A stretch of 64,000 nt of DNA from Verrucomicrobiota bacterium (GTDB lineage: Bacteria > Verrucomicrobiota > Kiritimatiellia > CAIQIC01 > JAGNIJ01): positions 67,190 to 131,189 of the forward strand of contig JAKLGK010000010.1 in the NCBI GenBank assembly GCA_022710725.1, read 5' to 3'. Below the pieces are notes generated by a model. The model did not search any database. It saw only the letters and a list, made by a program, of their open reading frames with translations, and was not told the DNA's origin. The position numbers and the translations under genes are program-made. Numbering within the stretch: position 1 is the first letter of the stretch; the number at the start of each line of letters is the position of its first letter. Positions 1 to 64,000 of the stretch are shown piece by piece.

Positions 1-746
1 GCATCATCCCCATCGTCAACGAGAACGACGTGGTGTCCGTGGACGAGATCAAGTTCGGCGACAACGACCTGCTGGCCTCGCTCGTCGCGCTGCTGATCCA
101 GGCCGACCTGCTGATCCTGTTGACGACCGTGGACGGCTTCCGCGCGCCGGCGGCCGGCGGGCGCACCCGGCGCGTGCCTTTCCTCAAGGGCGTCAGCGAG
201 AAGGCCCTGGCCCTCGCCGTGGGCAAGGGGAGCGAACTGTCCACGGGCGGGATGATGTCCAAGCTCCAGGCGGCGGATACCGTCGCGGGCGTGGGGACAC
301 CGGTCGTAATCGCCAACGGCCGTCAGGCGGGCGCCATCGGGAAGGTGCTTGCGGGCGACGATATCGGAACGCTTTTGGCCGCGGGCAAGCCGTCCGGCTT
401 GAGCGGCCGCAAGCGATGGATCGCCTTCTTCCACAAGGCCAAGGGCAGCCTGGTCGTGGACGATGGGGCGCGGCTGGCCGTGGTGGAAAAAGGACGGAGC
501 CTCCTGCCGATCGGGGTGAAAGCCGTCGAGGGCGAGTTCGAAGCCGGGGACGTGGTGAACATCCGCGCGGCCGGCGGGCCGGCGTTTGCGCGCGGCGTGA
601 CGGACTATTCCAGCGGGGAGGTCCGGCGGATCCAGGGCCGCAAGACGTCGGAGATCGCGGCCATCCTGGGCGCGGCGGACTTCGAGGAAGTCGTTCACCG
701 TGACAACATGGTCGTGCTCCAGGGCGCGACGAGGGGGACCATATGA
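1..746 (+). CDS. proB: glutamate 5-kinase, C-terminal part (5' end lies outside the window)
   Basis: Frame 3 is open from nt 3 (IIPIVNENDVVSVDEIKFGDNDLLASLVA...) and ends in a PUA-like tail (SLLPIGV..GDVV). Its stop overlaps the proA start (ATGA at 743-746). Confidence 0.9.
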   Translation, partial: IIPIVNENDVVSVDEIKFGDNDLLASLVALLIQADLLILLTTVDGFRAPAAGGRTRRVPFLKGVSEKALALAVGKGSELSTGGMMSKLQAADTVAGVGTPVVIANGRQAGAIGKVLAGDDIGTLLAAGKPSGLSGRKRWIAFFHKAKGSLVVDDGARLAVVEKGRSLLPIGVKAVEGEFEAGDVVNIRAAGGPAFARGVTDYSSGEVRRIQGRKTSEIAAILGAADFEEVVHRDNMVVLQGATRGTI

Positions 747-1999
747 GCCTTCACGAGGAAATGCTGGCGATGGGCGACAAGGCGGTAGCGGCCTGCCGCG
801 CCCTGGCGCAGTTGTCCTCCCGCCGCAAGAATTCCATCCTGGAGGCCATGGCGGCCGAGATCGAGGCGCGCCGCGCGGGCATCCAGGAGGCCAATACCCG
901 GGACATGGAAGCCGGCCGCGTGGCCGGCCTGTCGGGCGCGTTGCTGGACCGTCTGCTGCTCAACGACGCCCGGATCGAGGGCATGGTCAAGGGGCTGCGG
1001 AACGTCGTGGTCCTGAAGGATCCCGTCGGTACGCGCATCAGCCGGTGGATCCGCCCCAACGGGCTGGTCATTCAGAAGATCCGCGTTCCCATCGGCGTCA
1101 TTGCCATCATCTACGAATCGCGGCCCAACGTCACGGCCGACGCGGCGAGCCTGTGCATCAAGACGGGCAACGCCGTGATCCTGCGGGGCGGCAAGGAAGC
1201 CGTGCATTCCAACGCGGCCATCGCCGCGGCCATGCAGGAGGGCGGCGCGAAGAAGGGGCTGCCCGCGGGCTCGATCCAGCTGGTCCAGACCGCGGACCGA
1301 GACGCGGTGCGCGAGCTGGTCCAGATGGAGGGGCGGGTGGACCTGGCCATTCCCCGGGGCGGCGAGGGCCTGATCCGCGCCGTGGCCGAGCAGGCCCGCG
1401 TGCCCGTCATCAAGCATTACAAGGGCGTCTGCCACGTCTACGTGGACGAGAGCGCGGACGCCGAGATGGCGCTGAACATCATCGAGAACGCCAAATGCCA
1501 GCGGCCCGGCGTCTGCAACGCGATCGAGAAGGTGCTGGTCCACGAGAAGATCGCGGCCACGTTCCTGCCCCGGATGGCGGAACGGCTGGCCGCGCGCAAG
1601 GTGGAACTGCGGGGCGATGCCGCCTCGCGGGCGATCGCGCCCTCGATGAAGGAGGCCGTGGAATCGGACTGGACCGAGGAGTATCTCGACCTGATCCTCG
1701 CCGTGCGCGTCGTGGCGAACGTGAAGGCGGCGGCGGACCACATCAACCGGTACGGCTCGCGCCATTCCGACGCGATCGTCGCGCAGTCCGAGGCCGCGCA
1801 GAAGCTCTTCGTGCAGGAAGTGGACTCCGCGACCGTGTACGTGAACGCGTCGACGCGGTTCACGGACGGCGGCGAGTTCGGCATGGGCGCCGAGATCGGC
1901 ATCAGCACCGACAAGCTGCACGCCCGCGGGCCGATGGGCCTCGAAGAGTTGACCACGTACAAGTACGTCATCCTCGGCAACGGACAAGTCAGGGAGTAG
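743..1999 (+). CDS. proA: gamma-glutamyl phosphate reductase
   Basis: 418-aa ORF with ProA-type aldehyde dehydrogenase features (IYESRPNVT, AIxxRGG, NASTRFTDGGEFG). It is translationally coupled to proB. Confidence 0.93.
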   Translation: MSLHEEMLAMGDKAVAACRALAQLSSRRKNSILEAMAAEIEARRAGIQEANTRDMEAGRVAGLSGALLDRLLLNDARIEGMVKGLRNVVVLKDPVGTRISRWIRPNGLVIQKIRVPIGVIAIIYESRPNVTADAASLCIKTGNAVILRGGKEAVHSNAAIAAAMQEGGAKKGLPAGSIQLVQTADRDAVRELVQMEGRVDLAIPRGGEGLIRAVAEQARVPVIKHYKGVCHVYVDESADAEMALNIIENAKCQRPGVCNAIEKVLVHEKIAATFLPRMAERLAARKVELRGDAASRAIAPSMKEAVESDWTEEYLDLILAVRVVANVKAAADHINRYGSRHSDAIVAQSEAAQKLFVQEVDSATVYVNASTRFTDGGEFGMGAEIGISTDKLHARGPMGLEELTTYKYVILGNGQVRE

Positions 2000-2014
2000 G
2001 GAACTACAAACACG

Positions 2015-2066
2015 CGAAAGGCGCGAAAGAAGGCCCTTCGTTTTCGCGTATTTCGCGCCTTTCGTA
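2015..2066 (+). terminator. inverted repeat / putative intrinsic terminator after proA
   Basis: Positions 2016-2029 (cgaaaggcgcgaaa) pair perfectly with 2052-2065 (tttcgcgcctttcg). A T-rich stretch (tagtttctt) follows. Read by eye. Confidence 0.4.
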
Positions 2067-2120
2067 GTTTCTTCCGGATTCCGTGGTATCTTCCCTCATG
2101 ATCCAAGCGGAGAACGAGCC

Positions 2121-2630
2121 ATGACCTTTCTGGAACTGGCGGCGAAGAGAAGCAGCATTCGCGGATACAAGCCCGACCCCGTGCCGGAGGATTGGCTGGC
2201 GAAGGTGCTGGAGGCGGGCCGGCTGGCGCCCTCCGCGGCGAACAAGCAACCGTGGCATTTCATCGTAGTGCGCGAAGAGCCGGCCCGGCTGAAACTACAG
2301 CAGGCCTACCCGCGCGACTGGTTCGGAAAGGCGCCGGCGATCCTCGTCGTGTGCGTGGAACCCGGGAAAGCCTGGGTCCGGCAGGATGGCAAGAACTACG
2401 TCTCGGTGGATGGCGCGATCGCGATGGACCACATGACCCTGTGCGCGGCGGACCTTGGCCTGGGCACCTGCTGGATCGGCGCATTCGATCCGAAAAAGGC
2501 GCGGGACATCCTGGGCCTGCCCGAAGGGATCGAACCGCTGGCCATGACTCCTCTTGGCTTTCCGGATGCGCCGCCTCGTCCGAAATCGCGCAAGGAAACA
2601 GCCGAAATCCTGCATTACGAGCGGTGGTAA
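2121..2630 (+). CDS. nitroreductase family protein
   Basis: 169 aa with RSSIRGY..., LEAGRLAPSAANKQPWHFIVV and CWIGAFD, typical of the nitroreductase fold. Confidence 0.85.
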   Translation: MTFLELAAKRSSIRGYKPDPVPEDWLAKVLEAGRLAPSAANKQPWHFIVVREEPARLKLQQAYPRDWFGKAPAILVVCVEPGKAWVRQDGKNYVSVDGAIAMDHMTLCAADLGLGTCWIGAFDPKKARDILGLPEGIEPLAMTPLGFPDAPPRPKSRKETAEILHYERW

Positions 2631-2694
2631 AACATTTTTGCGGGTTGCTCTTAACGGCAAGTCCGAGAAGCGGTAAAATGTTTTACCGAAAACC

Positions 2695-5600
2695 ATGCCC
2701 TTACGAGTTTCCAGGGTCGTAATTCGGGCTGTTCTATTCTGCATCATTACTCTTGCTCCCCATGTTCGCGCCCAGTCGTCGCGTCCCGGCATGGGGCCCA
2801 CGCCCTACGCGGATGCCGCCGGCACGGGATACACGTTCCGCGTGTGGGCGCCGAACGCAACCGCGGTCGGGATCAAGGGCGAGTTCACGGGGTGGGGCAC
2901 GACGGCGCTGACCAGCGAGGGCGGCGGCCTGTGGTCGAAGGACATCAACGGGGCCCAAGCGGGGCAGAAATACAAGGTCAGGGTCAACAACAGCTTCGAC
3001 AAGCGCGATCCGCGCGCGCGCCAGGTGGTCAACTCCGCGGGCAATTCCGTCCTCTACGACCCGGACGCGTTCGACTGGGGCTCCGACTCCTTCAGCACGC
3101 CGTACCGGAACGAGCTGGTGATCTACGAAATGCATCCCGGCACCTACAACGCGGAGTCCTGGGTGCCGAGTTCGTTCGACAAGGACATCGAGCGGCTGGA
3201 CCATCTGCAGAACCTCGGCATCAACGCGGTGGAGGTCATGCCCCCGTTCGAGTTCCCGGCCGACAAGAGCTGGGGCTATAACAGCTCTGACCCGTACGCG
3301 ATCGAGAGCGCGCTGGGCGGCCCCGACGCCTTCAAGCGCTTCGTGAAGGCCTGCCATGAGCGCGGCATCGCGGTGCTGGTGGACGTTGTGCACAACCACT
3401 ATGGGCCGTCCGACCTCGACCTGTGGCGGTTCGACGGGTGGAGCCAGAACAACCTGGGCGGCATTTATTTCTACAACGAATACGCCAAGGCGAACACGTG
3501 GTGGGGCGACACCCGGCCGGACTACGGGCGCAGCGAGGTCCGCGACTACGTCCGCGACCAGATCTTCATGTGGCTGGAGGAGTGCCGGGTGGACGGCTTC
3601 CGGTGGGACTCCGTCTTCAACATCATCTACTACAACAACGGCGCCAACCACAACGCGGACGGCGAGGCGATGCTGCGGGACATCAACTGGGAAATCGGGC
3701 AGTCGTACCCCGGCAAGATCCGCATCGCCGAGGACAACGCGTTCGACTACAGCGTGAACTTCGACAGCCAGTGGCACGTCGGGTTCAACAGCGATCTCGA
3801 GTACCAGGTGACGCGCTCCAGCGACGCCGACCGGAACATGAGCACGGTGGCCTCGCTGCTGAACGGCTGGCCCAGCCACAACCGGGTGATCTTCTCCGAG
3901 TCGCACGACTCGGTGGGCGACCTCAACAGCAACGTCCGGCTGCCGCGCGATATCGACGCGGGCAACCCGGACAGCATCTGGGCGCGCCGCCGGGCCCTGC
4001 TGGCGGCGGGGATCGTCATGACGGCGCCGGGCGTGCCGATGATCTTCCAGGGCCAGGAGATGCACGAGACCTGGACGTTCAGCGCGGAGCAATCGCTTCG
4101 CTGGAGCCTGACGAATAGCTACTCGGGGATCGTCCGGGCCTACCGGGACATGATCCTTCTGCGCCGGAACGTGGCCGGCGCCACCGGCGGGCTGAAGGGC
4201 ACGGGGATCAACGTGCATCACATCGACAACGCGAACAAGGTCATCGCCTACACGCGGTGGGACGCGGGCGGCGGGGCGGACGACGTGGTCGTGGTGGCGA
4301 ACTTCTCGGCGACCGTCCGCAACAGTAACAACTACTACATCCAGTTTCCCTCCGCGGGCACGTGGTACTCGCACTTCAACGGCGACTCGACGAACTACCA
4401 GGCCGACTTCGGGAACATCGGGCCGGCCTCGGTGGTCGCCGCCGGCTCGCCGCCGACCGCTGCCGTGAACATGGGGATGTACAGCGTGCAGATATTCTCG
4501 AAAGAGGAGCACGTCACGCCGGGGACCGTCGCGTATGACCCGGCCGCGCCCGGCGGATGCGTGGAGGTCAAGATCACGTACGATCCCCTCGATCATCCGC
4601 TCAAGGACGCCGCGCAGGTGAAGGTCTACCTCGGCCGCAACGAGTGGCAGGACGTCGTGGACGCGCCGATGTCGAACCATGTCGGCGGGACCTGGGAGTA
4701 CACGCACACGATCGCCCCCGGGACCTACCGGCTGGACCTGGTCTTTAACGACGGGGCGGGCACGTGGGACAACAACCTGGGCTCGGACTGGCATCTCTCG
4801 GTCAGTGGGTGCGGCGGCGGGACGCCCGCCGAGGTCACCGTGAGCCCGTCCGCGCCGCAGGGCTGCGTGCCGGTGACCGTCACGTACCGGGAGAACGAGG
4901 GCCCGCTGACCAATGCCGCGAGCGTCTACTTGTTCATCGGGCACGACGGCTGGCTGGACGTGTCGAGCCCCGGGACGGCCATGACCGAGAGCCCGGCGGG
5001 AACCTGGACCGCTTCCTATTCCATCCCGGCCGGCGCGCGCCGCCTGAATTTAGTTTTCCATGACGGGGCGGGGACGTGGGACAACCACTACGGCCAGAAC
5101 TGGTCCGTCGCCGTGACCAACTGCTGGCCCGCGCCGCCCAGCATTGCCCTGACCAATCCCGTCGGCACGATCTCGGTTCCGCACGGCACGAGCCAGTACA
5201 CGCTGTCCGGCACGGCGACCGTGGCCACCGCCGGGTTCGTGGCCTGGAGCAACCAGCTCACCGGGCAAACCGGCAGCGGCGCCGCGACCGCGCGCTGGGC
5301 CCTCGCGTCCGTGCCGGTCGAGGTGGGCACCAACTATATCCGGGTGGCGGCGACTAACCGGCCCGGCAACGCCTCCGCGTCGGACACCGCGTCGAATTCC
5401 GTATACGCCGCCGGCTGGACCAACCGCTCGAACGGCGGGACGGGGTGGGGCGGCGGGTGGACGCTCGTCGGCGGGGCCAGCGCGGGCCACTACTACGCCA
5501 CGCTGCCCGGCAGTTCCAACCTGAACCTGGCCTCGTCCGCCTGGGGCCTGTGGGCGAATAACGGCGGACTCTCGGAAGCCCGCCGCCCTTTTGCCGCGCC

Positions 5601-6444
5601 GCTCCAGGCCGGGGACGTGGTGCGCATCGGCTTTGAAAACAACTTCATCGATACCGGCCGGAGCACGGGGTGGACGCTCCACGATGACTACGGGAACACC
5701 CTGTTCGAGTTCTATTTCGTAGGGGGCGAGTCGAAGTACCGGATCACCGATGCGGCGGCGGCGCAGACCACGACGGTCAGCTGGACCGACAGCGGGCTGC
5801 TTTCGGAATTCGAGCTGACCGGGCCGACCTCGTACCTGTTCCGCGCGGGCGGTTTCACGCGCACCGGCACCTTGTCCTCGGCGGCGGCGGCCGGCCTGAC
5901 CCAGGTCCGCGTGTGGAACGCCAGCGCGGGCGGAGGGACCCCTTACAACGTCTACATTACCGAACTCAAGATCACGTCGTCGCATGCCCCGCCGGCGGGA
6001 GCGCAGGCGGTGGACGCGGTCACGATCATACGGCCGGCCTACGACCTGGAATCGGACACCGACGGGGACGGCCTGCCGGACTGGTGGGAATCCCGGTTCT
6101 TCAACAACACGACCGGCGCCGTCGCGGGGGCGGACAACGATGGGGATGGACGGCTCAACGACGAAGAGTACGCCGCGGATACGTCGCCCACCAACGCGGG
6201 CTCGTTTTATCCCAACGTGATCACCAACTATTCGCGCGACGGCCAGGTCGTGTCGTTGTCCGTCGGCCCGCCGACGACCAACAGCCGCGTGTACGACGTG
6301 TTCTGGTCCACCAACCTGCGCGAGTCCGCCTGGAACGCGACCCACCTCGACCGGCCGGGCGCCTCCAACGCCGCCGCCGTCACCCTGACCGTCACCAACA
6401 CCCGCGATTTGATTTTCTACCGGACCGGGGTGAAGATACCCTGA
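2695..6444 (+). CDS. secreted multidomain GH13 alpha-glucan-active enzyme with two CBM25-like repeats and a TSP3-like C-terminal region
   Basis: Signal-peptide-like N-terminus. GH13 conserved regions are present (DVVHNHYG, GFRWDSV, IAEDNAF, FSESHD). Two ~100-aa repeats end in FNDGAGTWDNNLG / FHDGAGTWDNHYG. A DTDGDGLPDWWE...DNDGDG calcium-binding-type repeat is present. Confidence 0.85.
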   Translation: MPLRVSRVVIRAVLFCIITLAPHVRAQSSRPGMGPTPYADAAGTGYTFRVWAPNATAVGIKGEFTGWGTTALTSEGGGLWSKDINGAQAGQKYKVRVNNSFDKRDPRARQVVNSAGNSVLYDPDAFDWGSDSFSTPYRNELVIYEMHPGTYNAESWVPSSFDKDIERLDHLQNLGINAVEVMPPFEFPADKSWGYNSSDPYAIESALGGPDAFKRFVKACHERGIAVLVDVVHNHYGPSDLDLWRFDGWSQNNLGGIYFYNEYAKANTWWGDTRPDYGRSEVRDYVRDQIFMWLEECRVDGFRWDSVFNIIYYNNGANHNADGEAMLRDINWEIGQSYPGKIRIAEDNAFDYSVNFDSQWHVGFNSDLEYQVTRSSDADRNMSTVASLLNGWPSHNRVIFSESHDSVGDLNSNVRLPRDIDAGNPDSIWARRRALLAAGIVMTAPGVPMIFQGQEMHETWTFSAEQSLRWSLTNSYSGIVRAYRDMILLRRNVAGATGGLKGTGINVHHIDNANKVIAYTRWDAGGGADDVVVVANFSATVRNSNNYYIQFPSAGTWYSHFNGDSTNYQADFGNIGPASVVAAGSPPTAAVNMGMYSVQIFSKEEHVTPGTVAYDPAAPGGCVEVKITYDPLDHPLKDAAQVKVYLGRNEWQDVVDAPMSNHVGGTWEYTHTIAPGTYRLDLVFNDGAGTWDNNLGSDWHLSVSGCGGGTPAEVTVSPSAPQGCVPVTVTYRENEGPLTNAASVYLFIGHDGWLDVSSPGTAMTESPAGTWTASYSIPAGARRLNLVFHDGAGTWDNHYGQNWSVAVTNCWPAPPSIALTNPVGTISVPHGTSQYTLSGTATVATAGFVAWSNQLTGQTGSGAATARWALASVPVEVGTNYIRVAATNRPGNASASDTASNSVYAAGWTNRSNGGTGWGGGWTLVGGASAGHYYATLPGSSNLNLASSAWGLWANNGGLSEARRPFAAPLQAGDVVRIGFENNFIDTGRSTGWTLHDDYGNTLFEFYFVGGESKYRITDAAAAQTTTVSWTDSGLLSEFELTGPTSYLFRAGGFTRTGTLSSAAAAGLTQVRVWNASAGGGTPYNVYITELKITSSHAPPAGAQAVDAVTIIRPAYDLESDTDGDGLPDWWESRFFNNTTGAVAGADNDGDGRLNDEEYAADTSPTNAGSFYPNVITNYSRDGQVVSLSVGPPTTNSRVYDVFWSTNLRESAWNATHLDRPGASNAAAVTLTVTNTRDLIFYRTGVKIP

Positions 6445-6463
6445 AATCCGCAGGAGCGGGGCC

Positions 6464-6871
6464 ATGACCTTCGTCAAACGCTTTGCGATCACCTTTGTCC
6501 TCTTCCTCCTGCTCGACAGCGTCTGGCTGGGCGTGATCTCGCCGCGTTTCTACAAGGCGCACATCGGGTTCATGCTGGCCGATCCGCCGGTCTGGGGCGC
6601 GGCGCTGCTCTTCTACCTGGTCTTCATCGCCGGGCTGACCTTCTTTGCCGTGGAGCCGGGCCTGCGGACCGCTTCGCTCGGCCGCGCCGCGGCGCGGGGC
6701 GGGTTCTTCGGCTTCGTGACCTACGCCACGTTCGACCTGACGAACCAGGCCGTGATCGCCGGCTGGCCGTGGATCGTCACGATCGTGGATCTCGCATGGG
6801 GCTCGTTCATCTGCGCCGCGACGACGCTGGCGTCCGTCCTGGTGGGACGGCGCATCGCGCGGAAAGCGTAG
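6464..6871 (+). CDS. small integral membrane protein (DUF2177-like)
   Basis: 135 aa with four hydrophobic segments and a good coding-like composition. The family call is from memory of DUF2177-type sequences. Confidence 0.65.
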   Translation: MTFVKRFAITFVLFLLLDSVWLGVISPRFYKAHIGFMLADPPVWGAALLFYLVFIAGLTFFAVEPGLRTASLGRAAARGGFFGFVTYATFDLTNQAVIAGWPWIVTIVDLAWGSFICAATTLASVLVGRRIARKA

Positions 6872-6896
6872 CCCCGCTGCTCGCCGGCGTCTGTCT

Positions 6897-9131
<2,235 letters not shown>

Positions 9132-9160
9132 GGGGGTTCCTCCGGTTTTCGTTCGTGACG

Positions 9161-9733
9161 TTACCGGGACGGGGCCGAGCCCGCTTGCCCGCCCTTGCGC
9201 TTCTTGCCGTATTGCTTCATGAACCCGCGGACCCATTGCTTCTCCGCCCTCATCAAAGCAAGCGGCCGGACGGCCAGTTGGACGTTCGGAAGGGGGCAGT
9301 GGGCCTCCAGGTATTCCTGCAGGCGGCCGTAGCATTCGATCATCTTGTCCAGCGAGTCCTCGTACTGGCGGAAACACGCGGCGACCTCCTCGTCGGTCAG
9401 CAGGCGGAGATTGCTTAAGGCGATATCCACGGGCCAGACGGGCCGGGTCCACTCCGAGGCCAGCGCCTTCACGCGGGCGACCAGGGCTTTCCGGCCCGCG
9501 GGTGTGAGGTGGTAGACCTTCTGCGCCAGGTTGCGCCGGTTCAGCCGGACCTCGCTTTTCACCCGGCCCTCCTTCTCCAGCTTGCGCAACAGCTTATAGA
9601 CGGACGACATCGAGATGGTGGTCCACCAGCGCATGTCCCGTTCGACGATCACCTTCTCGATCTCGTAGGGGTGCATCGGTTTCTCGTTCAGCAGCCCCAT
9701 CAGCGCGGCCTCCAGGTCGTTGATCTTTTTCAT
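9161..9733 (-). CDS. PadR family transcriptional regulator
   Basis: LMGLLNEKPMHPYEIEKVI...SVYKLLRKLEKEGRV is a winged-helix PadR signature. It lies directly upstream of the UvrA paralog on the same strand. Confidence 0.85.
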   Translation of the reverse strand: MKKINDLEAALMGLLNEKPMHPYEIEKVIVERDMRWWTTISMSSVYKLLRKLEKEGRVKSEVRLNRRNLAQKVYHLTPAGRKALVARVKALASEWTRPVWPVDIALSNLRLLTDEEVAACFRQYEDSLDKMIECYGRLQEYLEAHCPLPNVQLAVRPLALMRAEKQWVRGFMKQYGKKRKGGQAGSAPSR

Positions 9734-9919
9734 ATTATTTAACTCCTATATTGTATCTATATAATATAAAAACCGGTCTGTCTACATCTATTTTTGGAAA
9801 AAGATGGAGCCGCGGCGCCCGCGCTCCGCCAGGGGGACACGGGAGGCGGTCTTCCCCGTCCCGGACCCAGCGCGGTGATAAGGCTTATCGACCGGCGCCC
9901 TTTCGGGTATATAGGAGGC

Positions 9920-12073
9920 ATGCGCGGGCTTTTTCAGCGATGGCTTGGAGGGGTGGGGCTATTCCTTCTGCCCTTGGCGTGTGCGGGGCAGGAACCGGGC
10001 TTGGTACTGGCGCGAATCCCGATCGCCGGCCGCCCCGCGGACCTCCCGCTGCCGGTGTGCGCCCACCTGCAGGACGCCGCGGGCGGGGAGTACGTGCTGA
10101 CCCGCGCCACGGAGTCTGAACTGGAGGCCGCCGGCCGGCCCCACGAGGTTCTCGATCCGGCCGCGGACGGCGCCCGCTACCTGCTGGCCTATCCGCGCCG
10201 ACCCGGCGCGAGGGAGGCGGCGGCCGCGCGGTTTCGCATCCTGCTCGACGACGGGCGCCGGCTGCTGATCCGCGGCGCGACCGATGCGGATGCCCTGGCG
10301 CTGGCGGAAGGGGGCTGCGAAGTGCGTTGGCTCGGCGACCGGCCGCTGGCGTTCGTTGCCCCGCGCACAGCCCGGCGGCTGCCGGACGCGCCGACGGCCC
10401 TCACCGCCAGCGCGCACGTGCGCGACATGCTGGCCCGCGTCACGACGAACGGCCTGGCGTATGCGATGAACGAGCTGACCGGCCCCGCGGCCTGCGTGGC
10501 GGACGGCTCGTACACGAACATCCGCACCCGCTACACGACCTCCGGCCGGCCGAGCTGGCGGGCCAACGCGTACATGGCCGAGTATTTCTCCGCGCTGGGC
10601 CTGTCGGTGACCCAGCGGGCCTGGGCGGTCGGCGGAACCAGCAACCGGAACGTGATCGCAACGCTGCCCGGGACGACGGCTTCCTCCGAGGTCGTCGTGA
10701 TCTGTGCGCACATCGACAACATGCCCTCCGGCGCGACCGCGCCCGGGGCGGACGACAACGCCAGCGGCTCGCTGGCCGTGCTCCTGGCGGCCGAGGTGTT
10801 CCGCGATTTCACGTTCCAGCGGACGATCCGGTTCGTCCTGTTCACCGGCGAGGAGCAGGGCCTGTACGGCAGCGAGGCGTACGCGGCCCAGTGCGCGGCG
10901 GCGGGCGACAACATCGTCGGGGTGCTGAACCTGGACATGATCGCCTGGGACAGCGGCAGCGACGGCGTCCTCTGGCTCGACACGCGCCTCACCTCCGATC
11001 CCGGCTATGCCGCGGACCGCGCCATCGCCGCGATGTTCACGAACGTGGTGGCCGTCTACGGCATCAGCGGACTCGCCGCGCAGATCCACGCGAACGGCGT
11101 GGAGTACAGCGATCACTACTCGTTCTGGACCGAGGGCTATCCCGCCATCCTCGCGATTGAGGACGACGACGATTTCAACCCGTACTACCACACCACCTCC
11201 GACACGGCCTCTACGTTGAACTGGACGTATTTCGCCCGCTTCGTCCAGGCCTCGATCGCCACCGTGGCCCACCTGGTCGTTCCCGTGGATCGCGCGCCGT
11301 TCGACGCCGTCCGGGTCATCAGCGGGCCGTTCGCGCCGACCAGCACCGTGGGCCACGGGACGTTCGTGGCGCGGCACCAGGCCGGGGCCGCGGAGGGCGA
11401 CGACCGCTGCGACGCGGGCTGGTCCAACGCGCCGGTATTTCCGCTGACCAACCGCCTGGCGCTGATGTCGCGGCCGGGCGGCACGAACCTCTACATGGAC
11501 GCGCGGCCCCAAGGCAGCGAGACGATCTTCTTCGCGAACCTGGTCTCTATCCAGACGAACGCTTCGCTGGCGACGACCAACCGGCTCCGGTTCGACTGGG
11601 TCGGCGGGGCGGACACGAACGCGGCCTACCTCGTGCGCGTCGTGGTGACCGGGCAGTACGTGGCCGGCGGATCGACCTGGACCTGTGTCACCAACCTGCG
11701 CGAGTTGATGGCGGCGGGCGGGTTCCTGTCCGTGCCGGCCTCCTTGCAGGTTACCAACCGGGCCGTCTACGGCTCCTGCGAAATCCGGAGGCTGGGCGTG
11801 GATCGCGAAGCCGTGCTGGCCTGGGCCGCGGCGGTCCCTACGAATCCGGTGCTGCGAGTGGAAGGCCCGCCGGGCATCCAGGTGGCGGATCTGTTGGAAT
11901 GGTCTGGCACCCTGACGAACTGGACGGCGATGGCGGTGGTGACCAGCCGCGTTGCCGCGACGGCCGCCACTTTTGCCAGCGGCGAGAACCCTTTGTATCC
12001 CTCGACCCCGGCGCCGCCCGCCGACGGCCAGCCGCGTTTCTACCGGCTGCGCCGCCGGTGGATTTTGCCCTGA
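9920..12073 (+). CDS. secreted M28 family metallopeptidase with long C-terminal extension
   Basis: CAHIDNMP, GADDNASGS and FTGEEQGLYGSEAY motifs. The start was moved to the ATG at 9920 (MRGLFQRWLGG..., signal-like), preceded by TAGGAGG. Confidence 0.8.
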   Translation: MRGLFQRWLGGVGLFLLPLACAGQEPGLVLARIPIAGRPADLPLPVCAHLQDAAGGEYVLTRATESELEAAGRPHEVLDPAADGARYLLAYPRRPGAREAAAARFRILLDDGRRLLIRGATDADALALAEGGCEVRWLGDRPLAFVAPRTARRLPDAPTALTASAHVRDMLARVTTNGLAYAMNELTGPAACVADGSYTNIRTRYTTSGRPSWRANAYMAEYFSALGLSVTQRAWAVGGTSNRNVIATLPGTTASSEVVVICAHIDNMPSGATAPGADDNASGSLAVLLAAEVFRDFTFQRTIRFVLFTGEEQGLYGSEAYAAQCAAAGDNIVGVLNLDMIAWDSGSDGVLWLDTRLTSDPGYAADRAIAAMFTNVVAVYGISGLAAQIHANGVEYSDHYSFWTEGYPAILAIEDDDDFNPYYHTTSDTASTLNWTYFARFVQASIATVAHLVVPVDRAPFDAVRVISGPFAPTSTVGHGTFVARHQAGAAEGDDRCDAGWSNAPVFPLTNRLALMSRPGGTNLYMDARPQGSETIFFANLVSIQTNASLATTNRLRFDWVGGADTNAAYLVRVVVTGQYVAGGSTWTCVTNLRELMAAGGFLSVPASLQVTNRAVYGSCEIRRLGVDREAVLAWAAAVPTNPVLRVEGPPGIQVADLLEWSGTLTNWTAMAVVTSRVAATAATFASGENPLYPSTPAPPADGQPRFYRLRRRWILP

Positions 12074-12109
12074 ACGGCGTCGCGGAGTTCCCGCGAGCCC
12101 GAGCGGGGA

Positions 12110-14545
12110 TCAGAATCCCGCCCGGAGCACCTCGATGTAATCGAGCAGGTCTTTCCACGGCGAGGGAGGAAAGTCCGTGGCCTGGCTCGTTTCCACGCGT
12201 GTTTCGGGTTGCGGTTGCCCGTCGTCGCCCCGCAGTCGGATATGTAACTCGGCGGCGCGGGTCCACGGTGTTTTTTCCGTCGGGGCCTTCAGCGCCTTGG
12301 CGAGCAGCGCCCAGAGCTCGCGGGCCTGCCGCCGGGTCAGGCGGCCGAGGAGCATCCGCTCTGTTGACCCCCGCTCCAGCCAGATCTCGCCCCCCTCGGT
12401 GATGCGCAGCACTTCCTCGCCCCCCTGCGCCGGTGTGCGCAGTTCGATGGAGAAGGGCTTCATCGGTTCGGTGGGTTCGGGTACGCCCGCCGAGTCCTCG
12501 TCGGCTTCGAGCGACCGAGGGGCCACGGCCGCCGGGGCGACCATCTTGCGCGCCATGGCCGCGCCGAAGAAGAGCCCGCCGCCACGCCCTCCGACCTGCA
12601 TCGGCGCCGGTTCGCCGCCGAAGACTCCTTCGTACGACACGCCCTCGGGCATCTCGACGGGCACCTGGATCGTCACCGGGTGGCCGTCCTCGTTGACGAT
12701 CTTCTCCTCGACGGCGACGAAGGACGTGTACTCGGACATCAGCCGGTGCTTCAGCGCCAGCGCGGTGATCTCCTCGACCACGTCCTTGTCCTCGCCTCCG
12801 TAGAGCTCGGTCGAGAGTTCGCGGATGCGCGAGCGCGCCCACAGCGAGGCGACGGCCGCGTTCCCGTCCGCGGCGTCCGGCAGCTCCACGGGCAGTTCGT
12901 AGGTCACCGGCTGTCCGCTGATCTTGCCGTGGACGCGGATCGTCGCGGCGCCCGGCCGGCCGTACCGGCCGAGCACGAAGACCGGCTGCCCCGCGAACAG
13001 GTCGGGGATGCGCGCGGGATAGAGGTCCTCGACCTCAAGGCCGGCCCAGTCCACGCGGATGTGCGTGAGCACCGGGCTGCGGATGCGCTCGTAGAATTTC
13101 TTTACCGTGTCCTCGGGCTTCTCGTTGAGCAGCACGTACTTCACCTCGCCGCGGCCGACTTCGGCCATGCGCTCGAGCAGGTAGCGGTTGACCGACGAGC
13201 CGACGCCGAAGGAGAACAGGCGGGTGTCGTCGCCGAGCCGCGTCCGGATGGCGGCGAGGATTTCCTTCTCGTTGCCGATGTACCCGTCGGTCATGAAGCA
13301 CACGATGCGCAGGCGGCGCTCGCGGTTCGGGAAGTCGAGGGCCGCCTTGATGCCCTCGAGCATCTCCGTGCCGCCCTCGCCGTCGAGTCCGTTCACGTAC
13401 GACAGGCCGCGGCGGACGTTGGCCGGCGTGGCCTTGACCGGCTCCGACGCGAACGACGACGAGGCATCGGAGAACCGGATGATCTGGAACGTGTCGTCGG
13501 GATTGAGGTTCTGGAGCGCGTGCCGGACGGCCTTCTTGACCAGCGAGATCGGCTCGCCGGACATCGAGCCGGAGCAGTCGAGCACGAAGACCATCTCCTT
13601 GGGCGCGATGCGGTCGAGTTGCGGCTGGACCGGCGGCTGGAACATCAGCATGAACGCCCCTCCGTTTTCGTCCCGGTGCGCCAGGAAACCCGTCTGCGGG
13701 GCGTCGCCGGCGACGGTGTAGCGCAGCACGAAATCCTTGTTCGGCACCGTGTCGCGCGGAGCCAGGCGCACGGTCGCCGGGCCGTCGAACGGCGCGCTCC
13801 CCGGCTCGGTCACGATCTCGTGGCTCGGGCATTCAAGGGCCTGGACCGGCACGCCGGCGTCGAGCTTGACGGTGACCATGATGTCGTGGCCGTTGCGCTC
13901 GCCCGGCTTCAGCACGGGCGGCGTGATGCGCGAGGCGTCGGGCACCTGGTCCGTGTCTTCCGCCCAGCCCCCGGCCTGTTTTCCGGTCGGCTTGCCGGGG
14001 ATGTATCGCGGGCCGACGACCATGGGGAACGCGAACTCGTAGCGGCCCTGCTCGTAGGGCAGCAGGTCGTCGTAGGTGATCTCCACGACGATATCGCTCC
14101 CGGGCATGAGGTTGGCGACGGACTGGCTGAAGATGTTGGGCCGCTCCTGCTCGAGCAGCGCCGCGGTCTTCCCTTCCTGCTTGGCCTTCTCGTAAATCTG
14201 CCTGGCCTCCTCGTGCTTCTTGATCAGGCCGCGGATGACCCGGTCGCCGACCCGGATCTGCATGTCGTTGACGGCGGCGTTCTGCGGGAGCGGGAAGACG
14301 TAGACGGCCTCGATCGGCTGGTCGCACGGGTTGGTGAACGTCTGCTTCACCTTCACGCGCGCGACATACCCGCTGATCTCCGCCTCGACCTCCGTGTGCT
14401 TCAGCGGCAGGTCGATGATTGTCTCCTTGCCGTTGTCGTCCTTGATGACCGTGCTCAATGCCCCCTGCGTAGGAGCCTCGGGCTTCGCCGCGGCTGATGC
14501 GGCGCACAGACACATCACCAAACCGGAACAAAGCAGGCTCTTCAT
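12110..14545 (-). CDS. VIT + von Willebrand factor A domain protein (secreted)
   Basis: Signal peptide, a VIT-like N-terminus (LKHTEVEAEISGYVARVKVKQTF.N...VYVFPLP) and a VWA MIDAS motif (FVLDCSGSMSG). Confidence 0.85.
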   Translation of the reverse strand: MKSLLCSGLVMCLCAASAAAKPEAPTQGALSTVIKDDNGKETIIDLPLKHTEVEAEISGYVARVKVKQTFTNPCDQPIEAVYVFPLPQNAAVNDMQIRVGDRVIRGLIKKHEEARQIYEKAKQEGKTAALLEQERPNIFSQSVANLMPGSDIVVEITYDDLLPYEQGRYEFAFPMVVGPRYIPGKPTGKQAGGWAEDTDQVPDASRITPPVLKPGERNGHDIMVTVKLDAGVPVQALECPSHEIVTEPGSAPFDGPATVRLAPRDTVPNKDFVLRYTVAGDAPQTGFLAHRDENGGAFMLMFQPPVQPQLDRIAPKEMVFVLDCSGSMSGEPISLVKKAVRHALQNLNPDDTFQIIRFSDASSSFASEPVKATPANVRRGLSYVNGLDGEGGTEMLEGIKAALDFPNRERRLRIVCFMTDGYIGNEKEILAAIRTRLGDDTRLFSFGVGSSVNRYLLERMAEVGRGEVKYVLLNEKPEDTVKKFYERIRSPVLTHIRVDWAGLEVEDLYPARIPDLFAGQPVFVLGRYGRPGAATIRVHGKISGQPVTYELPVELPDAADGNAAVASLWARSRIRELSTELYGGEDKDVVEEITALALKHRLMSEYTSFVAVEEKIVNEDGHPVTIQVPVEMPEGVSYEGVFGGEPAPMQVGGRGGGLFFGAAMARKMVAPAAVAPRSLEADEDSAGVPEPTEPMKPFSIELRTPAQGGEEVLRITEGGEIWLERGSTERMLLGRLTRRQARELWALLAKALKAPTEKTPWTRAAELHIRLRGDDGQPQPETRVETSQATDFPPSPWKDLLDYIEVLRAGF

Positions 14546-15621
14546 GGCTGGTTCTCCTTCAGGGGTTCCGAAATCGTGCAGTGGACGGCCCGGACGCCGC
14601 CCGCGGGGACGTCGGCTTCGATCACGGCCTCCAGGTCCGACCGGCGGGCCAGGCGGCCTTCGTCATTCAACAGTTGCAGGTCCCAACCCGGCTGGTCGAA
14701 GGTCCGGGTCACCGAAACGAGCTGCGCGTTTGTGGCGTCGTTCACGACGCGGACCTGCCAGTGCCGGGTGCGGAAGCCCTCGGCCGGCGGCGGCATGAGC
14801 CCGTCCGCCTTGCTCTTGAGCGGGATCAGCATCACCCGCGCCTCGTTGGTCGGCGCGAAGCTCCATCCATGGGGCAGCCGCGCGGTGTACGGCTTCGCGT
14901 CGGCGGGCCGCGGCTTGCGCGGGCGATGGACGGTCTTTTTCGCCACGGTTGTCGCGTCGGTCTTGGGCGCGGGCGGTTCGCTGATTCCCGCCCCGGCCGA
15001 CCTCTCCGGCGCGAAGGCCCGGGCCGCCGCGAGCATCGGCGCGGCGGGTTGGCCCGCCGCATCAGAAAGGATCTCGTCCGCCTCGGCCAGAGCCTTGTCG
15101 CGGTCCGCGACTTCGCCCGCGATCATCGGGGCGCTATCCGCCAGCAGCATGCCGGTCGGCGGCTCAACCGGCGGCGGGACCGCGGCCGGGGGCGGCGCGG
15201 CGGCGGGTTCCGCAACGGACGCCGGCGGAATCCCCGCGACGCCGCCGCCCGCGGGGGCAGGCGATAGTTCGGTTTGCGTCAGTTCCATGGCCGGTTCCCG
15301 TCCGATGCGCGGCGCCACGATGAACACGGCCACCAGCAGGGCGGCGGCCGCGGCGGCGATCCACGCGAACGAGGGGAATCGCGACTCACTCACGGGGTGG
15401 TCGACCCGCACGCGGCGCAGGGTGTCGGCGATCAGCCGCTCGGATGCGGCCTCGGTTTCCCGAAGAGACTCCAGCGCGGCGAACCGGCGCCGCAGGAGGT
15501 CCGCGTGCTTCCGGCATTCGGCGCAGCCGGCCAGGTGCTGCTCGGTCCGGGCGCTTTCCGCTTCTTCCGCCAGCCCGAAGAGGTAGTCCAGGATCTGCTG
15601 TTCTTTCAGGTGATGGTTCAT
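14542..15621 (-). CDS. anti-sigma factor (zf-HC2 type), single-pass membrane
   Basis: MNHHLKEQQILDYL...HLAGCAECRKH, then a TM segment (FAWIAAAAAALLVAVFIVA). The start at 15621 overlaps the sigma gene stop (ATGA). The longer upstream ORF extension is Arg/Pro-rich and was rejected. Confidence 0.7.
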   Translation of the reverse strand: MNHHLKEQQILDYLFGLAEEAESARTEQHLAGCAECRKHADLLRRRFAALESLRETEAASERLIADTLRRVRVDHPVSESRFPSFAWIAAAAAALLVAVFIVAPRIGREPAMELTQTELSPAPAGGGVAGIPPASVAEPAAAPPPAAVPPPVEPPTGMLLADSAPMIAGEVADRDKALAEADEILSDAAGQPAAPMLAAARAFAPERSAGAGISEPPAPKTDATTVAKKTVHRPRKPRPADAKPYTARLPHGWSFAPTNEARVMLIPLKSKADGLMPPPAEGFRTRHWQVRVVNDATNAQLVSVTRTFDQPGWDLQLLNDEGRLARRSDLEAVIEADVPAGGVRAVHCTISEPLKENQP

Positions 15622-16214
15622 GAGGCGCCTCCCGCGGCGTGGCCCGGCGCCAGGTCGGGCAGCGCGCGCGCCAGGGACCGGAGCGCGCGGGACATCTGTT
15701 TCTTGATCGTGCCGAGCGAGCGGCCCAGGGCGCGGGCCGCCTCGGGGTAGGTGAAGCCCTCGAAGTAGGTCAGCGACAGGATCGCCCGCTGGGCCGGGCT
15801 TAACCGCTCCACGGCGCCGCGCACGCGCGCGCGGAGGTCGGCGGCCGCGGCGCAGTCGGCGGGGCCGGCGGCCGGGTCGGCAATGCGGTCGGCGAGGGAG
15901 TGATGTTCCTCGGATTGTTCGTCCATGGAGAGCAGGACGGGCGTGCGCTTCCGGCGTCGCAGTTCGTCCACGGCCAGGCGGGTGGCGATGGTGTAGAGCC
16001 ACGGCTTGAAGCGGCCGTCGGGCCGGAAGTTCTGTGCGTGGCGGTGGACGCGCACGAAAGTTTCCTGGAAGAGATCCTCGGCCTGGTGGGGATTCGAGCT
16101 CATGCGGGTCAGGTAGCCCAGCAGCGGGCCGGAATGCCGGCGCACCAGTTGCGCCAGGGCCGTTTCGTCGCCTTGCCCGTAAGCTTGCATCAGCGTCTCG
16201 TCCGTCGGTTCCAT
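15618..16214 (-). CDS. ECF-type RNA polymerase sigma-70 factor
   Basis: Region 2 (DLFQETFVRVHRH) and region 4 HTH (LSPAQRAILSLTYFEGFTYPEAARALGRSLGTIKKQMSRA). The start is uncertain (16214 or 16244; the ORF is open to 16415). Confidence 0.85.
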   Translation of the reverse strand: MEPTDETLMQAYGQGDETALAQLVRRHSGPLLGYLTRMSSNPHQAEDLFQETFVRVHRHAQNFRPDGRFKPWLYTIATRLAVDELRRRKRTPVLLSMDEQSEEHHSLADRIADPAAGPADCAAAADLRARVRGAVERLSPAQRAILSLTYFEGFTYPEAARALGRSLGTIKKQMSRALRSLARALPDLAPGHAAGGAS

Positions 16215-16466
16215 GGCGGCGCCTTCACCGTCCTGCTTTTCCATACGGCCGGGGGCCGCGCCCGGTTGACAGGAAAAGAGCAGCCACAGGCGGAAAAAGG
16301 GCGGGAGCGCCGTTCGCCGGGACCGAGGCTGGCCTGGAATGGTGAACATACCCATGAATCGACGGATGCCCGCTGGCTTGTATTCAGTATGCCCGTTCGC
16401 CGGCCGGTTGCCCACTAAATCCGCTTCGCCCTTGAGCGCGAAGGATCAGCGCGCTACCGTAGGGCC

Positions 16467-17240
16467 ATGTTTCCGCTCCGCGACGACAATCCCACGCTGC
16501 GCGCATCGGTGGCCACGATGGCGATTGTCGCCGTCAACGCGCTGGTGTGGATCTTCGTGCAGCGGCTGGGCATGGACCCCGGCTTGAGCGAATCGGTATG
16601 GCGGTTCGGCCTGATCCCCGGCGAGCTGCTGGGCCGGGTGCGGCCGGGGACCGAGGTGCCGGCGGGGCCGGGCCTGGTCGCGGTGCTCGACGGCGCGCCG
16701 AACTGGTGGAGCGTGCTGACCTCCATGTTCATGCACGGCGGCTGGATGCACATCATCGGCAACATGTGGTTCCTCCTGGTCTTCGGCGACAACGTCGAGG
16801 ACGCCATGGGGCCGGTCCGGTTCGTGGTCTTCTACCTCCTCTGCGGGCTCGCCGCGGCGGCGGCGCAGATGCTGTCGGGCCCGTCGAGCCTGGTGCCGAT
16901 GGTGGGCGCGTCGGGGGCGATCGGCGGAGTAATGGGCGCCTACCTGGTGTTGTACCCGCATGCGCCCGTGCACCTGCTGGTCTGGATCGGTTTCTACGCC
17001 AACCGCGTGGTGGTCCCGGCGTTCTTCATGCTGGGCTACTGGTTCCTGCTGCAGCTGGTCGCCGGCGCGTTCGACACGGGGCACGGCGGCGTGGCGTTCT
17101 GGGCGCACGTCGGCGGGTTCGCGGCCGGCGCGCTGCTGGTGCGCCCGTTCTGCAATCCGGCCCGGCTCGCGGCCTTCCGCGACCGCCGCGCGCGGCTGTG
17201 GAGCGCCCGGAATCCGGGCGGCTACGGCCGCTGGGCGTGA
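16467..17240 (+). CDS. rhomboid family intramembrane serine protease
   Basis: WMHIIGNMWFLLVFG and GASGAIGGVMGAY motifs, with multiple TM segments. Confidence 0.85.
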   Translation: MFPLRDDNPTLRASVATMAIVAVNALVWIFVQRLGMDPGLSESVWRFGLIPGELLGRVRPGTEVPAGPGLVAVLDGAPNWWSVLTSMFMHGGWMHIIGNMWFLLVFGDNVEDAMGPVRFVVFYLLCGLAAAAAQMLSGPSSLVPMVGASGAIGGVMGAYLVLYPHAPVHLLVWIGFYANRVVVPAFFMLGYWFLLQLVAGAFDTGHGGVAFWAHVGGFAAGALLVRPFCNPARLAAFRDRRARLWSARNPGGYGRWA

Positions 17241-17247
17241 CGCGGGC

Positions 17248-18090
17248 TCAGTAGACTTCCGGCACGAAGGTCTGGTCGGTGATCGGCGGCCGCTCGTAGC
17301 CGGTGTCCGGCTGGCGGCGCGGAAGCTTGAGCTTCACCGGCGTCAGGTCCTTGTAGGGGATGATCGAGAGCAGGTGGTGGATGCAGTTGAGCCGGGCCCG
17401 CCGCTTGTCGTCGGCCTCGACCACGTACCAGGGCGCCTGCTTGATGTCGGTGTACTTGAACATCTCGTCCTTGGCCTTCGAGTAGTCCACCCAGCGCGCG
17501 CGGGACTGCAGGTCCATCGGGCTCAACTTCCAGCGCTTGGTCCAGTCGTGGATGCGGTCCTGGAACCGGCGCTCCTGCTCCTCGTCGCTGACGGAGAACC
17601 AGTACTTGATCAGGATGAGGCCCGAGCGGATGAGCATGCGCTCGAACTCCGGGCAGGACCGGAGGAATTCCTCGTACTCCGTCTCCGTGCAGAACCCCAT
17701 CACGCGCTCGACGCCGGCGCGGTTGTACCAGCTGCGGTCGAAGAGGACCATCTCGCCGGCGGCCGGCAGGTGGGCGACGTAGCGCTGGAAGTACCACTGC
17801 GTCTTCTCGCGCTCCGTGGGCGTGCCGAGGGCGACGACCCGGCAGATGCGGGGGTTCAGCGACTCGGTGATCCGCTTGATCGCGCCGCCCTTGCCGGCGG
17901 CGTCGCGGCCCTCGAAGAGCACGACGACGCGGAGCCCCTTGTACTTGATCCACTCCTGGAGCTTGACCAGCTCGACCTGGAGCTTGCCGAGTTCCTTCTC
18001 GTAGGCCTTCCGCTTCAGCTTCCCGTGCGGCGCGTCATCCTTCTCTTCGTCCCCGCCGCGATCCTGGCCGCCTTTCTTTTCCTTGGACAT
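17248..18090 (-). CDS. ppk2: polyphosphate kinase 2
   Basis: VVVLFEGRDAAGKGGAIKRITE (P-loop), FDRSWYNRAGVERVMGF. The start was moved to the ATG at 18090, preceded by GGGAGG. Confidence 0.9.
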   Translation of the reverse strand: MSKEKKGGQDRGGDEEKDDAPHGKLKRKAYEKELGKLQVELVKLQEWIKYKGLRVVVLFEGRDAAGKGGAIKRITESLNPRICRVVALGTPTEREKTQWYFQRYVAHLPAAGEMVLFDRSWYNRAGVERVMGFCTETEYEEFLRSCPEFERMLIRSGLILIKYWFSVSDEEQERRFQDRIHDWTKRWKLSPMDLQSRARWVDYSKAKDEMFKYTDIKQAPWYVVEADDKRRARLNCIHHLLSIIPYKDLTPVKLKLPRRQPDTGYERPPITDQTFVPEVY

Positions 18091-18212
18091 GGTTCGCCTC
18101 CCTTGTGAGCATGCCCCGGTTACCGCCCGCAGTATAGCCGGTCCCGCGCCGGAAGCCAAGCCGCTCCGGCGCTTGTTCCGTCGCGCGAAAGCATTATGCT
18201 GGGGGGGCGGCC

Positions 18213-19313
18213 ATGAAACCCGGCCTTGCGTATTATATCAGCGCCCACGGCTACGGCCACGGGGTGCGGTCGTCCGACATCCTGCGCGCCTTCATCCGCG
18301 GCTATCCCGGCATTCCCGTCGTCATCGTCAGCGACCTGCCCGGGCCGTTCCTGCGCAACCGGCTGGCGGGCGCGCCGGCGGACATCCGGCCGGGCTCGTT
18401 CGACGTCGGGATGGTCCAGCTCGACTCCGTGCGCGTGGACGTGCCCGCGACGCTGGATCGCGTCCGGGCCCTGTGCGGGCGGCGGGAGGAACTCGTCGGG
18501 CGGGAGGCCCGGTTCCTCCGCGAGCGGGAGGTCGGGCTGGTCGTCGCGGATATTCCCGCGATGCCGCTCGAGGCCGCCCGGCGCGCCGGGATCCCGGCCG
18601 TGGCGGTCGGCAACTTTGGCTGGAACTGGATCTACGAGGAGTTCATCCCTCGCGACCCGCGCTGGGCGGAAGCCGCGGCGGCGTTCCGGGAGGGGTATGC
18701 CCGGGCCGATGTGCTGTTGCGGCTCCCGTTCCACGAGCCCATGGCCGCGTTCCGGCGGATCGAGGATATCCCGCTCGTCGCCGCGCCCGGCCGCGCGCGG
18801 CGGGAGGAGCTGGCGGCGCTGACCGGCGCGCGCCCGGACCGGACCTGGGTGCTGCTTTCCTTCACCACGCTGGAGTGGGACGGGGCCGCGCTGGACCGCG
18901 TGGAGCGGCTCGGCGCGTACGAGTTCTTCACCGTCCGGCCGCTGGAATGGTCGCGCCGCAACGTGCACGCCGTGGACCGGGAACGGATGCCGTTTTCGGA
19001 CGTGCTGGCCTCGGCGGACCTCGTGGTTTCCAAGCCGGGGTTCGGCCTGGTTTCGGAGTGCGTGGTCAACCGCAAGCCGCTGGTCTACGTCGACCGCGCG
19101 GATTTCCGCGAGCATCCCATTCTCGAGGCCGGCGTGAAGCGGTTCCTGAAACACCGGCTGCTCCCGGCGGACCGGCTGTACGCGGGCGACCTGGAGGAGG
19201 CGCTGGACGCGATCGTTCGCGAGCCGGAGCCCGCGGACGAATTGCCGGGGGGCGGAGCGGAGATCGCCGCGCGGCGGCTGGCGGAGCGGCTGGATCCCAA
19301 GAACGGGCTTTAA
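18213..19313 (+). CDS. hypothetical protein, possibly GT-B (MurG/GT28-like) glycosyltransferase fold
   Basis: N-terminal YYISAHGYGHGVRS and C-terminal SKPGFGLVSEC resemble Rossmann-type GT-B motifs. This is a weak pattern-based call. Confidence 0.45.
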   Translation: MKPGLAYYISAHGYGHGVRSSDILRAFIRGYPGIPVVIVSDLPGPFLRNRLAGAPADIRPGSFDVGMVQLDSVRVDVPATLDRVRALCGRREELVGREARFLREREVGLVVADIPAMPLEAARRAGIPAVAVGNFGWNWIYEEFIPRDPRWAEAAAAFREGYARADVLLRLPFHEPMAAFRRIEDIPLVAAPGRARREELAALTGARPDRTWVLLSFTTLEWDGAALDRVERLGAYEFFTVRPLEWSRRNVHAVDRERMPFSDVLASADLVVSKPGFGLVSECVVNRKPLVYVDRADFREHPILEAGVKRFLKHRLLPADRLYAGDLEEALDAIVREPEPADELPGGGAEIAARRLAERLDPKNGL

Positions 19314-19379
19314 CTGGAGCCGCTCACGGCGTATACATCAGGCCATGCCGGGGCGGAAGACCGGCCAGGAGAACAGCCC

Positions 19380-20765
19380 ATGGACAACTCGACCGGCCAG
19401 GAGAGCGGCGGGAGACTGCAGCATCCGGAGGGCTTTCGCGCGCGAAGGGGCCTGAACTGGGTTTCGCTGGGCCTGCTGTACGCTTCCTACTACATGTGCC
19501 GGTACAACTTCCGGTTCGCCACCCCGGGCATGGTGGAGGAGTTCAGCTTCACCAAGACGCAAATCGGCGACATGCTGGCCATCTGGTCGCTGGCCTACGG
19601 GACCGGCCAGTTGATCAACGGGCTGTTGTGCGACCGCATCGGGGGCAAGCGGTCCATGCTGATCGGCGCCGTGGGCACGATCCTGCTGAACCTTTTCTTC
19701 GGGTTCGGCTCGTTCGTCGGCTCGTTCGCCACCTTCTCGCTGATCTGGCTGATCAACGGCTACATGCAGTCCTTCGGCGCGCCGGGCATGGTCAAGATCA
19801 ACGCGGCCTGGTTCGCCCGGCGCGAGCGCGGGACGTTTGCCGGCATCTTCGGGTTCATGATTCAACTGGGCCAGGTGGCCATCAGCCAGTTGGCGCCGGT
19901 CATCCTCCTTGGCTTCACCTTCGGGGTGTTGGTGGTGGGCGAGGGCGAGTGGCGCTGGCTGTTCCGCATTCCGCCGCTGTTCACCGCCGCCTGCGCCGTC
20001 TTCATGGCCCTGGCCGCCAAGCCGACGCCGGACGAGGCCGGTTATCCCGGCGTCATCAAGGACGAGCTCGACGATTCCGCGGGGGTGACGGTCAGCCTCA
20101 AGGAATCCTTCAAGACGATCTTCACGCACCCGCTGGTCTGGTACTACGCCATGGCCTACGCGTGCACGGGGGCGGTCCGCACGAGTTCCGACCAGCTCGC
20201 GATCCTGTACTTCCAGGACGAGCTGGGCTTCGACATGAAGACGGAGATCCCGAACGCGGCGCGGCTCACGCTGTCGCTCATGCCCATGGTCGCCGTGCTG
20301 GGCTCGTTCCTCTCGGGCTGGGTGTCGGACAAGGTCTTCAAGGGCCACCGGTCGCCGGTGGCGATGGGGCTCTATTTCCTGGAGGCGATCGTCATCAGCG
20401 TGGCGGCGCTGGTGCTGTTGAGCGGGGCGGTCGGGCCGACGCCGGGCGGCATCTTCCTGGGCTGCCTCTTCCTCGTGCTGATCGCCTTCACGGCCAACTC
20501 GACGCACTCGGTCGTGGGGTCGGCCGCGCCGATGGACATCGGGGGCAAGAAGATGGCCGGGTTCGCGGCGGGCGTGATCGACTCGTTCCAGTATTACGGC
20601 GGGGCGATTTCGCTGGCCATCACGGGGCGCGTGCTGGACGCCACGAAGGAGCAGTACGGCTACACGTTCTGGTACGCGATCATGGCGGGCTTCGGCGTGC
20701 TGGGCGGCATCGCGATGCTGCTGGTCACGCGCAAGCAGCGGCGGCGGCACATCGTGGCGGGGTAG
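19380..20765 (+). CDS. MFS transporter, organophosphate:Pi antiporter (GlpT/UhpC-like)
   Basis: About 12 predicted TM segments. The N-terminus (YMCRYNFRFATP...GTGQLINGLLCDRIGGKR) is typical of the OPA family. Confidence 0.8.
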   Translation: MDNSTGQESGGRLQHPEGFRARRGLNWVSLGLLYASYYMCRYNFRFATPGMVEEFSFTKTQIGDMLAIWSLAYGTGQLINGLLCDRIGGKRSMLIGAVGTILLNLFFGFGSFVGSFATFSLIWLINGYMQSFGAPGMVKINAAWFARRERGTFAGIFGFMIQLGQVAISQLAPVILLGFTFGVLVVGEGEWRWLFRIPPLFTAACAVFMALAAKPTPDEAGYPGVIKDELDDSAGVTVSLKESFKTIFTHPLVWYYAMAYACTGAVRTSSDQLAILYFQDELGFDMKTEIPNAARLTLSLMPMVAVLGSFLSGWVSDKVFKGHRSPVAMGLYFLEAIVISVAALVLLSGAVGPTPGGIFLGCLFLVLIAFTANSTHSVVGSAAPMDIGGKKMAGFAAGVIDSFQYYGGAISLAITGRVLDATKEQYGYTFWYAIMAGFGVLGGIAMLLVTRKQRRRHIVAG

Positions 20766-20786
20766 GGGACGAAAGGAGCGTGGATC

Positions 20787-21611
20787 GTGAAAAGAGGGAT
20801 GCTGGCTCTGGGATGCGTGCTGGCGCTGGCGGGTGGCGCCGCGGCGGCGGAACCGAAGAAGGTCTCCATCAAGGGCTCCAATACGTTCGGCGAGGAACTG
20901 GGCCCGGCGCTGATCGCCGAGTTCCGGAAGAGCCATCCGGACGTCGAGATCGCGCTGGAGTCCAGGGGCAGCGGTTCGGGCTTCGCCGCGCTGTTCGCCG
21001 GCGAATGCGACATCGCGTCGTCCTCGCGCTCCGTGAACGCGGACGAGCGGCGCCTGGTCGCGAAACGCAAGCTGGACCTCCGGAACTACACGATCGGCTA
21101 CTACGGCGTGGCCGTGATCGTCCACGCGGACAGCCCGCTGAAGGGCCTGACGGCGCGACAGGTGCGCAGCCTGTTCACCGGCCGGACGAAGAACTGGAAG
21201 GAGATCGGCGGGCCCGACGCGCCGGTGAACCTGTACATCCGCGATCCCGAGTCCGGCACGCACCTCGGGTTCCGCGAGCTGGCCATGGCCGACAAGCCGT
21301 ACGACAAGGACGCGAAGATGTTCGACCACTACGCGGCCATCGCCCGGGCCGTGGCCGCCGACCCGGCCGGTGTGGGCTACGTGGACATGGCCGTCGCGAA
21401 GCAGGACGGAATCCGCGTCGTCAGCATCAACAAGATCCGACCGAGCGTGGAGACGATCAACGACGGGACCTACCCGTACGCCCGCCAGCTGCATCTCTAC
21501 ACGATCCGGAGCCGCGAATCGAAGGCCGCCAAGGCGTTCATCGACTACATCCGGTCGCGCGCGGGGCAGAGGAAGCTGACGGAACTCGGCTACGTCCGCC
21601 GCTTCGAGTAA
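20787..21611 (+). CDS. PstS-family phosphate-binding periplasmic protein (GTG start)
   Basis: Signal peptide, GSNTFGEELGPAL...SRGSGSGF..., YPYARQLHLYT. This is a PBP-like type 2 fold pattern. Confidence 0.75.
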   Translation: MKRGMLALGCVLALAGGAAAAEPKKVSIKGSNTFGEELGPALIAEFRKSHPDVEIALESRGSGSGFAALFAGECDIASSSRSVNADERRLVAKRKLDLRNYTIGYYGVAVIVHADSPLKGLTARQVRSLFTGRTKNWKEIGGPDAPVNLYIRDPESGTHLGFRELAMADKPYDKDAKMFDHYAAIARAVAADPAGVGYVDMAVAKQDGIRVVSINKIRPSVETINDGTYPYARQLHLYTIRSRESKAAKAFIDYIRSRAGQRKLTELGYVRRFE

Positions 21612-21630
21612 GCGCCGCCGCCCCTCTTTC

Positions 21631-21658
21631 TTGACAATCCGGCCCGCCTTTTTACACT
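21631..21658 (+). promoter_or_regulatory. candidate sigma-70-like promoter upstream of exbB
   Basis: TTGACA (21631-21636), a 16-nt spacer, then TACACT (21653-21658), about 30 nt before the ExbB start. Consensus matching by eye only. Confidence 0.3.
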
Positions 21659-21688
21659 GGCCGGGCGGTCAATTCCGAAAGAGAGGAC

Positions 21689-22426
21689 GTGTCTATGTGG
21701 AAGCGCGCGGGCGGGTGGGCGGTTGGGTTGGCGGTGGCGGCCGGGCCGGCCTGGGCCCAGGCGGGGGAGGCTGCGCCGAAGGGTTCCGGGCAGGGCATGA
21801 ACCTGGTGGAGATCTTCAAGGCCGGCGGCTGGCTGATGTATCCGATCGCGGCCCTTTCCGTGCTCGCCGTGGCTTTCATCCTGTACCTCCTGATCGTCCT
21901 GCGCGCGGAGGCCGTGGCCCCGCGCCGCTGGCTGCAGAAGGTTTTTGAACTGCTCCGGCAGGGTCACGCGGACGAGGCCCGCGGGCTCTGCGACGGCCGG
22001 CCCTCTCCCCTGGCCGCCGTGACCGCCGCCGCCCTGGATTATGTCGCGGAGGCGAAACCCGTCCAGCCCGACATGCTCAAGGAGATCATGGTGGGCGAGG
22101 GCATCCGCCAGGCGACCCGCATCCAGAACCAGGTGCAATACCTGATGGATATCGCGGTCATCGCTCCCATGATCGGGCTGCTCGGCACGGTGGTCGGCAT
22201 GCTCCAGGCCTTCAACGCCATCGCCCTCGACCTGGCCAAGGCCAAGCCCATGCTGCTCGCCGCCGGCGTCTCGCTGGCCCTGATCACCACGGTGGCCGGG
22301 CTGGTCGTCGCGATCCCGGCGATGATCTTCTACGCCTACTTCCGCAACCGGTCCTCGGCCGTCGTCGCCCGCCTCGAAATGGCGTCCACCGACCTGCTGA
22401 CCCACCTCCTCGGGCGCGCGTCATGA
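21689..22426 (+). CDS. exbB: MotA/TolQ/ExbB proton channel protein
   Basis: IAPMIGLLGTVVGMLQAF and three TM segments. The start is GTG at 21689 or ATG at 21695. Confidence 0.85.
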   Translation: MSMWKRAGGWAVGLAVAAGPAWAQAGEAAPKGSGQGMNLVEIFKAGGWLMYPIAALSVLAVAFILYLLIVLRAEAVAPRRWLQKVFELLRQGHADEARGLCDGRPSPLAAVTAAALDYVAEAKPVQPDMLKEIMVGEGIRQATRIQNQVQYLMDIAVIAPMIGLLGTVVGMLQAFNAIALDLAKAKPMLLAAGVSLALITTVAGLVVAIPAMIFYAYFRNRSSAVVARLEMASTDLLTHLLGRAS

Positions 22427-22851
22427 ATTTCCGCCCCGCGATCCGGCAGGAGCCCGGCGCGTTTCCGCTCGCGCCCATGATGGACGTGATCTTCCTGCTC
22501 CTGTCCTTTTTCATCACCACGCAGATCTTCGCGCAGTGGGAGACGGAGATCGACATCACGCTGCCCACCGCCGAGACCGGCCAGACCCCGCAGCGCCTGC
22601 CCGGCGAGATCATCGTGAACATCCGGCCCGACGGCGGCGCGATGGTGAACAACCAGGCCCTCGACGATGCCGCGCTCGGCGCGATGCTGAAGCGGCTGGC
22701 CTCGCTGTTCCCCGGCCAGCCGGTCGTGTTGCGGGCGGACAAGGCCGTCGCCTACGAGCACGTCGTGCGCGTGCTGGACCTCTGCCGCAAGGCCGACATC
22801 TGGAACATCTCCTTCGCCACCAGCCTGCCGGAGAGCCCGGCGGCGCCCTGA
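22423..22851 (+). CDS. exbD: ExbD/TolR biopolymer transport protein
   Basis: PLAPMMDVIFLLLSFFI TM segment, then VVLRADKAVAYEHVVRVLD. It has an ATGA overlap with exbB. Confidence 0.85.
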   Translation: MNFRPAIRQEPGAFPLAPMMDVIFLLLSFFITTQIFAQWETEIDITLPTAETGQTPQRLPGEIIVNIRPDGGAMVNNQALDDAALGAMLKRLASLFPGQPVVLRADKAVAYEHVVRVLDLCRKADIWNISFATSLPESPAAP

Positions 22852-22857
22852 CGGACC

Positions 22858-25197
22858 ATGCGTTTTGCCGCGAAGTTTCTGATGTGTTGCGGTTGCCTCG
22901 CCGCTCTCGCGGCCGGGGCGCAGACCAACGCGCCGCCTTCCGACCGCATGGAGTTCGCGGACGGGCTCTACGTGCGGGGCATGTACGACCTCGCGGTGAA
23001 GGAGTACCTGCTCGTCATCCGCGACGAGCCGCCCGGCGTGGCGATCGACGCCGCGCTTTTCCGCGCCGGCGAGTGCCATCGCCAACTGGGCCGGCGGGAA
23101 ATGGCCGAGCGGTACTACAAGCGGATCCTCACGGATTTCCCGCAGAGCCCGCACCGGTTCCTCGCCGAGTTCCGGCGCGCGGAACTCTTCGTGACCGCCG
23201 GTCAGTACCTCGACGGCGCGAACCTGTTGCGGGCGCTCCTGGACGCCGGGCCGCCGGACGACGTGGCCGCCTCGGCGGCGTACTTCCTCGGCACGAGCCT
23301 CGACAAGCTGGGCCAGGCCGGCGAGGCGGAGCAGCATCTGCAGACCGTGATCGACCGGCATCCGAAATCGCCGTTCTACGGGTACGCCTGCCAGGCCCTG
23401 GCCGACCTGGGGCAGCGGACCGGGAAGCCGGCCGCGGAGGTCCGCGACCTGTATCGCCGGGCCGCGGAGCAACCCGCGACGCCGCGCGCCGGCGCCGAGG
23501 CCCTTTTCCAGTGGGCCGAGCACGCGTTCAAGGCGGGCGATTTCGAAGAGAGCGCGAAGGCCTACGAGCAGCTCCTGGAAAAGTATCCCGGCGACCGGCG
23601 CGTCCCGGAGGCCCGGCTCCAGATCGCCTGGGCCTTCCTGCAGTCCGGCAAGAACGCGGCCGCGCTGAAGTTGGCCGAGGAGCGCCTGGCGGCGGGAGAA
23701 GAGGCCGGGCGGGAGGACTGGCTGTACATCAAGGCCAATGCCCTCCGGCAGTTGCAGCGCACCGACCTCGCCCTGGCGGCGTACGATGAACTCATGATGC
23801 AGTTTCCGTCCGGGCCCCGCCGGCCGGCCGCCGCGTACGAGAAGGCGCTCATCGCGTTCCGGCGCGGGCAGCACGAGAAAGTCGTCGAACAACTGGCCGG
23901 CCTCGCGCCGTCCGCGGCGGTCGAGGAGGACCGCGGCTGGCTGCTGGCCGAATCCTACGCTGCGCTGAACCGGTCCGCCGAGGCGCTGGAGCAATTCCAG
24001 GCGCTGGCGGAGAAGTTCCCCGAAAGCGATCGCGCGGCGCAGGCGCTGTACCGCCAGGCGGAACTCCAGCAGGCGGCGGAGGATTTCGCGGCCGCGGCGG
24101 AAGCCTGCCGGAAGATCGCGGAGAAATACTCCCGGGATCCGCTGGTCCCGGACGCCCTCTTCACCGCGGGGTACTGCCATGCGCGTCTCGACCGGCATGA
24201 CGAGGCGCTGCGCGACTGGACCGCGCTGCTGGAGAAGCACCCGGACTATCGCCAGTCCGACGTCGCGCTCTACCAGGTCGCCGTCGCGCAGATCCGGCTC
24301 GGGAAGGAATCCGACGCGCGGCGGACGCTCGAGAGACTATTGAAGGACTACTCGAAGACCGAACGCGCGGTGGACGCGCTGGTGGCGCTGTCGATCCTGC
24401 ACGAGCAGGCCGGCAAGCTGGACAAGGCCGAGGAGGCCGTGCGCGACGCGCTGGCTCGGAAGCCGGCGGAGGCCGAGCTGCCGAGGCTCAAGTACCGGCT
24501 GGCGACGCTGCTGCAGAAGCAGGGCCGCGAGGACGAATCGGCGGCGCTGCTGCAGGCGCTGCTGGACACGCCGATCCGCCGCGACATGCCGCCCGCGATG
24601 CTCGAATGGCTCGCGGATCTTCAACTGCGACACGAGGCCCCGGCGGACGCTTTGAAGGCGGCCCAGGCGCTGGCGGACCAGGCCGGCACGCCGGAGTGGA
24701 AGCAGATCGGCTGGTACTGGGTCGGCCGCAGCCGCGAGGCCGCGGGCGAGCAGGATCGCGCCCTCGAGGCCTATGCCCGGGCGCTGGACCAGGAAGCCCG
24801 GACGCTCGAAGCAGCGGAATCGGCGTTGCGGCTCGGGGATTTGCGCTTGGCCACGGGGGACGCGGCGCTCGCGGAGACGGCTTATCAGGCCGCGGCCGAG
24901 CGCGCGACGGAGCCGGAGGCCATGTCCCTCCGCGCGCGCAGCTACTTCGGGCTGGGCCGCGCGGCGGCGGCGAGGGAAAACTGGGAGGACGCCGCCCGAT
25001 TCTACATGAGCGTCGCGGTGCTGTATGATGATCCCGAACTGGCGCCCAGGAGTTTGCACGAGGCGGCGGCCGCCTTCGATCGCCTGGGCCGCGGCGAAGA
25101 CCGGCAAAAGGCCGTGGACGAATTAACGGCGCGCTACCCGGACAGCGAATGGGCGAAGGAACTGGCGGGAAAGCAGGCGCCCCCGACGATTCCATGA
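22858..25197 (+). CDS. tetratricopeptide-repeat protein (secreted/periplasmic)
   Basis: Signal peptide followed by many A/L/Y-rich 34-aa TPR-like units. Same strand and tightly spaced after exbBD. Confidence 0.8.
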   Translation: MRFAAKFLMCCGCLAALAAGAQTNAPPSDRMEFADGLYVRGMYDLAVKEYLLVIRDEPPGVAIDAALFRAGECHRQLGRREMAERYYKRILTDFPQSPHRFLAEFRRAELFVTAGQYLDGANLLRALLDAGPPDDVAASAAYFLGTSLDKLGQAGEAEQHLQTVIDRHPKSPFYGYACQALADLGQRTGKPAAEVRDLYRRAAEQPATPRAGAEALFQWAEHAFKAGDFEESAKAYEQLLEKYPGDRRVPEARLQIAWAFLQSGKNAAALKLAEERLAAGEEAGREDWLYIKANALRQLQRTDLALAAYDELMMQFPSGPRRPAAAYEKALIAFRRGQHEKVVEQLAGLAPSAAVEEDRGWLLAESYAALNRSAEALEQFQALAEKFPESDRAAQALYRQAELQQAAEDFAAAAEACRKIAEKYSRDPLVPDALFTAGYCHARLDRHDEALRDWTALLEKHPDYRQSDVALYQVAVAQIRLGKESDARRTLERLLKDYSKTERAVDALVALSILHEQAGKLDKAEEAVRDALARKPAEAELPRLKYRLATLLQKQGREDESAALLQALLDTPIRRDMPPAMLEWLADLQLRHEAPADALKAAQALADQAGTPEWKQIGWYWVGRSREAAGEQDRALEAYARALDQEARTLEAAESALRLGDLRLATGDAALAETAYQAAAERATEPEAMSLRARSYFGLGRAAAARENWEDAARFYMSVAVLYDDPELAPRSLHEAAAAFDRLGRGEDRQKAVDELTARYPDSEWAKELAGKQAPPTIP

Positions 25198-25361
25198 GGG
25201 GAAAGCCCATTGACATGTTTTATAAAGTGTGTCACAATTGTATTGGTGTAAAATGTTGCGTATCATTTGAATATGACGATGCTCGCGGCGGGCTTGCCGC
25301 GTGACCGCTGGACACACTTGAAACTGGGTCCAGCCCGGAGCGATGCGGACGGACGGGTGAA

Positions 25362-25934
25362 ATGAATCAACAAGAATGGAACATCAAGGAGCCCTGCGCC
25401 GAGTGCAAGGCCTGTCACCGCGCCTTCGCGGACAAGGAGCCGATATGGTCCCGGCTGACGTTCGGCGCGGAAGGCTACGAGCGCCAGGATTGCTGCGCCG
25501 TCTGCTGGCCGGGGGCGCAGAAGGGCGATTCGGTGAGCGCGTGGAAAAGCGTCTACCACATGCCCGCGCCCCCGCCCCCGGAACCGATCAAGCGCGAGAC
25601 GGCGGAATCCCTCCTCCGCCAGTTCATGGAAACCGAGGATCCGTCCAGACGGAGCGCGATTTTCATCCTGGCCGTCATGCTGGAGCGGCGCCGCCTCCTC
25701 GTGGAACGCGACGTGAAAACCCGCGAGGACGGGCTCAAGGTGCGGTTTTACGAGCATCGGAAAACAGGCGAAGTCTTTGTCGTGCCCGACCCCGGCCTGC
25801 GACTCGACGAACTGGAGCAGGTTCAGCAGGAGGTCATCGCACTGCTCGGTGGTCCGGTCCCTGAAAAGGCCTCGGACAAAAAGGAGAAGCCGTCCTTCGA
25901 TGAATCCCGCGGTGACGGGCCACTTGGATCCTGA
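25362..25934 (+). CDS. hypothetical protein with N-terminal Cys4 zinc-ribbon-like motif
   Basis: CAECKAC...(24 aa)...CCAVCW. Coding-like composition, with no family recognised. Confidence 0.5.
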   Translation: MNQQEWNIKEPCAECKACHRAFADKEPIWSRLTFGAEGYERQDCCAVCWPGAQKGDSVSAWKSVYHMPAPPPPEPIKRETAESLLRQFMETEDPSRRSAIFILAVMLERRRLLVERDVKTREDGLKVRFYEHRKTGEVFVVPDPGLRLDELEQVQQEVIALLGGPVPEKASDKKEKPSFDESRGDGPLGS

Positions 25935-27816
25935 GACGACCGGTTTGGTCGGTTCACGGTCCAGAAAGGGGCTGCTCCCGACGGTTCTGCTCGTGGCGGC
26001 GGGGCTCCTGGCCTACGGCAACAGCTTTCACCGGGTGCTCCATCTCGACGACCTCAAGAGCATTCGCGACAACGAAGGGATTCGGAAACTCTGGCCTCCG
26101 AGCGAGGTGCTGAATCCTCCAACCGGCACTATCAGTTTCTACACGCGGCCCATCCTAAACGCCACCTTTGCATTGGATTATGCGGTCTCGGGGACGGACT
26201 GGTCAGGCTATCGCCGCACAAACCTGCTGCTGCAAGTGCTCTCCGGATGCGCGCTGTATTTCCTGTTGGCCCGTACGCTCCGTCTCCGTCCGGTCGGCCC
26301 CGAGAAGGGAAGCGGAGAGGGCGCATGCCCGTTGCCGGCCGGTTGGCGAGGGTTCTTCTCCGACGGCGCAGATCGGCTGGCTTGGATAATCGCGTTGCTG
26401 TGGCTGGTGCATCCCCTCAACACCGCGGCCGTGAATTACCTTAGCCAGCGGGGCGAAATCCTCGTTGCCCTCTGCCTGTGGACGCTTCTCTATTGTGTGG
26501 GACGCGCAGCCGATGGGGCGGGATGGCGGGCCCGGTGGTGGCAGGCCGCCGCCACCGCCTGCTGCCTGCTCGGCATGGGCAGCAAGGAACACATGCTGGC
26601 AGCCCCGCTGCTGGCCCTGTTGTATGACCGGCTTTTTCTCGCCGATTCCTGGCGGGCGCTGTGGCGGCAGCGCGGCCTGATGCACGCGACGCTCTGGCTG
26701 ACCGCGTGGTGGCCGATCCATCGCCAGTGTATGTACTCCCCGCACATCACGGAGGCCGCCCTGGCGGAAGAGACGCGCTGGCGCTACTTGCTCACCCAGT
26801 GCCGCGGCTTGGTTCGCATGATCCGGCTGGCCTTATGGCCGAGTCCCCTGGTGTTCTACTACGGCCGGGATTTGGCCACCGATCTGTCTGCCGTTTGGCT
26901 GCAGGCCCTGCTGCTCGGGATGCTGGCCGCGGCCACGGCCTGGGCGCTGGTCCGGCGGCCGCGTGCGGGATTCGCGGGCGCCTTTTCCTTCCTGGTCCTG
27001 GCGCCGTCATCCACCCTGGTGCCGATCATCGGGCAACCGGTGGCGGAGCACCGGATGTATGCCCCGTTGGCCGCGCTGCTGGCGCTGGGGGTGGGTGCGT
27101 TACAGGTCGTGTTGAGCAGGATGGTCGGCCCCCGTCGCGCGGCGGGAACCCTGCTGGGCCTGGCGTTGATCGGCGCGATCGGCCTCGGGGCGGTGACCCG
27201 TTGCCGCAATGCCGACTATCGCGATCCGTTAATTCTCTGGCGCGACACCGTCCGCAAGGTGCCGCTCGTCCCGGAGGCCCATTATGATTACGCCAACGCG
27301 CTGCGGGAAGCCGGGCGCCTTGACGAAGCCGTGGCCGAGTATCGCGAGGCCGTGCAGTTGAGCCCCGACTACGTGGACGCGTTGGTCAACGAGGGCGCCC
27401 TCCTCGCGATGGGCCATCGCGCGGCCGAGGCGATCGCGCGGCTGGAACAGGCCCTCCAGCTCAAGCCGGATAATCCCCTGGCGCGCCAGAACCTGGCGTC
27501 CGCGTACCTCGAGGCGGGCGAGTTCGCGAAATCCGCGGAGCAACTCGATCAGGTGCTGAAAGCGGTTCCGTTTGAGCCGCTGGTTACGGTACAATGGGCG
27601 CAGACGATGAAGGAAATGGGGCGCGGCGAGGAGGCCCTGGGTCGTCTCCGGGACACCCTGAAGGTCCATCCGGGTCACCCGGCACTCCTCCATGCCGAGG
27701 CGGAGATCCGGGAATCCTTGAATCGGTTCCGCGGGCCGATGAGCGGAGGCCCCGGCATAACTCCAGGTGTGGGCCTTCCGCCGGAGAAGAGGCCGCAGGA
27801 AGGACATGGCTACTGA
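25900..27816 (+). CDS. TMTC-like membrane protein (multi-TM N-terminus + C-terminal TPR), paralog 1
   Basis: The start was moved to the ATG at 25900 (MNPAVTG...). Features: LAYGNSFH..HLDD, YRRTNLLL, more than 8 TM segments, then TPRs (YANALREAGRLDEAVAEYREAVQLSPDY). Confidence 0.7.
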   Translation: MNPAVTGHLDPETTGLVGSRSRKGLLPTVLLVAAGLLAYGNSFHRVLHLDDLKSIRDNEGIRKLWPPSEVLNPPTGTISFYTRPILNATFALDYAVSGTDWSGYRRTNLLLQVLSGCALYFLLARTLRLRPVGPEKGSGEGACPLPAGWRGFFSDGADRLAWIIALLWLVHPLNTAAVNYLSQRGEILVALCLWTLLYCVGRAADGAGWRARWWQAAATACCLLGMGSKEHMLAAPLLALLYDRLFLADSWRALWRQRGLMHATLWLTAWWPIHRQCMYSPHITEAALAEETRWRYLLTQCRGLVRMIRLALWPSPLVFYYGRDLATDLSAVWLQALLLGMLAAATAWALVRRPRAGFAGAFSFLVLAPSSTLVPIIGQPVAEHRMYAPLAALLALGVGALQVVLSRMVGPRRAAGTLLGLALIGAIGLGAVTRCRNADYRDPLILWRDTVRKVPLVPEAHYDYANALREAGRLDEAVAEYREAVQLSPDYVDALVNEGALLAMGHRAAEAIARLEQALQLKPDNPLARQNLASAYLEAGEFAKSAEQLDQVLKAVPFEPLVTVQWAQTMKEMGRGEEALGRLRDTLKVHPGHPALLHAEAEIRESLNRFRGPMSGGPGITPGVGLPPEKRPQEGHGY

Positions 27817-29842
27817 ACATACAGAACCGATCGCGCCACCGGGCGGGCCGGGGATCACCTCGGGCCCGTTTTCGAAACGGCGCGGATTCTGGCTCCCTGC
27901 GCTCCTGTTGATGCTGGCCGGCTATCTCGTCTATAGCAACAGTTTCCACGGCACCTTGATTCTGGATGACCTGAACAGCATCATTCGGAACGAGGGCATC
28001 CGCCGGCTCTGGCCCTTGAGCGCCGCGTTGCATCCGCCCAAGGGTCCCATCAGCTTCTGGACGCGGCCCATCGTTAATGTCTCGCTGGCCTGGGACTACG
28101 CGAAATCGGGGGAAAACCTCGCCGGGTATCGCCGGACCAACCTGACCCTGCACCTGCTCGCCGGCTGGGCGCTCTACCTGTTGCTGATCCGGCTGCTGCG
28201 GGGCGGGGAGAGGCGCGCCGCGGGGTCGCCCTGGACCGATCCGGAGCGGTTGCCCGGAAGCCTGCGTGCGGTATTCCTGGACGGGGCCCAACTCGCGGCC
28301 TTTGTTGCGACGTTGCTCTGGTTGGTCCATCCGCTCAATACCGCCGCGATGAATTACTTGAGCCAGCGAGCGGAACTGCTCATGACGTTGTTCCTCTTCG
28401 TGACGCTCTATGCCCTGTGCCGGTCGGCGGATTCCGTTGCGGGGCATGATGTCGCGTGGTCCGCGGTTGCCGCGTTCGGCTGCCTGCTGGGGATGGGCAG
28501 CAAGGAAACCATGCTCGTCGCCCCGATCCTGGCGCTGCTCCTGGACCGGGCCTTCCTGGCGGCATCGTGGCGCGATGTCCTCCGCCTGCGCGGCTGGCTG
28601 CACGGGATGTTGTGGCTGACGGCGCTCTGGCCGGTGTCGCGCCACCTGTCCTACTCGCCCCACGTGACGCCGGAACTGCTGGCCCCGGGCATGCGGTGGC
28701 ATTATCTCCTGACCCAGTGCTGGGGCGTGGCGCGCATGATCCGGCTGGCGTTCTGGCCGCAGCCGCTGGTCTTTTTCTACGGCATGGACCTGATCGATAA
28801 TCCGCTCGCCGTCCTGCCGCAAGCCCTTCTCCTGGCCGCGCTGGCGGGCGCGACCTTGTGGGCGGTGGCCCGCCATCCGCGGGCCGGGTTCGCCGGGGCG
28901 TTCTTCTTCGGGGTGCTGGCGCCGTCCTCGACGTTCGTCCCGATCCTCGGCCAGCCGGTGGCGGAGCACCGCATGTACGCGCCGCTGGCCGCCCTGGTCG
29001 CGCTGGTCTCCGCCGGCGCGTTCCTGGCGGCGGTTCGCACGAGGCGGAAGGAGGATCTCTCCCTCTACCTGGCGGCGGGGCTGATCCTGGCCGCGGGGTT
29101 CGGGTGGGCGGCGCACCGGCGCAACGCGGACTACCGGGATCCCCTTGTCCTGTGGGCGGACACGGTCCGGAAGGTGCCCGGCAGCCCGGAGCCACACAAC
29201 GACTACGGCAACGCGCTGCGCGAGGCCGGCCGGCCCGCGGAAGCGGCGGAGCAATACCGGCAGGCGCTCCGGCTCAAGCCGGACTACATGAATGCCCACA
29301 ACAACCTCGGCACGCTGCTGGCGGGACTCGGCCGCTACGAGGAGTCCGAGGAGCACTTGAGGGAGGCGTTGCGCCTGAAACCGGATAGCCCCCAGTTGGA
29401 GGTCAATCTCGGTATGGTCTGCGCGAGCCTCGGCCGGAACGAAGAGGCCCGCGCGCATTTTGAAAGCGCCCTGGCCAGGATGCCCGGCAACCCGCAGGCC
29501 CTTGCCCAATGGGCGATGACCCTCGCCGACCTGGGCCGCGCCGGGGAGGCCCTGGAGCGTTTGCAGGCCGCCCTGGCGGCGCGCCCCGACGATCCGGAAT
29601 TGAACAATGCCCTCGGGGTGACGTTGTGCCGGCTCGGCCGCCCGGCAGAAGCCGCGGATCCTCTGCGGAAAGTGGTGGCGGCATTTCCCGGCAAGGGGCG
29701 GGCGCGCTTCAACCTCGGTAGGGCGCTGTTCGACGCCGGGCGGTTGGAAGAGGCGGAAGCGGAGTTTCTCCGTGTCGGCAGTCCCGAGGCGCGCCGTTAT
29801 ATCGAGAAGATCGAACAGCGCCGCGCCGGAGGCGGGCCGTGA
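27806..29842 (+). CDS. TMTC-like membrane protein (multi-TM + TPR), paralog 2
   Basis: Collinear similarity to the preceding gene (LVYSNSFHGTLILDD, YRRTNLTL, VAEHRMYAPLAAL, YGNALREAGRPAEAAEQYRQALRLKPDY). Start at 27806, overlapping the paralog 1 stop. Confidence 0.7.
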   Translation: MATEHTEPIAPPGGPGITSGPFSKRRGFWLPALLLMLAGYLVYSNSFHGTLILDDLNSIIRNEGIRRLWPLSAALHPPKGPISFWTRPIVNVSLAWDYAKSGENLAGYRRTNLTLHLLAGWALYLLLIRLLRGGERRAAGSPWTDPERLPGSLRAVFLDGAQLAAFVATLLWLVHPLNTAAMNYLSQRAELLMTLFLFVTLYALCRSADSVAGHDVAWSAVAAFGCLLGMGSKETMLVAPILALLLDRAFLAASWRDVLRLRGWLHGMLWLTALWPVSRHLSYSPHVTPELLAPGMRWHYLLTQCWGVARMIRLAFWPQPLVFFYGMDLIDNPLAVLPQALLLAALAGATLWAVARHPRAGFAGAFFFGVLAPSSTFVPILGQPVAEHRMYAPLAALVALVSAGAFLAAVRTRRKEDLSLYLAAGLILAAGFGWAAHRRNADYRDPLVLWADTVRKVPGSPEPHNDYGNALREAGRPAEAAEQYRQALRLKPDYMNAHNNLGTLLAGLGRYEESEEHLREALRLKPDSPQLEVNLGMVCASLGRNEEARAHFESALARMPGNPQALAQWAMTLADLGRAGEALERLQAALAARPDDPELNNALGVTLCRLGRPAEAADPLRKVVAAFPGKGRARFNLGRALFDAGRLEEAEAEFLRVGSPEARRYIEKIEQRRAGGGP

Positions 29843-31413
29843 GATTCGACGTGTTGATCCGCGGCGGGCAGGTGCTCGACGGAACCGGGACGCCTGCGCG
29901 ACGCGCGGACATCGGCCTGCTGGGCGATCGTATCGAGGCGGTCGAAGACCTGTCCCTCGCCGAGGCGGGCGTCGTCGTGGACGCGGCGGGGCGTTGCGTC
30001 TGCCCCGGGTTCATCGACGTGCATTCCCATTCCGACGCCTACCTGCTCATCGAGCCCGCTGCGCCGAGCAAGGTGTTCCAGGGCGTGACCACCGAGGTCG
30101 TCGGCAACTGCGGCGCGTCCGCCGCGCCGCGCCTGGGCCGCTACCTCATGCCGTCCGACTGGCGCGCGATGCCGTATCCCGGTTCGTGGCGCACCGTGGC
30201 GGAATACCGGGCCCTGCTGGAGCAGGTGAAGCCCGCGGTCAACGTGGTCCTGCTGATCGGGCATAACGCGTTGCGGGCCTCGGTCATGGGGTACGAGGAG
30301 CGTCGCTCAACGGCGGATGAATTGGCGGAGATGAAGGCGCTGCTGGCCCGGTGCATGGACGAGGGCGGGGCGGGATGGAGCACCGGGCTGATCTACTCTC
30401 CCGGGATGTTCGCCGCGCCCTCGGAGATCGTTGAATTGGCCCGGGTGGTGGCCGGGCGGAAGGGCATTTACACGTCGCACATGCGGAGCGAGGGCGGGCG
30501 ACTGCTCGAGGCCCTCGACGAGACGATCGGCGTGGGCCGCGAGACCGGCGTGCGGGTCCAGGTCTCGCACCTGAAGACCTCCGGGCGGGCGAACTGGGGG
30601 CTGCGGGAGGCCGCGCTGGACCGGGTGCGGGCCGCGCGGGCGGAAGGGCTGGAGGTCGCCGCGGACCGATATCCCTACACCGCGTCCTGCACGGACCTGG
30701 ACGTCATCCTGCCCGATTGGGCTGCCGGCGGCGGGCGCGAGGAAGTGCTGACGCGACTGCGCGACCCGGCGACCCGCGCGCGCATCCGGGAAGAGATCGC
30801 AGCCCGGCGCGACGCGGCCTACTGGGAAAACCTGGTCATCGGTTCTGTGCGCCACCCGGGCAACGCCGGGTTCAAGGGCCGGCCCATCGTCGAGGTGGCG
30901 CGGCGGCTGGGCCTGGAGCCGGTGGATGCCGCCCTGCACCTGATGGACACGGACGAGTTGCACACCTCCGGCATTTTCTTCGGCATGAGCGAGGACAACA
31001 TGTGGCGCATCCTCGCCGAGCCGTACGTCATGATCGGGTCGGACGCCTCCCTGCGTGCGCCGTCCGGCCCGTTGAGCCGCGATCATCCGCATCCCCGCGC
31101 GTACGGCGCTTTTCCCCGCTTCCTGCGGGCCTCGCTGGATGGCCGGACCGTGTCGCCGGCCGAGGCGGTCCGCAAGATGACGTCCCTGCCCGCGCGGCAA
31201 TTCGGCTTGAAGGATCGCGGCCTCATCGAGCCGGGGATGAAAGCCGACATTGTCGTGTTCGATGCGGGCGGGGTGGGGGACGCGGCGACCTACGAGGAGC
31301 CGCATCGATTGGCGCGCGGCATCGAGACGCTCATGGTCAACGGGCAGGCAGTCCTGTCCGGCGGCAAGCCCACCAACGTCCGCCCCGGCCGGTTCCTGTC
31401 TTCCCGGCGCTGA
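29839..31413 (+). CDS. D-aminoacylase / N-acyl-D-amino-acid deacylase family amidohydrolase (GTG start)
   Basis: GFIDVHSHSD metal-binding motif, VQVSHLK, DRYPYTA, GMKADIVVFD. Confidence 0.8.
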   Translation: MRFDVLIRGGQVLDGTGTPARRADIGLLGDRIEAVEDLSLAEAGVVVDAAGRCVCPGFIDVHSHSDAYLLIEPAAPSKVFQGVTTEVVGNCGASAAPRLGRYLMPSDWRAMPYPGSWRTVAEYRALLEQVKPAVNVVLLIGHNALRASVMGYEERRSTADELAEMKALLARCMDEGGAGWSTGLIYSPGMFAAPSEIVELARVVAGRKGIYTSHMRSEGGRLLEALDETIGVGRETGVRVQVSHLKTSGRANWGLREAALDRVRAARAEGLEVAADRYPYTASCTDLDVILPDWAAGGGREEVLTRLRDPATRARIREEIAARRDAAYWENLVIGSVRHPGNAGFKGRPIVEVARRLGLEPVDAALHLMDTDELHTSGIFFGMSEDNMWRILAEPYVMIGSDASLRAPSGPLSRDHPHPRAYGAFPRFLRASLDGRTVSPAEAVRKMTSLPARQFGLKDRGLIEPGMKADIVVFDAGGVGDAATYEEPHRLARGIETLMVNGQAVLSGGKPTNVRPGRFLSSRR

Positions 31414-31456
31414 AGCCGCCGCTCGCATCCCGGTTGGTTTGCCGGCAGAGGCTTTC

Positions 31457-31484
31457 AACCTTATGCGCATATGCGCATAAGGTT
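31457..31484. repeat. perfect 28-bp palindrome between convergent genes
   Basis: AACCTTATGCGCATATGCGCATAAGGTT equals its own reverse complement. Read directly from the sequence. Confidence 0.9.
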
Positions 31485-31530
31485 AATCCATTTTGGAATC
31501 GCGATGCAACGGCCGGGGGCGCCGGGGGGA

Positions 31531-31935
31531 TCAGCCTGTTGGAGCAGGCGCGGAATCGCCGGGATAATCCTGCTTGCCGAGGATCACGCCGCGGACGCCG
31601 CCGCGCGGCCGGCGGACGTCGCCCGAGCGGCGCGGGATCAGGTGTGCGTGTACGTGGAAGACGGACTGACCCGCCGCGGCCCCGTCGTTGATCCCGAGGT
31701 TGAAACCCTGAATTGCGGGATCGCTTTCCTGCAACTGCTCCGCGAGCCGGCGGGCGAGACGGAGCACGGCCTGCCATTCCTCGTCCGTCAACTCCCGGAA
31801 GGAAGCGACATGGCGGCGCGGAACGATCAACTGGTGCCCGCGTGACACCGGGTAGCGGTCGGAGAGCGCGAGGCACGGGCCGTCCTCGGCCGTGATCCGC
31901 TCCGGCGCCACCGCGCAAAACGGGCAGGAATTCAT
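31531..31935 (-). CDS. HIT family protein
   Basis: CPFC...RYPVSRGHQLIVPRRH...SVFHVHAHLIPR (histidine triad). Start placed at the ATG at 31935. Confidence 0.85.
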   Translation of the reverse strand: MNSCPFCAVAPERITAEDGPCLALSDRYPVSRGHQLIVPRRHVASFRELTDEEWQAVLRLARRLAEQLQESDPAIQGFNLGINDGAAAGQSVFHVHAHLIPRRSGDVRRPRGGVRGVILGKQDYPGDSAPAPTG

Positions 31936-32003
31936 GCCGCGAGCATAGGAGCCCGGAGCGTTGACATCGAGCGGAAAAAGCCTAGTATGCCCTTCTCGCA
32001 CGG

Positions 32004-32079
<76 letters not shown>

Positions 32080-32488
32080 GCTTCATTTTTCCCGCCACTC
32101 ATTTCAGCCTTATTTAACAGGGCTTTTCTTGCTGTTGAGCCCCTTGAAGCCGTGTCCCGCCGGCAGGGCTGTTTCTTTGTCAAAAAGCCATGTGGCCGAA
32201 TTTGGGGCCAAAAGGTTCTTTGCAGCCGTGAGCAGGGGTAGGGGCAGTGGCGGCTCTACCAGTCCCGCCGCCATGGAATTTTCAACACTCCTTCCAAAGG
32301 AGGTGGTGCCTTGGCTGGAGGGGCTCCAATAGGCGTTTTTCTCGCCCAGGAAGCTATCCTAGCCATTTTCCCCTCCAGAAGCTGCTTGGACGCCCCTTTG
32401 GACCTGAAGGCCGTAATAAAGGCGCGGTACGGCTTTCGGCGGTGGGGCCATGGACTTGGGGACGTGCTCGGGCCAGACGGCAGGGAAC

Positions 32489-33565
32489 CTACACGATCTT
32501 TACCTTGGCGAGTTCGGCATCGATGAACGGCTGGCAGAGGTGTGCGTAGTGTTTTTGGAGCACCGTGGACGAGGGGGTATGCCCGACAACTATTTTAACC
32601 GCCTCGATATTTGACCCACTTTCAATGGCTCTACTGCAAAAATAGTGGCGGAAAGTATAAGGCGTGAATCCTTTCAATCCCGCGTTCTTAACGGCTCTCT
32701 TGAAGTGCTTCGGATAGCCATGAGCCCGGAATGCCGGTCGGCGCGGATGGAAGAACACCCAGTTGTGGGGCTTCCCGTCGGCAAAGACCTGCTCCCATTC
32801 CGTTTGCCACGCCAATAGGATGGGGAGGAGTTCCGGCAAGATGTTGACCGCCCTGAATCGTCCAGTCTTGAGATCGTGCTCTTGTTTGGGACGCACAAGG
32901 ATCTGCATCCTCTTGAAGTCGATATCGTCCCAGGAGAGGTGGAAGGATTCGCTGGGTCGCATCCCTGTGTACGCCATCAAGGCCATCCAGCAATAGACTT
33001 GGGAGCCTTCTGCTTTTCCGGCTTCAAGCAATGCCCTCATCTGCTCGGGGTTGGGAACCGGGCGATCACGAAGCACTTCCTTCAGGTTTTTGACTTCTTT
33101 CGCCGGATTCTGAAAAGCGTACTCTCTCTGCATCGCAAACTTGAACAGGTTGCGAAGGGTGATGAGTTCAAGGTTTACGGTTCTATTGGCCATGCCTTTT
33201 CTTTTCCGATCCTCCACGTATTTTTGAACATCCGATACTGCGATGGATGTCATGGGGGTCTTGTTGAAAAAGCCCAGGAGAGGGGGCCTCCGCGTCTTTT
33301 CACCGGCTATTGTGGACGCGGCACAGTCGCATGCACGGTATTCCAAGTACTCGCTGAAAATCTCGGCCAATGACTTGTTCCCTTTGCCACGAAATACCTT
33401 GCCTTCAATAATCACATCGTGCTTTCGTTTAGCTTCGGCAGCACTCGCGCGGCCCTTGGTTAGAAATCCTCCCTTACGATACCGTTGCCCCCTATGCCAA
33501 AAAGAGTAGTACCAAACGGGATGAGACCATTTATCCAAATGGTCTTTTCTTTGCCATACACTCAT
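32489..33565 (-). CDS. tyrosine recombinase / phage-type integrase
   Basis: MAYTGMRPSE (Arg), YTFRHYF (His-x-x-Arg), GHTPSSTVLQKHYAHL (His..Tyr). The start is 33565 (2 nt after the upstream stop) or 33601. Confidence 0.9.
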   Translation of the reverse strand: MSVWQRKDHLDKWSHPVWYYSFWHRGQRYRKGGFLTKGRASAAEAKRKHDVIIEGKVFRGKGNKSLAEIFSEYLEYRACDCAASTIAGEKTRRPPLLGFFNKTPMTSIAVSDVQKYVEDRKRKGMANRTVNLELITLRNLFKFAMQREYAFQNPAKEVKNLKEVLRDRPVPNPEQMRALLEAGKAEGSQVYCWMALMAYTGMRPSESFHLSWDDIDFKRMQILVRPKQEHDLKTGRFRAVNILPELLPILLAWQTEWEQVFADGKPHNWVFFHPRRPAFRAHGYPKHFKRAVKNAGLKGFTPYTFRHYFCSRAIESGSNIEAVKIVVGHTPSSTVLQKHYAHLCQPFIDAELAKVKIV

Positions 33566-33567
33566 GG

Positions 33568-34710
33568 TCAGATCTCTCCGCTCTTGGTCTTGTTGAACCA
33601 TGCATCCAAGTCCGACTTTTTGTAGGTATTCGGAGAGCCCGTCAGGTAAGGGATTTCCTTGTTATGCAGGAGCCACGATGGACTCCTCCGTAGATACATG
33701 GCTGCTTCCTTCGTCGTTAGGTACTCGTAATCCGCAAAATTGACCGTACTCTTGGCCAGGGATACGGCCGGGTGATGGTCCCGGCCAAGATCTTTCTCTT
33801 CCTGTCTTTTTGCCTTACCCGCATGTGCCGTCTCATCAAGGGATTCGCTCGAACTCGATGACGAATACACCACTTCCGAGGCTGTTTCCGGCACAGGCGC
33901 GGGCGGGGTGATGAGATATTCGGTGGATCGAGTCAGACCCGTGTTAAATGACTTTATCGAGTAGTTTACCGGCAGTTCTTCCAGGATGGCCCAGTCGTAG
34001 TGATCCTTGATTTCTGGAGCCATGTCATACGTCGCCACCCATCTGGTCCGTCCACGGAGAGCCTCGGCAAGGGCTTTGTGCTGCTCGGTCTGGAAATATT
34101 CCCGATACACGGATTTGCCTGCTTTGACATAGGGGGGATCGACGAACAGGACAGCATCGACAGGAGCTTCACGGATAAGCTGTATCCCGTCCTGGCAAAA
34201 GACCTTGGTGCGACCACGGAGCAGTTTGCGGGCCTCGATACATTCGGCGATGATTCTTCTGCAATTAAACCTGTCACCGATATGGCACTTGCCATCCTGT
34301 CCATATCCGCCAAGAGGGCCAGAATTTGCCATCCCACTGAACGTGCAATGGTTAAAGAAAATGGCACGGTAAGCACGCTCAACCTGGTCCTTGGGTGGGG
34401 TGGCGCGGAGTTGCTCAAGCAGTTCTACAGATGGAGCTTGGATGATAAGGTTAAGTAACCGCTGACACTCCCTGTCAGAGCCACTGGCCAGCACGTGCCA
34501 GAATGCCGATACGTCTTGGTCTAGGTCGTTTAGCCAGATTTCGATGTCGGGATAGTCCTGGGCCACGCTCAGCCCCACACTGAATCCACCGGCGAACGGC
34601 TCGACGTACAAGTGGGCATCACGCAACAACGGGTCGAGCTTTTCTCGGATTGAACCGATAAGTCTGTATTTTCCGCCAGGATACCTGAACAATGAGAGGT
34701 GCTTTTTCAT
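33568..34710 (-). CDS. D12-class (Dam-type) N6-adenine DNA methyltransferase fused to a C-terminal excisionase-like HTH
   Basis: FRYPGGKYRL (AdoMet motif) and FVDPPY (catalytic motif IV). The C-terminal 60 aa (YLTTKEAAMYLRRSPSWLLHNKEIPYL...YKKSDLDAWF) look like an HTH_17/Xis-type domain. Confidence 0.85.
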   Translation of the reverse strand: MKKHLSLFRYPGGKYRLIGSIREKLDPLLRDAHLYVEPFAGGFSVGLSVAQDYPDIEIWLNDLDQDVSAFWHVLASGSDRECQRLLNLIIQAPSVELLEQLRATPPKDQVERAYRAIFFNHCTFSGMANSGPLGGYGQDGKCHIGDRFNCRRIIAECIEARKLLRGRTKVFCQDGIQLIREAPVDAVLFVDPPYVKAGKSVYREYFQTEQHKALAEALRGRTRWVATYDMAPEIKDHYDWAILEELPVNYSIKSFNTGLTRSTEYLITPPAPVPETASEVVYSSSSSSESLDETAHAGKAKRQEEKDLGRDHHPAVSLAKSTVNFADYEYLTTKEAAMYLRRSPSWLLHNKEIPYLTGSPNTYKKSDLDAWFNKTKSGEI

Positions 34711-35318
34711 GAGGCACCGCCCTGTTCCTGCTGGTCAAGCCATGCGTAATACTCGTCTTGCGTTGTATCATCCGGCATGTCCCACATCGGCTCGCTGTAT
34801 GGATTGCTAATACGTGGCCGGAAAACAACTATGGCCACGGGGAATGGAGCCGGATATTCAGCGCCTTTAAATGTCAATCGTCCTATGGGGAACCGTATTT
34901 CAGATGCCTTGGCTGCGTACTGGTGCCACCAGTCCGTATCCACTCGTGCGGGTACAAGAGCAACCACCAGGGCAGCATTGTCCCGACACTCTATGTAGGC
35001 CTTTCTCAACCATTTTGGGAGTTCGGCGCTGTAGGGCGGATTCATAAAGACCCTCTCCCCTGCCCATGACTGCGCCAATCCATCTTCCGCTGGGGTGTAG
35101 TGCTTTTTACATTTGGCGGTCTTGTGGGTGCAGCAGGGGTCCAAGTCAAATTTGAACTCCAAATTCAAATACTCGAACCACACTGCCGGGGTAGCCCAAC
35201 TGTTGTTCCCTGTACTGGTCAATACCTGACGTGCATGCTCTGCTGTTTTATTTCTGCATACTTTATTATCTGCATCTGAGTTTGCCGGATTATCTCCAGC
35301 GGGTTTTGACTTCTTCAT
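34707..35318 (-). CDS. phage-type DNA N6-adenine methyltransferase (T1 Dam-like family)
   Basis: WATP..WF..LN.EF.FDLDPC...W.GERVFMNPPYS pattern with the NPPY catalytic motif. ATGA overlap with the downstream methyltransferase. Confidence 0.8.
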   Translation of the reverse strand: MKKSKPAGDNPANSDADNKVCRNKTAEHARQVLTSTGNNSWATPAVWFEYLNLEFKFDLDPCCTHKTAKCKKHYTPAEDGLAQSWAGERVFMNPPYSAELPKWLRKAYIECRDNAALVVALVPARVDTDWWHQYAAKASEIRFPIGRLTFKGAEYPAPFPVAIVVFRPRISNPYSEPMWDMPDDTTQDEYYAWLDQQEQGGAS

Positions 35319-35559
35319 TTATTCTCTCCAATATATTTCCGAATTACTTTACATGCCGCGCTCCTTTTTAGTTGTTTGAGGCGGTGAATATTCTGTCTCC
35401 GACGATCTACATACTATGCTGCTGTGTTTCCGTCCTTGCTCCCCTCCTTGTTGTTAGTCTGCATTGTCCCAATATTAGTAGTACCCCTGTTCTGTTTAGG
35501 GCGTCAATGACCTCACGCCTAAAAAGTAACCTCTCATATATGATGGCGTCCCCATGATT

Positions 35560-36168
35560 CTAAATATGCTCAATTAATGCCCCCATGACCGAATCGCAAA
35601 ACGCCATAATCCTGTGCTCACTGGCCCGCTGGCCGTCCCATGCGCCTGGGTAGTCCGGCCCGGCATAGCGTGATTCTGAATGAAAACTGACCTGGCCGGT
35701 GGGGATCTCTATATATAGGACATCGGCCAGATAGCCCTTGTCATCCTGCCCCCATCCCCACTTGATTTCAGGCAACGAAGGCAGAAATTCACACAGTTTC
35801 TGAAGAATTTGGCCTTTACGGTCATAGGCGTACTGCTTGTAATCGCCATGACGGTAGAGCTTGGCCCGAGCAGAGGATTTCTGGGCACGGAAAAGATGAG
35901 CTGCCAGAACCCCATATAACCCACGGGATTTAAGCTGCTTGAGGTATTTGCGGGTTATAGAAGCTTCGCTCTGGACGAAGATGTCCGCAGCTTTTGGGTG
36001 GGTGCGCCGATACTCCTTTTCGGCCCATATGATTCGCTGTTTTGCGCACCGACTTTGATAAAGAGGGGCAGCAGCGTCTGATTTGCGCAGAAAGCTCGGG
36101 TGCCAGAACAGATCCGACCCAAGACCTCCCGCAAACTGAATTTGAACTAACGACCTGTATTTTTCCAT
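35560..36168 (-). CDS. hypothetical protein
   Basis: 202-aa ORF on the same strand as the replication module. It has a conserved-looking motif IEIPTGQVSFHS. No family recognised. Confidence 0.55.
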   Translation of the reverse strand: MEKYRSLVQIQFAGGLGSDLFWHPSFLRKSDAAAPLYQSRCAKQRIIWAEKEYRRTHPKAADIFVQSEASITRKYLKQLKSRGLYGVLAAHLFRAQKSSARAKLYRHGDYKQYAYDRKGQILQKLCEFLPSLPEIKWGWGQDDKGYLADVLYIEIPTGQVSFHSESRYAGPDYPGAWDGQRASEHRIMAFCDSVMGALIEHI

Positions 36169-36429
36169 TTATCCACCTCCGGGAGACACCGCTCCCGCTA
36201 CCGATCTGATCGAGGTGGCATTGGTCGTTAGTCACGAGGACCAACAAAAGCGCCGACTATCAATTGTGTTGCACGCATCAGATCAGGCATGCAACGCCCG
36301 TGAATAATATAATTTATTATTCGCTTCTCTTCTACTATAAACTCAATCAAATGTCAACAACTAAATTATTCTAAATAGCCATATCTAATTAGTAACATAT
36401 TCTCTGCATGATGGACTTTTAAAAAACAT

Positions 36430-39400
36430 CTACTTCTCCCCCCATGTCTGACACGCCTTGCAATCCACCACGATTGGCACTTGCGGGAAAATGGCCGCCA
36501 TCGCCTCGACCATGGCGTCGTGCACTATGGTATTTACCGCCTCAGCCTGCTCCGATGGTGTCTCGACGATCAGTTCGTCGTGGACGGTTGAGACGATTCC
36601 TGCCCCGTACGGTAGGCGGCTGGCGACAAGCAGAATTGCTTTTTTCATTCCGTCGGCACAGCTCCCCTGGACCGGCGTGTTCAGTAGCGTAGAGAATCGC
36701 GCCCATCTTTTGTCAAATCCGGCGGGCAGCATGCGCCTGCGGCCCAGTAGCGTTCGGACTTCCTTGGCACCACCAGCCTCAAGCCCTGCTTTGTCGTGCC
36801 AACGCCGCAGCCCTCGGTAGGCATTGAAAAATCGCTCTCTCATCTGAACGGCCTGTTGGTCAGTAAGCGTTACGCCGTAACTGGTTTTGGCGTACTTCAC
36901 CAATGTTGCCGCATACATTCCGTAGAGCAACCCGAAGTTCACGGCCTTGGCCAATTGTCGATCCTCTTTCGACACCGCATCGGGACTGATGCCCAGGACA
37001 AGGCTCGCCGTCTGCTTGTGCAAATCAGCCCCTTGGCGATACGCCTCGATCATTTTTGGTTCGTTGGCGATGGCCGCGGCGGCTCTCAACTCGATTTGCG
37101 AGTAGTCGGCAACAACCAAGGAGCAGCCTGGGCTTGCAACGAAGCAGTTTCGCAGCTCGCCTCGGGCGATGTTCTGCAGGTTAGGGTCCTTGGAGGAGAA
37201 TCTGCCTGTTTCAGTTCCGGTGGGTTCAAAACGCCCATGAATGCGTCCGTCCGGGCCTATCTTTTGAAGAAGCTTTTCTGTTTGTTCGGTGCGTTTCTGG
37301 GCGTTGCGATAAGCCAGGATATGAGGTACAAACCGGTCGTCGCCGCTGGCCTGTAAGGCTTCTTCGCCTGTTGATTCCAATGTAATACCCACACCGGCCA
37401 GCACGGTCTTGAGTTGCGCCGGTGAAGCCGGGTTGAGGGCAGGGGCATTGAATGTCTGTCGCAGCACCGTAGCTGCGGTGTCTCGCTCTTCTGCCGCCTT
37501 CTTGGAAAGGACCGCCAACCTGACCTTATCAATAGCAAACCCCCGAGCCTCGATATCCACCACCACCGGCAGGAGGTCCATCTCGGTTTCATACACCGTC
37601 AGCAACCCGGCCTTTTCTAGTTCGCCCTGGAGCTTTCCATGTAGGGCATGAAGATGATGCACATCGTCTGCGGCGTACCGCAGTTGTTCCTCGGACAACG
37701 CCATTGCCCCCCAATCAGATCGCCCTTGGTCCTTGGGCAGGTCTATTTGGAGGTGACGGGAAATTATAGCCCCGAGGTCGTTCGGCTCTTTGGTCCCGTT
37801 GGTCAACAAGCGACTGGCCGTCATGGTGTCCAGCACATTGCGGAGCACCAAGCCGCATTTAACCCGCAGCCACAGCGCATCAAACTTGATGTTGTGGCCC
37901 AAGACCGGCTTGGCGGGCAGCACCGCGCCGAGCGGTCCAAGATCGTAGCCAATAGCTTTCAGGTCCAGCACCCATGGGGAAACGCCTGGGATAGCCAAGG
38001 ATAGGAGCCGTATATCGCCCTGCCATGGGTCTAACCCGCCCTTGGCTCCATACGTTTCTATGTCCAAGGCAACGGGTTCCGATGCCGCCGTAATCTGGTC
38101 GGCTATGCCTTTTAGGGCGTCCGAGGATGTCACCAGGTCAAAGCAGGGGATTGTGGAAGATGCGGGCACCTTGGGCACGTTAGGCACCTGTTCTATGCTC
38201 TTATATATTTCCCTCTCTTTATTTTTCATCTCTATATTATTTGAAGAATTGGTTTTAATATAGGGAGTATAGGGAAGGTGCCCAAGGTGCCCAACGTGTC
38301 CACCTCCGGAAGGCGATTCTCCGACCTTGGCAGAGTTAAAAACGGTATCGAACATGGCGGCGCGGGCATTTACGGTAGAACCGCCCGCATCTTTCACGAA
38401 CCGATATGTATGCTGCTGAGATTTCTTGGCAGAGGCATTGCGTTCCAATCGGATACCGCCCAGAACACGCCCTACATGCTTATTCAGCAGTAGGGCGAAG
38501 GATGTGCGTCCGCCACGGCTTTCAAGGTCGAGCCACCCGAACAGCTCTGTGCCCTCGCCCTCAAGCAGTTCCATGATACGGCCCTTATTCACCCATTCCC
38601 CGTTGAACTGCTCGTGAGCCAGCGCAAATAGCGTCTTCATGTCGCCGGTTTGCTGGTCCCCGGCGATTTGGGTCCCGTCATTGGGAACAGGAAGACATGG
38701 ATCGCCCAATCCAGCAGAAGTCATGATGCCACCTACCACCTTTGCCCAGAGCGGGTAGCTGGTAAATGGGCTGGGTCCCGACGGGCGGCCCTGCATGTCC
38801 CAGTGGTCAACCAGCGCTGCAATAGCGGAGAGGACCCGACCACGGTTTGCGCGCAGCCACCCATGCAGGTCTGGCCTTTGGAAGGTTCGAGCGTTGGGGT
38901 CCTCCTCGCTGTAGAACAGCATAATCGGACGGCACCGAGCGTCGAGGTCCGGCGTGTAAGTCAATCCTGTATTAGCTGACAAACTGATCTCCATCTCATT
39001 CGGAAGGCTGATCGTGGTATTGCCTCCTAAAACACGGTCCGTCCATACCTCGGCTGTGCCGATACTTTCAAACGCCGAATTGTTTATATGCCCCTTGCAG
39101 TTTGCGAAGTGAATCCGACGCCGACCGGCGATCAGCGCAGAGGTAATTTTCTTGCGTGTCTCGGCCACGTCTGCGGTTAGCGGGGCATCCTCGTTTGTAC
39201 GGCCCTCATAGAGTATCGACGCAAGATTGGCCTCGCAATCTTTGCCTGCTCGTGCGCGGTTTGCGCCGTGGAACCACGTGGGTGTCCGAGCAGTCCATCG
39301 CCCGAACAGGCCGCGGCAGAAAGGCGTAATGAGCGCCGCTATGGCATGGGTAATGTCCTGCGCCGTCCGAAAACAGAACTCAAAATACAATTCACGCAGC

Positions 39401-40911
39401 AAGGCCAGGGCATCTGCCACTGGCATGCGCTCGATTTTCGGGGCGTCCTCGGCAAGATACGTCATGAAGCGCGGATCGTAGCCGGTGGACGGGTAGCAAA
39501 TTATCCCCTCCGGCGTGAGGATGGGAATCGGCACATCCAAGATACGTTCGACAACAGGCAGCTGCTCCCGAAATTGTTGTGCTGCCAATACTACCTCGGC
39601 TGTGTTTTTGTCCATGGAGCGGGCATTGAAAACGTCATTGCCCAGATCGTCCTTCGTCAAAAACCCCACCTCGGCGTAACTTTCCATCAAGGTAATCAAC
39701 CTAGCGGGCTTAACGACGGCAAATCCTAGGCACAGTTGTCCTTTTGCGAATTGGATCTGACTGATTTCCACAACCAGGCCGTTACGAAGGAAAAGACGCC
39801 TGACGCTAGTCGATGTGGCAATCGCTGCTCCTGCGTCTTTTGCAAAATCTGAGGCGGAGCGCCCTACACCGGGGAGGATGAGGCGCGGCCGCCCGTCCTG
39901 AGCAGTTTGACCCGGCTGAAAAACTCTCATCCGTTTACAGTGCAGGTCTACGCAGCCCGGTTCCGCTAATTCAAACCAATCCAGTACTTCGGCGAGATGC
40001 CGCTCAGCGCAATGTGCGTGCAGGCAAGAAAAACCCGGCATACTGTCAGGTGGCGCAAAGATTACAGTGCTGGAGTCGTCGGCAGCCTCTGCCTTGTCAC
40101 CATGCTCTGTTCGCCAAGGGCACAGGGCGGAGTATTTATTTTCATCCGGCGTGACGAGGTCGCCAAGCATCCCTGCGTCATGAAACAGTTCCGCTATATC
40201 TAGCGTGCGTAGGTCGCCCTGGTATTTCGCCCACCACGCTGCTTTATTCTGTCTGCGAACGGTGTGGCTGTCGGTTGTTTCTCCCTCATCGGTAGGCAGC
40301 CTGAATCCGAACCATTGCTGGAGTTGCGACCATGTTACGGTTGGAACTTCTCCCTTGGTCCTCCACTCGTAGGCCGATCCGTTTGGGTGAATGGAGGGCG
40401 GCAACACGATGTTAAGTCCGTCATAATACAGCTCTATCGTAAGCTTTTCGTTGATGTGGGAAATTAGAGCCTTCTCATACCTCTTCCCATTAGATTTCTT
40501 GAACTGGGGCAGATCATAGCAAACGAACACGAGCCGTTCGCCATTGCCGGTGGAATAGCGGGGGACATTCTTAAGATGCGCTTGCGCGGGCTGGTCATCT
40601 AACCACGCCCGCACGCTAGCACCCTGGTCCTTTTTCGAATCAAGGTCTATGAAGACCCATGGACGGCGGACCACGACTCCGAGATTGGAGGTTGTGCCAT
40701 TACTAAAGTACGTTGAAAGAAATTCATCCGTCACTTTTTCAACAGACCAACATTTCCAATCCCGAAGTCGTGGCTTTTTGCCCCGTTCGCTTGGCCCGCC
40801 CTCGCTAGGGCCATGTAGCGGGTGAACCGCCCACCCAAGGTCACGATACAGACGTGCTGCGGCCAGTTTATGGCTTGGTATTTCATCTGGTATTGTAAAA
40901 ACCTCGCTCAT
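36430..40911 (-). CDS. fusion replicase: N-terminal bifunctional primase-polymerase (PrimPol) + Zn motif + ~500-aa central region + C-terminal family A DNA polymerase with 3'-5' exonuclease
   Basis: PrimPol: GKKPRLRDW, WVFIDLDS, IVLPPSIHPNGSAYEW. Zn motif: CPWRTEHGD...FSCLHAHC. Exonuclease: LDIETYG, GHNIKFD, YAADDVHHL. Polymerase motifs A/B/C: VADYSQIELR, RQLAKAVNFGLLYG, STVHDELIVE. Confidence 0.9.
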   Translation of the reverse strand: MSEVFTIPDEIPSHKLAAARLYRDLGWAVHPLHGPSEGGPSERGKKPRLRDWKCWSVEKVTDEFLSTYFSNGTTSNLGVVVRRPWVFIDLDSKKDQGASVRAWLDDQPAQAHLKNVPRYSTGNGERLVFVCYDLPQFKKSNGKRYEKALISHINEKLTIELYYDGLNIVLPPSIHPNGSAYEWRTKGEVPTVTWSQLQQWFGFRLPTDEGETTDSHTVRRQNKAAWWAKYQGDLRTLDIAELFHDAGMLGDLVTPDENKYSALCPWRTEHGDKAEAADDSSTVIFAPPDSMPGFSCLHAHCAERHLAEVLDWFELAEPGCVDLHCKRMRVFQPGQTAQDGRPRLILPGVGRSASDFAKDAGAAIATSTSVRRLFLRNGLVVEISQIQFAKGQLCLGFAVVKPARLITLMESYAEVGFLTKDDLGNDVFNARSMDKNTAEVVLAAQQFREQLPVVERILDVPIPILTPEGIICYPSTGYDPRFMTYLAEDAPKIERMPVADALALLRELYFEFCFRTAQDITHAIAALITPFCRGLFGRWTARTPTWFHGANRARAGKDCEANLASILYEGRTNEDAPLTADVAETRKKITSALIAGRRRIHFANCKGHINNSAFESIGTAEVWTDRVLGGNTTISLPNEMEISLSANTGLTYTPDLDARCRPIMLFYSEEDPNARTFQRPDLHGWLRANRGRVLSAIAALVDHWDMQGRPSGPSPFTSYPLWAKVVGGIMTSAGLGDPCLPVPNDGTQIAGDQQTGDMKTLFALAHEQFNGEWVNKGRIMELLEGEGTELFGWLDLESRGGRTSFALLLNKHVGRVLGGIRLERNASAKKSQQHTYRFVKDAGGSTVNARAAMFDTVFNSAKVGESPSGGGHVGHLGHLPYTPYIKTNSSNNIEMKNKEREIYKSIEQVPNVPKVPASSTIPCFDLVTSSDALKGIADQITAASEPVALDIETYGAKGGLDPWQGDIRLLSLAIPGVSPWVLDLKAIGYDLGPLGAVLPAKPVLGHNIKFDALWLRVKCGLVLRNVLDTMTASRLLTNGTKEPNDLGAIISRHLQIDLPKDQGRSDWGAMALSEEQLRYAADDVHHLHALHGKLQGELEKAGLLTVYETEMDLLPVVVDIEARGFAIDKVRLAVLSKKAAEERDTAATVLRQTFNAPALNPASPAQLKTVLAGVGITLESTGEEALQASGDDRFVPHILAYRNAQKRTEQTEKLLQKIGPDGRIHGRFEPTGTETGRFSSKDPNLQNIARGELRNCFVASPGCSLVVADYSQIELRAAAAIANEPKMIEAYRQGADLHKQTASLVLGISPDAVSKEDRQLAKAVNFGLLYGMYAATLVKYAKTSYGVTLTDQQAVQMRERFFNAYRGLRRWHDKAGLEAGGAKEVRTLLGRRRMLPAGFDKRWARFSTLLNTPVQGSCADGMKKAILLVASRLPYGAGIVSTVHDELIVETPSEQAEAVNTIVHDAMVEAMAAIFPQVPIVVDCKACQTWGEK

Positions 40912-40943
40912 ATGCCCTGTCGTTTACCGTCTTCCTCCTTGTA

Positions 40944-41459
40944 TCACCAACCCTCGCCGGGCATGTTTACCCCTGCCGCTTCCTTGACGCCGTTTTTAGC
41001 GGCCGGATCTGCGACAGCCTTTTTCAGCGCCTCCAACTTATCATTCCAGTCCTCTGGGACCGGGCCGATGTTATGGATGGTCGCAAACGGTTGGCCTGGA
41101 TGTAGAGTCGACGGCATATGGGCGATGGTTATCATCGCTCCACACCCCTTAAGCTCGCCGAAGTCCCAGCCAGCTCGTGGGGGCTCCCCACACCATGCAT
41201 GAAGGGCTTGATATAGGGATGATTTCTCGTGTGACGAGATCCGCATCTTGCGAGATGTTATCCGAAATATCTCACCTGACTTCGGATCCTTAAAGACGAA
41301 CCGGAATTGGGTCTGATCAATCACTTCCATTTCTTCGGAGTTGTACTTCTTTCGATGAACACCGAACTCGTCTTTTATATCCTCACAAATTGCGAGGAAT
41401 GTGCCTTTCGGGATAGTCTTCCAGTTTGCGTTACCACTAACTTCTGGCAATATTGCCAT
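40944..41459 (-). CDS. hypothetical protein (possibly phage SSB-like/DUF669-like; weak)
   Basis: 171-aa ORF located 33 nt upstream of the replicase on the same strand, with an acidic/Ala-rich tail. The family guess is low confidence. Confidence 0.5.
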   Translation of the reverse strand: MAILPEVSGNANWKTIPKGTFLAICEDIKDEFGVHRKKYNSEEMEVIDQTQFRFVFKDPKSGEIFRITSRKMRISSHEKSSLYQALHAWCGEPPRAGWDFGELKGCGAMITIAHMPSTLHPGQPFATIHNIGPVPEDWNDKLEALKKAVADPAAKNGVKEAAGVNMPGEGW

Positions 41460-42102
41460 ATGTATTCTCCTTTTGTGTTGGGGTATTGTTTATCGGATGG
41501 TGAATGACCCAACCATTTGTTAAACACTCACCATCAAATCTTTTCATGCTGGTCAGAATAGTGCTGCAAGGTGGAGCGGCGGTAAGTCTCGACAACTGCA
41601 AGGCGATGTGAATTAGACCGGAAGTGGAGTGCCGCCCAAGAGGGGGGCTCTCGACCCTGCCGGTGGACGTTCTGCCTATGCGTCGCGCCAAGGGCGCAGC
41701 CAAAGCCATTAAAAGGAGGGGGCGAAGGAGGGGGGCGTCAACTTGCCACGAACTGCCACACGTGTACAGACAACTCGACTGCTCAGGCCAATCACTATCT
41801 ATTACAGATAATCTATCGCTTGTAGCATTACTTGATTGAGGTAAATAGCTTCCCGCCACTATTCGGGCGGCTTCCTGCCTTAACAACATATAAGCTCTCC
41901 ATATTGATCCTTTTGTTGACCGCTGCCCCCGACCCATCCTTTGGCGGAACTCGCCATTGGCTATTGGACCTAGCTGAGGGCTTCACCAGGTCCTCCGATA
42001 ATCTTAAAATCATCATCTTCACCACTTCCATTATACCTCAAAATAGAAAAATCATAAAGAAATATTTATACCTAAATAGAAATAGCTAGAATATGCTGAA
42101 CA

Positions 42103-42285
42103 TTACTCAATCTCATCAACACGAACCCCGTTCTGTTTTAAATATCTGAGCATCACTCCACGGATCAGTGAACTGACGGTCTGGCGTTGTTTCCAGGCTA
42201 TATCGCAAACGGCCTCGTGAACACTGTCCGGCCAACGCACTGTCAGGCCATTTCGCTTTTTCAATTCTGTTTTTATTCTGTCCAT
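42103..42285 (-). CDS. ribbon-helix-helix (CopG/Arc-like) small regulator
   Basis: 60 aa. LTVRWPDSVHEAVCDIAWKQRQTVSSLIRGVMLRYLKQ fits a beta-alpha-alpha RHH layout. It is the first gene of the minus-strand module. Confidence 0.6.
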   Translation of the reverse strand: MDRIKTELKKRNGLTVRWPDSVHEAVCDIAWKQRQTVSSLIRGVMLRYLKQNGVRVDEIE

Positions 42286-42424
42286 CCAAAAACACCTCCT
42301 CCAATGTTACTGACTATTATAGTCCACTTTTAATATTTCTAAGAATCATTCTGCGGTTCCCTCTATTTTCTTTAGAGTAAAAAAAGTCATCTTTACCGAT
42401 AGTTGGGCAGGAAAATATTCTGCA

Positions 42425-42522
42425 AGTAATAGTAGCGCAGGATAAAACGCCCTGTAGTGCCGATCGTAACCAGGCGATCAAAACCGTGATCAGGCTGGAG
42501 GCGGGGTTGCGCTACTATTACT
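42425..42522. promoter_or_regulatory. 15-bp perfect inverted repeat flanking three clustered GATC sites in the divergent RHH/HTH intergenic region
   Basis: AGTAATAGTAGCGCA (42425-42439) and TGCGCTACTATTACT (42508-42522) are reverse complements. GATC occurs at 42462, 42476 and 42488. Confidence 0.55.
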
Positions 42523-42618
42523 GGTCACAAAAAAGTGCGGGGTGGCGGTCGAATTTACTTCCAAAAATGGCTCTGGCCTGATATGCTATTCCTCGAAATC
42601 ATAGACGGAGGTGATAAA

Positions 42619-42933
42619 ATGATTGCCCAAGCTGAAAAAACGATAGCCTCGGTAAACCAGGAAGACGTTAGGCCACGGGAACTGTGTTTACCCGTGTTTA
42701 CAAGAACGTCCCATGGTACAGATTCAAACCTAGACCGCCTCAAGCTTTTAATGACTTTATTTTCGCTTTCGCAGGCGGACCTTTGTCGTGCCAGTGGATT
42801 TTCCCGCCCATTTCTTAGCCGTTTGTTGTCAGGCGACCTTGTGGGGAGTGAACGATTCTGGCTGAAGCTGAACTCTCGCTTGCTGGATCTCCTGTCCAAA
42901 ACCGGTACTTGGTGCTCGGTCTTCAAAGTCTAG
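42619..42933 (+). CDS. XRE-like helix-turn-helix protein
   Basis: Start at the ATG at 42619, preceded by GGAGGTG. LSQADLCRASGFSRPFLSRLLSG is a classic HTH_XRE pattern. Confidence 0.65.
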   Translation: MIAQAEKTIASVNQEDVRPRELCLPVFTRTSHGTDSNLDRLKLLMTLFSLSQADLCRASGFSRPFLSRLLSGDLVGSERFWLKLNSRLLDLLSKTGTWCSVFKV

Positions 42934-42941
42934 GCGCGGAC

Positions 42942-43433
42942 ATGATGACCTGCCGTATCGAGTCGTGGTTACGCCAGCACTTCCCGCCAGAGATATCAGA
43001 TGACGTGAAGGAGCATTTCGATATCATCCCCAAAGTCGCTGCTTTCGACGGCATATCTTTTGGCCCACGCTTGAACTTCCTTGTGGGTGAAAGTGGCTCT
43101 GGTCGGACACGACTGCTGGAAAGGCTGAAAACTTCTGCTGGAATCATCGAACTTCCAGCACCGCCGCCCGTATCTTTCACAGCCATGAGCCACGGGCAGG
43201 TCGTTTTTACAGTAGGCATGCTTCTTGTGAAATCCACGACCCAAAAAACGGCCCTCTTGGTTGACGACATCTTATTCATGCTCGATGACCGCCTCGCCGA
43301 GCAATTCCTTGTGGGGGTGGTCGCGAGCAATAAGCAGGCGATACTGACAGTGACGCTGGGGGAGATGGAAAGGGCGGAGAGGTTGATGCGGAAAGCGGGC
43401 GTAAGTGGGTACGGCATCGTCTGGCAGAAGTAA
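42942..43433 (+). CDS. minimal ABC/SMC-like ATPase domain protein with degenerate Walker A
   Basis: FGPRLNFLVGESGSGRTRLLE (Walker A with Arg in place of Lys), MSHGQ (signature-like), ALLVDDILFMLDD (Walker B/D-loop). Only 163 aa. Confidence 0.5.
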   Translation: MMTCRIESWLRQHFPPEISDDVKEHFDIIPKVAAFDGISFGPRLNFLVGESGSGRTRLLERLKTSAGIIELPAPPPVSFTAMSHGQVVFTVGMLLVKSTTQKTALLVDDILFMLDDRLAEQFLVGVVASNKQAILTVTLGEMERAERLMRKAGVSGYGIVWQK

Positions 43434-44126
43434 GGGCCGGGCTTGAATCTGTATCTGGGCCGCAGTCATTCGGGGAAAAACTTGAGCCCCATGATTCTTC
43501 TCCGCACCGAGCCTGATTTCCGTTTTCTAAGCCAGCATTTCCCTGCCAAATCCCGTATACCATACCTGATGCTAGGGCCTGCGCATATCCGGCTAGTACT
43601 GAATCGCCAGGAGCACCTTAAACACGAGGGATATCGCAGTTTAGTCTTGCAACCCGAGGCCCCTTGGTTTAGCCTCACGCCTATAGCAAGGAGATTATAT
43701 TTCATCCGAGTTAAGGGCGGGGTAATGTGTTAGGGGCGGGGAGTGTAAACGCTGTCCTGCATACCGTTGAGAGTGACTGGAGAAACGACGAAGAAAAAGG
43801 AGGATGCAGAAATAGCAGTCGAACGTATATCCCTCAGTTTCGCTATTGAGGACGCTCGTTCACGCTAGCTGCTCAAAGGGCAGGCGTTGAATACAGATAC
43901 GCCATCCAGTTACACCGACATGTCAGCCAAGAATGCCTGGGACAACAAGTGGAAGACAAATTGCCGCGAGCGCACCAAAGGATGTGATGGTGTTAAGTGA
44001 AGAACACATGTACATCGCTGTGATGAATTCCAAGGCCTGCCTGCTTACTGCACTTGGATACCATTACTGGCGTTTGAGGCAAAAGCAAAGAAGATCTAAC
44101 GCACGCACACAGCCCTGGAGGCCCTA

Positions 44127-45641
44127 ATGCTAACAAAGAGGGAACAATCCAACCTGGAGACCCATGTTCTTGGGATTTTCCAGACCGTCGTTCTGCCAGA
44201 GATCACACCCGGAGGAGCCGTCCTCACGCGAGAAGCGGACGGAAGGGTCATCGAAGATTATGTGGCGACCCATCACCTGGTCGAATTATGTGTTGAGGTT
44301 GACGCCACTCTTTTCAAGCAGATTATTCATACCGCTTGCCAATGGTTTGCAAAAACACATGGCAACCCTCACAACCCATTTATGGTCACAACTCTTGCGC
44401 GAGCGGGCGCCTTTAATGATACGACGAGGGACGACATTGCAAAGGCCATCCTCGCGAAGCAGAAGCCAAGCGGCTTCTTTGAGCTATACTCCGGCTTTCT
44501 TGATGGGGGAAATATCTTCTCTACCCTTTGGGCGATTCGTATTCTTCAATTGCTCGGCCGACACGAAGCGACCTCGCCACCTATCCGCAAGGCGCTGAAT
44601 GCAATTGAAGGTCAGTGGGAGGATGTTCATCGTACATCGTTCAAGGGTTTCTTCTTTGAATTGCGACATGTGCCGTCTCATGGCAAGCGGCCATCTGCCG
44701 CAGCCACGAAACTTCTGACGGAGATCATCAAGGCACAGGCTGACAACGGCTTATGGGATGGTGAGGCGTTATATACGGCGTACGTATTGGGCAACCTGAC
44801 GAAAACTCCGTGGGAGCCAACATCTACCCAGCAATTTGCGGAAGACCATGCACTGAAGGCACTGTTCAGTCTTCGAGATTCCCCGCAGTCGCTACCGTCA
44901 GTGTTTCTTAAGGCGCGTAAGAAGTACCACGAATCAACATACCTACAACTGTGCTTTCGCTCACTCATTAGTTCTATCCGCTACCTTCGCATGCGATGCG
45001 GCAAAGATATGTCTCATGCAATTGCGTCAGTAGTAATGGGGTCGTTTCCTACGATCTACCACACAGCTCAACGTCTGGGGGCCGAACTTAAGCGGATGGA
45101 CGCTCAATATGGGGCTATACAAGCGCAGTTCTCTCATCTCGACCCATCCGCAAGCGTCCTGTTGAAAGAAAGTCCATATGAAAGAAACGTGTTTGTGATG
45201 ATGCCATTTCGAAAGGATCGCGACGAGCGCTATGAGCGAATCGAGAGTATTATCAGGCAAGAGCTCAAGAAGCACGGGTTCACTGCGTGGTTGGCCTCGG
45301 ACAAGACGGTAGCCCCTCAACTGTGGGATAACGTCGCTTCATTCCTTCTGGCGTGTAAGTACGGTATAGCCGTGTTTACTCGTATAGAGAAAGAAAGCAC
45401 TATACAGGAGGAGTTCAATCCGAACGTTTCGCTTGAACTCGGCTTCTGTCTGTCACGCGGGCGTAGCGTCCTTATTCTGAAGGACTCCTTCTTGCCACGA
45501 TTGCAGACAGACCTCATTGGCTATCTATACAAGCAATTCGACCTCAACCAAGTTACAAGGCAACTACCGCGGATTGTTCGTGCTTGGATACGAGATATTC
45601 TCAAAGCAGAGGAATGCGCAAAGAAGCAACCAACAAAATAA
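44127..45641 (+). CDS. fusion protein: N-terminal alpha/alpha-toroid (prenyltransferase/terpene-cyclase-like repeats) + C-terminal TIR/nucleoside 2-deoxyribosyltransferase-like domain
   Basis: Toroid-type repeats: KPSGFFELYSG..NIFSTLWAIRILQLLG and ADNGLWDGEALYTAYVLGNL. The C-terminal flavodoxin-like pattern is NVFVMMPFRKD...FTAWLASD...ACKYGIAVFT...NPNVSLELGFCLSRGRSVLIL. Confidence 0.6.
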   Translation: MLTKREQSNLETHVLGIFQTVVLPEITPGGAVLTREADGRVIEDYVATHHLVELCVEVDATLFKQIIHTACQWFAKTHGNPHNPFMVTTLARAGAFNDTTRDDIAKAILAKQKPSGFFELYSGFLDGGNIFSTLWAIRILQLLGRHEATSPPIRKALNAIEGQWEDVHRTSFKGFFFELRHVPSHGKRPSAAATKLLTEIIKAQADNGLWDGEALYTAYVLGNLTKTPWEPTSTQQFAEDHALKALFSLRDSPQSLPSVFLKARKKYHESTYLQLCFRSLISSIRYLRMRCGKDMSHAIASVVMGSFPTIYHTAQRLGAELKRMDAQYGAIQAQFSHLDPSASVLLKESPYERNVFVMMPFRKDRDERYERIESIIRQELKKHGFTAWLASDKTVAPQLWDNVASFLLACKYGIAVFTRIEKESTIQEEFNPNVSLELGFCLSRGRSVLILKDSFLPRLQTDLIGYLYKQFDLNQVTRQLPRIVRAWIRDILKAEECAKKQPTK

Positions 45642-45651
45642 TCCGGCGCAC

Positions 45652-45676
45652 AGTGAGCCCGCGGCGGGTTCACTGC
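45652..45676 (+). terminator. hairpin after the 504-aa gene (possible intrinsic terminator)
   Basis: CAGTGAGCCC-gcggc-GGGTTCACTG (10-bp stem including one G-U pair), followed by ccgcTGATTTGTG. Read by eye. Confidence 0.4.
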
Positions 45677-45807
45677 CGCTGATTTGTGACGTTGGCTTGA
45701 GATATCTGTTACTGAAATAGTGGGACGTTATGATGTGCTTGGCGGAGTTTTAGAGGAAAACGGATTAGGAAGCAAACCATGGCGTTCTGCCAAGGCTGTA
45801 GAAATCA

Positions 45808-47157
45808 ATGACAAAGAACCTGCACAGGAAAGCCGTCAGGGGCCAAGAAGGTGTCAACCTCGTAGAGAGGGTTGTTCTGGATATGAAGTCCAGATGGACG
45901 CCAAGCGGCCCTAACGAGGTTGGCATCGATGGTTTCATCGAACTGTTTGATTCGACGACTGGCAAGCCAACGGGCAAGAACATAGCGGTTCAATCAAAGG
46001 CCCTGGCCGCTCTTTGCCGGAAGGGCACCGACACCATCGAGTACTGGTGTGACCGCCGAGACATCGAGTACTGGTTGCGGCAGAATCTTCCAGTGATTCT
46101 CGTTGTCTCAAACCCAGATACTCCGGAGGCGTACTGGGCATGTATTCACGACCGGTTCCCGGATTACTCGCGACATGTGTCGCCGAAGATTCAATTTGAC
46201 GTTAAAGCCGACGCATTCTCCGCTTCAGCATGGGCTGCATTGCGCGGGCTGCGCACCCCGAAGATTGGCGGGAAGACCTTCATTGAAGCTTGCCAGCCCG
46301 GAACTGAACGAGCCGTCTCAAATCTCTTTCCTCTGCGTCGTTTTAGCGGCACGATCTATCATGGAATGACGGATATGCGTTATCCCATCGATGTGTGGCG
46401 ATCACTTCGCGAGGCTGCTGATTTCAACGATGGTGCCTGGGTGCTCCATGACAAGGGAGTATTCTCTTTTGCTGACCTCAAATCGCCGGAGTGGAACGCC
46501 ATCTGTGACAAGGGAACTGTGGAGCCGTTCGATACTGCTGAGTGGGCGGACTCTAGTAATGCTGACAGCCAACGGCTTTTCGTGCAATTGCTTAATCGAG
46601 CACTGAAATCGCAACTCAGTCCGAGGGTCCGTTTCTGGCCGAAACAGGATTGCTTCGCTTTTGTTGGTGGCCCTTGGACGGGTCGAGTTGTATTCCCTTA
46701 CCAGTCAGCAGAGAAAAAGAGCCATGTTACGGTTGTCGAAGAGTTCGCGCATGACACGGCCGATGGTCGGACCTTCGTCCATTACAGGCACTTAGCGTTC
46801 CGGGGGCGTTTCCGAAAACTCCAAGGCAAGTGGTTCTTGGAGGTCACTCCTACGTACCGGTTCACGCGCGACGGGAACTGGCTCTATCGATTTCACGAAG
46901 ATCAGTTGAAAGGGATCAAACGGATCGAGGGCAATAGAGCTGTTCTAAGCCAGGTCCTGGTGTGGGCTGAGTTCCTGTGTGAAACGGACGATATGTGGAC
47001 ATCCGTTCCCCGTCATCTTGAGTTCGTGCGTCCCGTTGAGATTGAGTTGCCAGCGATACTGCGGGATTCGGCATGGGGAAAACCACCGCAGCCCCCAAGC
47101 GAGGATTCTGATGATAGCATTATGGAACTTCCCTTTGGTGATGAGGTCATGTCATGA
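45808..47157 (+). CDS. DUF4365 (DREN nuclease)-APAZ protein, partner of the short pAgo
   Basis: The N-terminus has PD-(D/E)xK-like motifs (EVGIDGFIEL, NIAVQSK). The C-terminal APAZ hallmark is YRHLAFRGRFRKLQGKWFLEVTPTYRFTRDGNW. ATGA overlap with the next gene. Confidence 0.85.
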   Translation: MTKNLHRKAVRGQEGVNLVERVVLDMKSRWTPSGPNEVGIDGFIELFDSTTGKPTGKNIAVQSKALAALCRKGTDTIEYWCDRRDIEYWLRQNLPVILVVSNPDTPEAYWACIHDRFPDYSRHVSPKIQFDVKADAFSASAWAALRGLRTPKIGGKTFIEACQPGTERAVSNLFPLRRFSGTIYHGMTDMRYPIDVWRSLREAADFNDGAWVLHDKGVFSFADLKSPEWNAICDKGTVEPFDTAEWADSSNADSQRLFVQLLNRALKSQLSPRVRFWPKQDCFAFVGGPWTGRVVFPYQSAEKKSHVTVVEEFAHDTADGRTFVHYRHLAFRGRFRKLQGKWFLEVTPTYRFTRDGNWLYRFHEDQLKGIKRIEGNRAVLSQVLVWAEFLCETDDMWTSVPRHLEFVRPVEIELPAILRDSAWGKPPQPPSEDSDDSIMELPFGDEVMS

Positions 47158-48614
47158 GAGCGATCTTGCTGGAAGAACCGGAACTCGAATTTGGTGCAGG
47201 CACGCACGTGGATATTAGGTTTGGCCTAATGGAAAGCGGCCCGTTGGACCGTGATACAGATCTGGCTCCGCGTCCCTTGAAGGTTGGAGTAGTGGGAACT
47301 AAGAAGACGTGTGACGCAGCCTGCGAGTGGCTACAGAAACTGCGGGGTGAGATTCCGGCGCAGCAGACTCACCTTTCGAACTTACATCCACCTTTCCCGG
47401 GGATAGACGCATCTTCATGCTTCGGGACCGAACTGCAGATCCACGACAGGTGGATCTCTCCCGTCAGCATGCGCGAAGTAGACTCCATGATTTCCTCGTG
47501 CACTCCCGCTGAACTTGCAGAGCGATCGGTTGACCTCTTCTTGAGCCACGCGGATGATCTCGTGGATGCAGGCGGTCCGAGTGTCCTTATCGTCGCGCCT
47601 CCTCCGGAGCTGTTTGCCGCTCTTGAGTCAGATCCGAGGCCGCCAATTGACCCAGATGATCAAGAACTGGATGAAAGCACAGAGGCCACTCCCTCTGCTG
47701 CAACGCCGTGCTTCCACGATATCCTCAAAGCTAAAGGCATGCGTTTAGCCGTACCGATCCAGATGGTCCGCCCAAGGACCTATGGCATGACGGCGGGGAA
47801 CAAGAAGGGGCATAAAGGCCGGAAGACACTCCAAGACGAGGCGACGCGTGCATGGAACTTCGCCGTCGCTCTTTACTACAAGGCCGGCGGCACGCTCTGG
47901 CGCATCCCAAGGCAAACAAGCGACCTGACCGCGTGTTTTGTGGGGGTCAGCTTTTTCAAGATTCCGAACAGCAACGATGCAGCGTCAAGTGTGGCGCATG
48001 TGTTCAACGAGCGTGGCGAGGGAATCATTATTAAGGGTGGTGACGCGGCCTGGGACAAGTCTGAGCACCAGTATCACTTGTCCCGCAATGATTCCTTCGA
48101 CATTCTGTCCTCTGCACTGACGCTCTACCGTAAAGAGCATCACACCGTTCCTGCTCGCGTCATACTGCACAAGACATCGCCTTTCAGTGATGCCGAGCAG
48201 GATGGCTTCAAAGGCGCGTCGGAAAGGGAGAGGATCGCCTACACGGATTTGATACATGTCCGGCGGTCATATTCTCGGTTCTTTCGGACTGATATTTATC
48301 CGCCATTCCGTGGAACACTTGTGGAGCTAGAAGATGCCAGGGGGCTCCTCTATCTCCGGGGGAGCGTCTCCTTCTTCCAGGCATATCCGGGTCTCTATGT
48401 CCCCCGCCCTTTTGAGTTCTGTCTATGCCAGTCGGAGAATGGTGTTGAAGAAGTGGGAGAAGAGATGATGGCACTGTCTAAGCTGAACTGGAATAACACC
48501 CAGTTCGATGGTGGCGAACCAATCACTATCAGGGCAGCGCGACGTGTGGGCGATATACTGAAATGGATACCTCAAGATGTAAGCCCACGGAACGGATTCA
48601 GATTCTTCATGTGA
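47154..48614 (+). CDS. short prokaryotic Argonaute (MID-PIWI only, catalytically inactive PIWI)
   Basis: AWNFAVALYYKAGGTLWRI, ACFVGVSFF, RVILHKTSPF, MALSKLNWNNTQFDGGEPITIRAARRVG. At 486 aa there is no room for N/PAZ domains. The Asp positions are replaced (GVSF, HKTS). Confidence 0.9.
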   Translation: MRAILLEEPELEFGAGTHVDIRFGLMESGPLDRDTDLAPRPLKVGVVGTKKTCDAACEWLQKLRGEIPAQQTHLSNLHPPFPGIDASSCFGTELQIHDRWISPVSMREVDSMISSCTPAELAERSVDLFLSHADDLVDAGGPSVLIVAPPPELFAALESDPRPPIDPDDQELDESTEATPSAATPCFHDILKAKGMRLAVPIQMVRPRTYGMTAGNKKGHKGRKTLQDEATRAWNFAVALYYKAGGTLWRIPRQTSDLTACFVGVSFFKIPNSNDAASSVAHVFNERGEGIIIKGGDAAWDKSEHQYHLSRNDSFDILSSALTLYRKEHHTVPARVILHKTSPFSDAEQDGFKGASERERIAYTDLIHVRRSYSRFFRTDIYPPFRGTLVELEDARGLLYLRGSVSFFQAYPGLYVPRPFEFCLCQSENGVEEVGEEMMALSKLNWNNTQFDGGEPITIRAARRVGDILKWIPQDVSPRNGFRFFM

Positions 48615-48714
48615 AAGCATGTTACATCGAGGAAAGACAGCCACAAGGGCTTTCATGCCAACCTTGCTCGTGGGGTCGCTCGCAATAATGCCAAGCAACT
48701 GGCGTTCGACTAAC

Positions 48715-49221
48715 ATGATGAATATTAAATACATGGAATATGCGCTAGATCAAGCGCGAACAGCACTCGCCAATAATAACGTACCGATAGGCGCGGTAGT
48801 TGTACATGAGGGGTGTGTTATAGGGTGCGGCTATAATAGGGTTATGGGTGGGGATCGGTTTGGCCACGCGGAAATGATGGCCCTGCGCATGGCACATGAT
48901 GCAATAGCCGCATTGCGCATTTCAAGCAGAAGACGAGTTGAATTGTTTACGACGCTAGAACCTTGTATGATGTGCCTTGGAGCGGTCATGCAGGTAAATA
49001 TCGGGAAAGTAATTTACGCATTAAAGGCCCCAACTGATGGAGCTACGCATATGGCTGGGCCGCAGGTGGTCCATAGTGCACAGATCATGAAGTTCTATAC
49101 GCCGCCGATTGTTGAGAAGGGTGGCGGTGAGTCAGAGAGTAGACAGCTACTAAAGAAATTCTATACTGAACATTCTGCTCATTATCTGGGGAAGTGGGCT
49201 TTGTTATTGGCAGAGCAATGA
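48715..49221 (+). CDS. TadA/CDA-fold nucleoside (tRNA-adenosine-like) deaminase
   Basis: VPIGAVVV...GYN...HAEMMAL...TLEPCMMCLGAV zinc-binding deaminase motifs. The start is uncertain (48619, 48715 or 48733). Confidence 0.85.
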   Translation: MMNIKYMEYALDQARTALANNNVPIGAVVVHEGCVIGCGYNRVMGGDRFGHAEMMALRMAHDAIAALRISSRRRVELFTTLEPCMMCLGAVMQVNIGKVIYALKAPTDGATHMAGPQVVHSAQIMKFYTPPIVEKGGGESESRQLLKKFYTEHSAHYLGKWALLLAEQ

Positions 49222-49249
49222 TATATTCTCAAAGTGATGCGGAGACTAT

Positions 49250-49912
49250 ATGGAATCAAGGGTAACTACTTTTCGAGAATTCCACCACGAAGTATTTAAG
49301 ATAGACAATCGAGATGAAATATACAGAGGCGTGAGATGCTGTGATTACCGCCTGATCCCAAAGCTGGGCAGAATAGATCAATTCGCAAGAGGTGCGCTTG
49401 AATCCAGCGAAAGGCAAATGCTGAAATTGTTTCAGAATCAAGCATTGCCGTATTTGAATACTGTGCCTGATAATCTGTGGGAGTGGTTAGCGCTCGCACA
49501 ACATCATGGGCTGCCGACTAGGCTTCTTGACTGGACTAGAAATCCTCTTGTGGCGGCATGGTATGCGGTAGAGAGGTCGCATGATGGGGATAGTATGCTG
49601 TATTGCTATGAGAATAGAAACATAGTTGACATCGGGAGGCACAGAAACCCATTTAAAATCAAAGAAGTGGTTAAATTCATACCAAGGCATCTAACTAATC
49701 GTATCACAGTTCAAACGGGACTCTTTACATGTCATCCAAGGCCTCGTGATGAATTTAGTCCAGCCAGCATGAGAAAGATAATTATAGCAAAAGAGTTCAG
49801 GAGGGAATTGAAAAACATACTCTGGAAATATGGCGTGCACAGATTCTCGCTGTTTCCAGATTTAGATGGTCTGTGCCGACATATTCAATGGCTTAGAACA
49901 ATCACACACTAG
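49250..49912 (+). CDS. FRG domain protein
   Basis: IYRGV...LIPKLGR...WEWLALAQHHGLPTRLLDWTRNPLVAAWYA matches the FRG-domain signature as I remember it. Confidence 0.8.
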   Translation: MESRVTTFREFHHEVFKIDNRDEIYRGVRCCDYRLIPKLGRIDQFARGALESSERQMLKLFQNQALPYLNTVPDNLWEWLALAQHHGLPTRLLDWTRNPLVAAWYAVERSHDGDSMLYCYENRNIVDIGRHRNPFKIKEVVKFIPRHLTNRITVQTGLFTCHPRPRDEFSPASMRKIIIAKEFRRELKNILWKYGVHRFSLFPDLDGLCRHIQWLRTITH

Positions 49913-50134
49913 GGCCGCGCCTGAACTGAGATGCGAAATCAAGGCGGCTAACAATCAAAAATGTCTACACTGGGATCAAAGAATCAGAGCACTGCGAGCG
50001 CCTTATTCGGCTTGCCGGCAATGATATTACAGTTCCGCCGAGACAGGCAATCTATCGGCAGCAGTCTTGGTAAGTGCTGGCGAATCAGATTGCCCGCGCT
50101 GCTCCCTCGCCTCGCCGTACAGCCCAGCCTCTCC

Positions 50135-51211
50135 CTACGCACCAACGCACACCTCATCCGGGAACACAGTGGCGATATATTCGAACTCCATGAGAGTACT
50201 CGGGCGTTTGTGCCGATGCTCCCAGAGCGGGAATGTCGGCCAAATTATCCGGTCAGGTAGGGCATTATGGGTGCTGGCTATTTGTGGGTCCAGTTTGACC
50301 AGCATCAGTATTTTGGAGACAAGCGATTGATCCCATAGAAGACTGTGCATACCAGCGTAATTGGCGGCAAGCGCTACAACTGCCTCGTCTTTTGAAAAAG
50401 GCTGCATAGGCAACACGCTGCTGATCTGGAACTTCTCGTCACAGCGGGGGATATCACGAAACCGATTGTTCCAAATATCCTCAACTCCCAGCTCGGTCAT
50501 CGTGTGATTATTCAGCGGGATGCAGAAAGCCAAAAGCATAATCGACCAAACCCACTGGGCGCAGGAAACCATGAGTAGAGATTGAGTGTCGGCTTCGGAG
50601 TTCACGTGGAATAATGAAATTGCCAGGCGGCGGAGAGCCTCTACATCCGTGAAATCAGCGGGGTCACTTTCCATGTCTGTGTCGTCATTCACAAGGTTGG
50701 CCAGCGTGTAGATTTGTGTCCAGCCGTCCACTTGCTGTTGATAAATATCGTTAAGCGGAAATGTGGGCGCATGGGGCCTGAAGAGATGGAATTGGCCCCT
50801 TTTGTCCGTGCGCAGCAGTTTATTCTCCACACACAAAACAGGTTCTATAGTCTTGCGGGTGGCCGCTGTTACCATTAGAAACAGATCCCCATGGCGGGTG
50901 GCCAAGATGTCGTTATGCCAACAGCGTTGACGCTTGGCTTCTCTCATGTCTCCCGCATCGGGTTCAAGATAGACAACAATGTCGCCAGCCTCGCCAATAT
51001 TGGGCATTTCCGCATTCGGTTGCACATTAATGACGCCATCTCCTTTTGGACTGATTATGTCCACCGGAGTAGCTGCTGGGCGGCCAGTAATAGCGGCGAT
51101 CTTGTCGGCCAACCCGGGGAGCGCAGCGGCCGGGTTCACAAAACAGAATTCTCGGCTATCAACGCCCAGGTAGTCTTTCTTCAGTTCCCATTTCTTCATA
51201 GACGGCCCCAT
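50135..51211 (-). CDS. hypothetical protein (orphan, opposite strand)
   Basis: 358-aa ORF with normal amino-acid composition. The start is 51211 or 51199 (MKKWELKK). No family recognised. Confidence 0.55.
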   Translation of the reverse strand: MGPSMKKWELKKDYLGVDSREFCFVNPAAALPGLADKIAAITGRPAATPVDIISPKGDGVINVQPNAEMPNIGEAGDIVVYLEPDAGDMREAKRQRCWHNDILATRHGDLFLMVTAATRKTIEPVLCVENKLLRTDKRGQFHLFRPHAPTFPLNDIYQQQVDGWTQIYTLANLVNDDTDMESDPADFTDVEALRRLAISLFHVNSEADTQSLLMVSCAQWVWSIMLLAFCIPLNNHTMTELGVEDIWNNRFRDIPRCDEKFQISSVLPMQPFSKDEAVVALAANYAGMHSLLWDQSLVSKILMLVKLDPQIASTHNALPDRIIWPTFPLWEHRHKRPSTLMEFEYIATVFPDEVCVGA

Positions 51212-51502
51212 GAAATGCAGCTTACCATTTCAGCTATTTGTGGGCATGACACGATATGCGCCCTCCCTGTTGAATGCAGTATAGCAACACGCACGGGTTT
51301 ATCAAGCCAGGCGAATATCTTCAGTTATTGTAGTAACTGATCCTCCTGCATAGTGTTCCATAAACCCGGCTATTTATCGGTTTGTTCTTGCCGCTACGCC
51401 CTGTCGAGTTGTAGCCTATCGTCGCAGGGAATTGCTGGTCTGGCAGGGACATCAGGAAGCCAGATCGTTTACAAGGGCCACGCTATCAAGTAAGGGGGAA
51501 TT

Positions 51503-51916
51503 ATGAGCAACCAGGCCTATGCCAGGCAGATTTTCAATAAGGTGCTTGTTATTGTTACGGGGCTCTTGGTGTGCGGTATTCTCTTAACTGCTGTGAGCGT
51601 GGTTAAGAGCCCTATCACGCCAACAACTGCAAGTGCATCGGTCAAGGCCGCGCAATGGACGCTCCGAATGTCAACAGGTGTCCCTGGCCTCATTCTTGTC
51701 ACTCTCGGGGTCATTTGCTTTATTCTGCTTCTCATCAGAATACCAGTGAAAGAGATCTTGCAGGGAGGCGCTGGCCCGAACAAGTCTATTGAAACCATGG
51801 GATATAGAACGGCTGAATCCAAAAATACGAGCCGCAAGATGCCGCTTCTAATGTACTGGATTCTCGGGAAACGGCTGGGGATCATTCCGATAGAGAAGGG
51901 CGAAGAAAATATGTGA
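51503..51916 (+). CDS. small membrane protein (2 TM)
   Basis: Hydrophobic segments VLVIVTGLLVCGILLTAVSVV and GVPGLILVTLGVICFILLLI. First gene of a three-gene plus-strand cluster. Confidence 0.55.
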   Translation: MSNQAYARQIFNKVLVIVTGLLVCGILLTAVSVVKSPITPTTASASVKAAQWTLRMSTGVPGLILVTLGVICFILLLIRIPVKEILQGGAGPNKSIETMGYRTAESKNTSRKMPLLMYWILGKRLGIIPIEKGEENM

Positions 51917-51966
51917 TGCTGATGTTGGGAGGCTATCAGTCAGGTCGGGAGAAAAAGGAGGATACA

Positions 51967-52449
51967 ATGCCACACGTTATATATGAGCTGTTTCTTCGCA
52001 CGGAGCAAGGGGTCAGGCGCTTATTCGGCGCACCACTTGGAGGTAAACTTGGTGGCCGCGCTAATGCCGACTATGCCCTTCGGTTTGCGAAAGATACCGG
52101 AGCTTACAAGATCGAGGTCGGATTCGAGGATAATATGGTGTGTTACTCGCTGTTCCAGAAAAAGCAGGGCGGGGAGATTGAAAATATCGATATTCGAAGG
52201 TGGCTCCAGGTGTGTGCAGACAAGTCGGAATGGGCGGACGTGACTCCGACGACGACGAGCCCGCAGTCGAAGACACCTGTGTATGCCACAAGCGCCTACA
52301 GAGATTACGAATATCGCGAGAAAGACACCGGTGGAGCCGTGGCCCGGTCTTTCTACGCCCGCTATAGCTGTAGTTCGAATATGTTGGTCGTATTTTCGAA
52401 AGAGTGGAAGGCCGATATCAGCAAGGAATTGAGCACCCCGATAAAATAG
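51967..52449 (+). CDS. hypothetical protein
   Basis: Start at the ATG at 51967, preceded by AAGGAGGA. 160 aa, with no family recognised. Confidence 0.5.
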   Translation: MPHVIYELFLRTEQGVRRLFGAPLGGKLGGRANADYALRFAKDTGAYKIEVGFEDNMVCYSLFQKKQGGEIENIDIRRWLQVCADKSEWADVTPTTTSPQSKTPVYATSAYRDYEYREKDTGGAVARSFYARYSCSSNMLVVFSKEWKADISKELSTPIK

Positions 52450-52508
52450 GACCAGAATCGGATTTCTGGCGAAGATCCTGACTAGTTCCGGTTCGGTGGG
52501 AGGGTTCA

Positions 52509-53828
52509 ATGAATAACAAGCTGTGTTTTCCTGTCATCGTAGTTCCTGGAATCACCGCCACCTACCTACGTGACGAATACGAAATGCCGCCGGAAACGGT
52601 TTGGGCCATGTTGCGGAAGTCCTACGACCGTGTTTCCTTGCACCCCGATAATTTGCTTTATGAAGCAAAAGAGCCCGCCCGAGTCGTTACCGACCAAGTA
52701 ATTGATTTGGGCTACAAGCAAATCGTTCATGAGCTTCGTCACAACTTGAGGGACAAGGCGGATGAACCTGTGCCAGTGTTTTGTTTTGGATACGATTGGC
52801 GGCAACCACTGGACATGGTCGAGAAGCAACTGGATGCCTTTATTACCGAAGTGATTGATCGAACGAAACTACTGCCGCATTACCATGCTACCCACTATCC
52901 CGACGATCCGAAGGTCCATCTTGTAGGGCATTCCATGGGCGGGCTCATCATCACGGGATATCTGGAGCGGAAGAAGCGAGAAGCCCGCGTGGCCAAGGTC
53001 GCTACTCTGGCCACTCCATTCCGGGGGTCTTTCGAGGCGGTTCTCCAGGTCACAACAGGAACCGCGAGCCTTGGGACACAAGCTCCCAGTTCGAGTGCGC
53101 GAGAGATGGCGAGGGCTGCCCCTGCCGTGTATCACTTGATTCCGCGCTTTGAGGGCATGGAATTCGACGCAGGCTTACCGGATACCCTCTTTGATCCGGC
53201 AATCTGGCAGCCAAGCGTGGTAAGAACGCTGGGCGAGTATGTCCGATTGTATGCTGCCGAACAACCTGTTGACGAAGCGGTAATCAAACAAAAGGCCAGC
53301 GACCTTTTTAGCGGGATGTTGGCCGAAGCAAAGAAACACCGGGATAGGATCGAGGCGTTTAGGCTGGATCAGGCGGGATTGACTCCTCAGGACTGGCTCT
53401 GTGTGGTGGGGGTGGGGTCCAAAACCCGAGTGGCGTTGAAGATTCGGAAGACATCTAGTGGGCCTGAATTTGACCTTGCCTCGACGGAACGCAAAGATAA
53501 CTGGGGATCGAACAAGACGAAAGCCTGGCATCTTACAGGTGACGGGACAGTGCCGTTCAAAGGGGCTCAACCCGCGTTCCTCAAGCCTGAAAACCTCGTT
53601 TGTGTAACCCCCAAGGACTACGGGTACTGGGAGGTGCAGGATAACGTAATCGCCAATATTGCTGGATTTCATGGAATCATGCCCAATATGAACATGCTTC
53701 ACCGGCTGATTGTTCGGCATTTTACGGGGAGAGAAGACAAGCATGGGAATACATGGGGCAGAAGGGCTCCGGGGGTCGGGAAGAGGAATTGGAAGCCGCC
53801 GATGGAGCTTGAGGAAAAGAAGAAGTGA
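52509..53828 (+). CDS. alpha/beta-hydrolase, LCAT-like lipase/acyltransferase family
   Basis: FPVIVVPGITATYL, FGYDWRQP and the nucleophile elbow VGHSMGG. This order of motifs is typical of lecithin:cholesterol-acyltransferase-like lipases. Confidence 0.75.
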   Translation: MNNKLCFPVIVVPGITATYLRDEYEMPPETVWAMLRKSYDRVSLHPDNLLYEAKEPARVVTDQVIDLGYKQIVHELRHNLRDKADEPVPVFCFGYDWRQPLDMVEKQLDAFITEVIDRTKLLPHYHATHYPDDPKVHLVGHSMGGLIITGYLERKKREARVAKVATLATPFRGSFEAVLQVTTGTASLGTQAPSSSAREMARAAPAVYHLIPRFEGMEFDAGLPDTLFDPAIWQPSVVRTLGEYVRLYAAEQPVDEAVIKQKASDLFSGMLAEAKKHRDRIEAFRLDQAGLTPQDWLCVVGVGSKTRVALKIRKTSSGPEFDLASTERKDNWGSNKTKAWHLTGDGTVPFKGAQPAFLKPENLVCVTPKDYGYWEVQDNVIANIAGFHGIMPNMNMLHRLIVRHFTGREDKHGNTWGRRAPGVGKRNWKPPMELEEKKK

Positions 53829-54084
53829 TTATTGAGTGGGTCACGAACCGGTATTTCTGAATACTGCACACTGTATGCGTTTGCGTGTCCATAACGATAT
53901 ATGTGGGCAACGCGCACGAGCAATCATGCCTCTGTGTTGCTCTTGGCGCTTAAGTCTGCATGCATTGTTAGTTGCGGTGAGTGATATTTCATGAACCCAC
54001 ATTACGTAGCCGTCATGCATGATATGTATGGCATGATAATGCTGCATCGCTCCTGCGGGAATATTAACAAAAGGAGTAAACGTC

Positions 54085-55569
54085 ATGGAACACAAGAACT
54101 TTAGTATTGGATTTATAAAATGCGGGCAGGGAGAGCACATGTTCCTGTCTGTAACGCCAGGATTTGAGTATGGCCCTGGAATATTGCGTGATGGGATTAC
54201 TAAGCCCAGAATGACTGATCCGCACCATGTCCAGTATGTCCGACATGCTTTATCGTTGCCTCCTGGAAAACGAGAAGAGAAGCACTATACAGAAGATGCC
54301 TTTCTTCAACGTGCCGGGACTTGGACCTATTACCAACATCTTAAGCAGTTTATTAAGCAATGTGGAAAAGAATGGTTGGTTATTGGTTGCCAGAGCTGTG
54401 GCGATCTAACAATGAATCCATGGCACGTAGCTTATCTTGGCGACTCACACATTTCGGGCCAGCACTGCAAACTCTGTGCGCTTTCGACTGATGAGGACCC
54501 GGATCACAAGGAGCCTTTTGGGAAAAGGGTATACCATTCGCTAGTTAAATGGCGTCAGCCAGTTGCAGAGCGCCTTGGAAAGGCTTATGAGTTTCTGGAC
54601 CTTCAGATATCAAACGGCCCAAAAGGCCCTGAAATCATTATTGATCGTGACAGCACCCGGACCGAGTATGATCTTCTATTGAAAGGACTTGATGGATATA
54701 ATGACGTAGAGAAAGATATAGGCAAGCTTGTTCATTTTACGCTTTCTGGCAAGCCAATCGTGGACGCCGGCATAGAACTAGCCCTATCAAACGCAATTGA
54801 CCGATTTCAAGATGTAAGACATATATTTAATCTGCCCGCTGTGGCCGCGCATGGTGTATATAACGGGCAGGATGTTAATGAAATCATATTTGGCGAGTAC
54901 CAGCTCTTTGGTAGGCTAAACGAGAGGCGTGCAGCGCTTCAAACGGCAGTAAGAATATCGCTGAATATTGAATCAAATGTGGCTGTAAAATGGGCCGACT
55001 TGGAAAAGAAACTATTGGCGCGTCATTTCCGCGCAGTTTCGGAATCCCCCACAAAGCGAGGGGACTTCAGAAAGCTAGACTCGGAAACGGTGGAAATCTT
55101 CTATCCTCATAATGTATATCCGTTTGGCGTTATTGGGCTGTCACAGGATGGTCTTGTGTGCTTGGCATCTGGAGGGTTGTCGGGACGCGTTGGGAATACG
55201 CTTGAGGGTATCACGCGAATCATGTTTGATTTCTTTGGTTGCGCGGACGCCATGGTCTTGGACGAAGGCTTCGATACATTTCAAATAGTCAACCCGTCAG
55301 TAGGAGATGGGGTGTATAAATTCACGAATGAAGATATACTATTATCAACATTATCATTGGCCCACCATCAGTTGCAATCCGAGGTATCTATGGCCCCGAA
55401 TCATGACGGTCAAAGCATGAGGCAATGGCCCCTTAACATTGCGTTGTGTGATGAAATTGAGAATGACTATCAGAATGCAGGTGGGAGCAGGGGGCACAAG
55501 GAGGTCTTTGTGGTTCAGCCTCATCGTTCTCAAATGCGAAGCATAATAATATACGCGGTTAAGAAATAG
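54085..55569 (+). CDS. hypothetical protein with internal Cys4 motif and weak C-terminal phosphodiester-glycosidase (NAGPA/DUF2233)-like pattern
   Basis: GCQSCGD...HCKLCA. The C-terminus (GVIGLSQDGLVCLASGG..GNTLEGITRIMFDFFGCADAMVLDEG) loosely resembles NAGPA-type domains. Confidence 0.5.
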   Translation: MEHKNFSIGFIKCGQGEHMFLSVTPGFEYGPGILRDGITKPRMTDPHHVQYVRHALSLPPGKREEKHYTEDAFLQRAGTWTYYQHLKQFIKQCGKEWLVIGCQSCGDLTMNPWHVAYLGDSHISGQHCKLCALSTDEDPDHKEPFGKRVYHSLVKWRQPVAERLGKAYEFLDLQISNGPKGPEIIIDRDSTRTEYDLLLKGLDGYNDVEKDIGKLVHFTLSGKPIVDAGIELALSNAIDRFQDVRHIFNLPAVAAHGVYNGQDVNEIIFGEYQLFGRLNERRAALQTAVRISLNIESNVAVKWADLEKKLLARHFRAVSESPTKRGDFRKLDSETVEIFYPHNVYPFGVIGLSQDGLVCLASGGLSGRVGNTLEGITRIMFDFFGCADAMVLDEGFDTFQIVNPSVGDGVYKFTNEDILLSTLSLAHHQLQSEVSMAPNHDGQSMRQWPLNIALCDEIENDYQNAGGSRGHKEVFVVQPHRSQMRSIIIYAVKK

Positions 55570-55666
55570 CAGCAGATGCGATGTGTAGGATAGCTGTATC
55601 TTGTAGAATGCGAAGGGATCGAAGTCGTTGTGGGCGTTGGCCGAGGCAGAATGAAAGGGGAAGGAT

Positions 55667-55900
55667 ATGGCACAGTACAAGTATCAGAAGTATCTCGCTC
55701 AGTCAGATAATGCCGGATACGACAAGCTGTACAGTCCAGGTTCCATTTGCCTCAATTCAGGTATATACCGTTGCGAGGCGTGCGGAGATGAGATTGCGTC
55801 GAATAAGGGCAATCCGCTCCCGCCCCAGAATCATCACCAGCATGCTCCGGGCCTGGGGGGCATCCAATGGAAACTGATTGTCTTTGCGATACAGAAGTAG
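55667..55900 (+). CDS. small zinc-ribbon-like protein
   Basis: 77 aa, GIYRCEACGDEI followed by a His-rich stretch (NHHQH). A GGGGAAGGA-type SD lies ~8 nt upstream. Confidence 0.4.
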   Translation: MAQYKYQKYLAQSDNAGYDKLYSPGSICLNSGIYRCEACGDEIASNKGNPLPPQNHHQHAPGLGGIQWKLIVFAIQK

Positions 55901-56004
55901 ACGGTTCTTATTCCTGCTTACAGAACTAGCTGGCGATATCCGGCGATTAATCAAAAAGCCGAACATGCCAGAAGGTCTGTGCGTGTTGTCCTTTAGGCGG
56001 AAAA

Positions 56005-56397
56005 ATGAAATCTCGGGACAACGAAGAGGACTTGCGCATCGACACAGACGGCGATGTATGGAGATTTGATTTGATACGGCGCGGTAAACGACTCGGGTGG
56101 CTTTTCGCCGTTAGAAAGGACGAACGGTTGCTCCTGAGTGACATCGTGCTTGAAAACTCGAAATACAAGGGGCGGGGGATAGGGAGGCGTCTTCTCGATG
56201 CATTTCTCAAGACGGCCCAAGAATCAGGGATTACCGAGATATGGGGCTCGGTGACTCAAGACGATATCGAACAAACTCCGTACCTTCTGGACTGGTACGC
56301 AAGGCTCGGATTCACTATTTCAGATCCAGATGAAGAGTGCGTTCATACAGCCGCCAAGAAAATAGTGATGAAGTTGACGAAAGGGCATGAGGGATAG
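56005..56397 (+). CDS. GNAT family N-acetyltransferase (small)
   Basis: YKGRGIGRRLLDAFLKTAQESGITEIW is an acetyl-CoA-binding motif A pattern (R/Q-x-x-G-x-G/A). Confidence 0.7.
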   Translation: MKSRDNEEDLRIDTDGDVWRFDLIRRGKRLGWLFAVRKDERLLLSDIVLENSKYKGRGIGRRLLDAFLKTAQESGITEIWGSVTQDDIEQTPYLLDWYARLGFTISDPDEECVHTAAKKIVMKLTKGHEG

Positions 56398-56437
56398 CCT
56401 TTCGGTTAATAAGCAGGCGGTTTGAATAGGGAACCAT

Positions 56438-56638
56438 ATGTCCAAACAAGCTTCACGCGCTGGCAAACGATGGGCTGATAGTGAGGTAAGAAAGCTCAAG
56501 CTTCTCATCAAGCAAAACGCCCCGACGCCGTTGATTGCCTGGAAATTGTTTAGAACGGAATCCGGGGTCGAGAGTAAGGCTGTAGACGAAGGGCTGTCGA
56601 TAAAGCGCGCGAATAAGTCGTCGTACAACTGCGCATAG
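56438..56638 (+). CDS. small basic protein, possible Myb/SANT-like DNA binder
   Basis: 66 aa. KRWADSEVRKLKLLIKQNAPTPLIAWKL resembles a Myb-like helix pattern. Weak. Confidence 0.35.
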   Translation: MSKQASRAGKRWADSEVRKLKLLIKQNAPTPLIAWKLFRTESGVESKAVDEGLSIKRANKSSYNCA

Positions 56639-56942
56639 CTGCATTCCCATTTCCCGAATGTCAACAGTATGGTCCCGAATGGCGGCTGAACTTATTGAGT
56701 AAACTACAGTCCGAGTGCACCATGCCTGCTCATCTTGCGAGAGCCTTTTCGGTCCAGGCCAGAAGTGCGGCACAAAAATGAACATCATTATTGAGAAACG
56801 CCGGTGCGAAGCTAGGGAAATAGGCCGATATCAGGTGTGCGATACACTATTTTAATGTTGTTTGAAAAATCTTCTTGCACTAGGTATCCCCGCCGACTAG
56901 AAAGCAACTGTTCGCAAGGAGTGCAGGCCAAGGGAGGCTGTC

Positions 56943-59900
56943 ATGGACGCATTACGAACCGTGCCGAGTGTGCGTTGTGTCTTGTTGTCAGTCATGATGG
57001 TGTTCTTGGCGGTAAATTCCCATGGCGTCCAGCCACCAGATTCAAGCCTTGCTGACACCAATTCGTTATTAGAGGTCGATGCTTTTCTCGCCGTCGCCGA
57101 AACCAATGATCCTGCGGGCTCTATCATTTCCAGTGAGCCAGTCGGCCAGGAGGAGAAATGGAATGCGCCTGAAACCTCAACAGATGGCTGTAGCCGACGC
57201 CATGTCAATGTGCGTACCGTAGTCTATGCGGACGGGAGTACGCGTGTCGAGGAAACGGGACGGGGATACACGGAGTTGGCTGGTGGCCTTAACTACAGAG
57301 CCCAGAACGGCGAATGGAGGCTCTCAACGCTGGGGCAGGAGATTCAACCGGACGGTGGCATTGCTTACACACAGCTAGCCGCCAACTTAAGCTTTGCGAA
57401 AAATGCCAATCAGAACGCCGTGGTAGAAATTCGCTACGAGGACGGGAAAGTCGCCCGCTCTGCTGTTGCGGGATTGAGCTATTACGATTCGGCCAGCGGC
57501 AAGAGCTACGTCTTTGCTTGGCTCAAGAATAGCACAGCCCAAAGTTTTGATGGAGGCGTCTACTATCCCGATGCCTTCGAAGGGGCAGGGGCTGATATCC
57601 GCTACAAGGTGGATCGCGTCAAGGTACAGCAGGACGTGGTGCTTTATGCCTTGCCTGATCCCAAAACCTTCGGAATGGACCCAAAGACCACGTGGCTCTC
57701 TGTTTTGACGGAATTACTGGATGTTGACCTCTCCGATGCGGAAATCCGGCGAGACGATTTGGCAAAGACAGAAGAGCGCAACGAAGCCCCTTTGGAGGTA
57801 TGGGTTGAGGATGGTTCCGCCGCGCCCCAGCGGAAACACAACTTCCAGCGCAGCTATACCTACGTGGAAGAAGGCGACTGGGTGATGGGCGGCGATGTCA
57901 AGGCCGGGGACAGAAAGGCACAGGGCGATCCTTTGGTGGGGGCTATTGAACCGCTATCCATGCGTTTGTTCGAAACGGGAGGGCGGGTGTTCTTATCAGA
58001 GGACGTGCCGGTCTCCGCTATCCAGCAGGGCGCGGAGAAGGTGGTTGAAGCCTTGGCGTCAGTCCCTGCAATGGAGGTGTCGCAGGATGAGGAGGCTCTG
58101 TTGCCACCCATACGCCCGACGGAGGGAGGGGCCGCTATCGCTTCGACTCGACCTAGATCCGGCACGGCCTTCGTGGTGGACTACTGCGACTACTACGGGA
58201 CCTATACCAACAACGTGAGGTTTTACAAGGACCAGACGTATTTTATCAGTTCGGACCTGGTTGTTTCGGGTGCGAAAATGACCATTGAGCCGGGGACCGT
58301 GGTCAAGCTGGCAACGAATGCTTCGGTAATTCTGCAAAGCGCGGCACGGTTGGAATGCCTGTACTACACCAACCAGCCCGCCATATTCACTACTGTGCAT
58401 GACACGAGCGCGGGGGAATCGATACCGGGCTATACCAACGCTCCTGTGTCGAATAAATACGCTGCGGCTCTGAATATGCAGTCCGGCACGAACTGCGTCT
58501 GGGGATTACAAGTCCGATACGCCAAGAAAGGACTTGTTTTCAACGCGCCCGGCTCACAGCACGACGCCAGAGACAATCAGATCTTCAATACGGATCGAGC
58601 CATCGAGGTAGCATCAGGATGGACTATTCTACGAATTCGGCACGTGTTGATCTCTAACGCATTGGAGGGCGTGTGGGCGCGCACTAATTCGGTTAATGTC
58701 ACCTTTTGTACGTTTGATAACGTAGGCGCAGCCCTCTGGGTAACGACAGGGGTAGCTTCTTTATCGGTATCCGACAGCTTGTTTGTGGATGTCGCCACGA
58801 ACTTGGTTTCCAATGGCGTTGTATCGGCAAGTTTTAACTATTGCGCGGCATTCAATGCGACGAACGGGTGGTTGGGCACGAATGCCGTTACCCTGGCAAG
58901 CAGGCCCTTTGAGCCTGGCGTTCAGGGGGCGCATTACCTCCTGCGGAATGCGACAAATCTGATCGACCGAGGATCGGGTGCGGCCCCGTACACGATGTGC
59001 TGGTACCACCATACGACAGCAACAAACCATGCCAAGGAATCGAACACGGTTGTAGACATCGGATTTCATTATCCGTCGCCGCAGGACAGTGACGGTGACG
59101 GTCTTTGCGACTACTGGGAAGATACCTATGGGAACACTTGGTATACTTGGTATCAAGACGAGTCCAATTGGCAGGTATCAGATACGGACGGCGATGGATT
59201 GAGCGACGGGAGCGAAGTGCGCCTTTATTGGACGAATCCGAAGGCACAGGACTCAGATGCCGATGGACAGAATGATAAGATGGAGGTGGACAACGGTTCG
59301 GACCCGAATAGCGCCGCTTCTTTCATAACCACGCTTTCAGGAACGGTAGCATACAGCGGCTCTCAAACAGGCATAGTGCGAATCACGGCATATGATGTCG
59401 GTGGCGTCTCAAGGGATGGGCTTATTCTGGAGTACCTCTTGGATGGTGATGGCGGCTCAAATATTATGGATCAAAGCGATAGCGGCAACAACGCCAGCGT
59501 ATCCAACGCCACCTATAGCTCTAGCGGATACCGGGATGGGTGCTACCTTTTCAATGGAACAAATGCCTGCTTGCACATTACCTACAATGCCACCAACGGC
59601 CTCCATCCGGTGGAAGATCCATTCACCGTATCGGCTTGGTTTAAGACTTCGTCAAGTTCGCCGCTGGAACAGACGGTATTGGCGACGCATTATCCTGGCA
59701 CAGCAGCCGACGGATACTACTTGAGCTTTGAATCAGGCGGCGGCCATTTACGATGGTTTGTTGGGGCAAGTAATCGTCCTTCCGTAGAGGTAAAATCAAC
59801 TAATACGCTAAACGATGGCCAGTGGCATAACGCAGTAGGACTGTGGTCCAGCAATCAGATATACCTGTACATTGACGGGAAGCTTCATGCATCCCGCGAA

Positions 59901-62900
59901 GCTAATGGGCCTGCGCACTATGACTACAGCGCACCATTCCGAATCGGTCACATGAAGGGCATTGCGGCGGAGTCGAAGTATTTCTTTAACGGCTCGATTG
60001 ACGAAGTGCGGATATATAGCCGCGCACTGGGGACAAATGAAATCGCCTGTTTGTACAACAAAGGCATATTGAAGCGGACTGCCGCGATAACAGGGCCTGA
60101 TTCGTATTCCATCACAAACCTCCCCACGGGCTCGTATTTCGTGGAGGCCTACAGGGATCGGAATGGTAACACGGTGCGGGATATCGAAGAGCCTTATGGG
60201 GTGTATGGCGGGAATCCAGTTGTCGTAACTGGGGCAACATCAGGAGTGAACATCACCTTGAGTGAGCCCGATTCGGATGGTGATGGCCAGAGCGACTGGC
60301 GAGAAATAAATCAGGGAACAAACCCGCAGGATGCCAGTTCTTTCATGGTGACAATTGCCGGAGCGCTAGAATATGGCGGCGGCCAGGCGGGCTCCTTCCA
60401 TGTTGTGGCTGAAACGGAAGCCAATTTGGTCCTGTATCAGGATTTCCTCGAAAACGACCCCGCAAATATTCGGGATAAAAGCGGGTTCATGAATAATGGC
60501 TCGGTGGTAGGGCCGGTCTGGACTAATGCCGGCTATGTTAACGGGGCGTATCAGTACGGGGCAACGGCAACAAATCGTATTGATTTGGGGCGTCCACCTG
60601 TTTTGTGCTCTGGCTTATCAACGCAGTTCACGCTTTCTGTCTGGATCAATCCCGACCTGGACCATGAGGGATACATTATCGGCCGAGCCCGTAGCGCGTA
60701 CAATGACCTGTCACTCTATATCAACGATCCGGATGAGCAAGGAATCAATTATACTCTAAAGATTGGAGGCATAGAGTATTTCCTGTGGTCGGCGCGCGGC
60801 GGAGTCTCCAACGTGCCTGATGGGGTATGGACCCATGTGGTGTCGACATACAATGGCACACAGTTTGTTGGTTATATTAACGGTCGCCCGGTGGACAGCA
60901 CGAATGTTACTGGTCTAGTCTATGATGGGACAAACAACTTCCTAATTGGTAATCGATACACTCTGGATCGTGTGTTTAAGGGGCGAATTGATGAGGCCCG
61001 AGTATATCAGCGCGCATTCACAGCAGATGAGGTGACAAATCTCTATAAGATGGGATATGCCGATGTGTTAACTACTCGCGAGGAAACCGTTTTGGGTTCA
61101 GCATCATCCTATGCGCTAACGAACACACCGACACTATGCTACTACCACCTGCGTGCATGGCGTGATTCAAACGAGAGCGAGGAGCAGGACCCCGAGGAGG
61201 CCAGTGGCTCCTATACAAATCCGTTCTTCCTGTTGCCCGCCGCGCAGACCAATGCTGAAATCCAGCTTATCGATCCTGATAACGATGGTGATGGCATGCC
61301 AGATTGGTGGGAAATCGCTCATGACTTGGATCCAAATAGCTCGAACGGTGCCGACGGAGCCGCCGGCGATCCCGATGGCGACAATTTGGTAAATTTGTCA
61401 GAGTACCAGGTTGGAACGGATCCCATTGCTAGCGACTCGGACGGCGATGGGCTGCCTGATGGGTGGGAAGTCCTTTATGGATTTAATCCTGTGGCGTTGT
61501 CGGATGACATGATTGGGTGGTGGCAACTGGATGAAGCGGGGGGTACCAACGTCTGGGATGTGTCTGGCCATAACCATCATGGGGGGCTCCAATATACCAA
61601 CGGTGGCGAGCGAATCGCGGGCCTCGTTTCGAACGCGTTATACTTTGCGCCCGGTTCTGGAGCGCGTGTAAACTATGGATATTCATCGACGCTAAACGCT
61701 ACGGGCCAGGCCCTGACGATATGTATGTGGTATAAACCTTGTTCGGTGACTGCAAACTACAATCAGGTCATTTTGAGCAAGGGGTCGGATACCGCCCCCA
61801 ATTATTACATCGGTGCCCAATGGGGCAACACAATCACTTTTAAAATTACAGTGGTTGGCGGCACGAGCTATTACACACAAGGCCAAGCGCCCCTCACGCA
61901 AACATATACAGATAACTGGACGCATATTGCCGGAGTTTATGACGGGGCCAAGATACATTTGTATTTGAATGGTGTGGATGTGACGAATGCCCCGGCCTCT
62001 GGTGATCTAGCGACAAACAGCGGTGCAACGGTTCTGGGACATTATATTTCGGATTACAATATCCGAGGGCGCATTGACGATATCCGTATCTTCAGAACGG
62101 CTTATGCAAGTAATGAAATCGCCTGGGTGATGGAAGCTGGGGAGGATTCGGATCAGGACGGGCTCTCCAATTGGAAAGAATACAGAACGGGAACAGACCC
62201 CTTAACGCAGGATACGGATGGAGACGGCTTAACTGATGGCGAAGAGGTGAATGAGTATAATACAGATCCATTAGATGCCGACACCGATCATGACGGCTGG
62301 CGGGATGGCATAGATCCCAATCCTCGTAGTCGGGCATGGGTTGACTGGGGGAATCCTCGATGGACTAATGGGTTGCACGTAGTAGATCCCTATTGGCCGA
62401 GCTGGTGCATTCGAGGGGATCTCATCGCCGCCATAGGCTACTACAGCTTCAGCAATTCCAGTTACAACGTTGACGCCACGAATGCTGTGTATACTGGGTT
62501 CCCCTCGATCTTTGTGAATACTAATGAAATAGCGGGAACCAACCTGTGCCTCTGGACTCGAATGGAGACCTCCCGTGCAGGACGTGTGTATTTCCAGTTG
62601 CGATCAACCACATGGGCAACCTTGATCAACAACTTCTGCGGCTCCCCCTACAATCCACAGTACTCGTCAATGATTTATACTCCCACATTGAGTCCTACCA
62701 ATGGGGAAATCAAACTCGCGGTGCCCATGTCCGATGCATATGGCGCAGCGTACATAATTCAACAACGCTATGACGGCGATATAACATTCTACGATAGCAT
62801 GTTGTTCTTTGATGCAAACGGTGATGGATTGGATGACAGCCAAGTCGCCGCCATCACACAGGATCAGGAGGCGGACTATGACGAGGACGGGCTGCCGGAC

Positions 62901-64000
62901 TATTGGGAGTACAACAATGGCCTGGACTTCACGAAATGGGACCAGAATGGAAATGCTGTTGCAGATGGATCAGATGACTTCGATGGCGATGAATTGACGA
63001 ATGTGGAGGAGTGCGAGGCGGGAACTGACCCGACCCGTGCGGATACGGATTCCGACGGGATAGACGATGGGACGGAAGTATTCTTTTCCTCGAATCCAAC
63101 CAATAGCCCGGGGACAACAGGCATCAATCGGAATTGGTTGTTCCACAATGCTTCTGGATATTCGTCGCCTACGTGGGAACTCGTGCCAGGAAGATGGGAG
63201 CGGTTCCTGATGTTAGATCAAGAGACAGGATCGAACAGGGTCTTCGTCTTGGCCCCGACAAACCTTGTCTTGGATTCGGGGGCTTCGAATCTCGTTAGAG
63301 CGAGATTCTCTTGGTCTGAAGGCGGCGGGTATCCAGAGCAATTCTCCACCGGTCAGTGTGTAGCTAGTGTAGCCGTTACCACCTCCAATCAGTTCCATGG
63401 GCTCCCGACGATGGATTCGTCAACTACGCTACAGGTATATCAAGTTGATTGGACTCAGCCGCTGGGATCTGAAGAAGTCTACTTCTACTACGCCCCACAA
63501 TTTCTTTCGGTTACTGGTGTGACAACGCTTGACTCGGTCTATTTGTTGCAGAAACTTCTAACCAATGATGTGGGGCAAGAGGAATATAGCACAAACAACT
63601 GGATCTATGGGGTGCAACAATATGGCCCCGAGGTATATGGCCGTGACTATGGGTTCTGGTACACGCCCACACGGTTTAACAACGGTGGATTCGAGGACGG
63701 CACCGAATCATGGCCAGACCTGCCATATTGGACTTTATTTGGCACAAATGGGGGGATAAGTACCGAAATCACACAAGGAGGTTCTGGCCATTCGTTCGTT
63801 TCGAGGGGAGAAGCCGTGCTTTATCAGAACATTCGTGTATATCCCGGCGAAGAGCTTATTGTTTCCGGTTACTTGTATACACCGTCCTCCAGCAATGCAA
63901 TCGATCCGAATCCTCTGGAGGGGAATAGATATGGATTGGTTGCTGTGGAATATTTGGACGCGCCCGGGCAACTGGACGCCGCCGTAATTGCCTCCTATGC
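56943..64000 (+). CDS. giant secreted protein (>2352 aa, 3' end outside the window): beta-helix region + 3 LamG (Laminin_G_3) domains + TSP3-like Ca-binding repeats + CBM-like domain
   Basis: My own codon-by-codon translation of the frame starting at the ATG at 56943 (AAGGGAGG 6 nt upstream) found no stop to nt 64000. Signal peptide MDALRTVPSVRCVLLSVMMVFLAVNS. LamG motifs FNGSIDEVRIYSRAL, FKGRIDEARVYQRAF, IRGRIDDIRIFRTAY. DSDGDG/DTDGDG repeats. The ORF is not in the supplied track. Confidence 0.85.
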   Translation, partial: MDALRTVPSVRCVLLSVMMVFLAVNSHGVQPPDSSLADTNSLLEVDAFLAVAETNDPAGSIISSEPVGQEEKWNAPETSTDGCSRRHVNVRTVVYADGSTRVEETGRGYTELAGGLNYRAQNGEWRLSTLGQEIQPDGGIAYTQLAANLSFAKNANQNAVVEIRYEDGKVARSAVAGLSYYDSASGKSYVFAWLKNSTAQSFDGGVYYPDAFEGAGADIRYKVDRVKVQQDVVLYALPDPKTFGMDPKTTWLSVLTELLDVDLSDAEIRRDDLAKTEERNEAPLEVWVEDGSAAPQRKHNFQRSYTYVEEGDWVMGGDVKAGDRKAQGDPLVGAIEPLSMRLFETGGRVFLSEDVPVSAIQQGAEKVVEALASVPAMEVSQDEEALLPPIRPTEGGAAIASTRPRSGTAFVVDYCDYYGTYTNNVRFYKDQTYFISSDLVVSGAKMTIEPGTVVKLATNASVILQSAARLECLYYTNQPAIFTTVHDTSAGESIPGYTNAPVSNKYAAALNMQSGTNCVWGLQVRYAKKGLVFNAPGSQHDARDNQIFNTDRAIEVASGWTILRIRHVLISNALEGVWARTNSVNVTFCTFDNVGAALWVTTGVASLSVSDSLFVDVATNLVSNGVVSASFNYCAAFNATNGWLGTNAVTLASRPFEPGVQGAHYLLRNATNLIDRGSGAAPYTMCWYHHTTATNHAKESNTVVDIGFHYPSPQDSDGDGLCDYWEDTYGNTWYTWYQDESNWQVSDTDGDGLSDGSEVRLYWTNPKAQDSDADGQNDKMEVDNGSDPNSAASFITTLSGTVAYSGSQTGIVRITAYDVGGVSRDGLILEYLLDGDGGSNIMDQSDSGNNASVSNATYSSSGYRDGCYLFNGTNACLHITYNATNGLHPVEDPFTVSAWFKTSSSSPLEQTVLATHYPGTAADGYYLSFESGGGHLRWFVGASNRPSVEVKSTNTLNDGQWHNAVGLWSSNQIYLYIDGKLHASREANGPAHYDYSAPFRIGHMKGIAAESKYFFNGSIDEVRIYSRALGTNEIACLYNKGILKRTAAITGPDSYSITNLPTGSYFVEAYRDRNGNTVRDIEEPYGVYGGNPVVVTGATSGVNITLSEPDSDGDGQSDWREINQGTNPQDASSFMVTIAGALEYGGGQAGSFHVVAETEANLVLYQDFLENDPANIRDKSGFMNNGSVVGPVWTNAGYVNGAYQYGATATNRIDLGRPPVLCSGLSTQFTLSVWINPDLDHEGYIIGRARSAYNDLSLYINDPDEQGINYTLKIGGIEYFLWSARGGVSNVPDGVWTHVVSTYNGTQFVGYINGRPVDSTNVTGLVYDGTNNFLIGNRYTLDRVFKGRIDEARVYQRAFTADEVTNLYKMGYADVLTTREETVLGSASSYALTNTPTLCYYHLRAWRDSNESEEQDPEEASGSYTNPFFLLPAAQTNAEIQLIDPDNDGDGMPDWWEIAHDLDPNSSNGADGAAGDPDGDNLVNLSEYQVGTDPIASDSDGDGLPDGWEVLYGFNPVALSDDMIGWWQLDEAGGTNVWDVSGHNHHGGLQYTNGGERIAGLVSNALYFAPGSGARVNYGYSSTLNATGQALTICMWYKPCSVTANYNQVILSKGSDTAPNYYIGAQWGNTITFKITVVGGTSYYTQGQAPLTQTYTDNWTHIAGVYDGAKIHLYLNGVDVTNAPASGDLATNSGATVLGHYISDYNIRGRIDDIRIFRTAYASNEIAWVMEAGEDSDQDGLSNWKEYRTGTDPLTQDTDGDGLTDGEEVNEYNTDPLDADTDHDGWRDGIDPNPRSRAWVDWGNPRWTNGLHVVDPYWPSWCIRGDLIAAIGYYSFSNSSYNVDATNAVYTGFPSIFVNTNEIAGTNLCLWTRMETSRAGRVYFQLRSTTWATLINNFCGSPYNPQYSSMIYTPTLSPTNGEIKLAVPMSDAYGAAYIIQQRYDGDITFYDSMLFFDANGDGLDDSQVAAITQDQEADYDEDGLPDYWEYNNGLDFTKWDQNGNAVADGSDDFDGDELTNVEECEAGTDPTRADTDSDGIDDGTEVFFSSNPTNSPGTTGINRNWLFHNASGYSSPTWELVPGRWERFLMLDQETGSNRVFVLAPTNLVLDSGASNLVRARFSWSEGGGYPEQFSTGQCVASVAVTTSNQFHGLPTMDSSTTLQVYQVDWTQPLGSEEVYFYYAPQFLSVTGVTTLDSVYLLQKLLTNDVGQEEYSTNNWIYGVQQYGPEVYGRDYGFWYTPTRFNNGGFEDGTESWPDLPYWTLFGTNGGISTEITQGGSGHSFVSRGEAVLYQNIRVYPGEELIVSGYLYTPSSSNAIDPNPLEGNRYGLVAVEYLDAPGQLDAAVIASY

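Follow-up and report, generated by a model that had tools for sequence, protein, structure and literature searches.

A single gene in the window (the whole 64-kb stretch of DNA analysed here) is probably the replicase gene of an integrative mobile (defence) element. Four functions would be united in its one polypeptide, namely an AEP PrimPol with a zinc module, an SF3 initiator-helicase, a 3'-5' exonuclease and a family A polymerase, and an iteron module in the DNA that codes for a linker would serve as the origin. If this is true, a self-loading initiator-helicase-primase-polymerase replicates an integrative defence island and has its own origin translated as a linker. Czernecki et al. 2023 have already given the AEP-PolA fusion a single sentence, and the helicase assignment and the in-frame origin are described in no paper of the literature searched; the predicted SF3 helicase and the in-frame origin-like module are what appears to be new here.

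Gene and domain architecture

According to the ORF list and its translation, positions 36430..40911 hold one unbroken reading frame of 1493 aa from ATG to stop, and the original prediction of a single polypeptide was exact in its coordinates. The gene lies on the minus strand, which corrects that prediction; the plus-strand translation of the same interval is riddled with stops. The public gene call P0001 (1434 aa) begins 59 residues too late, since conserved PrimPol residues lie upstream of its start. The order of domains is AEP PrimPol, a separate Cys/His zinc module, a module of ~515 aa, a variable linker, 3'-5' exonuclease and family A polymerase, and the same three Pfam domains occur in ~46 full-length relatives (1425-1700 aa, 39-57% identity) from independent JGI, ENA, NCBI and Logan assemblies. 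Invariance is given below for A1, an alignment of 28 sequences comprising the window protein and 27 full-length relatives. Comparison with L092, an 85-91% identical full-length copy from another metagenome, yielded dN/dS values of 0.08-0.23 in all catalytic modules, which are under purifying selection, as against 0.60 in the linker.

The N-terminal catalytic domain (aa 1-205; 40297..40911, minus strand) matches Pfam Prim-Pol PF09250 over aa 21-186 (E 1.9e-14; 54.8 bits, cut-off 22.8), and the fold predicted by AF2 (pLDDT 89.8) is that of a pRN1/NrS-1-like AEP PrimPol, the top Foldseek matches being pRN1 ORF904 (9aam, 1rni, 3m1m), NrS-1 and CAPP. D89xD91 of motif I, the acidic residue E160 and S173/H175 are invariant in A1, and dN/dS against L092 is 0.16. 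Motif II reads T121-G-N-G-E-R126 and the R126 codon is CGG; L092 shares this Arg, and all 27/27 aligned relatives have His. The motif II His has been described as required for nucleotide binding (PMC4538821), and its replacement in the window copy and L092, a further correction to the original prediction, counts against the replicase reading.

The zinc module (aa ~245-305; 39997..40179, minus strand) is separate and strand-rich, with AF2 placing beta-strands at 249-254, 259-262, 282-285 and 293-296, and carries the motif C264-P-W-x3-H270 ... C296-x-H298-x-H300-C301. Among 49 sequences C264, W266, H270, C296 and H298 are invariant and P265, H300 and C301 nearly so, while in A1 C264, P265, H270, C296 and H298 are invariant and C301 nearly so. 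The equivalent region of relative P0144 has a weak match, below cut-off, to the DnaG-type CHC2 zinc ribbon PF01807.

At the other end of the protein, the proofreading exonuclease (aa 926-1110; 37582..38136, minus strand) matches PF01612 DNA_pol_A_exo1 over aa 927-1099 (1.7e-19). In A1, D950 and E952 of Exo I (D950-I-E952-T), D1011 of Exo II (N1007/F1010/D1011) and Y1079/D1083 of Exo III are invariant, and N1007 nearly so. The polymerase domain (aa 1111-1493 plus the stop codon; 36430..37581, minus strand) matches PF00476 DNA_pol_A over aa 1132-1492 (7e-82) and has motifs A (D1269-Y-S-Q-x-E-L-R), B (R1318/K1322/F1326/Y1330) and C (H1444-D1445-E1446) intact and invariant in A1; a 5'-3' exonuclease domain is absent from the PolA part of the ORF. 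Its PDB matches (8jrb 2e-73, PREX 3e-62, Klenow/Taq about 1e-51) and best NCBIfam match (PRK14975.1-3) place it, as judged from sequence, in the Aquificae/PREX-like clade of family A. The original prediction had named an archaeo-eukaryotic PrimPol in the first ~200 aa, a Cys/His zinc motif after it and a complete exonuclease-polymerase at the C-terminus, and all three hold; the PolA phylogeny that it had proposed, an NJ tree, gives the fused PolAs as a monophyletic group.

The predicted SF3 helicase module and its nucleotide site

Pfam gives no match to any part of aa 190-925, and the module at aa 336-850 (38362..39906, minus strand) has by sequence zero matches in Pfam, in the PDB or to DUF5906/DUF3987 proteins. 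Its AF2 model (pLDDT 89.9, pTM 0.79) comprises an N-terminal collar, an AAA+ core and a C-terminal helical/winged-helix part, and Foldseek matches it with probability 1.00 to each of 7pds PriRep1 (9e-8), 8wh0 MPXV E5, 5dgk Cch, 6lrb NrS-1 CTR, 7ola SaPI5 primase-helicase, 9ivf/8iqi ASFV PrimPol and 8hwh/8apl vaccinia D5. All top PDB matches are thus SaPI PriRep, MPXV E5, vaccinia D5, SCCmec Cch, the NrS-1 C-terminal region or ASFV PrimPol, and on this model the formerly uncharacterised core is a D5/P4-alpha/SaPI-Rep-like SF3 helicase. Structure prediction of the region, as the original prediction had suggested, therefore agrees with its remark that the region sits where D5/P4-type primases carry such a helicase. 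The end of the module (aa ~776-840; 38392..38586, minus strand) may be a winged helix, as suggested by Foldseek alignments to SaPI Rep/PriRep that cover nearly the whole model and by predicted secondary structure, in which helices over model residues 447-456 and 470-482 precede strands over 491-495 and 506-511.

The nucleotide site is deviant. G549-A-N-R-A-R-A-G-K557-D558 (39238..39267, minus strand) aligns with Walker A and has Asp in place of the canonical Ser/Thr, and the acidic residue is absent from the Walker B position, I600-H-F-A-N604 (39100..39114, minus strand). The helicase may for these two reasons not hydrolyse NTP in the usual manner. Walker A reads GKD in 45/46 family members, the sole exception being P0047 with GKT. 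The family is very large, and among its 150 best cluster representatives GKD occurs in 149 and GKE in one. The Walker B position is H-[FL]-[AGS]-N throughout the family members apart from P0047 (IFDN); in the 150 best representatives it is [A/S/G]-N in all but a few, one of which has Glu. No variation is seen in A1 at N551, G556 or K557, and very little at D558. The site is strictly conserved across these alignments and so has not decayed. Of the suggestion of a degenerate or novel domain, the non-canonical P-loop (GANRARAGKD) stands and the decay does not.

An important consideration is whether such a site supports a helicase at all. It might be that the protein is a replicase whose SF3 module is an NTPase-dead, origin-binding, ring-forming scaffold that initiates replication or tethers six polymerases like a clamp, with unwinding left to a strand-displacing PolA, a host helicase or an accessory PIF1-like helicase. 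The family-wide GKD and acid-less Walker B favour this, as does the ability of SaPI Reps to bind and melt origins without ATP (PMC9371898), and genes for a PIF1-like SF1 helicase and a PD-(D/E)XK nuclease lie directly upstream in L084 and L088. However, K557, D558, N604, N647 and R659/R661 show no or almost no variation in A1, no other part of the protein has so low a dN/dS (0.08 against L092), and the canonical GKT and the canonical Walker B Asp occur together, in P0047 and in no other member. From the alignments the two deviations look coupled, as if the metal-binding carboxylate had been relocated and not as if the site had decayed, and we infer that the GKD site still hydrolyses NTP. The PIF1-like gene, moreover, is absent from the window element. 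A scaffold without NTPase activity is thus considered unlikely, if worth keeping in mind. The PIF1-like helicase of some relatives could do the unwinding there, an observation that counts against a replicase with a helicase of its own.

Repeats in the linker DNA

In the linker-coding DNA two arrays of three 9-bp repeats, the second inverted, flank an AT-rich spacer of 84 nt, all on the minus strand. Array 1 (38275..38301; TRF period 9, about 3 copies) reads GGACACGTT GGGCACCTT GGGCACCTT on the coding strand and encodes GHVGHLGHL (aa 871-879), the spacer (38191..38274) encodes PYTPYIKTNSSNNIEMKNKEREIYKSIE, and array 2 (38164..38190; also found by TRF), inverted relative to array 1, reads CAGGTGCCT AACGTGCCC AAGGTGCCC and encodes QVPNVPKVP (aa 908-916). 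Each array is identical to that of L092 at 26/27 nt, and both the spacer and the flanks have diverged. The spacer has a GC of 0.27 against a gene average of 0.56 and holds the GC minimum of the entire gene, which lies in the linker at 7/9 loci. The exact inverted arm in the window linker is 15 nt, compared to a maximum of 10 in shuffles, and clustering of the 9-mer was found nowhere else in the 64-kb window. Among the loci examined, 12 PolA-fused ones, the window included, have exact inverted arms of 15-31 nt (shuffles at most 10-12 nt), and the 9-mers differ between PolA-fused loci (GGGCACCTT, GGAGACCTT, ACATTGTCA, TGCGCACTT, GGCGCACGT, GGAAACCTC). Inverted arrays are weak or absent in the fused L082, L084, L089, L090 and L112/115/116, the last three having a short linker, and this counts against the replicase reading.

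There are also helicase-only relatives (37-40% identity), whose stop codon falls 0-6 residues past the helicase module. In L099, L100, L103, L111, L123 and L107/108 the repeat module lies in non-coding DNA after that stop codon, starting about 10-50 nt past it (93 nt in L111), and L099 carries the GGGCACCTT unit, as the window does; the background of such period-9 runs is 1.8 per 100 kb. This sequence comparison was judged decisive for reading the module as an origin, and the linker-coding DNA may accordingly be the replication origin of the element, translated as a linker. That the repeats act instead at the RNA or protein level, as an mRNA hairpin that pauses ribosomes or gives a shorter primase-helicase, or as functional peptide repeats, or else are functionless low complexity produced by slippage, is distinctly improbable. 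The linker region as a single strand does fold into a long hairpin (z = -3.96), the in-frame period-9 repeats do give tripeptide repeats, and low complexity is tolerated in linkers, in keeping with the dN/dS there. However, the untranslated position of the module in the helicase-only relatives speaks against all of this, the arrays are kept at all codon positions whilst the intervening peptide drifts, and arms ~80-100 nt apart with AT-rich DNA between them are unlike a terminator or a frameshift stimulator.

Island context, proposed mechanism and known systems

The tRNA-integrated element of the original prediction is borne out by a tyrosine integrase gene (32489..33601, minus strand; PHROG 1, 9e-61; Pfam Phage_integrase, 8e-25) beside tRNA-Phe(GAA) (32004..32079, plus strand; ARAGORN), the island boundary, where GC drops from ~0.69 to ~0.52. 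Neither the far end of the island nor a second copy of the tRNA 3' end was found within the 64-kb window, no excised circular form was seen, and IMG/VR yielded no relatives. Immediately upstream of the gene lies a 171-aa ORF (40944..41459, minus strand) with an NCBIfam rep_init_NGO0469 match below cut-off (2e-11); a 46.6% identical ORF stands upstream of the replicase gene, with one ORF between, in a Kiritimatiellia MAG element (L090/L091), and this neighbour is possibly an accessory replication-initiation protein.

Defence genes are abundant in the island (a short pAgo system, PDC-S15, a deaminase), and the protein might be cargo, a repair, damage-tolerance or defence factor rather than a replicase. 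There is a precedent in the PrimPol of the Thermus mobile element ICETh2, which is reported not to be needed for replication of the element and to have a link with defence against DNA from the environment (PMC7693054). A survey of relatives for neighbouring integrases, also proposed originally, nevertheless showed that they adjoin integrase or serine recombinase genes together with small HTH_17 genes, a position that stays constant whilst the cargo is wholly different between elements, and one element of about 7.5 kb has almost no other genes. The gene is furthermore coupled to the origin-like iteron module, and primase, helicase and proofreading polymerase together form the replicative triad of viral surveys (PMC4889955). 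A cargo role is accordingly held to be very unlikely. As for an artefact (frameshift, misassembly or chimeric contig) fusing separate primase-helicase and polA genes, the contig is metagenomic and the helicase-only relatives end exactly where the linker begins, but a frameshift, which had been named as a possible refutation, is excluded by the ~46 full-length relatives from independent assemblies, and the low dN/dS of the catalytic modules, the full-length L092, the presence of the contig in 3 samples and the monophyly of the fused PolAs leave this explanation practically no chance.

Under the replicase reading, the integrase would first excise the element. The C-terminal part of the helicase module, or perhaps the 171-aa neighbour, would recognise the 9-bp iterons of the linker-coding DNA, which form two opposed sets of three, and hexamers would load at both sides, opening the 84-nt spacer. 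The helicase would then translocate, the PrimPol/zinc module would make primers and the tethered exo-PolA would elongate them with proofreading. It follows from such a mechanism that origin, initiator, helicase, primase and polymerase would all reside in one gene.

Parts of this arrangement are known from other systems. In phage lambda the origin is the middle of gene O, and extra iterons lengthen the O protein (PMC7466680). In SaPIs the origin lies directly downstream of the rep ORF and has 6-12 iterons, in two opposed sets with an AT-rich centre, to which a self-loading Rep binds through its C-terminal winged helix (PMC9371898); this is the same architecture as that of the iteron module in the window linker and in the helicase-only relatives, and the SF3 module has SaPI Rep/PriRep among its best structural matches. 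The analogy with apicoplast PREX drawn in the original prediction, with a different domain set, was apt, in that the PolA of PREX is nearer to the window PolA than Klenow or Taq, whereas its primase and helicase are of non-homologous types.

The replicase gene and its terminal domains

The long open reading frame (ORF) on the minus strand of the window at 36430-40911 is best explained as the self-contained replication module of an integrative island. It starts at an ATG and spans 1493 codons as a single ORF, and the plus-strand reading of the same interval was ruled out, that frame being full of stops. Pfam places three domains in the product, here called the replicase: Prim-Pol (PF09250) at residues 21-186, with 54.8 bits against a cut-off of 22.8, a PolA-type 3'-5' exonuclease at residues 927-1099, far above threshold, and a family A polymerase at residues 1132-1492, also far above threshold (7e-82). 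Residues 190-925 gave no Pfam match. The public gene call of this ORF (P0001) begins 59 residues too late, leaving out conserved residues of PrimPol further upstream.

A fusion of this kind might have been produced by an assembly artefact joining separate genes, and the 65.7-kb JGI metagenome contig carrying the window was seen in 3 samples. A search of 5.8 billion clustered proteins yielded ~46 full-length relatives of 1425-1700 aa, with the same three Pfam domains and 38-48% identity, drawn from JGI, ENA, NCBI and Logan assemblies. A cluster-representative search added closer relatives, including a protein from a Kiritimatiellia MAG with 55% identity in the middle region. Relatives with a named source come from Kiritimatiellia, Planctomycetota and Actinomycetes MAGs, the closest of them from a Kiritimatiellia MAG, and one locus from another metagenome (L092) encodes a relative that is 85-91% identical. 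Measured against L092, dN/dS was 0.16 for PrimPol, 0.12 for the zinc module, 0.08 for the middle module, 0.23 for the exonuclease and 0.09 for the polymerase. Because of the ~46 full-length relatives and L092 the fusion is real and conserved, and the artefact is the less well supported explanation. A scan of genome contigs keyed on generic PolA motifs found only ordinary polA genes and no family members, its top match being a standalone 592-aa Nostoc PolA with 38% identity. Some relatives (P0018, P0022, P0023 and P0026-P0031) carry an extra N-terminal extension of 100-150 aa ahead of PrimPol, occupying columns 1-190 of the alignment of the replicase with 27 full-length relatives (A1); it consists of a helix-turn-helix and then a long Gly/Ser/Asn-rich low-complexity stretch, and one member bearing it matches the sigma-70 region 4 family PF08281.

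The PrimPol motif I residues D89xD91 and the acidic residue E160, which is assigned as motif III and third acidic metal ligand by position only, are invariant both in the 28 sequences of A1 and in a set of 49 sequences, and S173 and H175 are invariant in A1. An AF2 model of the N-terminal 335 residues (pLDDT 89.8) had as its best Foldseek matches pRN1 ORF904 (9aam/1rni/3m1m, E-values from 6e-8 to 3e-7), the NrS-1 primase-polymerase (2e-5) and CAPP. Motif II reads T121-G-N-G-E-R126, with Arg in place of the His of the sxH motif. The His is present in 27 of 27 aligned relatives, and the Arg is shared by the window and L092; the R126 codon, CGG at 40534-40536, is two changes from a His codon. The sxH His has been described as needed to bind nucleotide (PMC4538821), and looser conservation of the motif II His has been reported for another AEP supergroup (PMC5862659). 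The primase is probably active despite R126, since the PrimPol domain is under purifying selection (the dN/dS of 0.16). R126 may nevertheless weaken priming in this lineage, and this is the second uncertainty after the question of motor or ring that is taken up with the middle module.

Downstream of PrimPol, the zinc ligands C264, H270, C296 and H298 are invariant in A1 and C301 is nearly so. They belong to a separate strand-rich unit lying C-terminal to the PrimPol catalytic core, whose ligand spacing we take to be like that of the UL52/PrimPol zinc finger. The UL52 and PrimPol zinc fingers have the same separate, strand-rich, C-terminal layout and are needed for priming (PMC4538821). One idea, by analogy, is that the zinc module is kin to the UL52/PrimPol finger, or equally that it is a DnaG-type CHC2 ribbon.

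At the C-terminal end the exonuclease residues D950/E952 (Exo I), D1011 (Exo II) and Y1079/D1083 (Exo III) are invariant in A1, with N1007 nearly so, as are polymerase motif A (D1269-YSQ-E-LR), motif B (R1318/K1322/F1326/Y1330) and motif C (H1444-D1445-E1446). A 5'-3' exonuclease domain was sought in the Pfam scan and neither PF02739 nor PF01367 matched. The original prediction had described a single 1493-aa polypeptide with an N-terminal PrimPol, a zinc motif and a complete exo+pol PolA, and all of this stands: the fusion through the ORF itself and the ~46 same-domain relatives from independent assemblies, the PrimPol through a Pfam score above the curated threshold, the invariant D89, D91 and E160 and the AEP fold found by AF2 and Foldseek, the zinc motif through its conserved Cys/His ligands in A1, and the PolA through its invariant motifs and the Pfam value of 7e-82.

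Against PDB the PolA module matched 8jrb at 2e-73, PREX at 3e-62 (214 bits) and Klenow/Taq at ~1e-51 (178 bits). Its best NCBIfam matches were PRK14975.1-3 ('bifunctional 3'-5' exonuclease/DNA polymerase') with 470 bits, compared with 320 bits for Pol I. A phylogeny of the module, proposed along with the original prediction and built here as an NJ tree, showed that the fused PolAs are monophyletic and lie beside standalone enzymes of Nostoc, Pyrinomonadaceae and Sulfurihydrogenibium, apart from canonical Pol I. On the PDB, NCBIfam and tree results taken together, the PolA module is assigned to the Aquificae/PREX-like clade ('Hot Spring 1', cd08639).

The middle module

The region between the zinc module and the exonuclease was refractory to sequence comparison. 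A Pfam search of residues 190-860 at E <= 10 matched nothing, D5_N, DUF5906, Pox_D5 and DUF3987 included, a profile search of PDB sequences gave nothing but an insignificant Era GTPase match, and hhalign comparisons with P0049 and P0053 (a DUF5906/D5_N and a DUF3987 protein) were not significant. Only structure prediction combined with Foldseek resolved it. An AF2 model of the middle ~515 residues, built from 49 sequences, had a pLDDT of 89.9 and a pTM of 0.79, and all 50 of the 50 PDB matches listed by Foldseek were D5-like SF3 primase-helicases (probability 1.00, E from 9e-8 to 9e-6, TM 0.32-0.49). Among them are SaPI PriRep1 and PriRep5, MPXV E5, vaccinia D5, SCCmec Cch, the C-terminal region of NrS-1 and ASFV PrimPol, and the modelled collar, AAA+ core and C-terminal domain fit the D5-like SF3 group. 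Because all the listed structural matches are D5-like SF3 primase-helicases, the middle module is, on its predicted fold, a divergent SF3 helicase. It spans residues 336-850, encoded at 38362-39906 of the window. The original prediction had suspected as much from its position, by reference to P4/D5-type proteins, and had pointed to HHpred or structure prediction as the way to find out; it had also noted a non-canonical P-loop-like string here, which proved to be a family trait.

Walker A in this family has the form NRxRxGK-D (A-G-K557-D558 in the replicase), with Asp for Ser/Thr, and so departs from the canonical GxxxxGK[ST]. The Walker B position is occupied by H-F/L-A/G/S-N (H-F-A-N604 in the window), without an acid. 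The sole family member with GKT, P0047, is likewise the sole one with a Walker B Asp (IFDN). Conservation is complete or almost so for the Walker A Lys, a motif C-like Asn (S-A-N647) and R659/R661, and N647 and R659/R661 occur in the order expected for a sensor 1 Asn and an arginine finger, judged by sequence order alone.

The family to which the module belongs is very large. With phmmer, 13,821 cluster representatives were found at E <= 1e-3, of which 8,012 pass E <= 1e-10; the majority are ~800 aa long and lack PolA, and in ten scanned representatives the N-terminus was Prim-Pol, Toprim, DUF3854 or without a Pfam match. No Pfam model matched the SF3 module in the window protein or in these ten relatives. 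Within the best 150 of the representatives (P0089-P0238) there are 149 with GKD and 1 with GKE, and a Walker B acid is all but absent among them. On these alignments the GKD site is a conserved variant and not the product of decay. The main uncertainty concerns what such a site does, in that the GKD module may be a motor or may form an origin-binding ring only. The departure of the P-loop from the textbook consensus is conserved and can be tested directly by mutagenesis, and the SF3-module family merits a family-level description of its own.

Linker repeats, island context and proposed replication

Between the SF3 module and the exonuclease lies a linker in which Tandem Repeats Finder located two 9-nt arrays, both within the ORF and reverse complements of each other. 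On the coding strand array 1 is GGACACGTT GGGCACCTT GGGCACCTT, translated as residues 871-879 (GHVGHLGHL), and array 2 is CAGGTGCCT AACGTGCCC AAGGTGCCC, translated as residues 908-916 (QVPNVPKVP). The 84-nt spacer between them has a GC of 0.27 and holds the GC minimum of the gene. This 9-mer is clustered nowhere else in the window, and runs of that kind with a period of 9 have a background of 1.8 per 100 kb over all the DNA fetched. The strong signal is inside the ORF, the intergenic regions around the replicase gene having just weak repeats and one perfect 15-nt inverted repeat. The latter (42425-42439 and 42508-42522, with a 68-nt loop) lies in AT-rich intergenic DNA upstream of the replication-side operon and could be an operator or terminator.

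The same layout, at the same place and with other 9-mers, was found in 12 of the PolA-fused loci examined, the window included. Exact inverted arms in those loci are 15-31 nt long, compared with at most 10-12 nt in shuffles, and the AT-rich minimum falls between the arms. Set against L092, the arrays are almost intact, with just 1 of 27 positions changed in each, whereas the spacer and flanks have drifted apart, and dN/dS of the linker is 0.60. Since the arrays are kept amid this divergence and the linker has so high a ratio, the constraint on the arrays is on the DNA and not on the peptide.

Helicase-only relatives, which share the SF3 module and lack PolA, have ORFs that stop 0-6 residues past the module. 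In 6 of them the same layout was found in non-coding DNA ~10-50 nt past the stop codon (93 nt in the locus L111), as three direct 9-mers, ~75-95 nt with a TATA-like AT-rich stretch and three inverted 9-mers, and some of these relatives use the GGGCACCTT unit, identical to that of the window. Because it lies outside the ORF in the helicase-only relatives, the repeat module was probably enclosed by gene fusion, and the simplest history would be that polA was fused across an origin following a primase-helicase gene, the origin becoming a linker. A separate lineage (L112, L115 and L116) has the SF3 module joined to exo-PolA (41% identity) by a short linker of ~53 aa without inverted repeats, so not every fusion encloses a repeat module. 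At L111 a new ORF starts directly after the iteron module, from ~3830 onward, and its N-terminus (MKPEVELPGQFRSQDEFAAELG...) is like the start of the same SF3 module, which suggests tandem paralogous helicase genes with a repeat module between them.

In SaPI origins two oppositely oriented sets of iterons flank an AT-rich centre directly 3' of the rep ORF, and the self-loading Rep helicase binds them through its C-terminal winged helix (PMC9371898). The window linker has a layout of the SaPI type, with 3 + 3 nine-bp units around an AT-rich centre after the helicase-coding region, and by this analogy its DNA is origin-like and a putative origin. A role of the linker repeats at the level of RNA is less well supported than the putative origin; in the helicase-only relatives the layout stands beyond the stop codon.

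The setting of the gene is that of a mobile island, and the tRNA-integrated element of the original prediction has its integrase, tRNA-Phe and GC break all in place. GC changes from ~0.69 to ~0.52 exactly at the tRNA-Phe gene (32004-32079), which is adjoined by a tyrosine integrase gene (32489-33601). From the integrase to the replicase, all on the minus strand, follow two orphan adenine methyltransferases (33568-35318), the first D12-class with a C-terminal HTH_17 and the second Dam-like, and a 202-aa ORF; beyond the replicase is a 171-aa ORF that is weakly similar to NGO0469-type replication initiators and is conserved in the Kiritimatiellia element. The D12-class gene overlaps the integrase gene and its HTH_17 is AlpA/excisionase-like; relatives encode HTH_17 on its own, in a small gene that in several loci directly precedes the replicase. 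A second copy of the tRNA-Phe 3' end was looked for within the window and not found. Since low GC persists as far as the window end, the island may have its far border outside the window.

The elements of the relatives have a constant core and variable cargo. A tyrosine integrase lies within a few kb of the replicase in L082, L086 and L089, and the Kiritimatiellia element L091 has a large serine recombinase in its place. In L084 (7745-10004) and L088 (7863-10004) genes for a PD-(D/E)XK nuclease and a PIF1-like SF1 helicase directly precede the replicase and overlap it, and this sub-lineage has two conserved small ORFs (~190 and ~225 aa) after it. Beside tRNA-Arg in L086 (7140-14600) lies a minimal element of ~7.5 kb, in which the replicase is accompanied by a small HTH_17 gene, a single 266-aa ORF and an integrase. 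Host sigma-factor and ExbD/TonB genes border it, and a search for direct repeats at its flanks found none. A pattern scan of IMG/VR returned no relatives, and PHROGs, Pfam and PADLOC found no terminase, capsid or packaging genes between 32 and 56 kb of the window.

Beyond the 171-aa ORF the cargo of the island consists of plus-strand defence genes. At 45808-48614 there is a short pAgo system, a DUF4365 nuclease-APAZ and a class I short pAgo with a 4-nt gene overlap, identified by PADLOC as Aga_REase-PNTD1-PNTD2 (4e-115) and short pAgo (2.5e-147). More defence-like cargo, at 48619-49912 and 44127-45641 on the same strand, comprises a cytidine/dCMP deaminase-family protein, PDC-S15, a candidate defence protein with an FRG domain (1.6e-73), and a 504-aa protein with a weak TIR-like match (CAP12/Pycsar TIR, 4e-4, below the cut-off). 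A very long plus-strand ORF running off the window end (~59400-64000) has Asp-rich DxDGDG-type repeats and long repeated segments when read by eye, suggesting LamG-like and thrombospondin-type-3-like repeats; lying in the low-GC part, it is possibly island cargo. On the host side, the 'UvrA' at 6897-9452 (minus strand) is a ~745-aa paralogue of the DrrC/UvrA2 type, a widely transferred gene with named relatives in archaea and in several bacterial phyla, and so no guide to the placement of the host.

A repair or defence role of the replicase itself, next to which defence genes lie as cargo, is less well supported than its role as the replication module of the island. In the mechanism proposed for that module, the initiator-helicase would recognise the iterons in its own gene and open the AT-rich spacer, the PrimPol and zinc module would prime, and the tethered proofreading PolA would extend the primers. 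It is possible, if rather doubtful, that the gene is a complete one-ORF replicon, in which a cis origin (translated as a linker), origin recognition, duplex opening, helicase, primase and proofreading polymerase were brought together by polA fusion across the origin after a SaPI/P4-like primase-helicase gene. Were this so, the element would need little from its host beyond dNTPs, SSB and ligase, a low dependence that would explain its spread across phyla, and GKD without a Walker B acid would mark a P-loop that works in rewired form, its metal-binding carboxylate having moved from Walker B to Walker A. If the linker is an origin, the family would also surpass in compactness every self-contained DNA replicon so far described, since 4.5 kb would contain the origin together with all core enzymes. 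It would then be a natural candidate where an orthogonal replication system independent of the host is wanted, a tractable model for the hand-over of DNA from a helicase to a tethered polymerase, and a clear case of a gene fusion swallowing a cis-regulatory element. With this family, a one-gene replicon becomes an idea open to direct test.

Comparison with known systems

A fusion of AEP and PolA has been recorded in ~7% of the bacterial sequences of PolA cluster #8, named 'Hot Spring 1 (Aquificae-like)', from Verrucomicrobia, Planctomycetota and Nitrospirae (Czernecki et al. 2023, NAR, PMC10201439). At the reported level, an N-terminal AEP with an Aquificae/PREX-like PolA, these fusions are the same thing as the replicase. 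The report amounts to one sentence and one table cell, in which no helicase, zinc module, deviant P-loop, element context or linker repeats appear, and the literature searched contained no description of this protein's helicase module, deviant P-loop, element context or origin-like linker.

PREX (Plasmodium Pfprex) is like the replicase in having primase, helicase, 3'-5' exonuclease and PolA in one chain, with a PolA of the same clade. Its helicase is of the Twinkle/SF4 type, and we know of no in-gene origin in PREX. The primase of PREX is TOPRIM, with an associated helicase (PMC10201439). The replicase is unlike it in combining an AEP primase with a D5-like SF3 helicase, and has no TOPRIM/Twinkle-type N-terminus. 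The analogy with PREX, drawn at the outset with the proviso of a different domain set, is apt: the PolA is PREX-like, but AEP and SF3 take the place of the types found in PREX. PREX is nuclear-encoded and organelle-targeted, whereas the replicase gene is carried by a bacterial integrative element.

The SaPIs encode their own integrase, and their replicon, reportedly described by Ubeda in 2007 and 2012, is said to consist of Pri/Rep or a fused PriRep5 with the ori immediately 3' of rep. They are chromosomal islands that excise and replicate (Qiao et al. 2022, PMC9371898). The likeness to the replicase extends to the helicase fold (7ola and 7pds are among the best matches) and to an N-terminal primase fusion, as in SaPI5, and that to its island to two opposed iteron sets with an AT-rich centre directly after the helicase-coding region. 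No similarity was detected, however, at the sequence level, the iterons are 9 bp against 5-6 bp, the putative origin is translated and GKD stands against a canonical Walker A. The replicase has a proofreading PolA, while no polymerase is reported among the genes of SaPIs, and in the island no packaging or phage-interference genes were seen, its cargo being defence genes.

P4 gp-alpha, poxvirus D5/MPXV E5 and ASFV C962R resemble the replicase in having a primase, a collar, an SF3 AAA+ core and a C-terminal DNA-binding domain, with matching folds, and in the P4-alpha/D5 family the origin is bound by a C-terminal winged helix (PMC4889955). P4-alpha differs in its DnaG-type primase, none of P4-alpha, D5, E5 and C962R has a polymerase, and the Pfam families D5_N, DUF5906 and Pox_D5 find no match in the replicase. 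The gp28 protein of the deep-sea phage NrS-1 has PrimPol and a C-terminal SF3-like helicase region in one chain, as does the replicase, and its structures were matched in both halves (6a9w and related entries for PrimPol, 6lrb/6k9e for the helicase), but it belongs to a phage and has no family A polymerase or exonuclease. In lambda the iterons and an AT-rich tract are inside the O coding sequence and are translated, extra iterons adding residues (PMC7466680). Lambda O is thus like the replicase in having iterons and an AT-rich tract inside the coding sequence of the initiator, and is a precedent for a translated origin; it is neither a helicase nor a primase or polymerase, and its iterons do not flank the AT-rich tract as two opposed sets.

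Replisomes are normally multi-protein machines, and to our knowledge few cases have been described in which primase, helicase and polymerase are in one chain (PREX, phage 1706 gp55 and phiAsp2 Pas55). The two phage proteins, Lactococcus phage 1706 gp55 (SF3+AEP+PolB) and Actinoplanes phage phiAsp2 Pas55 (SF3+DnaG+PolA), are single-chain triads (Kazlauskas et al. 2016, PMC4889955) that share with the replicase three replicative activities in one chain and an SF3 helicase; the replicase differs in its set of AEP, SF3 and exo-PolA and in a carrier that is an integrative element, not a phage. What was already known is therefore the AEP-PolA fusion, noted in passing (PMC10201439), and single-chain triads in two other combinations (PMC4889955), along with PREX. 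With its helicase assigned on the predicted fold, the combination of AEP, SF3 and exo-PolA would be the fourth in a single chain, and is carried on integrative islands of PVC-group and other bacteria.

Follow-up and report, generated by a model that had tools for sequence, protein, structure and literature searches.

TIR and NDT-like N-glycosidases are central immune effectors in bacteria, plants and animals, and the sensor to which they are joined varies and sets which infection is recognised. SPARTA has its TIR NADase in fusion with APAZ. In the TIR-STING of CBASS and the PycTIR of Pycsar, whose TIR domains belong to PF10137, the NADase is switched on by a fused sensor, and in SARM1, which contains an ARM solenoid and SAM domains for octamerisation, the C-terminal TIR NADase is restrained by an N-terminal regulatory domain that is entirely helical. 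NDT enzymes with housekeeping roles are small oligomers that stand alone and have no sensor domain. An NDT-like effector, that of Retron-Eco1, hydrolyses NAD(P)+ in defence (PMC12673091). Swarozyc is a single-gene DUF4062 TIR-like anti-phage NADase whose auxiliary domain is needed for defence; its TIR-like domain is divergent, lies between the TIR and NDT families and has one catalytic Glu, and both its phage-portal trigger and its NADase activity were shown experimentally (bioRxiv 10.64898/2026.05.01.722283).

The stretch of 64,000 nucleotides analysed here (the window) contains a gene in which a related effector domain is joined to a different candidate sensor. Read on the + strand, as are all features below unless marked otherwise, it extends from an ATG at 44127 to a stop at 45641 (44127..45641, stop codon included), and its 504-aa product, as delineated from the ORF, its homologues and an AlphaFold2 model, consists of a toroid, a stalk helix and a TIR/NDT-like domain. 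Because the databases hold 62 relatives, about 42 of them full-length, the ORF is, judged by this conservation, a genuine gene far above chance. The full-length relatives (about 42–45, with 26–60% identity) come from metagenomes and MAGs, and about 42 are found at E values of 1e-41 to 1e-200. An earlier, sequence-only reading had singled out this ORF and its peptides VFVMMPF and NPNVSLELGFCLSRGRSVLIL; the ORF is where that reading placed it and the peptides are at aa 355–361 and aa 431–451 of the translation. It had also assigned an N-terminal toroid of prenyltransferase/terpene-cyclase type and a TIR/NDT-like C-terminal segment of about 150 aa, both of which are upheld by the models and Foldseek comparisons of the two halves described below, and had known of no described system with this combination. 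None was found in PADLOC, which has no model for the window protein, or in the searched literature.

The C-terminal domain (aa 352–500; 45180..45626), delimited by a domain model, Foldseek and PF10137, gives a pLDDT of 91.9 and a pTM of 0.88 when modelled alone with AlphaFold, and its parallel strands alternate with helices. The lowest Foldseek E-value of all against the PDB is to an NDT (2a0k, 1.4e-5), many NDT and DNPH1 entries being matched, and the SARM1 TIR follows at 4.5e-5. The highest query TM-scores, 0.58–0.62, are those to 9lmq and 7un8 (0.62 for 9lmq_D of TIR-STING), and further matches with E values of 1e-5 to 1e-3 are to 1s2l, 8pq*, DNPH1 and BcmB; TIR-1 is matched as well. These structural matches do not separate TIR chemistry, with NAD+, from that of NDT, DNPH1 and BcmB, with (d)NMP or a nucleoside, and at the level of sequence the window protein matches no solved structure. 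The best and sole recurrent Pfam match of the domain is PF10137 (CAP12/Pycsar TIR). In the window protein it is under the gathering cut-off (E=3.7e-4; 20.9 versus 24.7 bits), and it is found at E<=0.01 in 34 of 42 full-length relatives (best 4.5e-8), many of them already annotated with it. PF05014 (NDT) has no match at E<=1 in the window protein and matches one of the 42 relatives, at E=0.01. It is, however, the best weak Pfam match in several proteins related through the C-terminal domain only, where it reaches at most 27.6 bits against a gathering cut-off of 28.8. Because relatives of the domain match PF05014 about as well as PF10137, the clade is, on profile evidence, placed between the two families. 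A profile search among 1.84 billion representatives recovered 1,745 proteins at E<=1e-3; clustered at 50% identity, the clade that shares the domain amounts to about 1,700 clusters, it is spread over many phyla with a single archaeal MAG among its sources, and current Pfam thresholds miss most of it.

The signature of the domain is FNPNVSLELGF (aa 430–440; 45414..45446), located in the domain model at the start of the helix that follows the third β-strand. In an alignment of 42 sequences (A1), N431, N433, V434, L436, E437, G439 and F440 are invariant, and the N, N, E and G of the motif stay so after divergent C-terminal-only relatives are added. We infer that Glu437, whose codon is 45435–45437, is the candidate catalytic residue, equivalent to the catalytic Glu of TIR and NDT enzymes. 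Model, Foldseek and alignment show both a TIR-type flavodoxin-like fold and a conserved Glu where the helix that follows the third core strand begins; equally, Foldseek and A1 show an NDT fold and an invariant Glu, Glu437, as putative nucleophile. The Glu-containing helix start, N-V-x-x-E-x-G, and a downstream strand, TDL-x-G-x-LY, are presumably common to PF10137 and the window protein, and we take VFVMMPF, the sequence of β-1, and N-x-N-x-x-x-E-x-G to resemble the YxAGPxF and D-x-G-T-x-x-E-x-G of NDT. Divergent family members weakly match PDC-S35 and the PADLOC ‘Effector TIR’ model of CBASS.

The N-terminal part is an (α/α)6 toroid (aa 1–291; 44127..44999) whose 12 helices are placed at aa 45–291 by DSSP in a full-length AlphaFold2 model of mean pLDDT 89.2. 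Foldseek support for the fold is moderate, with PDB matches to C3d/TED (E about 1e-4, TMt 0.44–0.49) and to the GH88 unsaturated glucuronyl hydrolase that together span E values of about 1e-4 to 2e-3. A 12-helix (α/α)6 barrel is shared with terpene cyclases, protein prenyltransferases and complement C3d/TED, but these low TM-scores set the toroid apart from them, as does its sequence: Pfam SQHop_cyclase_N matches aa 96–161 with 16.7 bits against a cut-off of 26.2, TIGR01787 reaches 15.8 against 322.7, the abietadiene-synthase/class II diterpene cyclase repeat matches weakly, and no Pfam or NCBIfam cut-off for a terpene cyclase or prenyltransferase is reached. The catalytic motifs are also missing. 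DxDD is found in one, DDxxD in two and the CGEQ thioester motif in none of the 42 family members, and the window protein has none of the three. A QxxxGxW motif, at aa 204 of the window protein, is present in 34 of the 42. Invariant in A1 is FSTLW (aa 131–135; 44517..44531), which sits within GFLDGGxxFSTLWA, a prenyltransferase/cyclase-type repeat, and aligns with the ‘STLa’ repeat of class II diterpene cyclases at a non-significant E of 0.04. The toroid is rich in invariant polar residues, and the strongly conserved residues of its pocket are THH, FSTLW, WD and Q/R. Between the two domains is a long single helix (aa 296–346; 45012..45164; H296–346 in DSSP, pLDDT 74–96), a stalk or linker of about 50 residues for which a coiled coil, and with it oligomerisation, is possible on the model.

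The gene has its own signals. Direct reading of the sequence shows a Shine-Dalgarno-like GGAGG (44117..44121) 5 nt before the ATG, and purine-rich sequences of this kind also precede the starts at homologue loci. A GC-rich terminator-like hairpin (45644..45681), identified from its MFE and a terminator-like scan, starts 3 nt past the stop, and its 11-bp stem (45651–45675) is enclosed by an outer 5-bp stem (45644–45681). Its MFE is −26.1 kcal/mol (z=−1.89 versus shuffles) and its U tail, UGAUUUGUGA, is weak. The sequence-only reading had noticed this hairpin, and also a 64-codon ORF (43933..44127) whose terminal TAATG overlaps the main start codon. That ORF exists, but the coupled small membrane peptide proposed from it is not borne out. 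The conservation analysis suggested for it showed no counterpart upstream of the homologues at any of the 7 loci examined, and it was never called as a gene across 6 assemblies of the same island. It has no hydrophobic stretch of transmembrane grade (the top 19-residue Kyte-Doolittle mean is 0.88), does not have the GC1/2/3 codon-position pattern seen in neighbouring genes, and gives a chance-level match in a Pfam scan. The GGAGG belongs to the main gene, and the small ORF is judged non-coding and outside the system.

The next ORF begins at 45808, after the 166-nt gap already noted in the earlier reading, and with it starts a SPARDA pair (45808..48614) identified by PADLOC. It consists of a DREN-APAZ gene (45808–47157; Aga_REase-PNTD1-PNTD2, E=3.8e-115) and a short pAgo (47154–48614; pAgo_I, E=2.5e-147), and its two-gene architecture is complete without the 504-aa gene, which, unlike those of SPARDA and SPARTA, has no APAZ domain. 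A deaminase and FRG/PDC-S15 are further defence-type neighbours in the window. The island in which these genes lie is at a tRNA-Phe in a host of 69% GC; its left end (32004..33601; ARAGORN, Rfam, and Phage_integrase at E=8e-25) comprises the tRNA-Phe (32004–32079, +) and a tyrosine integrase (32489–33601, − strand), and GC drops there, at 32 kb, by 17 points from about 0.69 to about 0.52. The gene upstream of the SPARDA pair is most likely a co-resident of the island and not a new SPARDA subunit. The window was compared with 12 other independent loci of the family, giving 13 contexts. A survey for co-occurrence with pAgo had been called for in the earlier reading; in the 12 other loci neither a pAgo nor an APAZ gene lies close by, and no neighbouring gene is conserved, nor is any neighbour shared among 78 loci of the wider domain family taken from GTDB. 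That reading’s alternative of a stand-alone one-gene system is the one favoured here.

Known or candidate defence genes adjoin the gene in 5 of the 13 contexts, a raw count without a baseline. Besides SPARDA in the window, they are an Old/AriA-like ATPase with a ParE toxin-antitoxin pair (L004), a caspase with Phd/ParE (L014), an LmuB-like ATPase with PDC-S73, which is Mrr-nSTAND3 (L016), and a ThsB-TIR with SLATT (L020). Three contexts are within integrative elements or prophages, among them one with integrase, AlpA and relaxase (L007) and one with a serine recombinase and prophage genes (L100). Roughly half of the contexts (L001/L019, L006, L023, L098 and L099) are either of a housekeeping kind or uninformative. 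The distribution is patchy and crosses domains, with members in Acidobacteriota (Vicinamibacteria), Rhizobiaceae and Methanosarcina MAGs. Fusions of the same C-terminal domain include CHAT with the TIR-like domain and a ThsA-type STALD SLOG (P0093), the toroid and TIR-like domain with a CARF-type adenosine deaminase (P0101), and a canonical TIR_2/ThsB_TIR with the toroid and a degenerate TIR-like domain from which the Glu is lost (P0192).

As its copies move singly among mobile elements and defence islands, the gene most likely encodes an anti-phage protein that acts as a one-gene system and is so far uncharacterised. Going by genomic context and domain content, we put at roughly 55% the probability that it is a self-contained, mobile single-protein conflict module (anti-phage or abortive-infection) independent of SPARDA. 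The toroid would be the sensor or autoinhibitory domain, its pocket binding either a protein from the phage or a small ligand, and the trigger would release the C-terminal domains or, by way of the stalk, oligomerise them. Once active, the domain would split the N-glycosidic bond in a nucleotide, NAD(P)+ being the most probable substrate by analogy with TIR-STING, SARM1, Swarozyc and Retron-Eco1’s NDT-like effector, and the infected cell would be arrested. The module would work apart from the downstream SPARDA pair, both being merely cargo of one tRNA-Phe island.

The likeness to PF10137 TIR domains consists of the Pfam match in the relatives and the TM-score to TIR-STING, and the effector logic proposed here is that of TIR-STING and PycTIR. 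However, no STING, SAVED or cNMP-binding sensor is present in the window protein, and CD-NTase, pyrimidine cyclase, cyclic-nucleotide sensor and STING/SAVED are absent from the protein and its neighbours in all 13 contexts; the sensor candidate is instead an α/α toroid N-terminal to the catalytic domain. SARM1/TIR-1 is the top Foldseek match of the full-length model (7djt, E=1.3e-4) and a strong one from the C-terminal domain alone. The global TM-score to 7djt is 0.20, with identity of 11–16%, and the SARM1 match therefore rests on the TIR part; the restraint of the effector by an all-helical N-terminal domain is proposed here too, though by a closed toroid and single stalk helix in place of a solenoid and SAM domains. 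Swarozyc and the window gene have in common a single gene, a TIR/NDT-intermediate domain, a helical stalk and an auxiliary domain, as well as a patchy, horizontally transferred distribution beside varied defence genes. They differ in the TIR-like family (DUF4062 has no match at E<=1 in a Pfam scan of the window protein), in the auxiliary domain and in order, the TIR-like domain being N-terminal in Swarozyc and C-terminal here. Unlike Retron-Eco1, the window gene has no retron reverse transcriptase or msDNA, and its large N-terminal domain distinguishes it from housekeeping NDT enzymes.

Among the other explanations, the one that survives best, though improbable, is a metabolic or secondary-metabolite enzyme. 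Its toroid would be catalytic or bind lipid or glycan, and the substrate of its NDT-like domain would be a nucleoside or nucleotide, such as a nucleotide that is prenylated or otherwise modified, in salvage of the cytokinin-LOG/DNPH1 style or in terpene-nucleoside chemistry. The best C-terminal Foldseek matches are indeed genuine NDT, DNPH1 and CMP-glycosidase enzymes, PF05014 is the leading weak match in several relatives of the domain, and the toroid matches GH88 besides C3d. The strong conservation of its polar residues could indicate an enzyme instead of a sensor. No toroid was found fused to any other effector, which leaves a modular sensor role without independent support, and no relatives of the domain were detectable outside the architecture of about 500 aa. 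Some contexts also suit an enzyme: one copy (L099) is flanked by two alpha-L-fucosidases, another (L023) has a pyrimidine nucleoside phosphorylase a few genes upstream, and L001 is of the housekeeping kind. Against this, family loci share neither a conserved neighbour nor an isoprenoid, glycan or nucleotide operon, the DxDD, DDxxD and CGEQ motifs are missing, the distribution is patchy and cross-domain, copies are found on integrative elements and a prophage, and the CHAT, SLOG, TIR and CARF-type deaminase fusions are conflict-system signatures.

Two further proposals are each somewhat less probable still. In one, the gene serves the mobile element itself, in counter-defence or addiction: its N-glycosidase would break down the nucleotides with which host immunity signals (cADPR isomers, cyclic oligonucleotides), or would be a toxin by which the element is kept stable. 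Copies on the tRNA-Phe island, on an integrase/relaxase element and in a prophage would fit, as would the toxin-antitoxin pairs adjoining two copies and a relative of the C-terminal domain that is the only cargo gene of ColE1-type enterobacterial plasmids of 3.5–7 kb. Yet searches of 50,697 phage records and of IMG/VR gave no match, other copies are chromosomal without a mobile-element signature, no antitoxin-like small gene is conserved beside family copies, and a large regulatory domain with an effector typifies sensors, not small signal sponges or hydrolases. In the other, the TIR-like domain is a ThsB-like signal generator instead of a depleting effector, producing, once infection is sensed, an ADPR-derived messenger for an effector encoded elsewhere in the genome. 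The CHAT/SLOG fusion, which puts the domain in a single chain with a sensor domain of cADPR type and a protease effector, speaks for this, and so does the family member beside a ThsB-TIR/SLATT pair. But at no locus do the toroid-TIR-like proteins have a conserved partner or an effector in cis, PADLOC finds no ThsA/ThsB match for the window protein or its window neighbours, and those stand-alone TIR-like proteins that have been characterised to date, Swarozyc for example, deplete NAD+.

That the protein is a third, accessory component of SPARDA, such as an upstream sensor or a co-regulated second effector, is very improbable: it is on the same strand as DREN-APAZ and just upstream of it, the linkage is identical in 12 of 12 contigs with the exact protein, and read-through is possible because the hairpin U tract is weak, but the 12 contigs count as one observation since they represent the same island (the 6 compared are 100% identical over 2.5 kb, 43400–45900), none of the 12 independent loci has the pair’s genes, the gene has its own Shine-Dalgarno sequence and hairpin, and PADLOC defines SPARDA as a two-gene system, of which both genes are complete here.

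If the prediction of a one-gene conflict module holds, a compact defence system and a new sensor fold would be added to those described. To our knowledge, infection sensing is not a known role of the α/α toroid in prokaryotic immunity. A bolder proposal, put forward tentatively and at less than even odds, is that the window protein is the founding member of an undescribed single-gene immune family in which a toroid infection sensor governs a hitherto unclassified clade of N-glycosidases bridging TIR and NDT. On this proposal, the fusions to CHAT/SLOG, a CARF-type deaminase and canonical TIR would point to a wide range of defences based on NAD or nucleotides that has been overlooked. For experiments, an easy way into the family is offered by WP_200002678.1, a 312-aa relative on 3.5-kb plasmids of Citrobacter, Salmonella and Klebsiella.

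The ATG-initiated open reading frame of 504 codons at 44127-45641 on the plus strand, preceded by GGAGG 5 nts before its start, encodes a protein whose best-supported reading is that of a one-protein sensor-effector. That it is a real gene follows from the conserved family of relatives of its product. The basis for the sensor-effector reading is a three-part architecture, an invariant glutamate motif, autonomy from neighbouring genes and recurrence in defence and mobile settings. The N-terminal toroid would detect an infection cue or keep the enzyme inactive, the stalk helix that follows it would bring about oligomerisation, and the C-terminal TIR/NDT-like domain would cut an N-glycosidic bond, with growth arrest as the expected consequence. 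A stand-alone conflict protein with an N-glycosidase effector is given a probability of roughly 0.55. The bond cut would most likely be that of NAD(P)+, a specific substrate that is put forward tentatively.

A search of 5.8 billion proteins revealed 62 relatives, nearly all metagenomic, about 42 of them full-length (476–525 aa, 26–60% identity, E from 1e-41 to 1e-200). In the alignment of the full-length relatives, conservation runs the whole length of the protein. The N-terminal part has the invariant block FSTLW (aa 131-135), and T48-H49-H50, D166, W210-D211, Y219, Q274 and R278 are invariant there as well. In the C-terminal part F356/M358, D392, W400, N431-x-N433-V-x-L-E437-x-G-F, R444 and D462 do not vary. 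Searching 1.84 billion representatives clustered at 50% identity with a profile gave 1,745 proteins at E<=1e-3, of which some 30 representatives have the full architecture and more than 1,300 the C-terminal domain only. Among the 185,579 species representatives of GTDB, the full-length protein is found in only a handful of MAGs (one each from Vicinamibacteria, Rhizobiaceae and Methanosarcina), to which two contig-end fragments can be added. Such sparse, cross-domain spread is typical of horizontally moving genes. A viral origin was considered and set aside: neither IMG/VR nor the GenBank phages contain relatives, and the fold matches in BFVD are weak and involve the C-terminal domain only.

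The AlphaFold2 model built on the alignment is confident (mean pLDDT 89.2). A short N-terminal helix and a beta-hairpin are followed by twelve helices (aa 45-291), one unbroken helix (aa 296-346) and, from aa 352, an alpha/beta domain. In Foldseek comparison with the PDB, the N-terminal domain resembles complement C3d/thioester domains (E~1e-4, target-normalised TM 0.44-0.49) and also the GH88 unsaturated glucuronyl hydrolase, and both of these are (alpha/alpha)6 toroids. Support for a toroid at the sequence level is weak but consistent across the matches: Pfam SQHop_cyclase_N at aa 96-161 and the TIGR01787 squalene cyclase model (each E=4e-3), a non-significant match (E=0.04) between the FSTLW repeat and abietadiene synthase in its class II cyclase domain, and a QxxxGxW motif (aa 204) shared by 34 of the 42 members. 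Canonical cyclase or thioester chemistry can be rejected, as the DxDD, DDxxD and CGEQ signatures are absent. A profile of the N-terminal part alone retrieved nothing besides the same ~500-aa architecture, so the toroid is private to the family rather than a swappable sensor mounted on other effectors. Full-length, N-terminal and C-terminal profiles gave no sequence match to a solved structure; the haptoglobin-receptor and haemagglutinin matches are coiled-coil noise on the stalk helix.

The C-terminal domain, modelled alone from 42 relatives that included C-terminal-only ones, is also well predicted (pLDDT 91.9, pTM 0.88). Its Foldseek matches form two interleaved sets, one of N-glycosidases of the NDT superfamily and the other of TIR NADases. 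The former comprises the Trypanosoma brucei NDT (2a0k, E=1.4e-5), a Chroococcidiopsis NDT, the purine deoxyribosyltransferase 1s2l, human DNPH1 and the CMP N-glycosidase BcmB; the latter comprises SARM1 (E=4.5e-5), 7un8 and TIR-1 of C. elegans, and the highest query TM of all (0.62) is with the TIR-STING structure 9lmq_D. The only Pfam match of this part of the window protein is to PF10137, the CAP12/Pycsar effector TIR (20.9 bits against a threshold of 24.7). PF10137 is matched by 34 of the 42 full-length relatives (best 4.5e-8) and PF05014 by one of the 42; remoter C-terminal-only relatives match the two about equally, all below threshold. The conclusion drawn was that the domain belongs to a clade of its own within the TIR/NDT assemblage, somewhat closer to PF10137. 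Glu437 is invariant even in the most divergent relatives and in the model it stands at the start of the helix after the third core strand. This is where TIR and NDT enzymes alike carry their catalytic glutamate, and Glu437 is the candidate for that residue.

Which known system is closest depends on the yardstick. By sequence it is the PF10137 family (TIR-STING, PycTIR); by logic, Swarozyc and SARM1; by fold, NDT/DNPH1 is an equally good match to the C-terminal domain. Assignment to PF10137 is qualified: many relatives match, the window protein itself scores below the threshold, and no operon of the kind expected for the class was found. Neither does the protein qualify for PF05014, DUF4062/Swarozyc, Thoeris, SPARDA or the catalytic terpene cyclases. 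No PADLOC model matches it, which speaks against a known defence family (divergent members weakly match PDC-S35 and the CBASS 'Effector TIR' model), and no description of a TIR/NDT-like domain combined with a toroid or prenyltransferase was found in the literature searched. The protein is for these reasons classed as a putative TIR/NDT-type effector, in single-gene format, on what would be a new sensor fold. Precedents by analogy exist whether the domain is taken as TIR or as NDT. On the TIR side, the single-gene system Swarozyc is a DUF4062 TIR-like NADase that recognises the phage portal by means of its auxiliary domain (bioRxiv 10.64898/2026.05.01.722283). On the NDT side, Retron-Eco1 has an NDT-like effector that hydrolyses NAD(P)+ (PMC12673091).

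The C-terminal domain occurs in many other architectures. It is flanked by a CHAT protease and a ThsA-type STALD SLOG domain in one protein (P0093), and in another (P0101, at 8001-9971 of locus L103) a toroid precedes it and an adenosine deaminase follows (PADLOC CARF_ADA, E=5e-17). In P0192, a canonical TIR_2/ThsB_TIR is joined to the toroid and a degenerate TIR/NDT-like domain without the NPNVxxE motif, which looks like effector replacement. In P0054-type proteins the partner is a low-molecular-weight phosphatase domain; Pfam coordinates place it C-terminal to the TIR-like domain, not N-terminal as had been considered for P0053-61. Partners such as CHAT, SLOG, TIR and a CARF-type deaminase are characteristic of conflict systems that work through nucleotides. 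These fusions, the lack of an operon at any locus and the missing catalytic motifs of the toroid make it unlikely that the protein is a metabolic enzyme, a reading favoured by the NDT/DNPH1 fold matches, by the conservation of polar residues in the toroid and by housekeeping neighbours at some loci.

Genomic contexts were surveyed at the window locus and 12 further independent loci of the full-length family. In Vicinamibacteria (L004/L018) the gene is immediately preceded by an Old/AriA/GajA-like ATPase and has a ParE toxin-antitoxin pair on its downstream side. Elsewhere a caspase-like protease is upstream and Phd/ParE downstream (L014), or an LmuB-like SMC ATPase and PDC-S73 (Mrr-nSTAND3, E=1.7e-167) are directly upstream (L016). 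In the Methanosarcina MAG (L020, 1778-3090), a ThsB-type TIR of 143 aa and a SLATT 2TM protein of 300 aa (SLATT_3+SLATT_1) lie directly downstream in overlapping reading frames, giving this archaeal MAG a TIR-SLATT conflict pair. An integrase is directly upstream, and AlpA and a relaxase downstream, at L007; the region of L100 is prophage-like and has a shortened copy next to a serine recombinase; a DUF4145 protein adjoins at L005. At L001/L019, L006, L023, L098 and L099 the neighbours are housekeeping or uninformative, the L099 copy being between two alpha-L-fucosidase genes. Known or candidate defence genes thus adjoin in 5 of 13 contexts, a raw count with no background rate and so suggestive rather than an enrichment, and 3 of 13 contexts are in mobile elements. 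The wider domain family also travels on plasmids: WP_200002678.1 (~300-312 aa, 36% identity to aa 352-490) is essentially the sole cargo gene of 3.5-7 kb ColE1-type plasmids of Citrobacter freundii, Salmonella and Klebsiella (copies at 1648-2586 of NZ_OW967268.1, L101, and 1067-1972 of CP052530.1, L102), and is a convenient experimental proxy. A counter-defence or addiction gene of mobile elements is improbable, and a ThsB-like generator of a signal equally so.

In the window the gene is cargo of an island, as indicated by a fall in GC from ~0.69 to ~0.52 at 32 kb, right after tRNA-Phe (32004-32079), and by a tyrosine integrase (32489-33601, minus strand). On the same strand are two Dam-type methyltransferases (33568-35318) and a 1,493-aa fusion of PrimPol, 3′-5′ exonuclease and PolA (36430-40911). 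The island, integrated at tRNA-Phe, is at least 32 kb (32004-64000), its right end being outside the window. The exact protein is present on 12 contigs (six of them 100% identical over 43400-45900), which count as one observation since all have the same island. Next in the cargo is a complete SPARDA-type pair. Its DREN-APAZ gene (PADLOC Aga_REase-PNTD1-PNTD2, E=3.8e-115) starts at 45808, 166 nts downstream, and its short pAgo (pAgo_I, E=2.5e-147) is at 47154-48614. Beginning 5 nts after the pAgo stop, within 48619-49912, are a 200-aa cytidine/dCMP-type deaminase (MafB19-like, E~1e-19) and then a 220-aa FRG-domain protein (PADLOC PDC-S15, E=1.6e-73). Proximity to the pair would suit an accessory subunit of SPARDA, but pAgo and APAZ genes are missing from all 12 further loci and that reading is very improbable. 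There is also no recurring neighbour across those loci, nor a common one among 78 GTDB loci of the wider domain family. The gene is therefore an autonomous unit, which bears out the stand-alone alternative that the sequence-only reading had offered to a third SPARDA component.

The features described in that reading are all present as written: the frame, the peptides quoted from its translation, the 166-nt gap, a small upstream frame and a GC-rich hairpin 3′ of the stop codon. The inner stem of the hairpin, of 11 bp, occupies 45651-45675 and the outer one extends over 45644-45681; the MFE is −26.1 kcal/mol, only 1.9 SD more stable than shuffles, and the U tract is weak. The small frame has 64 codons (43933-44127) and ends in TAATG. 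The suggestion that it encodes a coupled membrane micro-peptide did not hold. No similar start-overlapping frame is present at 7 homologue loci, gene callers did not predict it in six assemblies of the island, and its best 19-residue hydropathy mean of 0.88 is well below membrane-helix level. Its GC1/GC2/GC3 of 0.48/0.51/0.51 lacks the pattern of the flanking genes (0.56/0.41/0.54), and an SRAP Pfam match (E=0.011) is noise. The overlap is treated as coincidental.

The ~690 nts upstream of the gene (43434-44116) are without a convincing open reading frame. A scan there for sigma-70 promoters gave no convincing site, with counts at shuffle expectation, and an Rfam scan of this gap and elsewhere found structured RNA limited to the tRNA. 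Further upstream, 42535-42933 encodes a small HTH protein and 42909-43433 a protein of 174 aa whose P-loop/RecF-like signature is weak. A 358-aa frame on the minus strand (50135-51211) has no match in Pfam, NCBIfam or PADLOC. From ~56900 to 64000 on the plus strand, frame 3, an open reading frame of more than 2,350 codons with a signal-peptide-like N-terminus leaves the right end of the window; its counterpart of 2,773 aa on a related contig (L009) has repeats of the Laminin_G/TSP3 type.

What the first reader, a model, noticed from the sequence alone, without database searches (positions are those of the whole stretch)
45808..48614. SPARDA-type short Argonaute system (DREN/DUF4365-APAZ + inactive MID-PIWI pAgo)
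Two translationally coupled genes match the described two-component short-pAgo architecture in domain order, sizes (449 and 486 aa) and motifs. In that architecture a nuclease-APAZ partner is activated by guide-directed target recognition and causes collateral DNA degradation. The nuclease motifs (GIDGFIEL, QSK) look intact and the PIWI catalytic positions are substituted. The family is published, but this ortholog sits on a replicative integrative element in a high-GC host and is flanked by uncharacterised genes.
Basis: partly seen in the sequence, partly recalled or inferred. Interest (0 to 1): 0.7.

Follow-up and report, generated by a model that had tools for sequence, protein, structure and literature searches.

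The report
Ordinary SPARDA short-Argonaute defence gene pair
These two overlapping genes are an intact copy of SPARDA, a published bacterial defence system in which an inactive Argonaute detects invading DNA and switches on a partner nuclease; it is a new, uncharacterised member of a large family, not a new kind of system.

Summary
ORFs 45808-47157 (449 aa) and 47154-48614 (486 aa) overlap by ATGA.

ORF1 is a DREN(DUF4365)-APAZ protein:
- Pfam DUF4365, E 2.5e-23.
- PADLOC REase-APAZ, E 3.8e-115.
- Solved SPARDA partner chains, E 5e-40.
- The top 23 Foldseek hits are all SPARDA chains.
- The published catalytic residues E37, D41, Q62 and K64 are invariant in an 18-member alignment of the closest relatives.

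ORF2 is a short MID-PIWI Argonaute:
- PADLOC pAgo_I, E 2.5e-147.
- NbaAgo, EaeAgo and XauAgo chains, E about 1e-80.
- It has a 5'-phosphate pocket, H188-K192-Q203-K243.
- Its PIWI is dead: TtAgo D546 maps to T341, at 95.7% hhalign probability.

In 79 of 80 related genomic loci the same partner gene lies directly upstream. Homology to the nearest relative begins 17 nt before the first ATG and ends at the second stop codon. The unit is therefore a self-contained 2.8-kb cassette, and the flanking genes are unrelated cargo.

The cassette lies in a 52% GC island beside tRNA-Phe and an integrase, next to 68% GC DNA, on a metagenome contig. The RNA-guided, filament-activated collateral nuclease mechanism is inferred from homologs, not shown here.

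Differences from studied systems are modest: 35-40% identity and an HK-type rather than RK-type MID pocket.

The parts
45791..48614 (+). Conserved two-gene SPARDA cassette. This is the block of DNA homology to the nearest relative.
   Evidence: blastn against L003 gives 84% identity over 2,827 nt. The match starts 17 nt before the first ATG and ends at the pAgo stop codon. Flanks on both sides are unrelated.
45808..47157 (+). DREN-APAZ gene (449 aa), the effector partner.
   Evidence: Pfam DUF4365, E 2.5e-23. PADLOC Aga_REase-PNTD1-PNTD2, E 3.8e-115, full length. PDB chains 9qbp_A, 9qbq_A and 9jsb_D, E 5e-40 to 1e-35, over residues 1-427. The top 23 Foldseek hits are SPARDA DREN-APAZ chains.
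45808..46257 (+). DREN nuclease domain with a PD-(D/E)XK fold, about residues 1-150.
   Evidence: The AF2 model gives helix 7-25, strands 29-32, 42-47 and 54-65, helix 83-90 and strand 96-101. [quoted passage not shown]
45916..45999 (+). Catalytic residues E37, D41, (E45), Q62 and K64.
   Evidence: All are invariant in the 18-member alignment of the closest relatives, A1. They correspond to XauSPARDA E37/D41/Q62/K64 and NbaSPARDA D41/Q60/K62, whose alanine mutants lose activity.
46267..46302 (+). Flexible linker between DREN and APAZ (residues 154-165), the likely 'bridging loop'.
   Evidence: The segment has pLDDT below 50 in the model. A bridging loop between DREN and APAZ is essential in NbaSPARDA. 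The equivalence is inferred.
46303..47052 (+). APAZ domain (about residues 166-415).
   Evidence: The model aligns with APAZ-only SPARDA chains at TM 0.77-0.87 and rmsd 3.6-4.3 A (9qbl_C, 9vx1_E, 9qcc_I). PADLOC PNTD1-PNTD2 models cover this stretch.
47056..47154 (+). Disordered acidic C-terminal tail (residues 417-449; 8 D/E against 2 K/R).
   Evidence: pLDDT is 30-33 and the composition is. In XauSPARDA the negatively charged C-terminal tail occupies the nucleic-acid groove and keeps the complex auto-inhibited. That role here is inferred.
47143..47157 (+). Translational-coupling junction: GAGG (47143-47146), a 7-nt spacer, then the ATGA start/stop overlap (47154-47157).
   Evidence: Read directly from the sequence.
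47154..48614 (+). Short prokaryotic Argonaute gene (486 aa; MID about residues 1-250, PIWI about 251-486).
   Evidence: PADLOC pAgo_I, E 2.5e-147, full length. PDB chains 9jsb_A (NbaAgo) 3e-80, 9qbp_B (EaeAgo) 2e-79 and 9qbl_B (XauAgo) 3e-77. There are 2,677 homologs with E below 1e-10. No N or PAZ domain is present.
47715..47882 (+). MID 5'-phosphate pocket: H188, K192, Q203, K243. Also the g2 contacts Q227 and N235, and the variable g1-pocket residues C186 and R206.
   Evidence: H188, K192, Q203, Q227, N235 and K243 are invariant in A2. Across 81 sequences: H 73 / R 8; K192, Q203 and N235 81/81; Q227 79/81; K243 80/81. The residues align to NbaAgo R183/K187/K240, Q224/N232 and N181/W201. SPARTA BabAgo has the same F-H-D..K motif.
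48174..48176 (+). T341, the position of the third catalytic aspartate of active Argonautes (TtAgo D546; R-D-G becomes K-T-S).
   Evidence: hhalign of the family profile against TtAgo gives 85% probability with 18 sequences and 95.7% with 81 sequences. The position is T or S in 81/81 relatives.
45661..45679 (+). Context: a terminator-like GC hairpin after the upstream 504-aa gene, separating it from the cassette.
   Evidence: Consensus scan: 7 pairs, 6 of them GC, with a T-rich tail. This is a pattern match only.
32004..32079 (+). Context: tRNA-Phe(GAA) at the GC break, the likely integration site of the island that carries the cassette.
   Evidence: ARAGORN. GC falls from 68% to 52% here.
32489..33601 (-). 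Context: tyrosine integrase of the island.
   Evidence: Pfam Phage_integrase, E 8.2e-25, plus SAM-like N-terminal domains.

Best explanation
This is an intact two-gene SPARDA system (short prokaryotic Argonaute, DNase-associated), carried as a discrete 2.8-kb cassette on a horizontally acquired island at tRNA-Phe.

What the sequence shows:
- Gene 1 encodes a PD-(D/E)XK 'DREN' nuclease domain with all catalytic residues, a flexible linker, an APAZ domain and an acidic disordered tail.
- Gene 2 encodes a MID-PIWI Argonaute with a complete 5'-phosphate pocket and a PIWI domain that cannot cleave.
- The genes are translationally coupled.

What is inferred from characterised homologs (NbaSPARDA, XauSPARDA, EaeSPARDA):
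1. The two proteins form a 1:1 heterodimer that is auto-inhibited at rest, with the acidic tail lying in the nucleic-acid groove.
2. The Argonaute loads short 5'-phosphorylated RNA guides derived from abundant transcripts of an invading plasmid or phage.
3. Pairing of the guide with complementary single-stranded invader DNA beyond about 13-15 nt pushes out the PIWI sensor loops (the 'beta-relay').
4. The complexes polymerise into filaments, and the DREN domains are brought together as tetramers.
5. The activated nuclease degrades DNA indiscriminately, host DNA included. This kills or arrests the cell and stops the invader from spreading.
For: - Architecture and family.
- Catalytic residues: E37, D41, E45, Q62 and K64 are invariant in the 18-member alignment A1 and match the residues whose mutation abolishes activity.
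- MID pocket: H188-K192-Q203-K243 and the g2 contacts Q227/N235 are conserved. The same HK pocket occurs in the RNA-guided SPARTA Argonaute.
- Dead PIWI: D546 maps to T341 at 95.7% probability. No acidic residue is found at S266, K243, Y307 or 457-465.
- Operon conservation: the partner gene is directly upstream in 79 of 80 loci.
- Cassette boundaries coincide with the homology boundaries.
- Both ORFs are full length relative to homologs of 450-458 and 486-492 aa.
- The acidic disordered tail is as in XauSPARDA.
- The mechanism comes from PMC12205087, PMC12774872, bioRxiv 10.1101/2025.04.08.647717 and 10.1101/2023.06.08.544223.
Against: - Nothing here shows activity. Heterodimer and filament formation, guide type and collateral cleavage are all inferred from proteins only 26-28% (DREN-APAZ) and roughly 35-40% (pAgo) identical.
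- The adenine-specific g1 pocket of the studied systems is not conserved: Nba N181 becomes C186 and W201 becomes R206.
- The 5'-phosphate arginine is a histidine, so guide preference may differ.
- No sigma-70-like promoter was found in the 128 nt between the upstream hairpin and the first ATG, and the first gene has no obvious Shine-Dalgarno sequence.
- Three of the four tetrad positions could not be mapped with confidence.
- The host is unknown, so expression and targets cannot be assessed.
Confidence: 0.88

Rival explanations
1. A different short-Argonaute system (SPARTA with TIR-APAZ, SPARSA with SIR2-APAZ, SPARHA with HNH-APAZ, or the Mrr/SMEK-APAZ type). In those systems immunity comes from NAD+ depletion or from a different nuclease.
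For: The pAgo also matches SPARHA (9om4_B, 2e-57) and SPARTA Argonautes (about 1e-39). Its MID pocket is the F-H-D..K type seen in SPARTA. The APAZ region also scores against SIR2-APAZ profiles, E 4e-19.
Against: The effector domain is DUF4365/DREN. No TIR, SIR2, HNH or Mrr domain is present. The best PADLOC, PDB-sequence and Foldseek hits are all SPARDA, by 20-60 orders of magnitude.
Confidence: 0.02
2. A larger composite system in which the Argonaute pair works together with its neighbours: the upstream 504-aa TIR-like protein and/or the downstream deaminase and FRG proteins.
For: The neighbours look defence-related. The 504-aa protein has a CAP12/Pycsar-type TIR-like C-terminal module. The next gene is a CMP/dCMP-type deaminase. 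The one after is FRG, matching PADLOC PDC-S15 at 1.6e-73. No terminator was predicted between the pAgo and the deaminase ORF, which starts 5 nt after the pAgo stop if the long ORF is real.
Against: None of these genes accompanies the pair in 80 related loci; one deaminase hit was found, at a different position. The nearest relative has an unrelated upstream gene, and its DNA homology stops exactly at the pAgo stop codon. A terminator-like hairpin separates the upstream gene. Characterised SPARDAs need only the two proteins.
Confidence: 0.04
3. An intact-looking but silent or decaying copy: cargo that is no longer expressed or functional in this host.
For: No promoter-like site or strong ribosome-binding site precedes gene 1. 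The cassette sits in foreign DNA of very different GC content from the host. The public gene caller chose shorter ORFs.
Against: Both reading frames are full length, with no frameshift or premature stop. Every invariant catalytic and pocket residue of the family is retained. The promoter scan covers only sigma-70 consensus sites and the host is unknown.
Confidence: 0.06

Closest known systems
NbaSPARDA (Novosphingopyxis baekryungensis; PDB 9jsb, 9jsp, 9jsz, 9jt2, 9vx1, 9vx6)
   Same: - Same two-protein architecture and gene order.
- Full-length alignment of both proteins: DREN-APAZ 1e-35, pAgo 3e-80.
- Catalytic D41, Q and K are conserved.
- The K187/K240 5'-phosphate lysines and the Q224/N232 g2 contacts are conserved, as K192/K243 and Q227/N235.
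- Same DREN secondary-structure order.
   Different: - Identity is low: about 26-27% for DREN-APAZ by Foldseek and roughly 35-40% for pAgo.
- The 5'-phosphate arginine R183 is H188 here (RKQK becomes HKQK).
- The adenine pocket differs: N181 is C186 and W201 is R206 here.
- The 2'-OH contacts S447/N451 are N448/D452 here.
- The acidic MID loop before the pocket is longer here.
XauSPARDA / EaeSPARDA (Xanthobacter autotrophicus, Enhydrobacter aerosaccus; PDB 9qbq, 9qcc, 9qbl, 9qbp)
   Same: - These are the best sequence and fold matches for DREN-APAZ: 5e-40 by sequence and Foldseek 5e-34.
- The catalytic residue numbering is identical: E37, D41, Q62, K64.
- The C-terminal tail is acidic.
- pAgo E-values are about 1e-79.
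   Different: Same kinds of difference as for Nba. Xau N179, which reads the adenine N6, is Cys here. Xau has an RK-type pocket and this protein an HK-type. Xau acts only on dsDNA, whereas Nba also cuts ssDNA and RNA. Which substrate range applies here cannot be predicted.
SPARTA (TIR-APAZ + short pAgo, e.g. BabAgo 8qlo, CrtAgo 8ifk, MapAgo 8fex)
   Same: Short MID-PIWI Argonaute plus an APAZ partner. It has the same F-H-D..K MID pocket. Activation is RNA-guided and triggered by ssDNA, through oligomerisation.
   Different: The effector is a TIR NADase that forms tetramers, not a nuclease in a filament. Similarity is much weaker: pAgo about 1e-39, and APAZ 14-18% identity.
AcaSPARHA (HNH-APAZ + short pAgo; PDB 9om4)
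   Same: It belongs to the same S2B branch of short pAgo systems and is also a filament-activated nuclease system. pAgo E 2e-57, and Foldseek on the APAZ gives 9e-13.
   Different: The effector is an HNH nuclease, not a PD-(D/E)XK DREN domain.

Membership tests
SPARDA (short pAgo + DREN-APAZ) | The Argonaute is 'short': MID and PIWI only, with no N or PAZ domains. | tested here: met
   The protein is 486 aa and aligns end to end with NbaAgo, EaeAgo and XauAgo of 482-485 aa and with the 455-position pAgo_I profile.
SPARDA (short pAgo + DREN-APAZ) | The PIWI domain lacks the DEDX catalytic tetrad. | tested here: met
   TtAgo D546 maps to T341 at hhalign probability 85% and 95.7%, and the position is T or S in 81/81 relatives. 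One missing aspartate is enough to break the tetrad. E512 maps to Y307, two residues outside the confident block. D478 maps to S266 by motif, or to K243 by the low-confidence alignment. The D660 region, 457-465, has no acidic residue. These three mappings are low confidence.
SPARDA (short pAgo + DREN-APAZ) | The MID domain has a 5'-phosphate guide-binding pocket ([R/H/Y]-K-Q-K). | tested here: met
   H188, K192, Q203 and K243 are invariant in A2. They align to NbaAgo R183/K187/K240 and, at lower confidence, to TtAgo R418/K422/Q433. This is the HK variant rather than the RK variant of the studied SPARDAs.
SPARDA (short pAgo + DREN-APAZ) | The partner protein has an N-terminal DUF4365/DREN PD-(D/E)XK nuclease domain with intact E/D/Q/K catalytic residues. 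| tested here: met
   Pfam DUF4365 E 2.5e-23. E37, D41, Q62 and K64 are present and invariant in the 18-member alignment A1. They match the residues validated by mutation.
SPARDA (short pAgo + DREN-APAZ) | The partner protein has a C-terminal APAZ domain. | tested here: met
   PADLOC PNTD1-PNTD2 models match at full length. The sequence aligns through residue 427 to solved DREN-APAZ chains. The model matches APAZ-only chains at TM 0.77-0.87.
SPARDA (short pAgo + DREN-APAZ) | The two genes are adjacent in one operon, effector first. | tested here: met
   ATGA overlap. The same order holds in 79 of 80 related loci and in L001 and L003.
SPARDA (short pAgo + DREN-APAZ) | The proteins form a bilobed 1:1 heterodimer. 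| not testable with these tools
   No multimer prediction was available. The claim is supported only by homology to solved complexes.
SPARDA (short pAgo + DREN-APAZ) | RNA-guided ssDNA recognition triggers filament assembly, DREN tetramerisation and collateral nuclease activity that protects against plasmids or phages. | not testable with these tools
   These are biochemical and genetic properties, known for the Nba, Xau, Eae and Cme systems.
SPARTA / SPARSA | The APAZ partner carries a TIR or SIR2 NADase domain. | tested here: not met
   No TIR or SIR2 hit was found in ORF1. Only the APAZ part matches the SIR2-APAZ profiles, at residues 163-395.
SPARHA / Mrr(SMEK)-APAZ systems | The APAZ partner carries an HNH or Mrr-like nuclease domain. 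| tested here: not met
   The N-terminal domain is DUF4365. The SPARHA partner ranks only 24th by fold, and through its APAZ part.

The most novel reading that the evidence does not exclude
The window's pAgo belongs to a large SPARDA branch: at least 458 species-level loci share its signature motifs. The best solved relatives are only about 35-40% identical. In the 81 sequences compared, the MID pocket is mostly the SPARTA-like HK type (H in 73, R in 8). The residue that reads the guide's first adenine in Nba and Xau (Asn) is variable here, and is Cys in this copy and its two nearest relatives. This branch may therefore select guides with a different 5' end, or with no 5'-AU requirement. That would broaden the guide design space for SPARDA-based nucleic-acid detection. 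A still less likely reading is functional coupling with the downstream deaminase and FRG genes.
Probability: 0.25. Interest if true: 0.35.

Novelty: new member of a known kind. Interest (0 to 1): 0.2.

Why it matters
Biologically it adds little. SPARDA is a published defence system with solved structures, and this copy has every defining sequence feature.

Its modest value has three parts.
1. It corrects two truncated public gene calls.
2. It shows cleanly that the two genes move as a discrete 2.8-kb cassette, with homology breaking at the start and stop codons, into an integrase-bearing island at tRNA-Phe.
3. It is a divergent representative with an HK-type pocket. The best solved relatives are only about 35-40% identical, so it could be sampled to test whether guide 5'-end preference differs from the 5'-AU rule. 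That question matters for diagnostic uses of SPARDA.

Tried and rejected
1. Mapping all four TtAgo tetrad residues by profile alignment. Only D546 falls in the confident block. Greedy and cropped hhalign runs gave low-probability or visibly mis-registered alignments for D478 and D660; for example 'fDAGG' was paired with the MID 'yKAGG'. Those two positions rest on motif inference and on the absence of acidic residues.
2. Host taxonomy. The window's genome is not among the GTDB species representatives. The UvrA/DrrC-like host protein has named relatives only at or below 63% identity (unnamed hits reach 94%), scattered across unrelated phyla including archaea. The host remains an uncultured high-GC bacterium from JGI metagenome 3300010429.
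3. Far boundary of the island. No 14-mer repeat of the tRNA-Phe region occurs elsewhere in the window, and the contig ends about 1.1 kb beyond the window, inside the giant gene.
4. Linkage of the neighbouring genes to the system was rejected.
5. Structure of the 504-aa neighbour. The single-sequence AF2 model has pLDDT 37 and is unusable, so no fold search was run on it.
6. Viral origin. No relative of the pAgo or of the PrimPol-PolA protein was found on IMG/VR contigs with the patterns used.
7. Pfam and NCBIfam give no hit for the pAgo itself. This is a limit of those libraries, not evidence against the assignment; some homologs do carry PF02171.
8. Only single chains can be submitted.
Full report
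**Observation**

The junction reads tgtcATGAga. The second ATG therefore overlaps the first gene's TGA, and a GAGG sits 7 nt upstream. The window splits into 68% GC DNA (1-32000) and 52% GC DNA (32080-64000). The two genes are 54-55% GC.

**Identity of gene 1**

- Pfam finds DUF4365 over residues 13-145 (E 2.5e-23).
- The PADLOC profile for the restriction-endonuclease-type APAZ partner of class I short Argonautes matches end to end (E 3.8e-115).
- phmmer against PDB sequences aligns residues 1-427 to the DUF4365/DREN-APAZ chains of the Enhydrobacter, Xanthobacter and Novosphingopyxis SPARDA structures (E 5e-40 to 1e-35).
- An AlphaFold2 model built on 18 family members has mean pLDDT 74.6.
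  - It has a low-confidence linker (154-165), an APAZ domain (166-415) and a disordered tail (417-449).
- The top 23 Foldseek hits for this model are all SPARDA DREN-APAZ chains (E down to 5e-34). APAZ-only chains match at TM 0.77-0.87. SPARHA and SPARTA partners follow.
- Published mutagenesis identifies E37, D41, Q62 and K64 (Xau numbering) and D41, Q60 and K62 (Nba numbering) as catalytic. Here E37, D41, E45, Q62 and K64 are present, and they are invariant in the 18-member alignment of the closest relatives.
- The last 33 residues carry 8 acidic and 2 basic residues. This resembles the auto-inhibitory tail described for XauSPARDA.

**Identity of gene 2**

- Pfam and NCBIfam are silent. The PADLOC pAgo_I profile matches at full length (E 2.5e-147).
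- The protein aligns end to end with NbaAgo, EaeAgo and XauAgo (E 3e-80 to 3e-77). It aligns less well with the SPARHA Argonaute (2e-57) and SPARTA Argonautes (about 1e-39).
- At 486 aa it has room only for MID and PIWI domains.
- Using the published NbaAgo contacts, the 5'-phosphate ligands R183/K187/K240 correspond to H188/K192/K243. The g2 contacts Q224/N232 correspond to Q227/N235.
- Across 81 relatives, position 188 is H in 73 and R in 8. K192, Q203 and N235 are present in 81/81, Q227 in 79/81 and K243 in 80/81.
- The adenine-specific pocket residues are not conserved. N181 becomes C186, and this position is variable across the family, with D most common. W201 becomes R206.
- The F-H-D..K form of the pocket is the one found in the RNA-guided SPARTA Argonaute BabAgo. 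An HK pocket is therefore compatible with 5'-P RNA guides.

**Dead PIWI**

I fetched TtAgo from plasmid pTT27. D478, E512, D546 and D660 sit at the published positions in that sequence. Profile-sequence alignment places D546 on T341, with R-D-G becoming K-T-S. The probability is 85% with 18 sequences and 95.7% with 81 sequences. The position is T or S in all 81 relatives. E512 falls two residues outside the confident block, on Y307. D478 and D660 could not be placed reliably. The candidate positions (S266 or K243, and 457-465 ITIRAARRV) contain no acidic residue. One firmly missing aspartate is enough to rule out slicer activity. This agrees with published statements that short pAgos lack the tetrad.

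**Is the pair a unit, and are the neighbours part of it?**

- Homologs are numerous: 2,677 for the pAgo and 531 for the partner at E below 1e-10. The nearest are 87%/85% and 70%/64% identical, and most others are around 50%.
- A scan of one genome per species found 458 loci across many phyla.
- In 79 of the best 80 loci, a DREN-APAZ homolog lies directly upstream on the same strand. None of the window's neighbours is linked: the 504-aa protein, the deaminase, the FRG protein and two small ORFs.
- The nearest relative has an unrelated upstream gene. Its DNA homology to the window (84% over 2,827 nt) runs from 45791 to 48614, that is, from 17 nt before the first ATG to the last base of the second stop codon.
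- A terminator-like hairpin follows the upstream gene.

The system is therefore a self-contained cassette.

**Context**

- A tRNA-Phe gene lies at the GC break.
- It is followed by a tyrosine integrase, two adenine methyltransferases and a 1,493-aa PrimPol-exonuclease-PolA fusion. An integrative, possibly self-replicating element is a fair reading.
- No repeat of the tRNA end occurs in the window.
- The source contig (JGI metagenome 3300010429, 132 kb) ends about 1.1 kb past the window, inside a giant gene. The far boundary is unseen.
- The left half of the window is ordinary chromosomal DNA.
- The host could not be placed taxonomically.
- No relatives were found on viral contigs.
- Related pAgos, at 41% identity or less, occur on 91 plasmids, half of them conjugative. 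This fits the family's known mobility.

**Mechanism**

The sequence shows a nuclease domain with all catalytic residues intact, a flexible tether, an APAZ domain, an acidic tail, a competent guide pocket, a dead slicer site and coupled translation.

The rest is inferred from the Nba, Xau and Eae work:
1. The proteins form an auto-inhibited heterodimer.
2. 5'-P RNA guides are loaded from invader transcripts.
3. The guide pairs with invader ssDNA, and the sensor loops are displaced.
4. The complexes assemble into filaments, and the DREN domains tetramerise.
5. Indiscriminate DNA degradation causes abortive infection or plasmid loss.

Guide 5'-nucleotide preference and substrate range (dsDNA only, as in Xau, or broader, as in Nba) cannot be predicted for this copy.

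**Comparison and verdict**

All sequence-testable defining features of SPARDA are met. The features defining SPARTA, SPARSA, SPARHA and the Mrr type are not met. The copy is divergent from the studied systems, at roughly 26-28% and 35-40% identity, and has an HK-type pocket. This is variation within a known family.

Noticed in passing
window 44127-45641 (+): A 504-aa protein lies just upstream of the cassette. Its helical N-terminal region gives weak squalene-cyclase-like hits. Its C-terminal module of about 150 residues (about 335-491) resembles the CAP12/Pycsar TIR-like domain: sub-threshold here, above threshold in relatives. About 30 full-length relatives exist. About 1,000 further proteins share only the C-terminal module under varied N-termini (for example CHAT plus SLOG), a pattern typical of a shuffled defence effector domain. 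It is not linked to SPARDA elsewhere.
   Followed up: partly
window 48619-49221 and 49250-49912 (+): Two genes lie immediately downstream of the pAgo. The first is a 200-aa CMP/dCMP-type zinc deaminase (TadA-like, E 5.5e-21; MafB19-like, E 1.3e-18). Its long ORF starts 5 nt after the pAgo stop, although the conserved domain begins at residue 36. The second is a 220-aa FRG-domain protein matching the PADLOC candidate system PDC-S15 (E 1.6e-73). They may form a separate defence module. They are not linked to the pAgo pair in 80 related loci.
   Followed up: partly
window 56994-64000 (+), runs off the window and the contig: A giant open frame of at least 2,366 codons lies in the window; the partial public gene call is 2,709 aa. 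It has three LamG/ConA-like domains and bacterial TSP3 repeats, so it looks like a surface or adhesin-type protein. It is carried on the low-GC island, and the contig ends inside it.
   Followed up: partly
window 36430-40911 (-): A 1,493-aa fusion protein combines an N-terminal Prim-Pol domain, a 3'-5' exonuclease and a family-A DNA polymerase. It is the likely replication module of the island. It also gives partial matches to the PADLOC RTasPolA (DRT) and BrxHI models through the polymerase and exonuclease parts. No relatives were found on IMG/VR viral contigs.
   Followed up: partly
window 33568-35318 (-): Two adjacent DNA adenine methyltransferase genes lie next to the integrase: a D12-class enzyme with a C-terminal HTH, and a Dam-like enzyme. 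No recognisable restriction endonuclease is nearby. They could be orphan or anti-restriction methylases of the element.
   Followed up: no
window 45808-48614 versus the public calls on JGI contig Ga0116241_10000296: The public annotation truncates both genes. DREN-APAZ is called as 424 aa, starting at M26, which removes helix alpha1; that helix forms a tetramer interface in NbaSPARDA. The pAgo is called as 381 aa, which removes 105 N-terminal MID residues. Homolog coverage supports the longer ORFs.
   Followed up: yes
window 6897-9452 (-): The host-side UvrA-like ABC protein (DrrC / class II UvrA type) has its closest named relatives, at about 63% identity, in methanogenic archaea and assorted bacterial candidate phyla. 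This suggests the paralog is itself horizontally mobile, and it made the protein useless for placing the host.
   Followed up: partly
window 42909-43433 (+): A short ORF (174 aa; public aa) gives weak P-loop/AAA and RecF C-terminal-like hits. It may be a remnant of a larger ATPase gene in the island.
   Followed up: no
L022 and L021 (related loci from the genome scan): Two Acidobacteriota loci break the usual arrangement. In L022 the DREN-APAZ homolog lies about 3.2 kb upstream of a pAgo whose match starts at residue 50. In L021 no partner was detected and the pAgo match starts at residue 42. These may be insertions or decayed copies.
   Followed up: no
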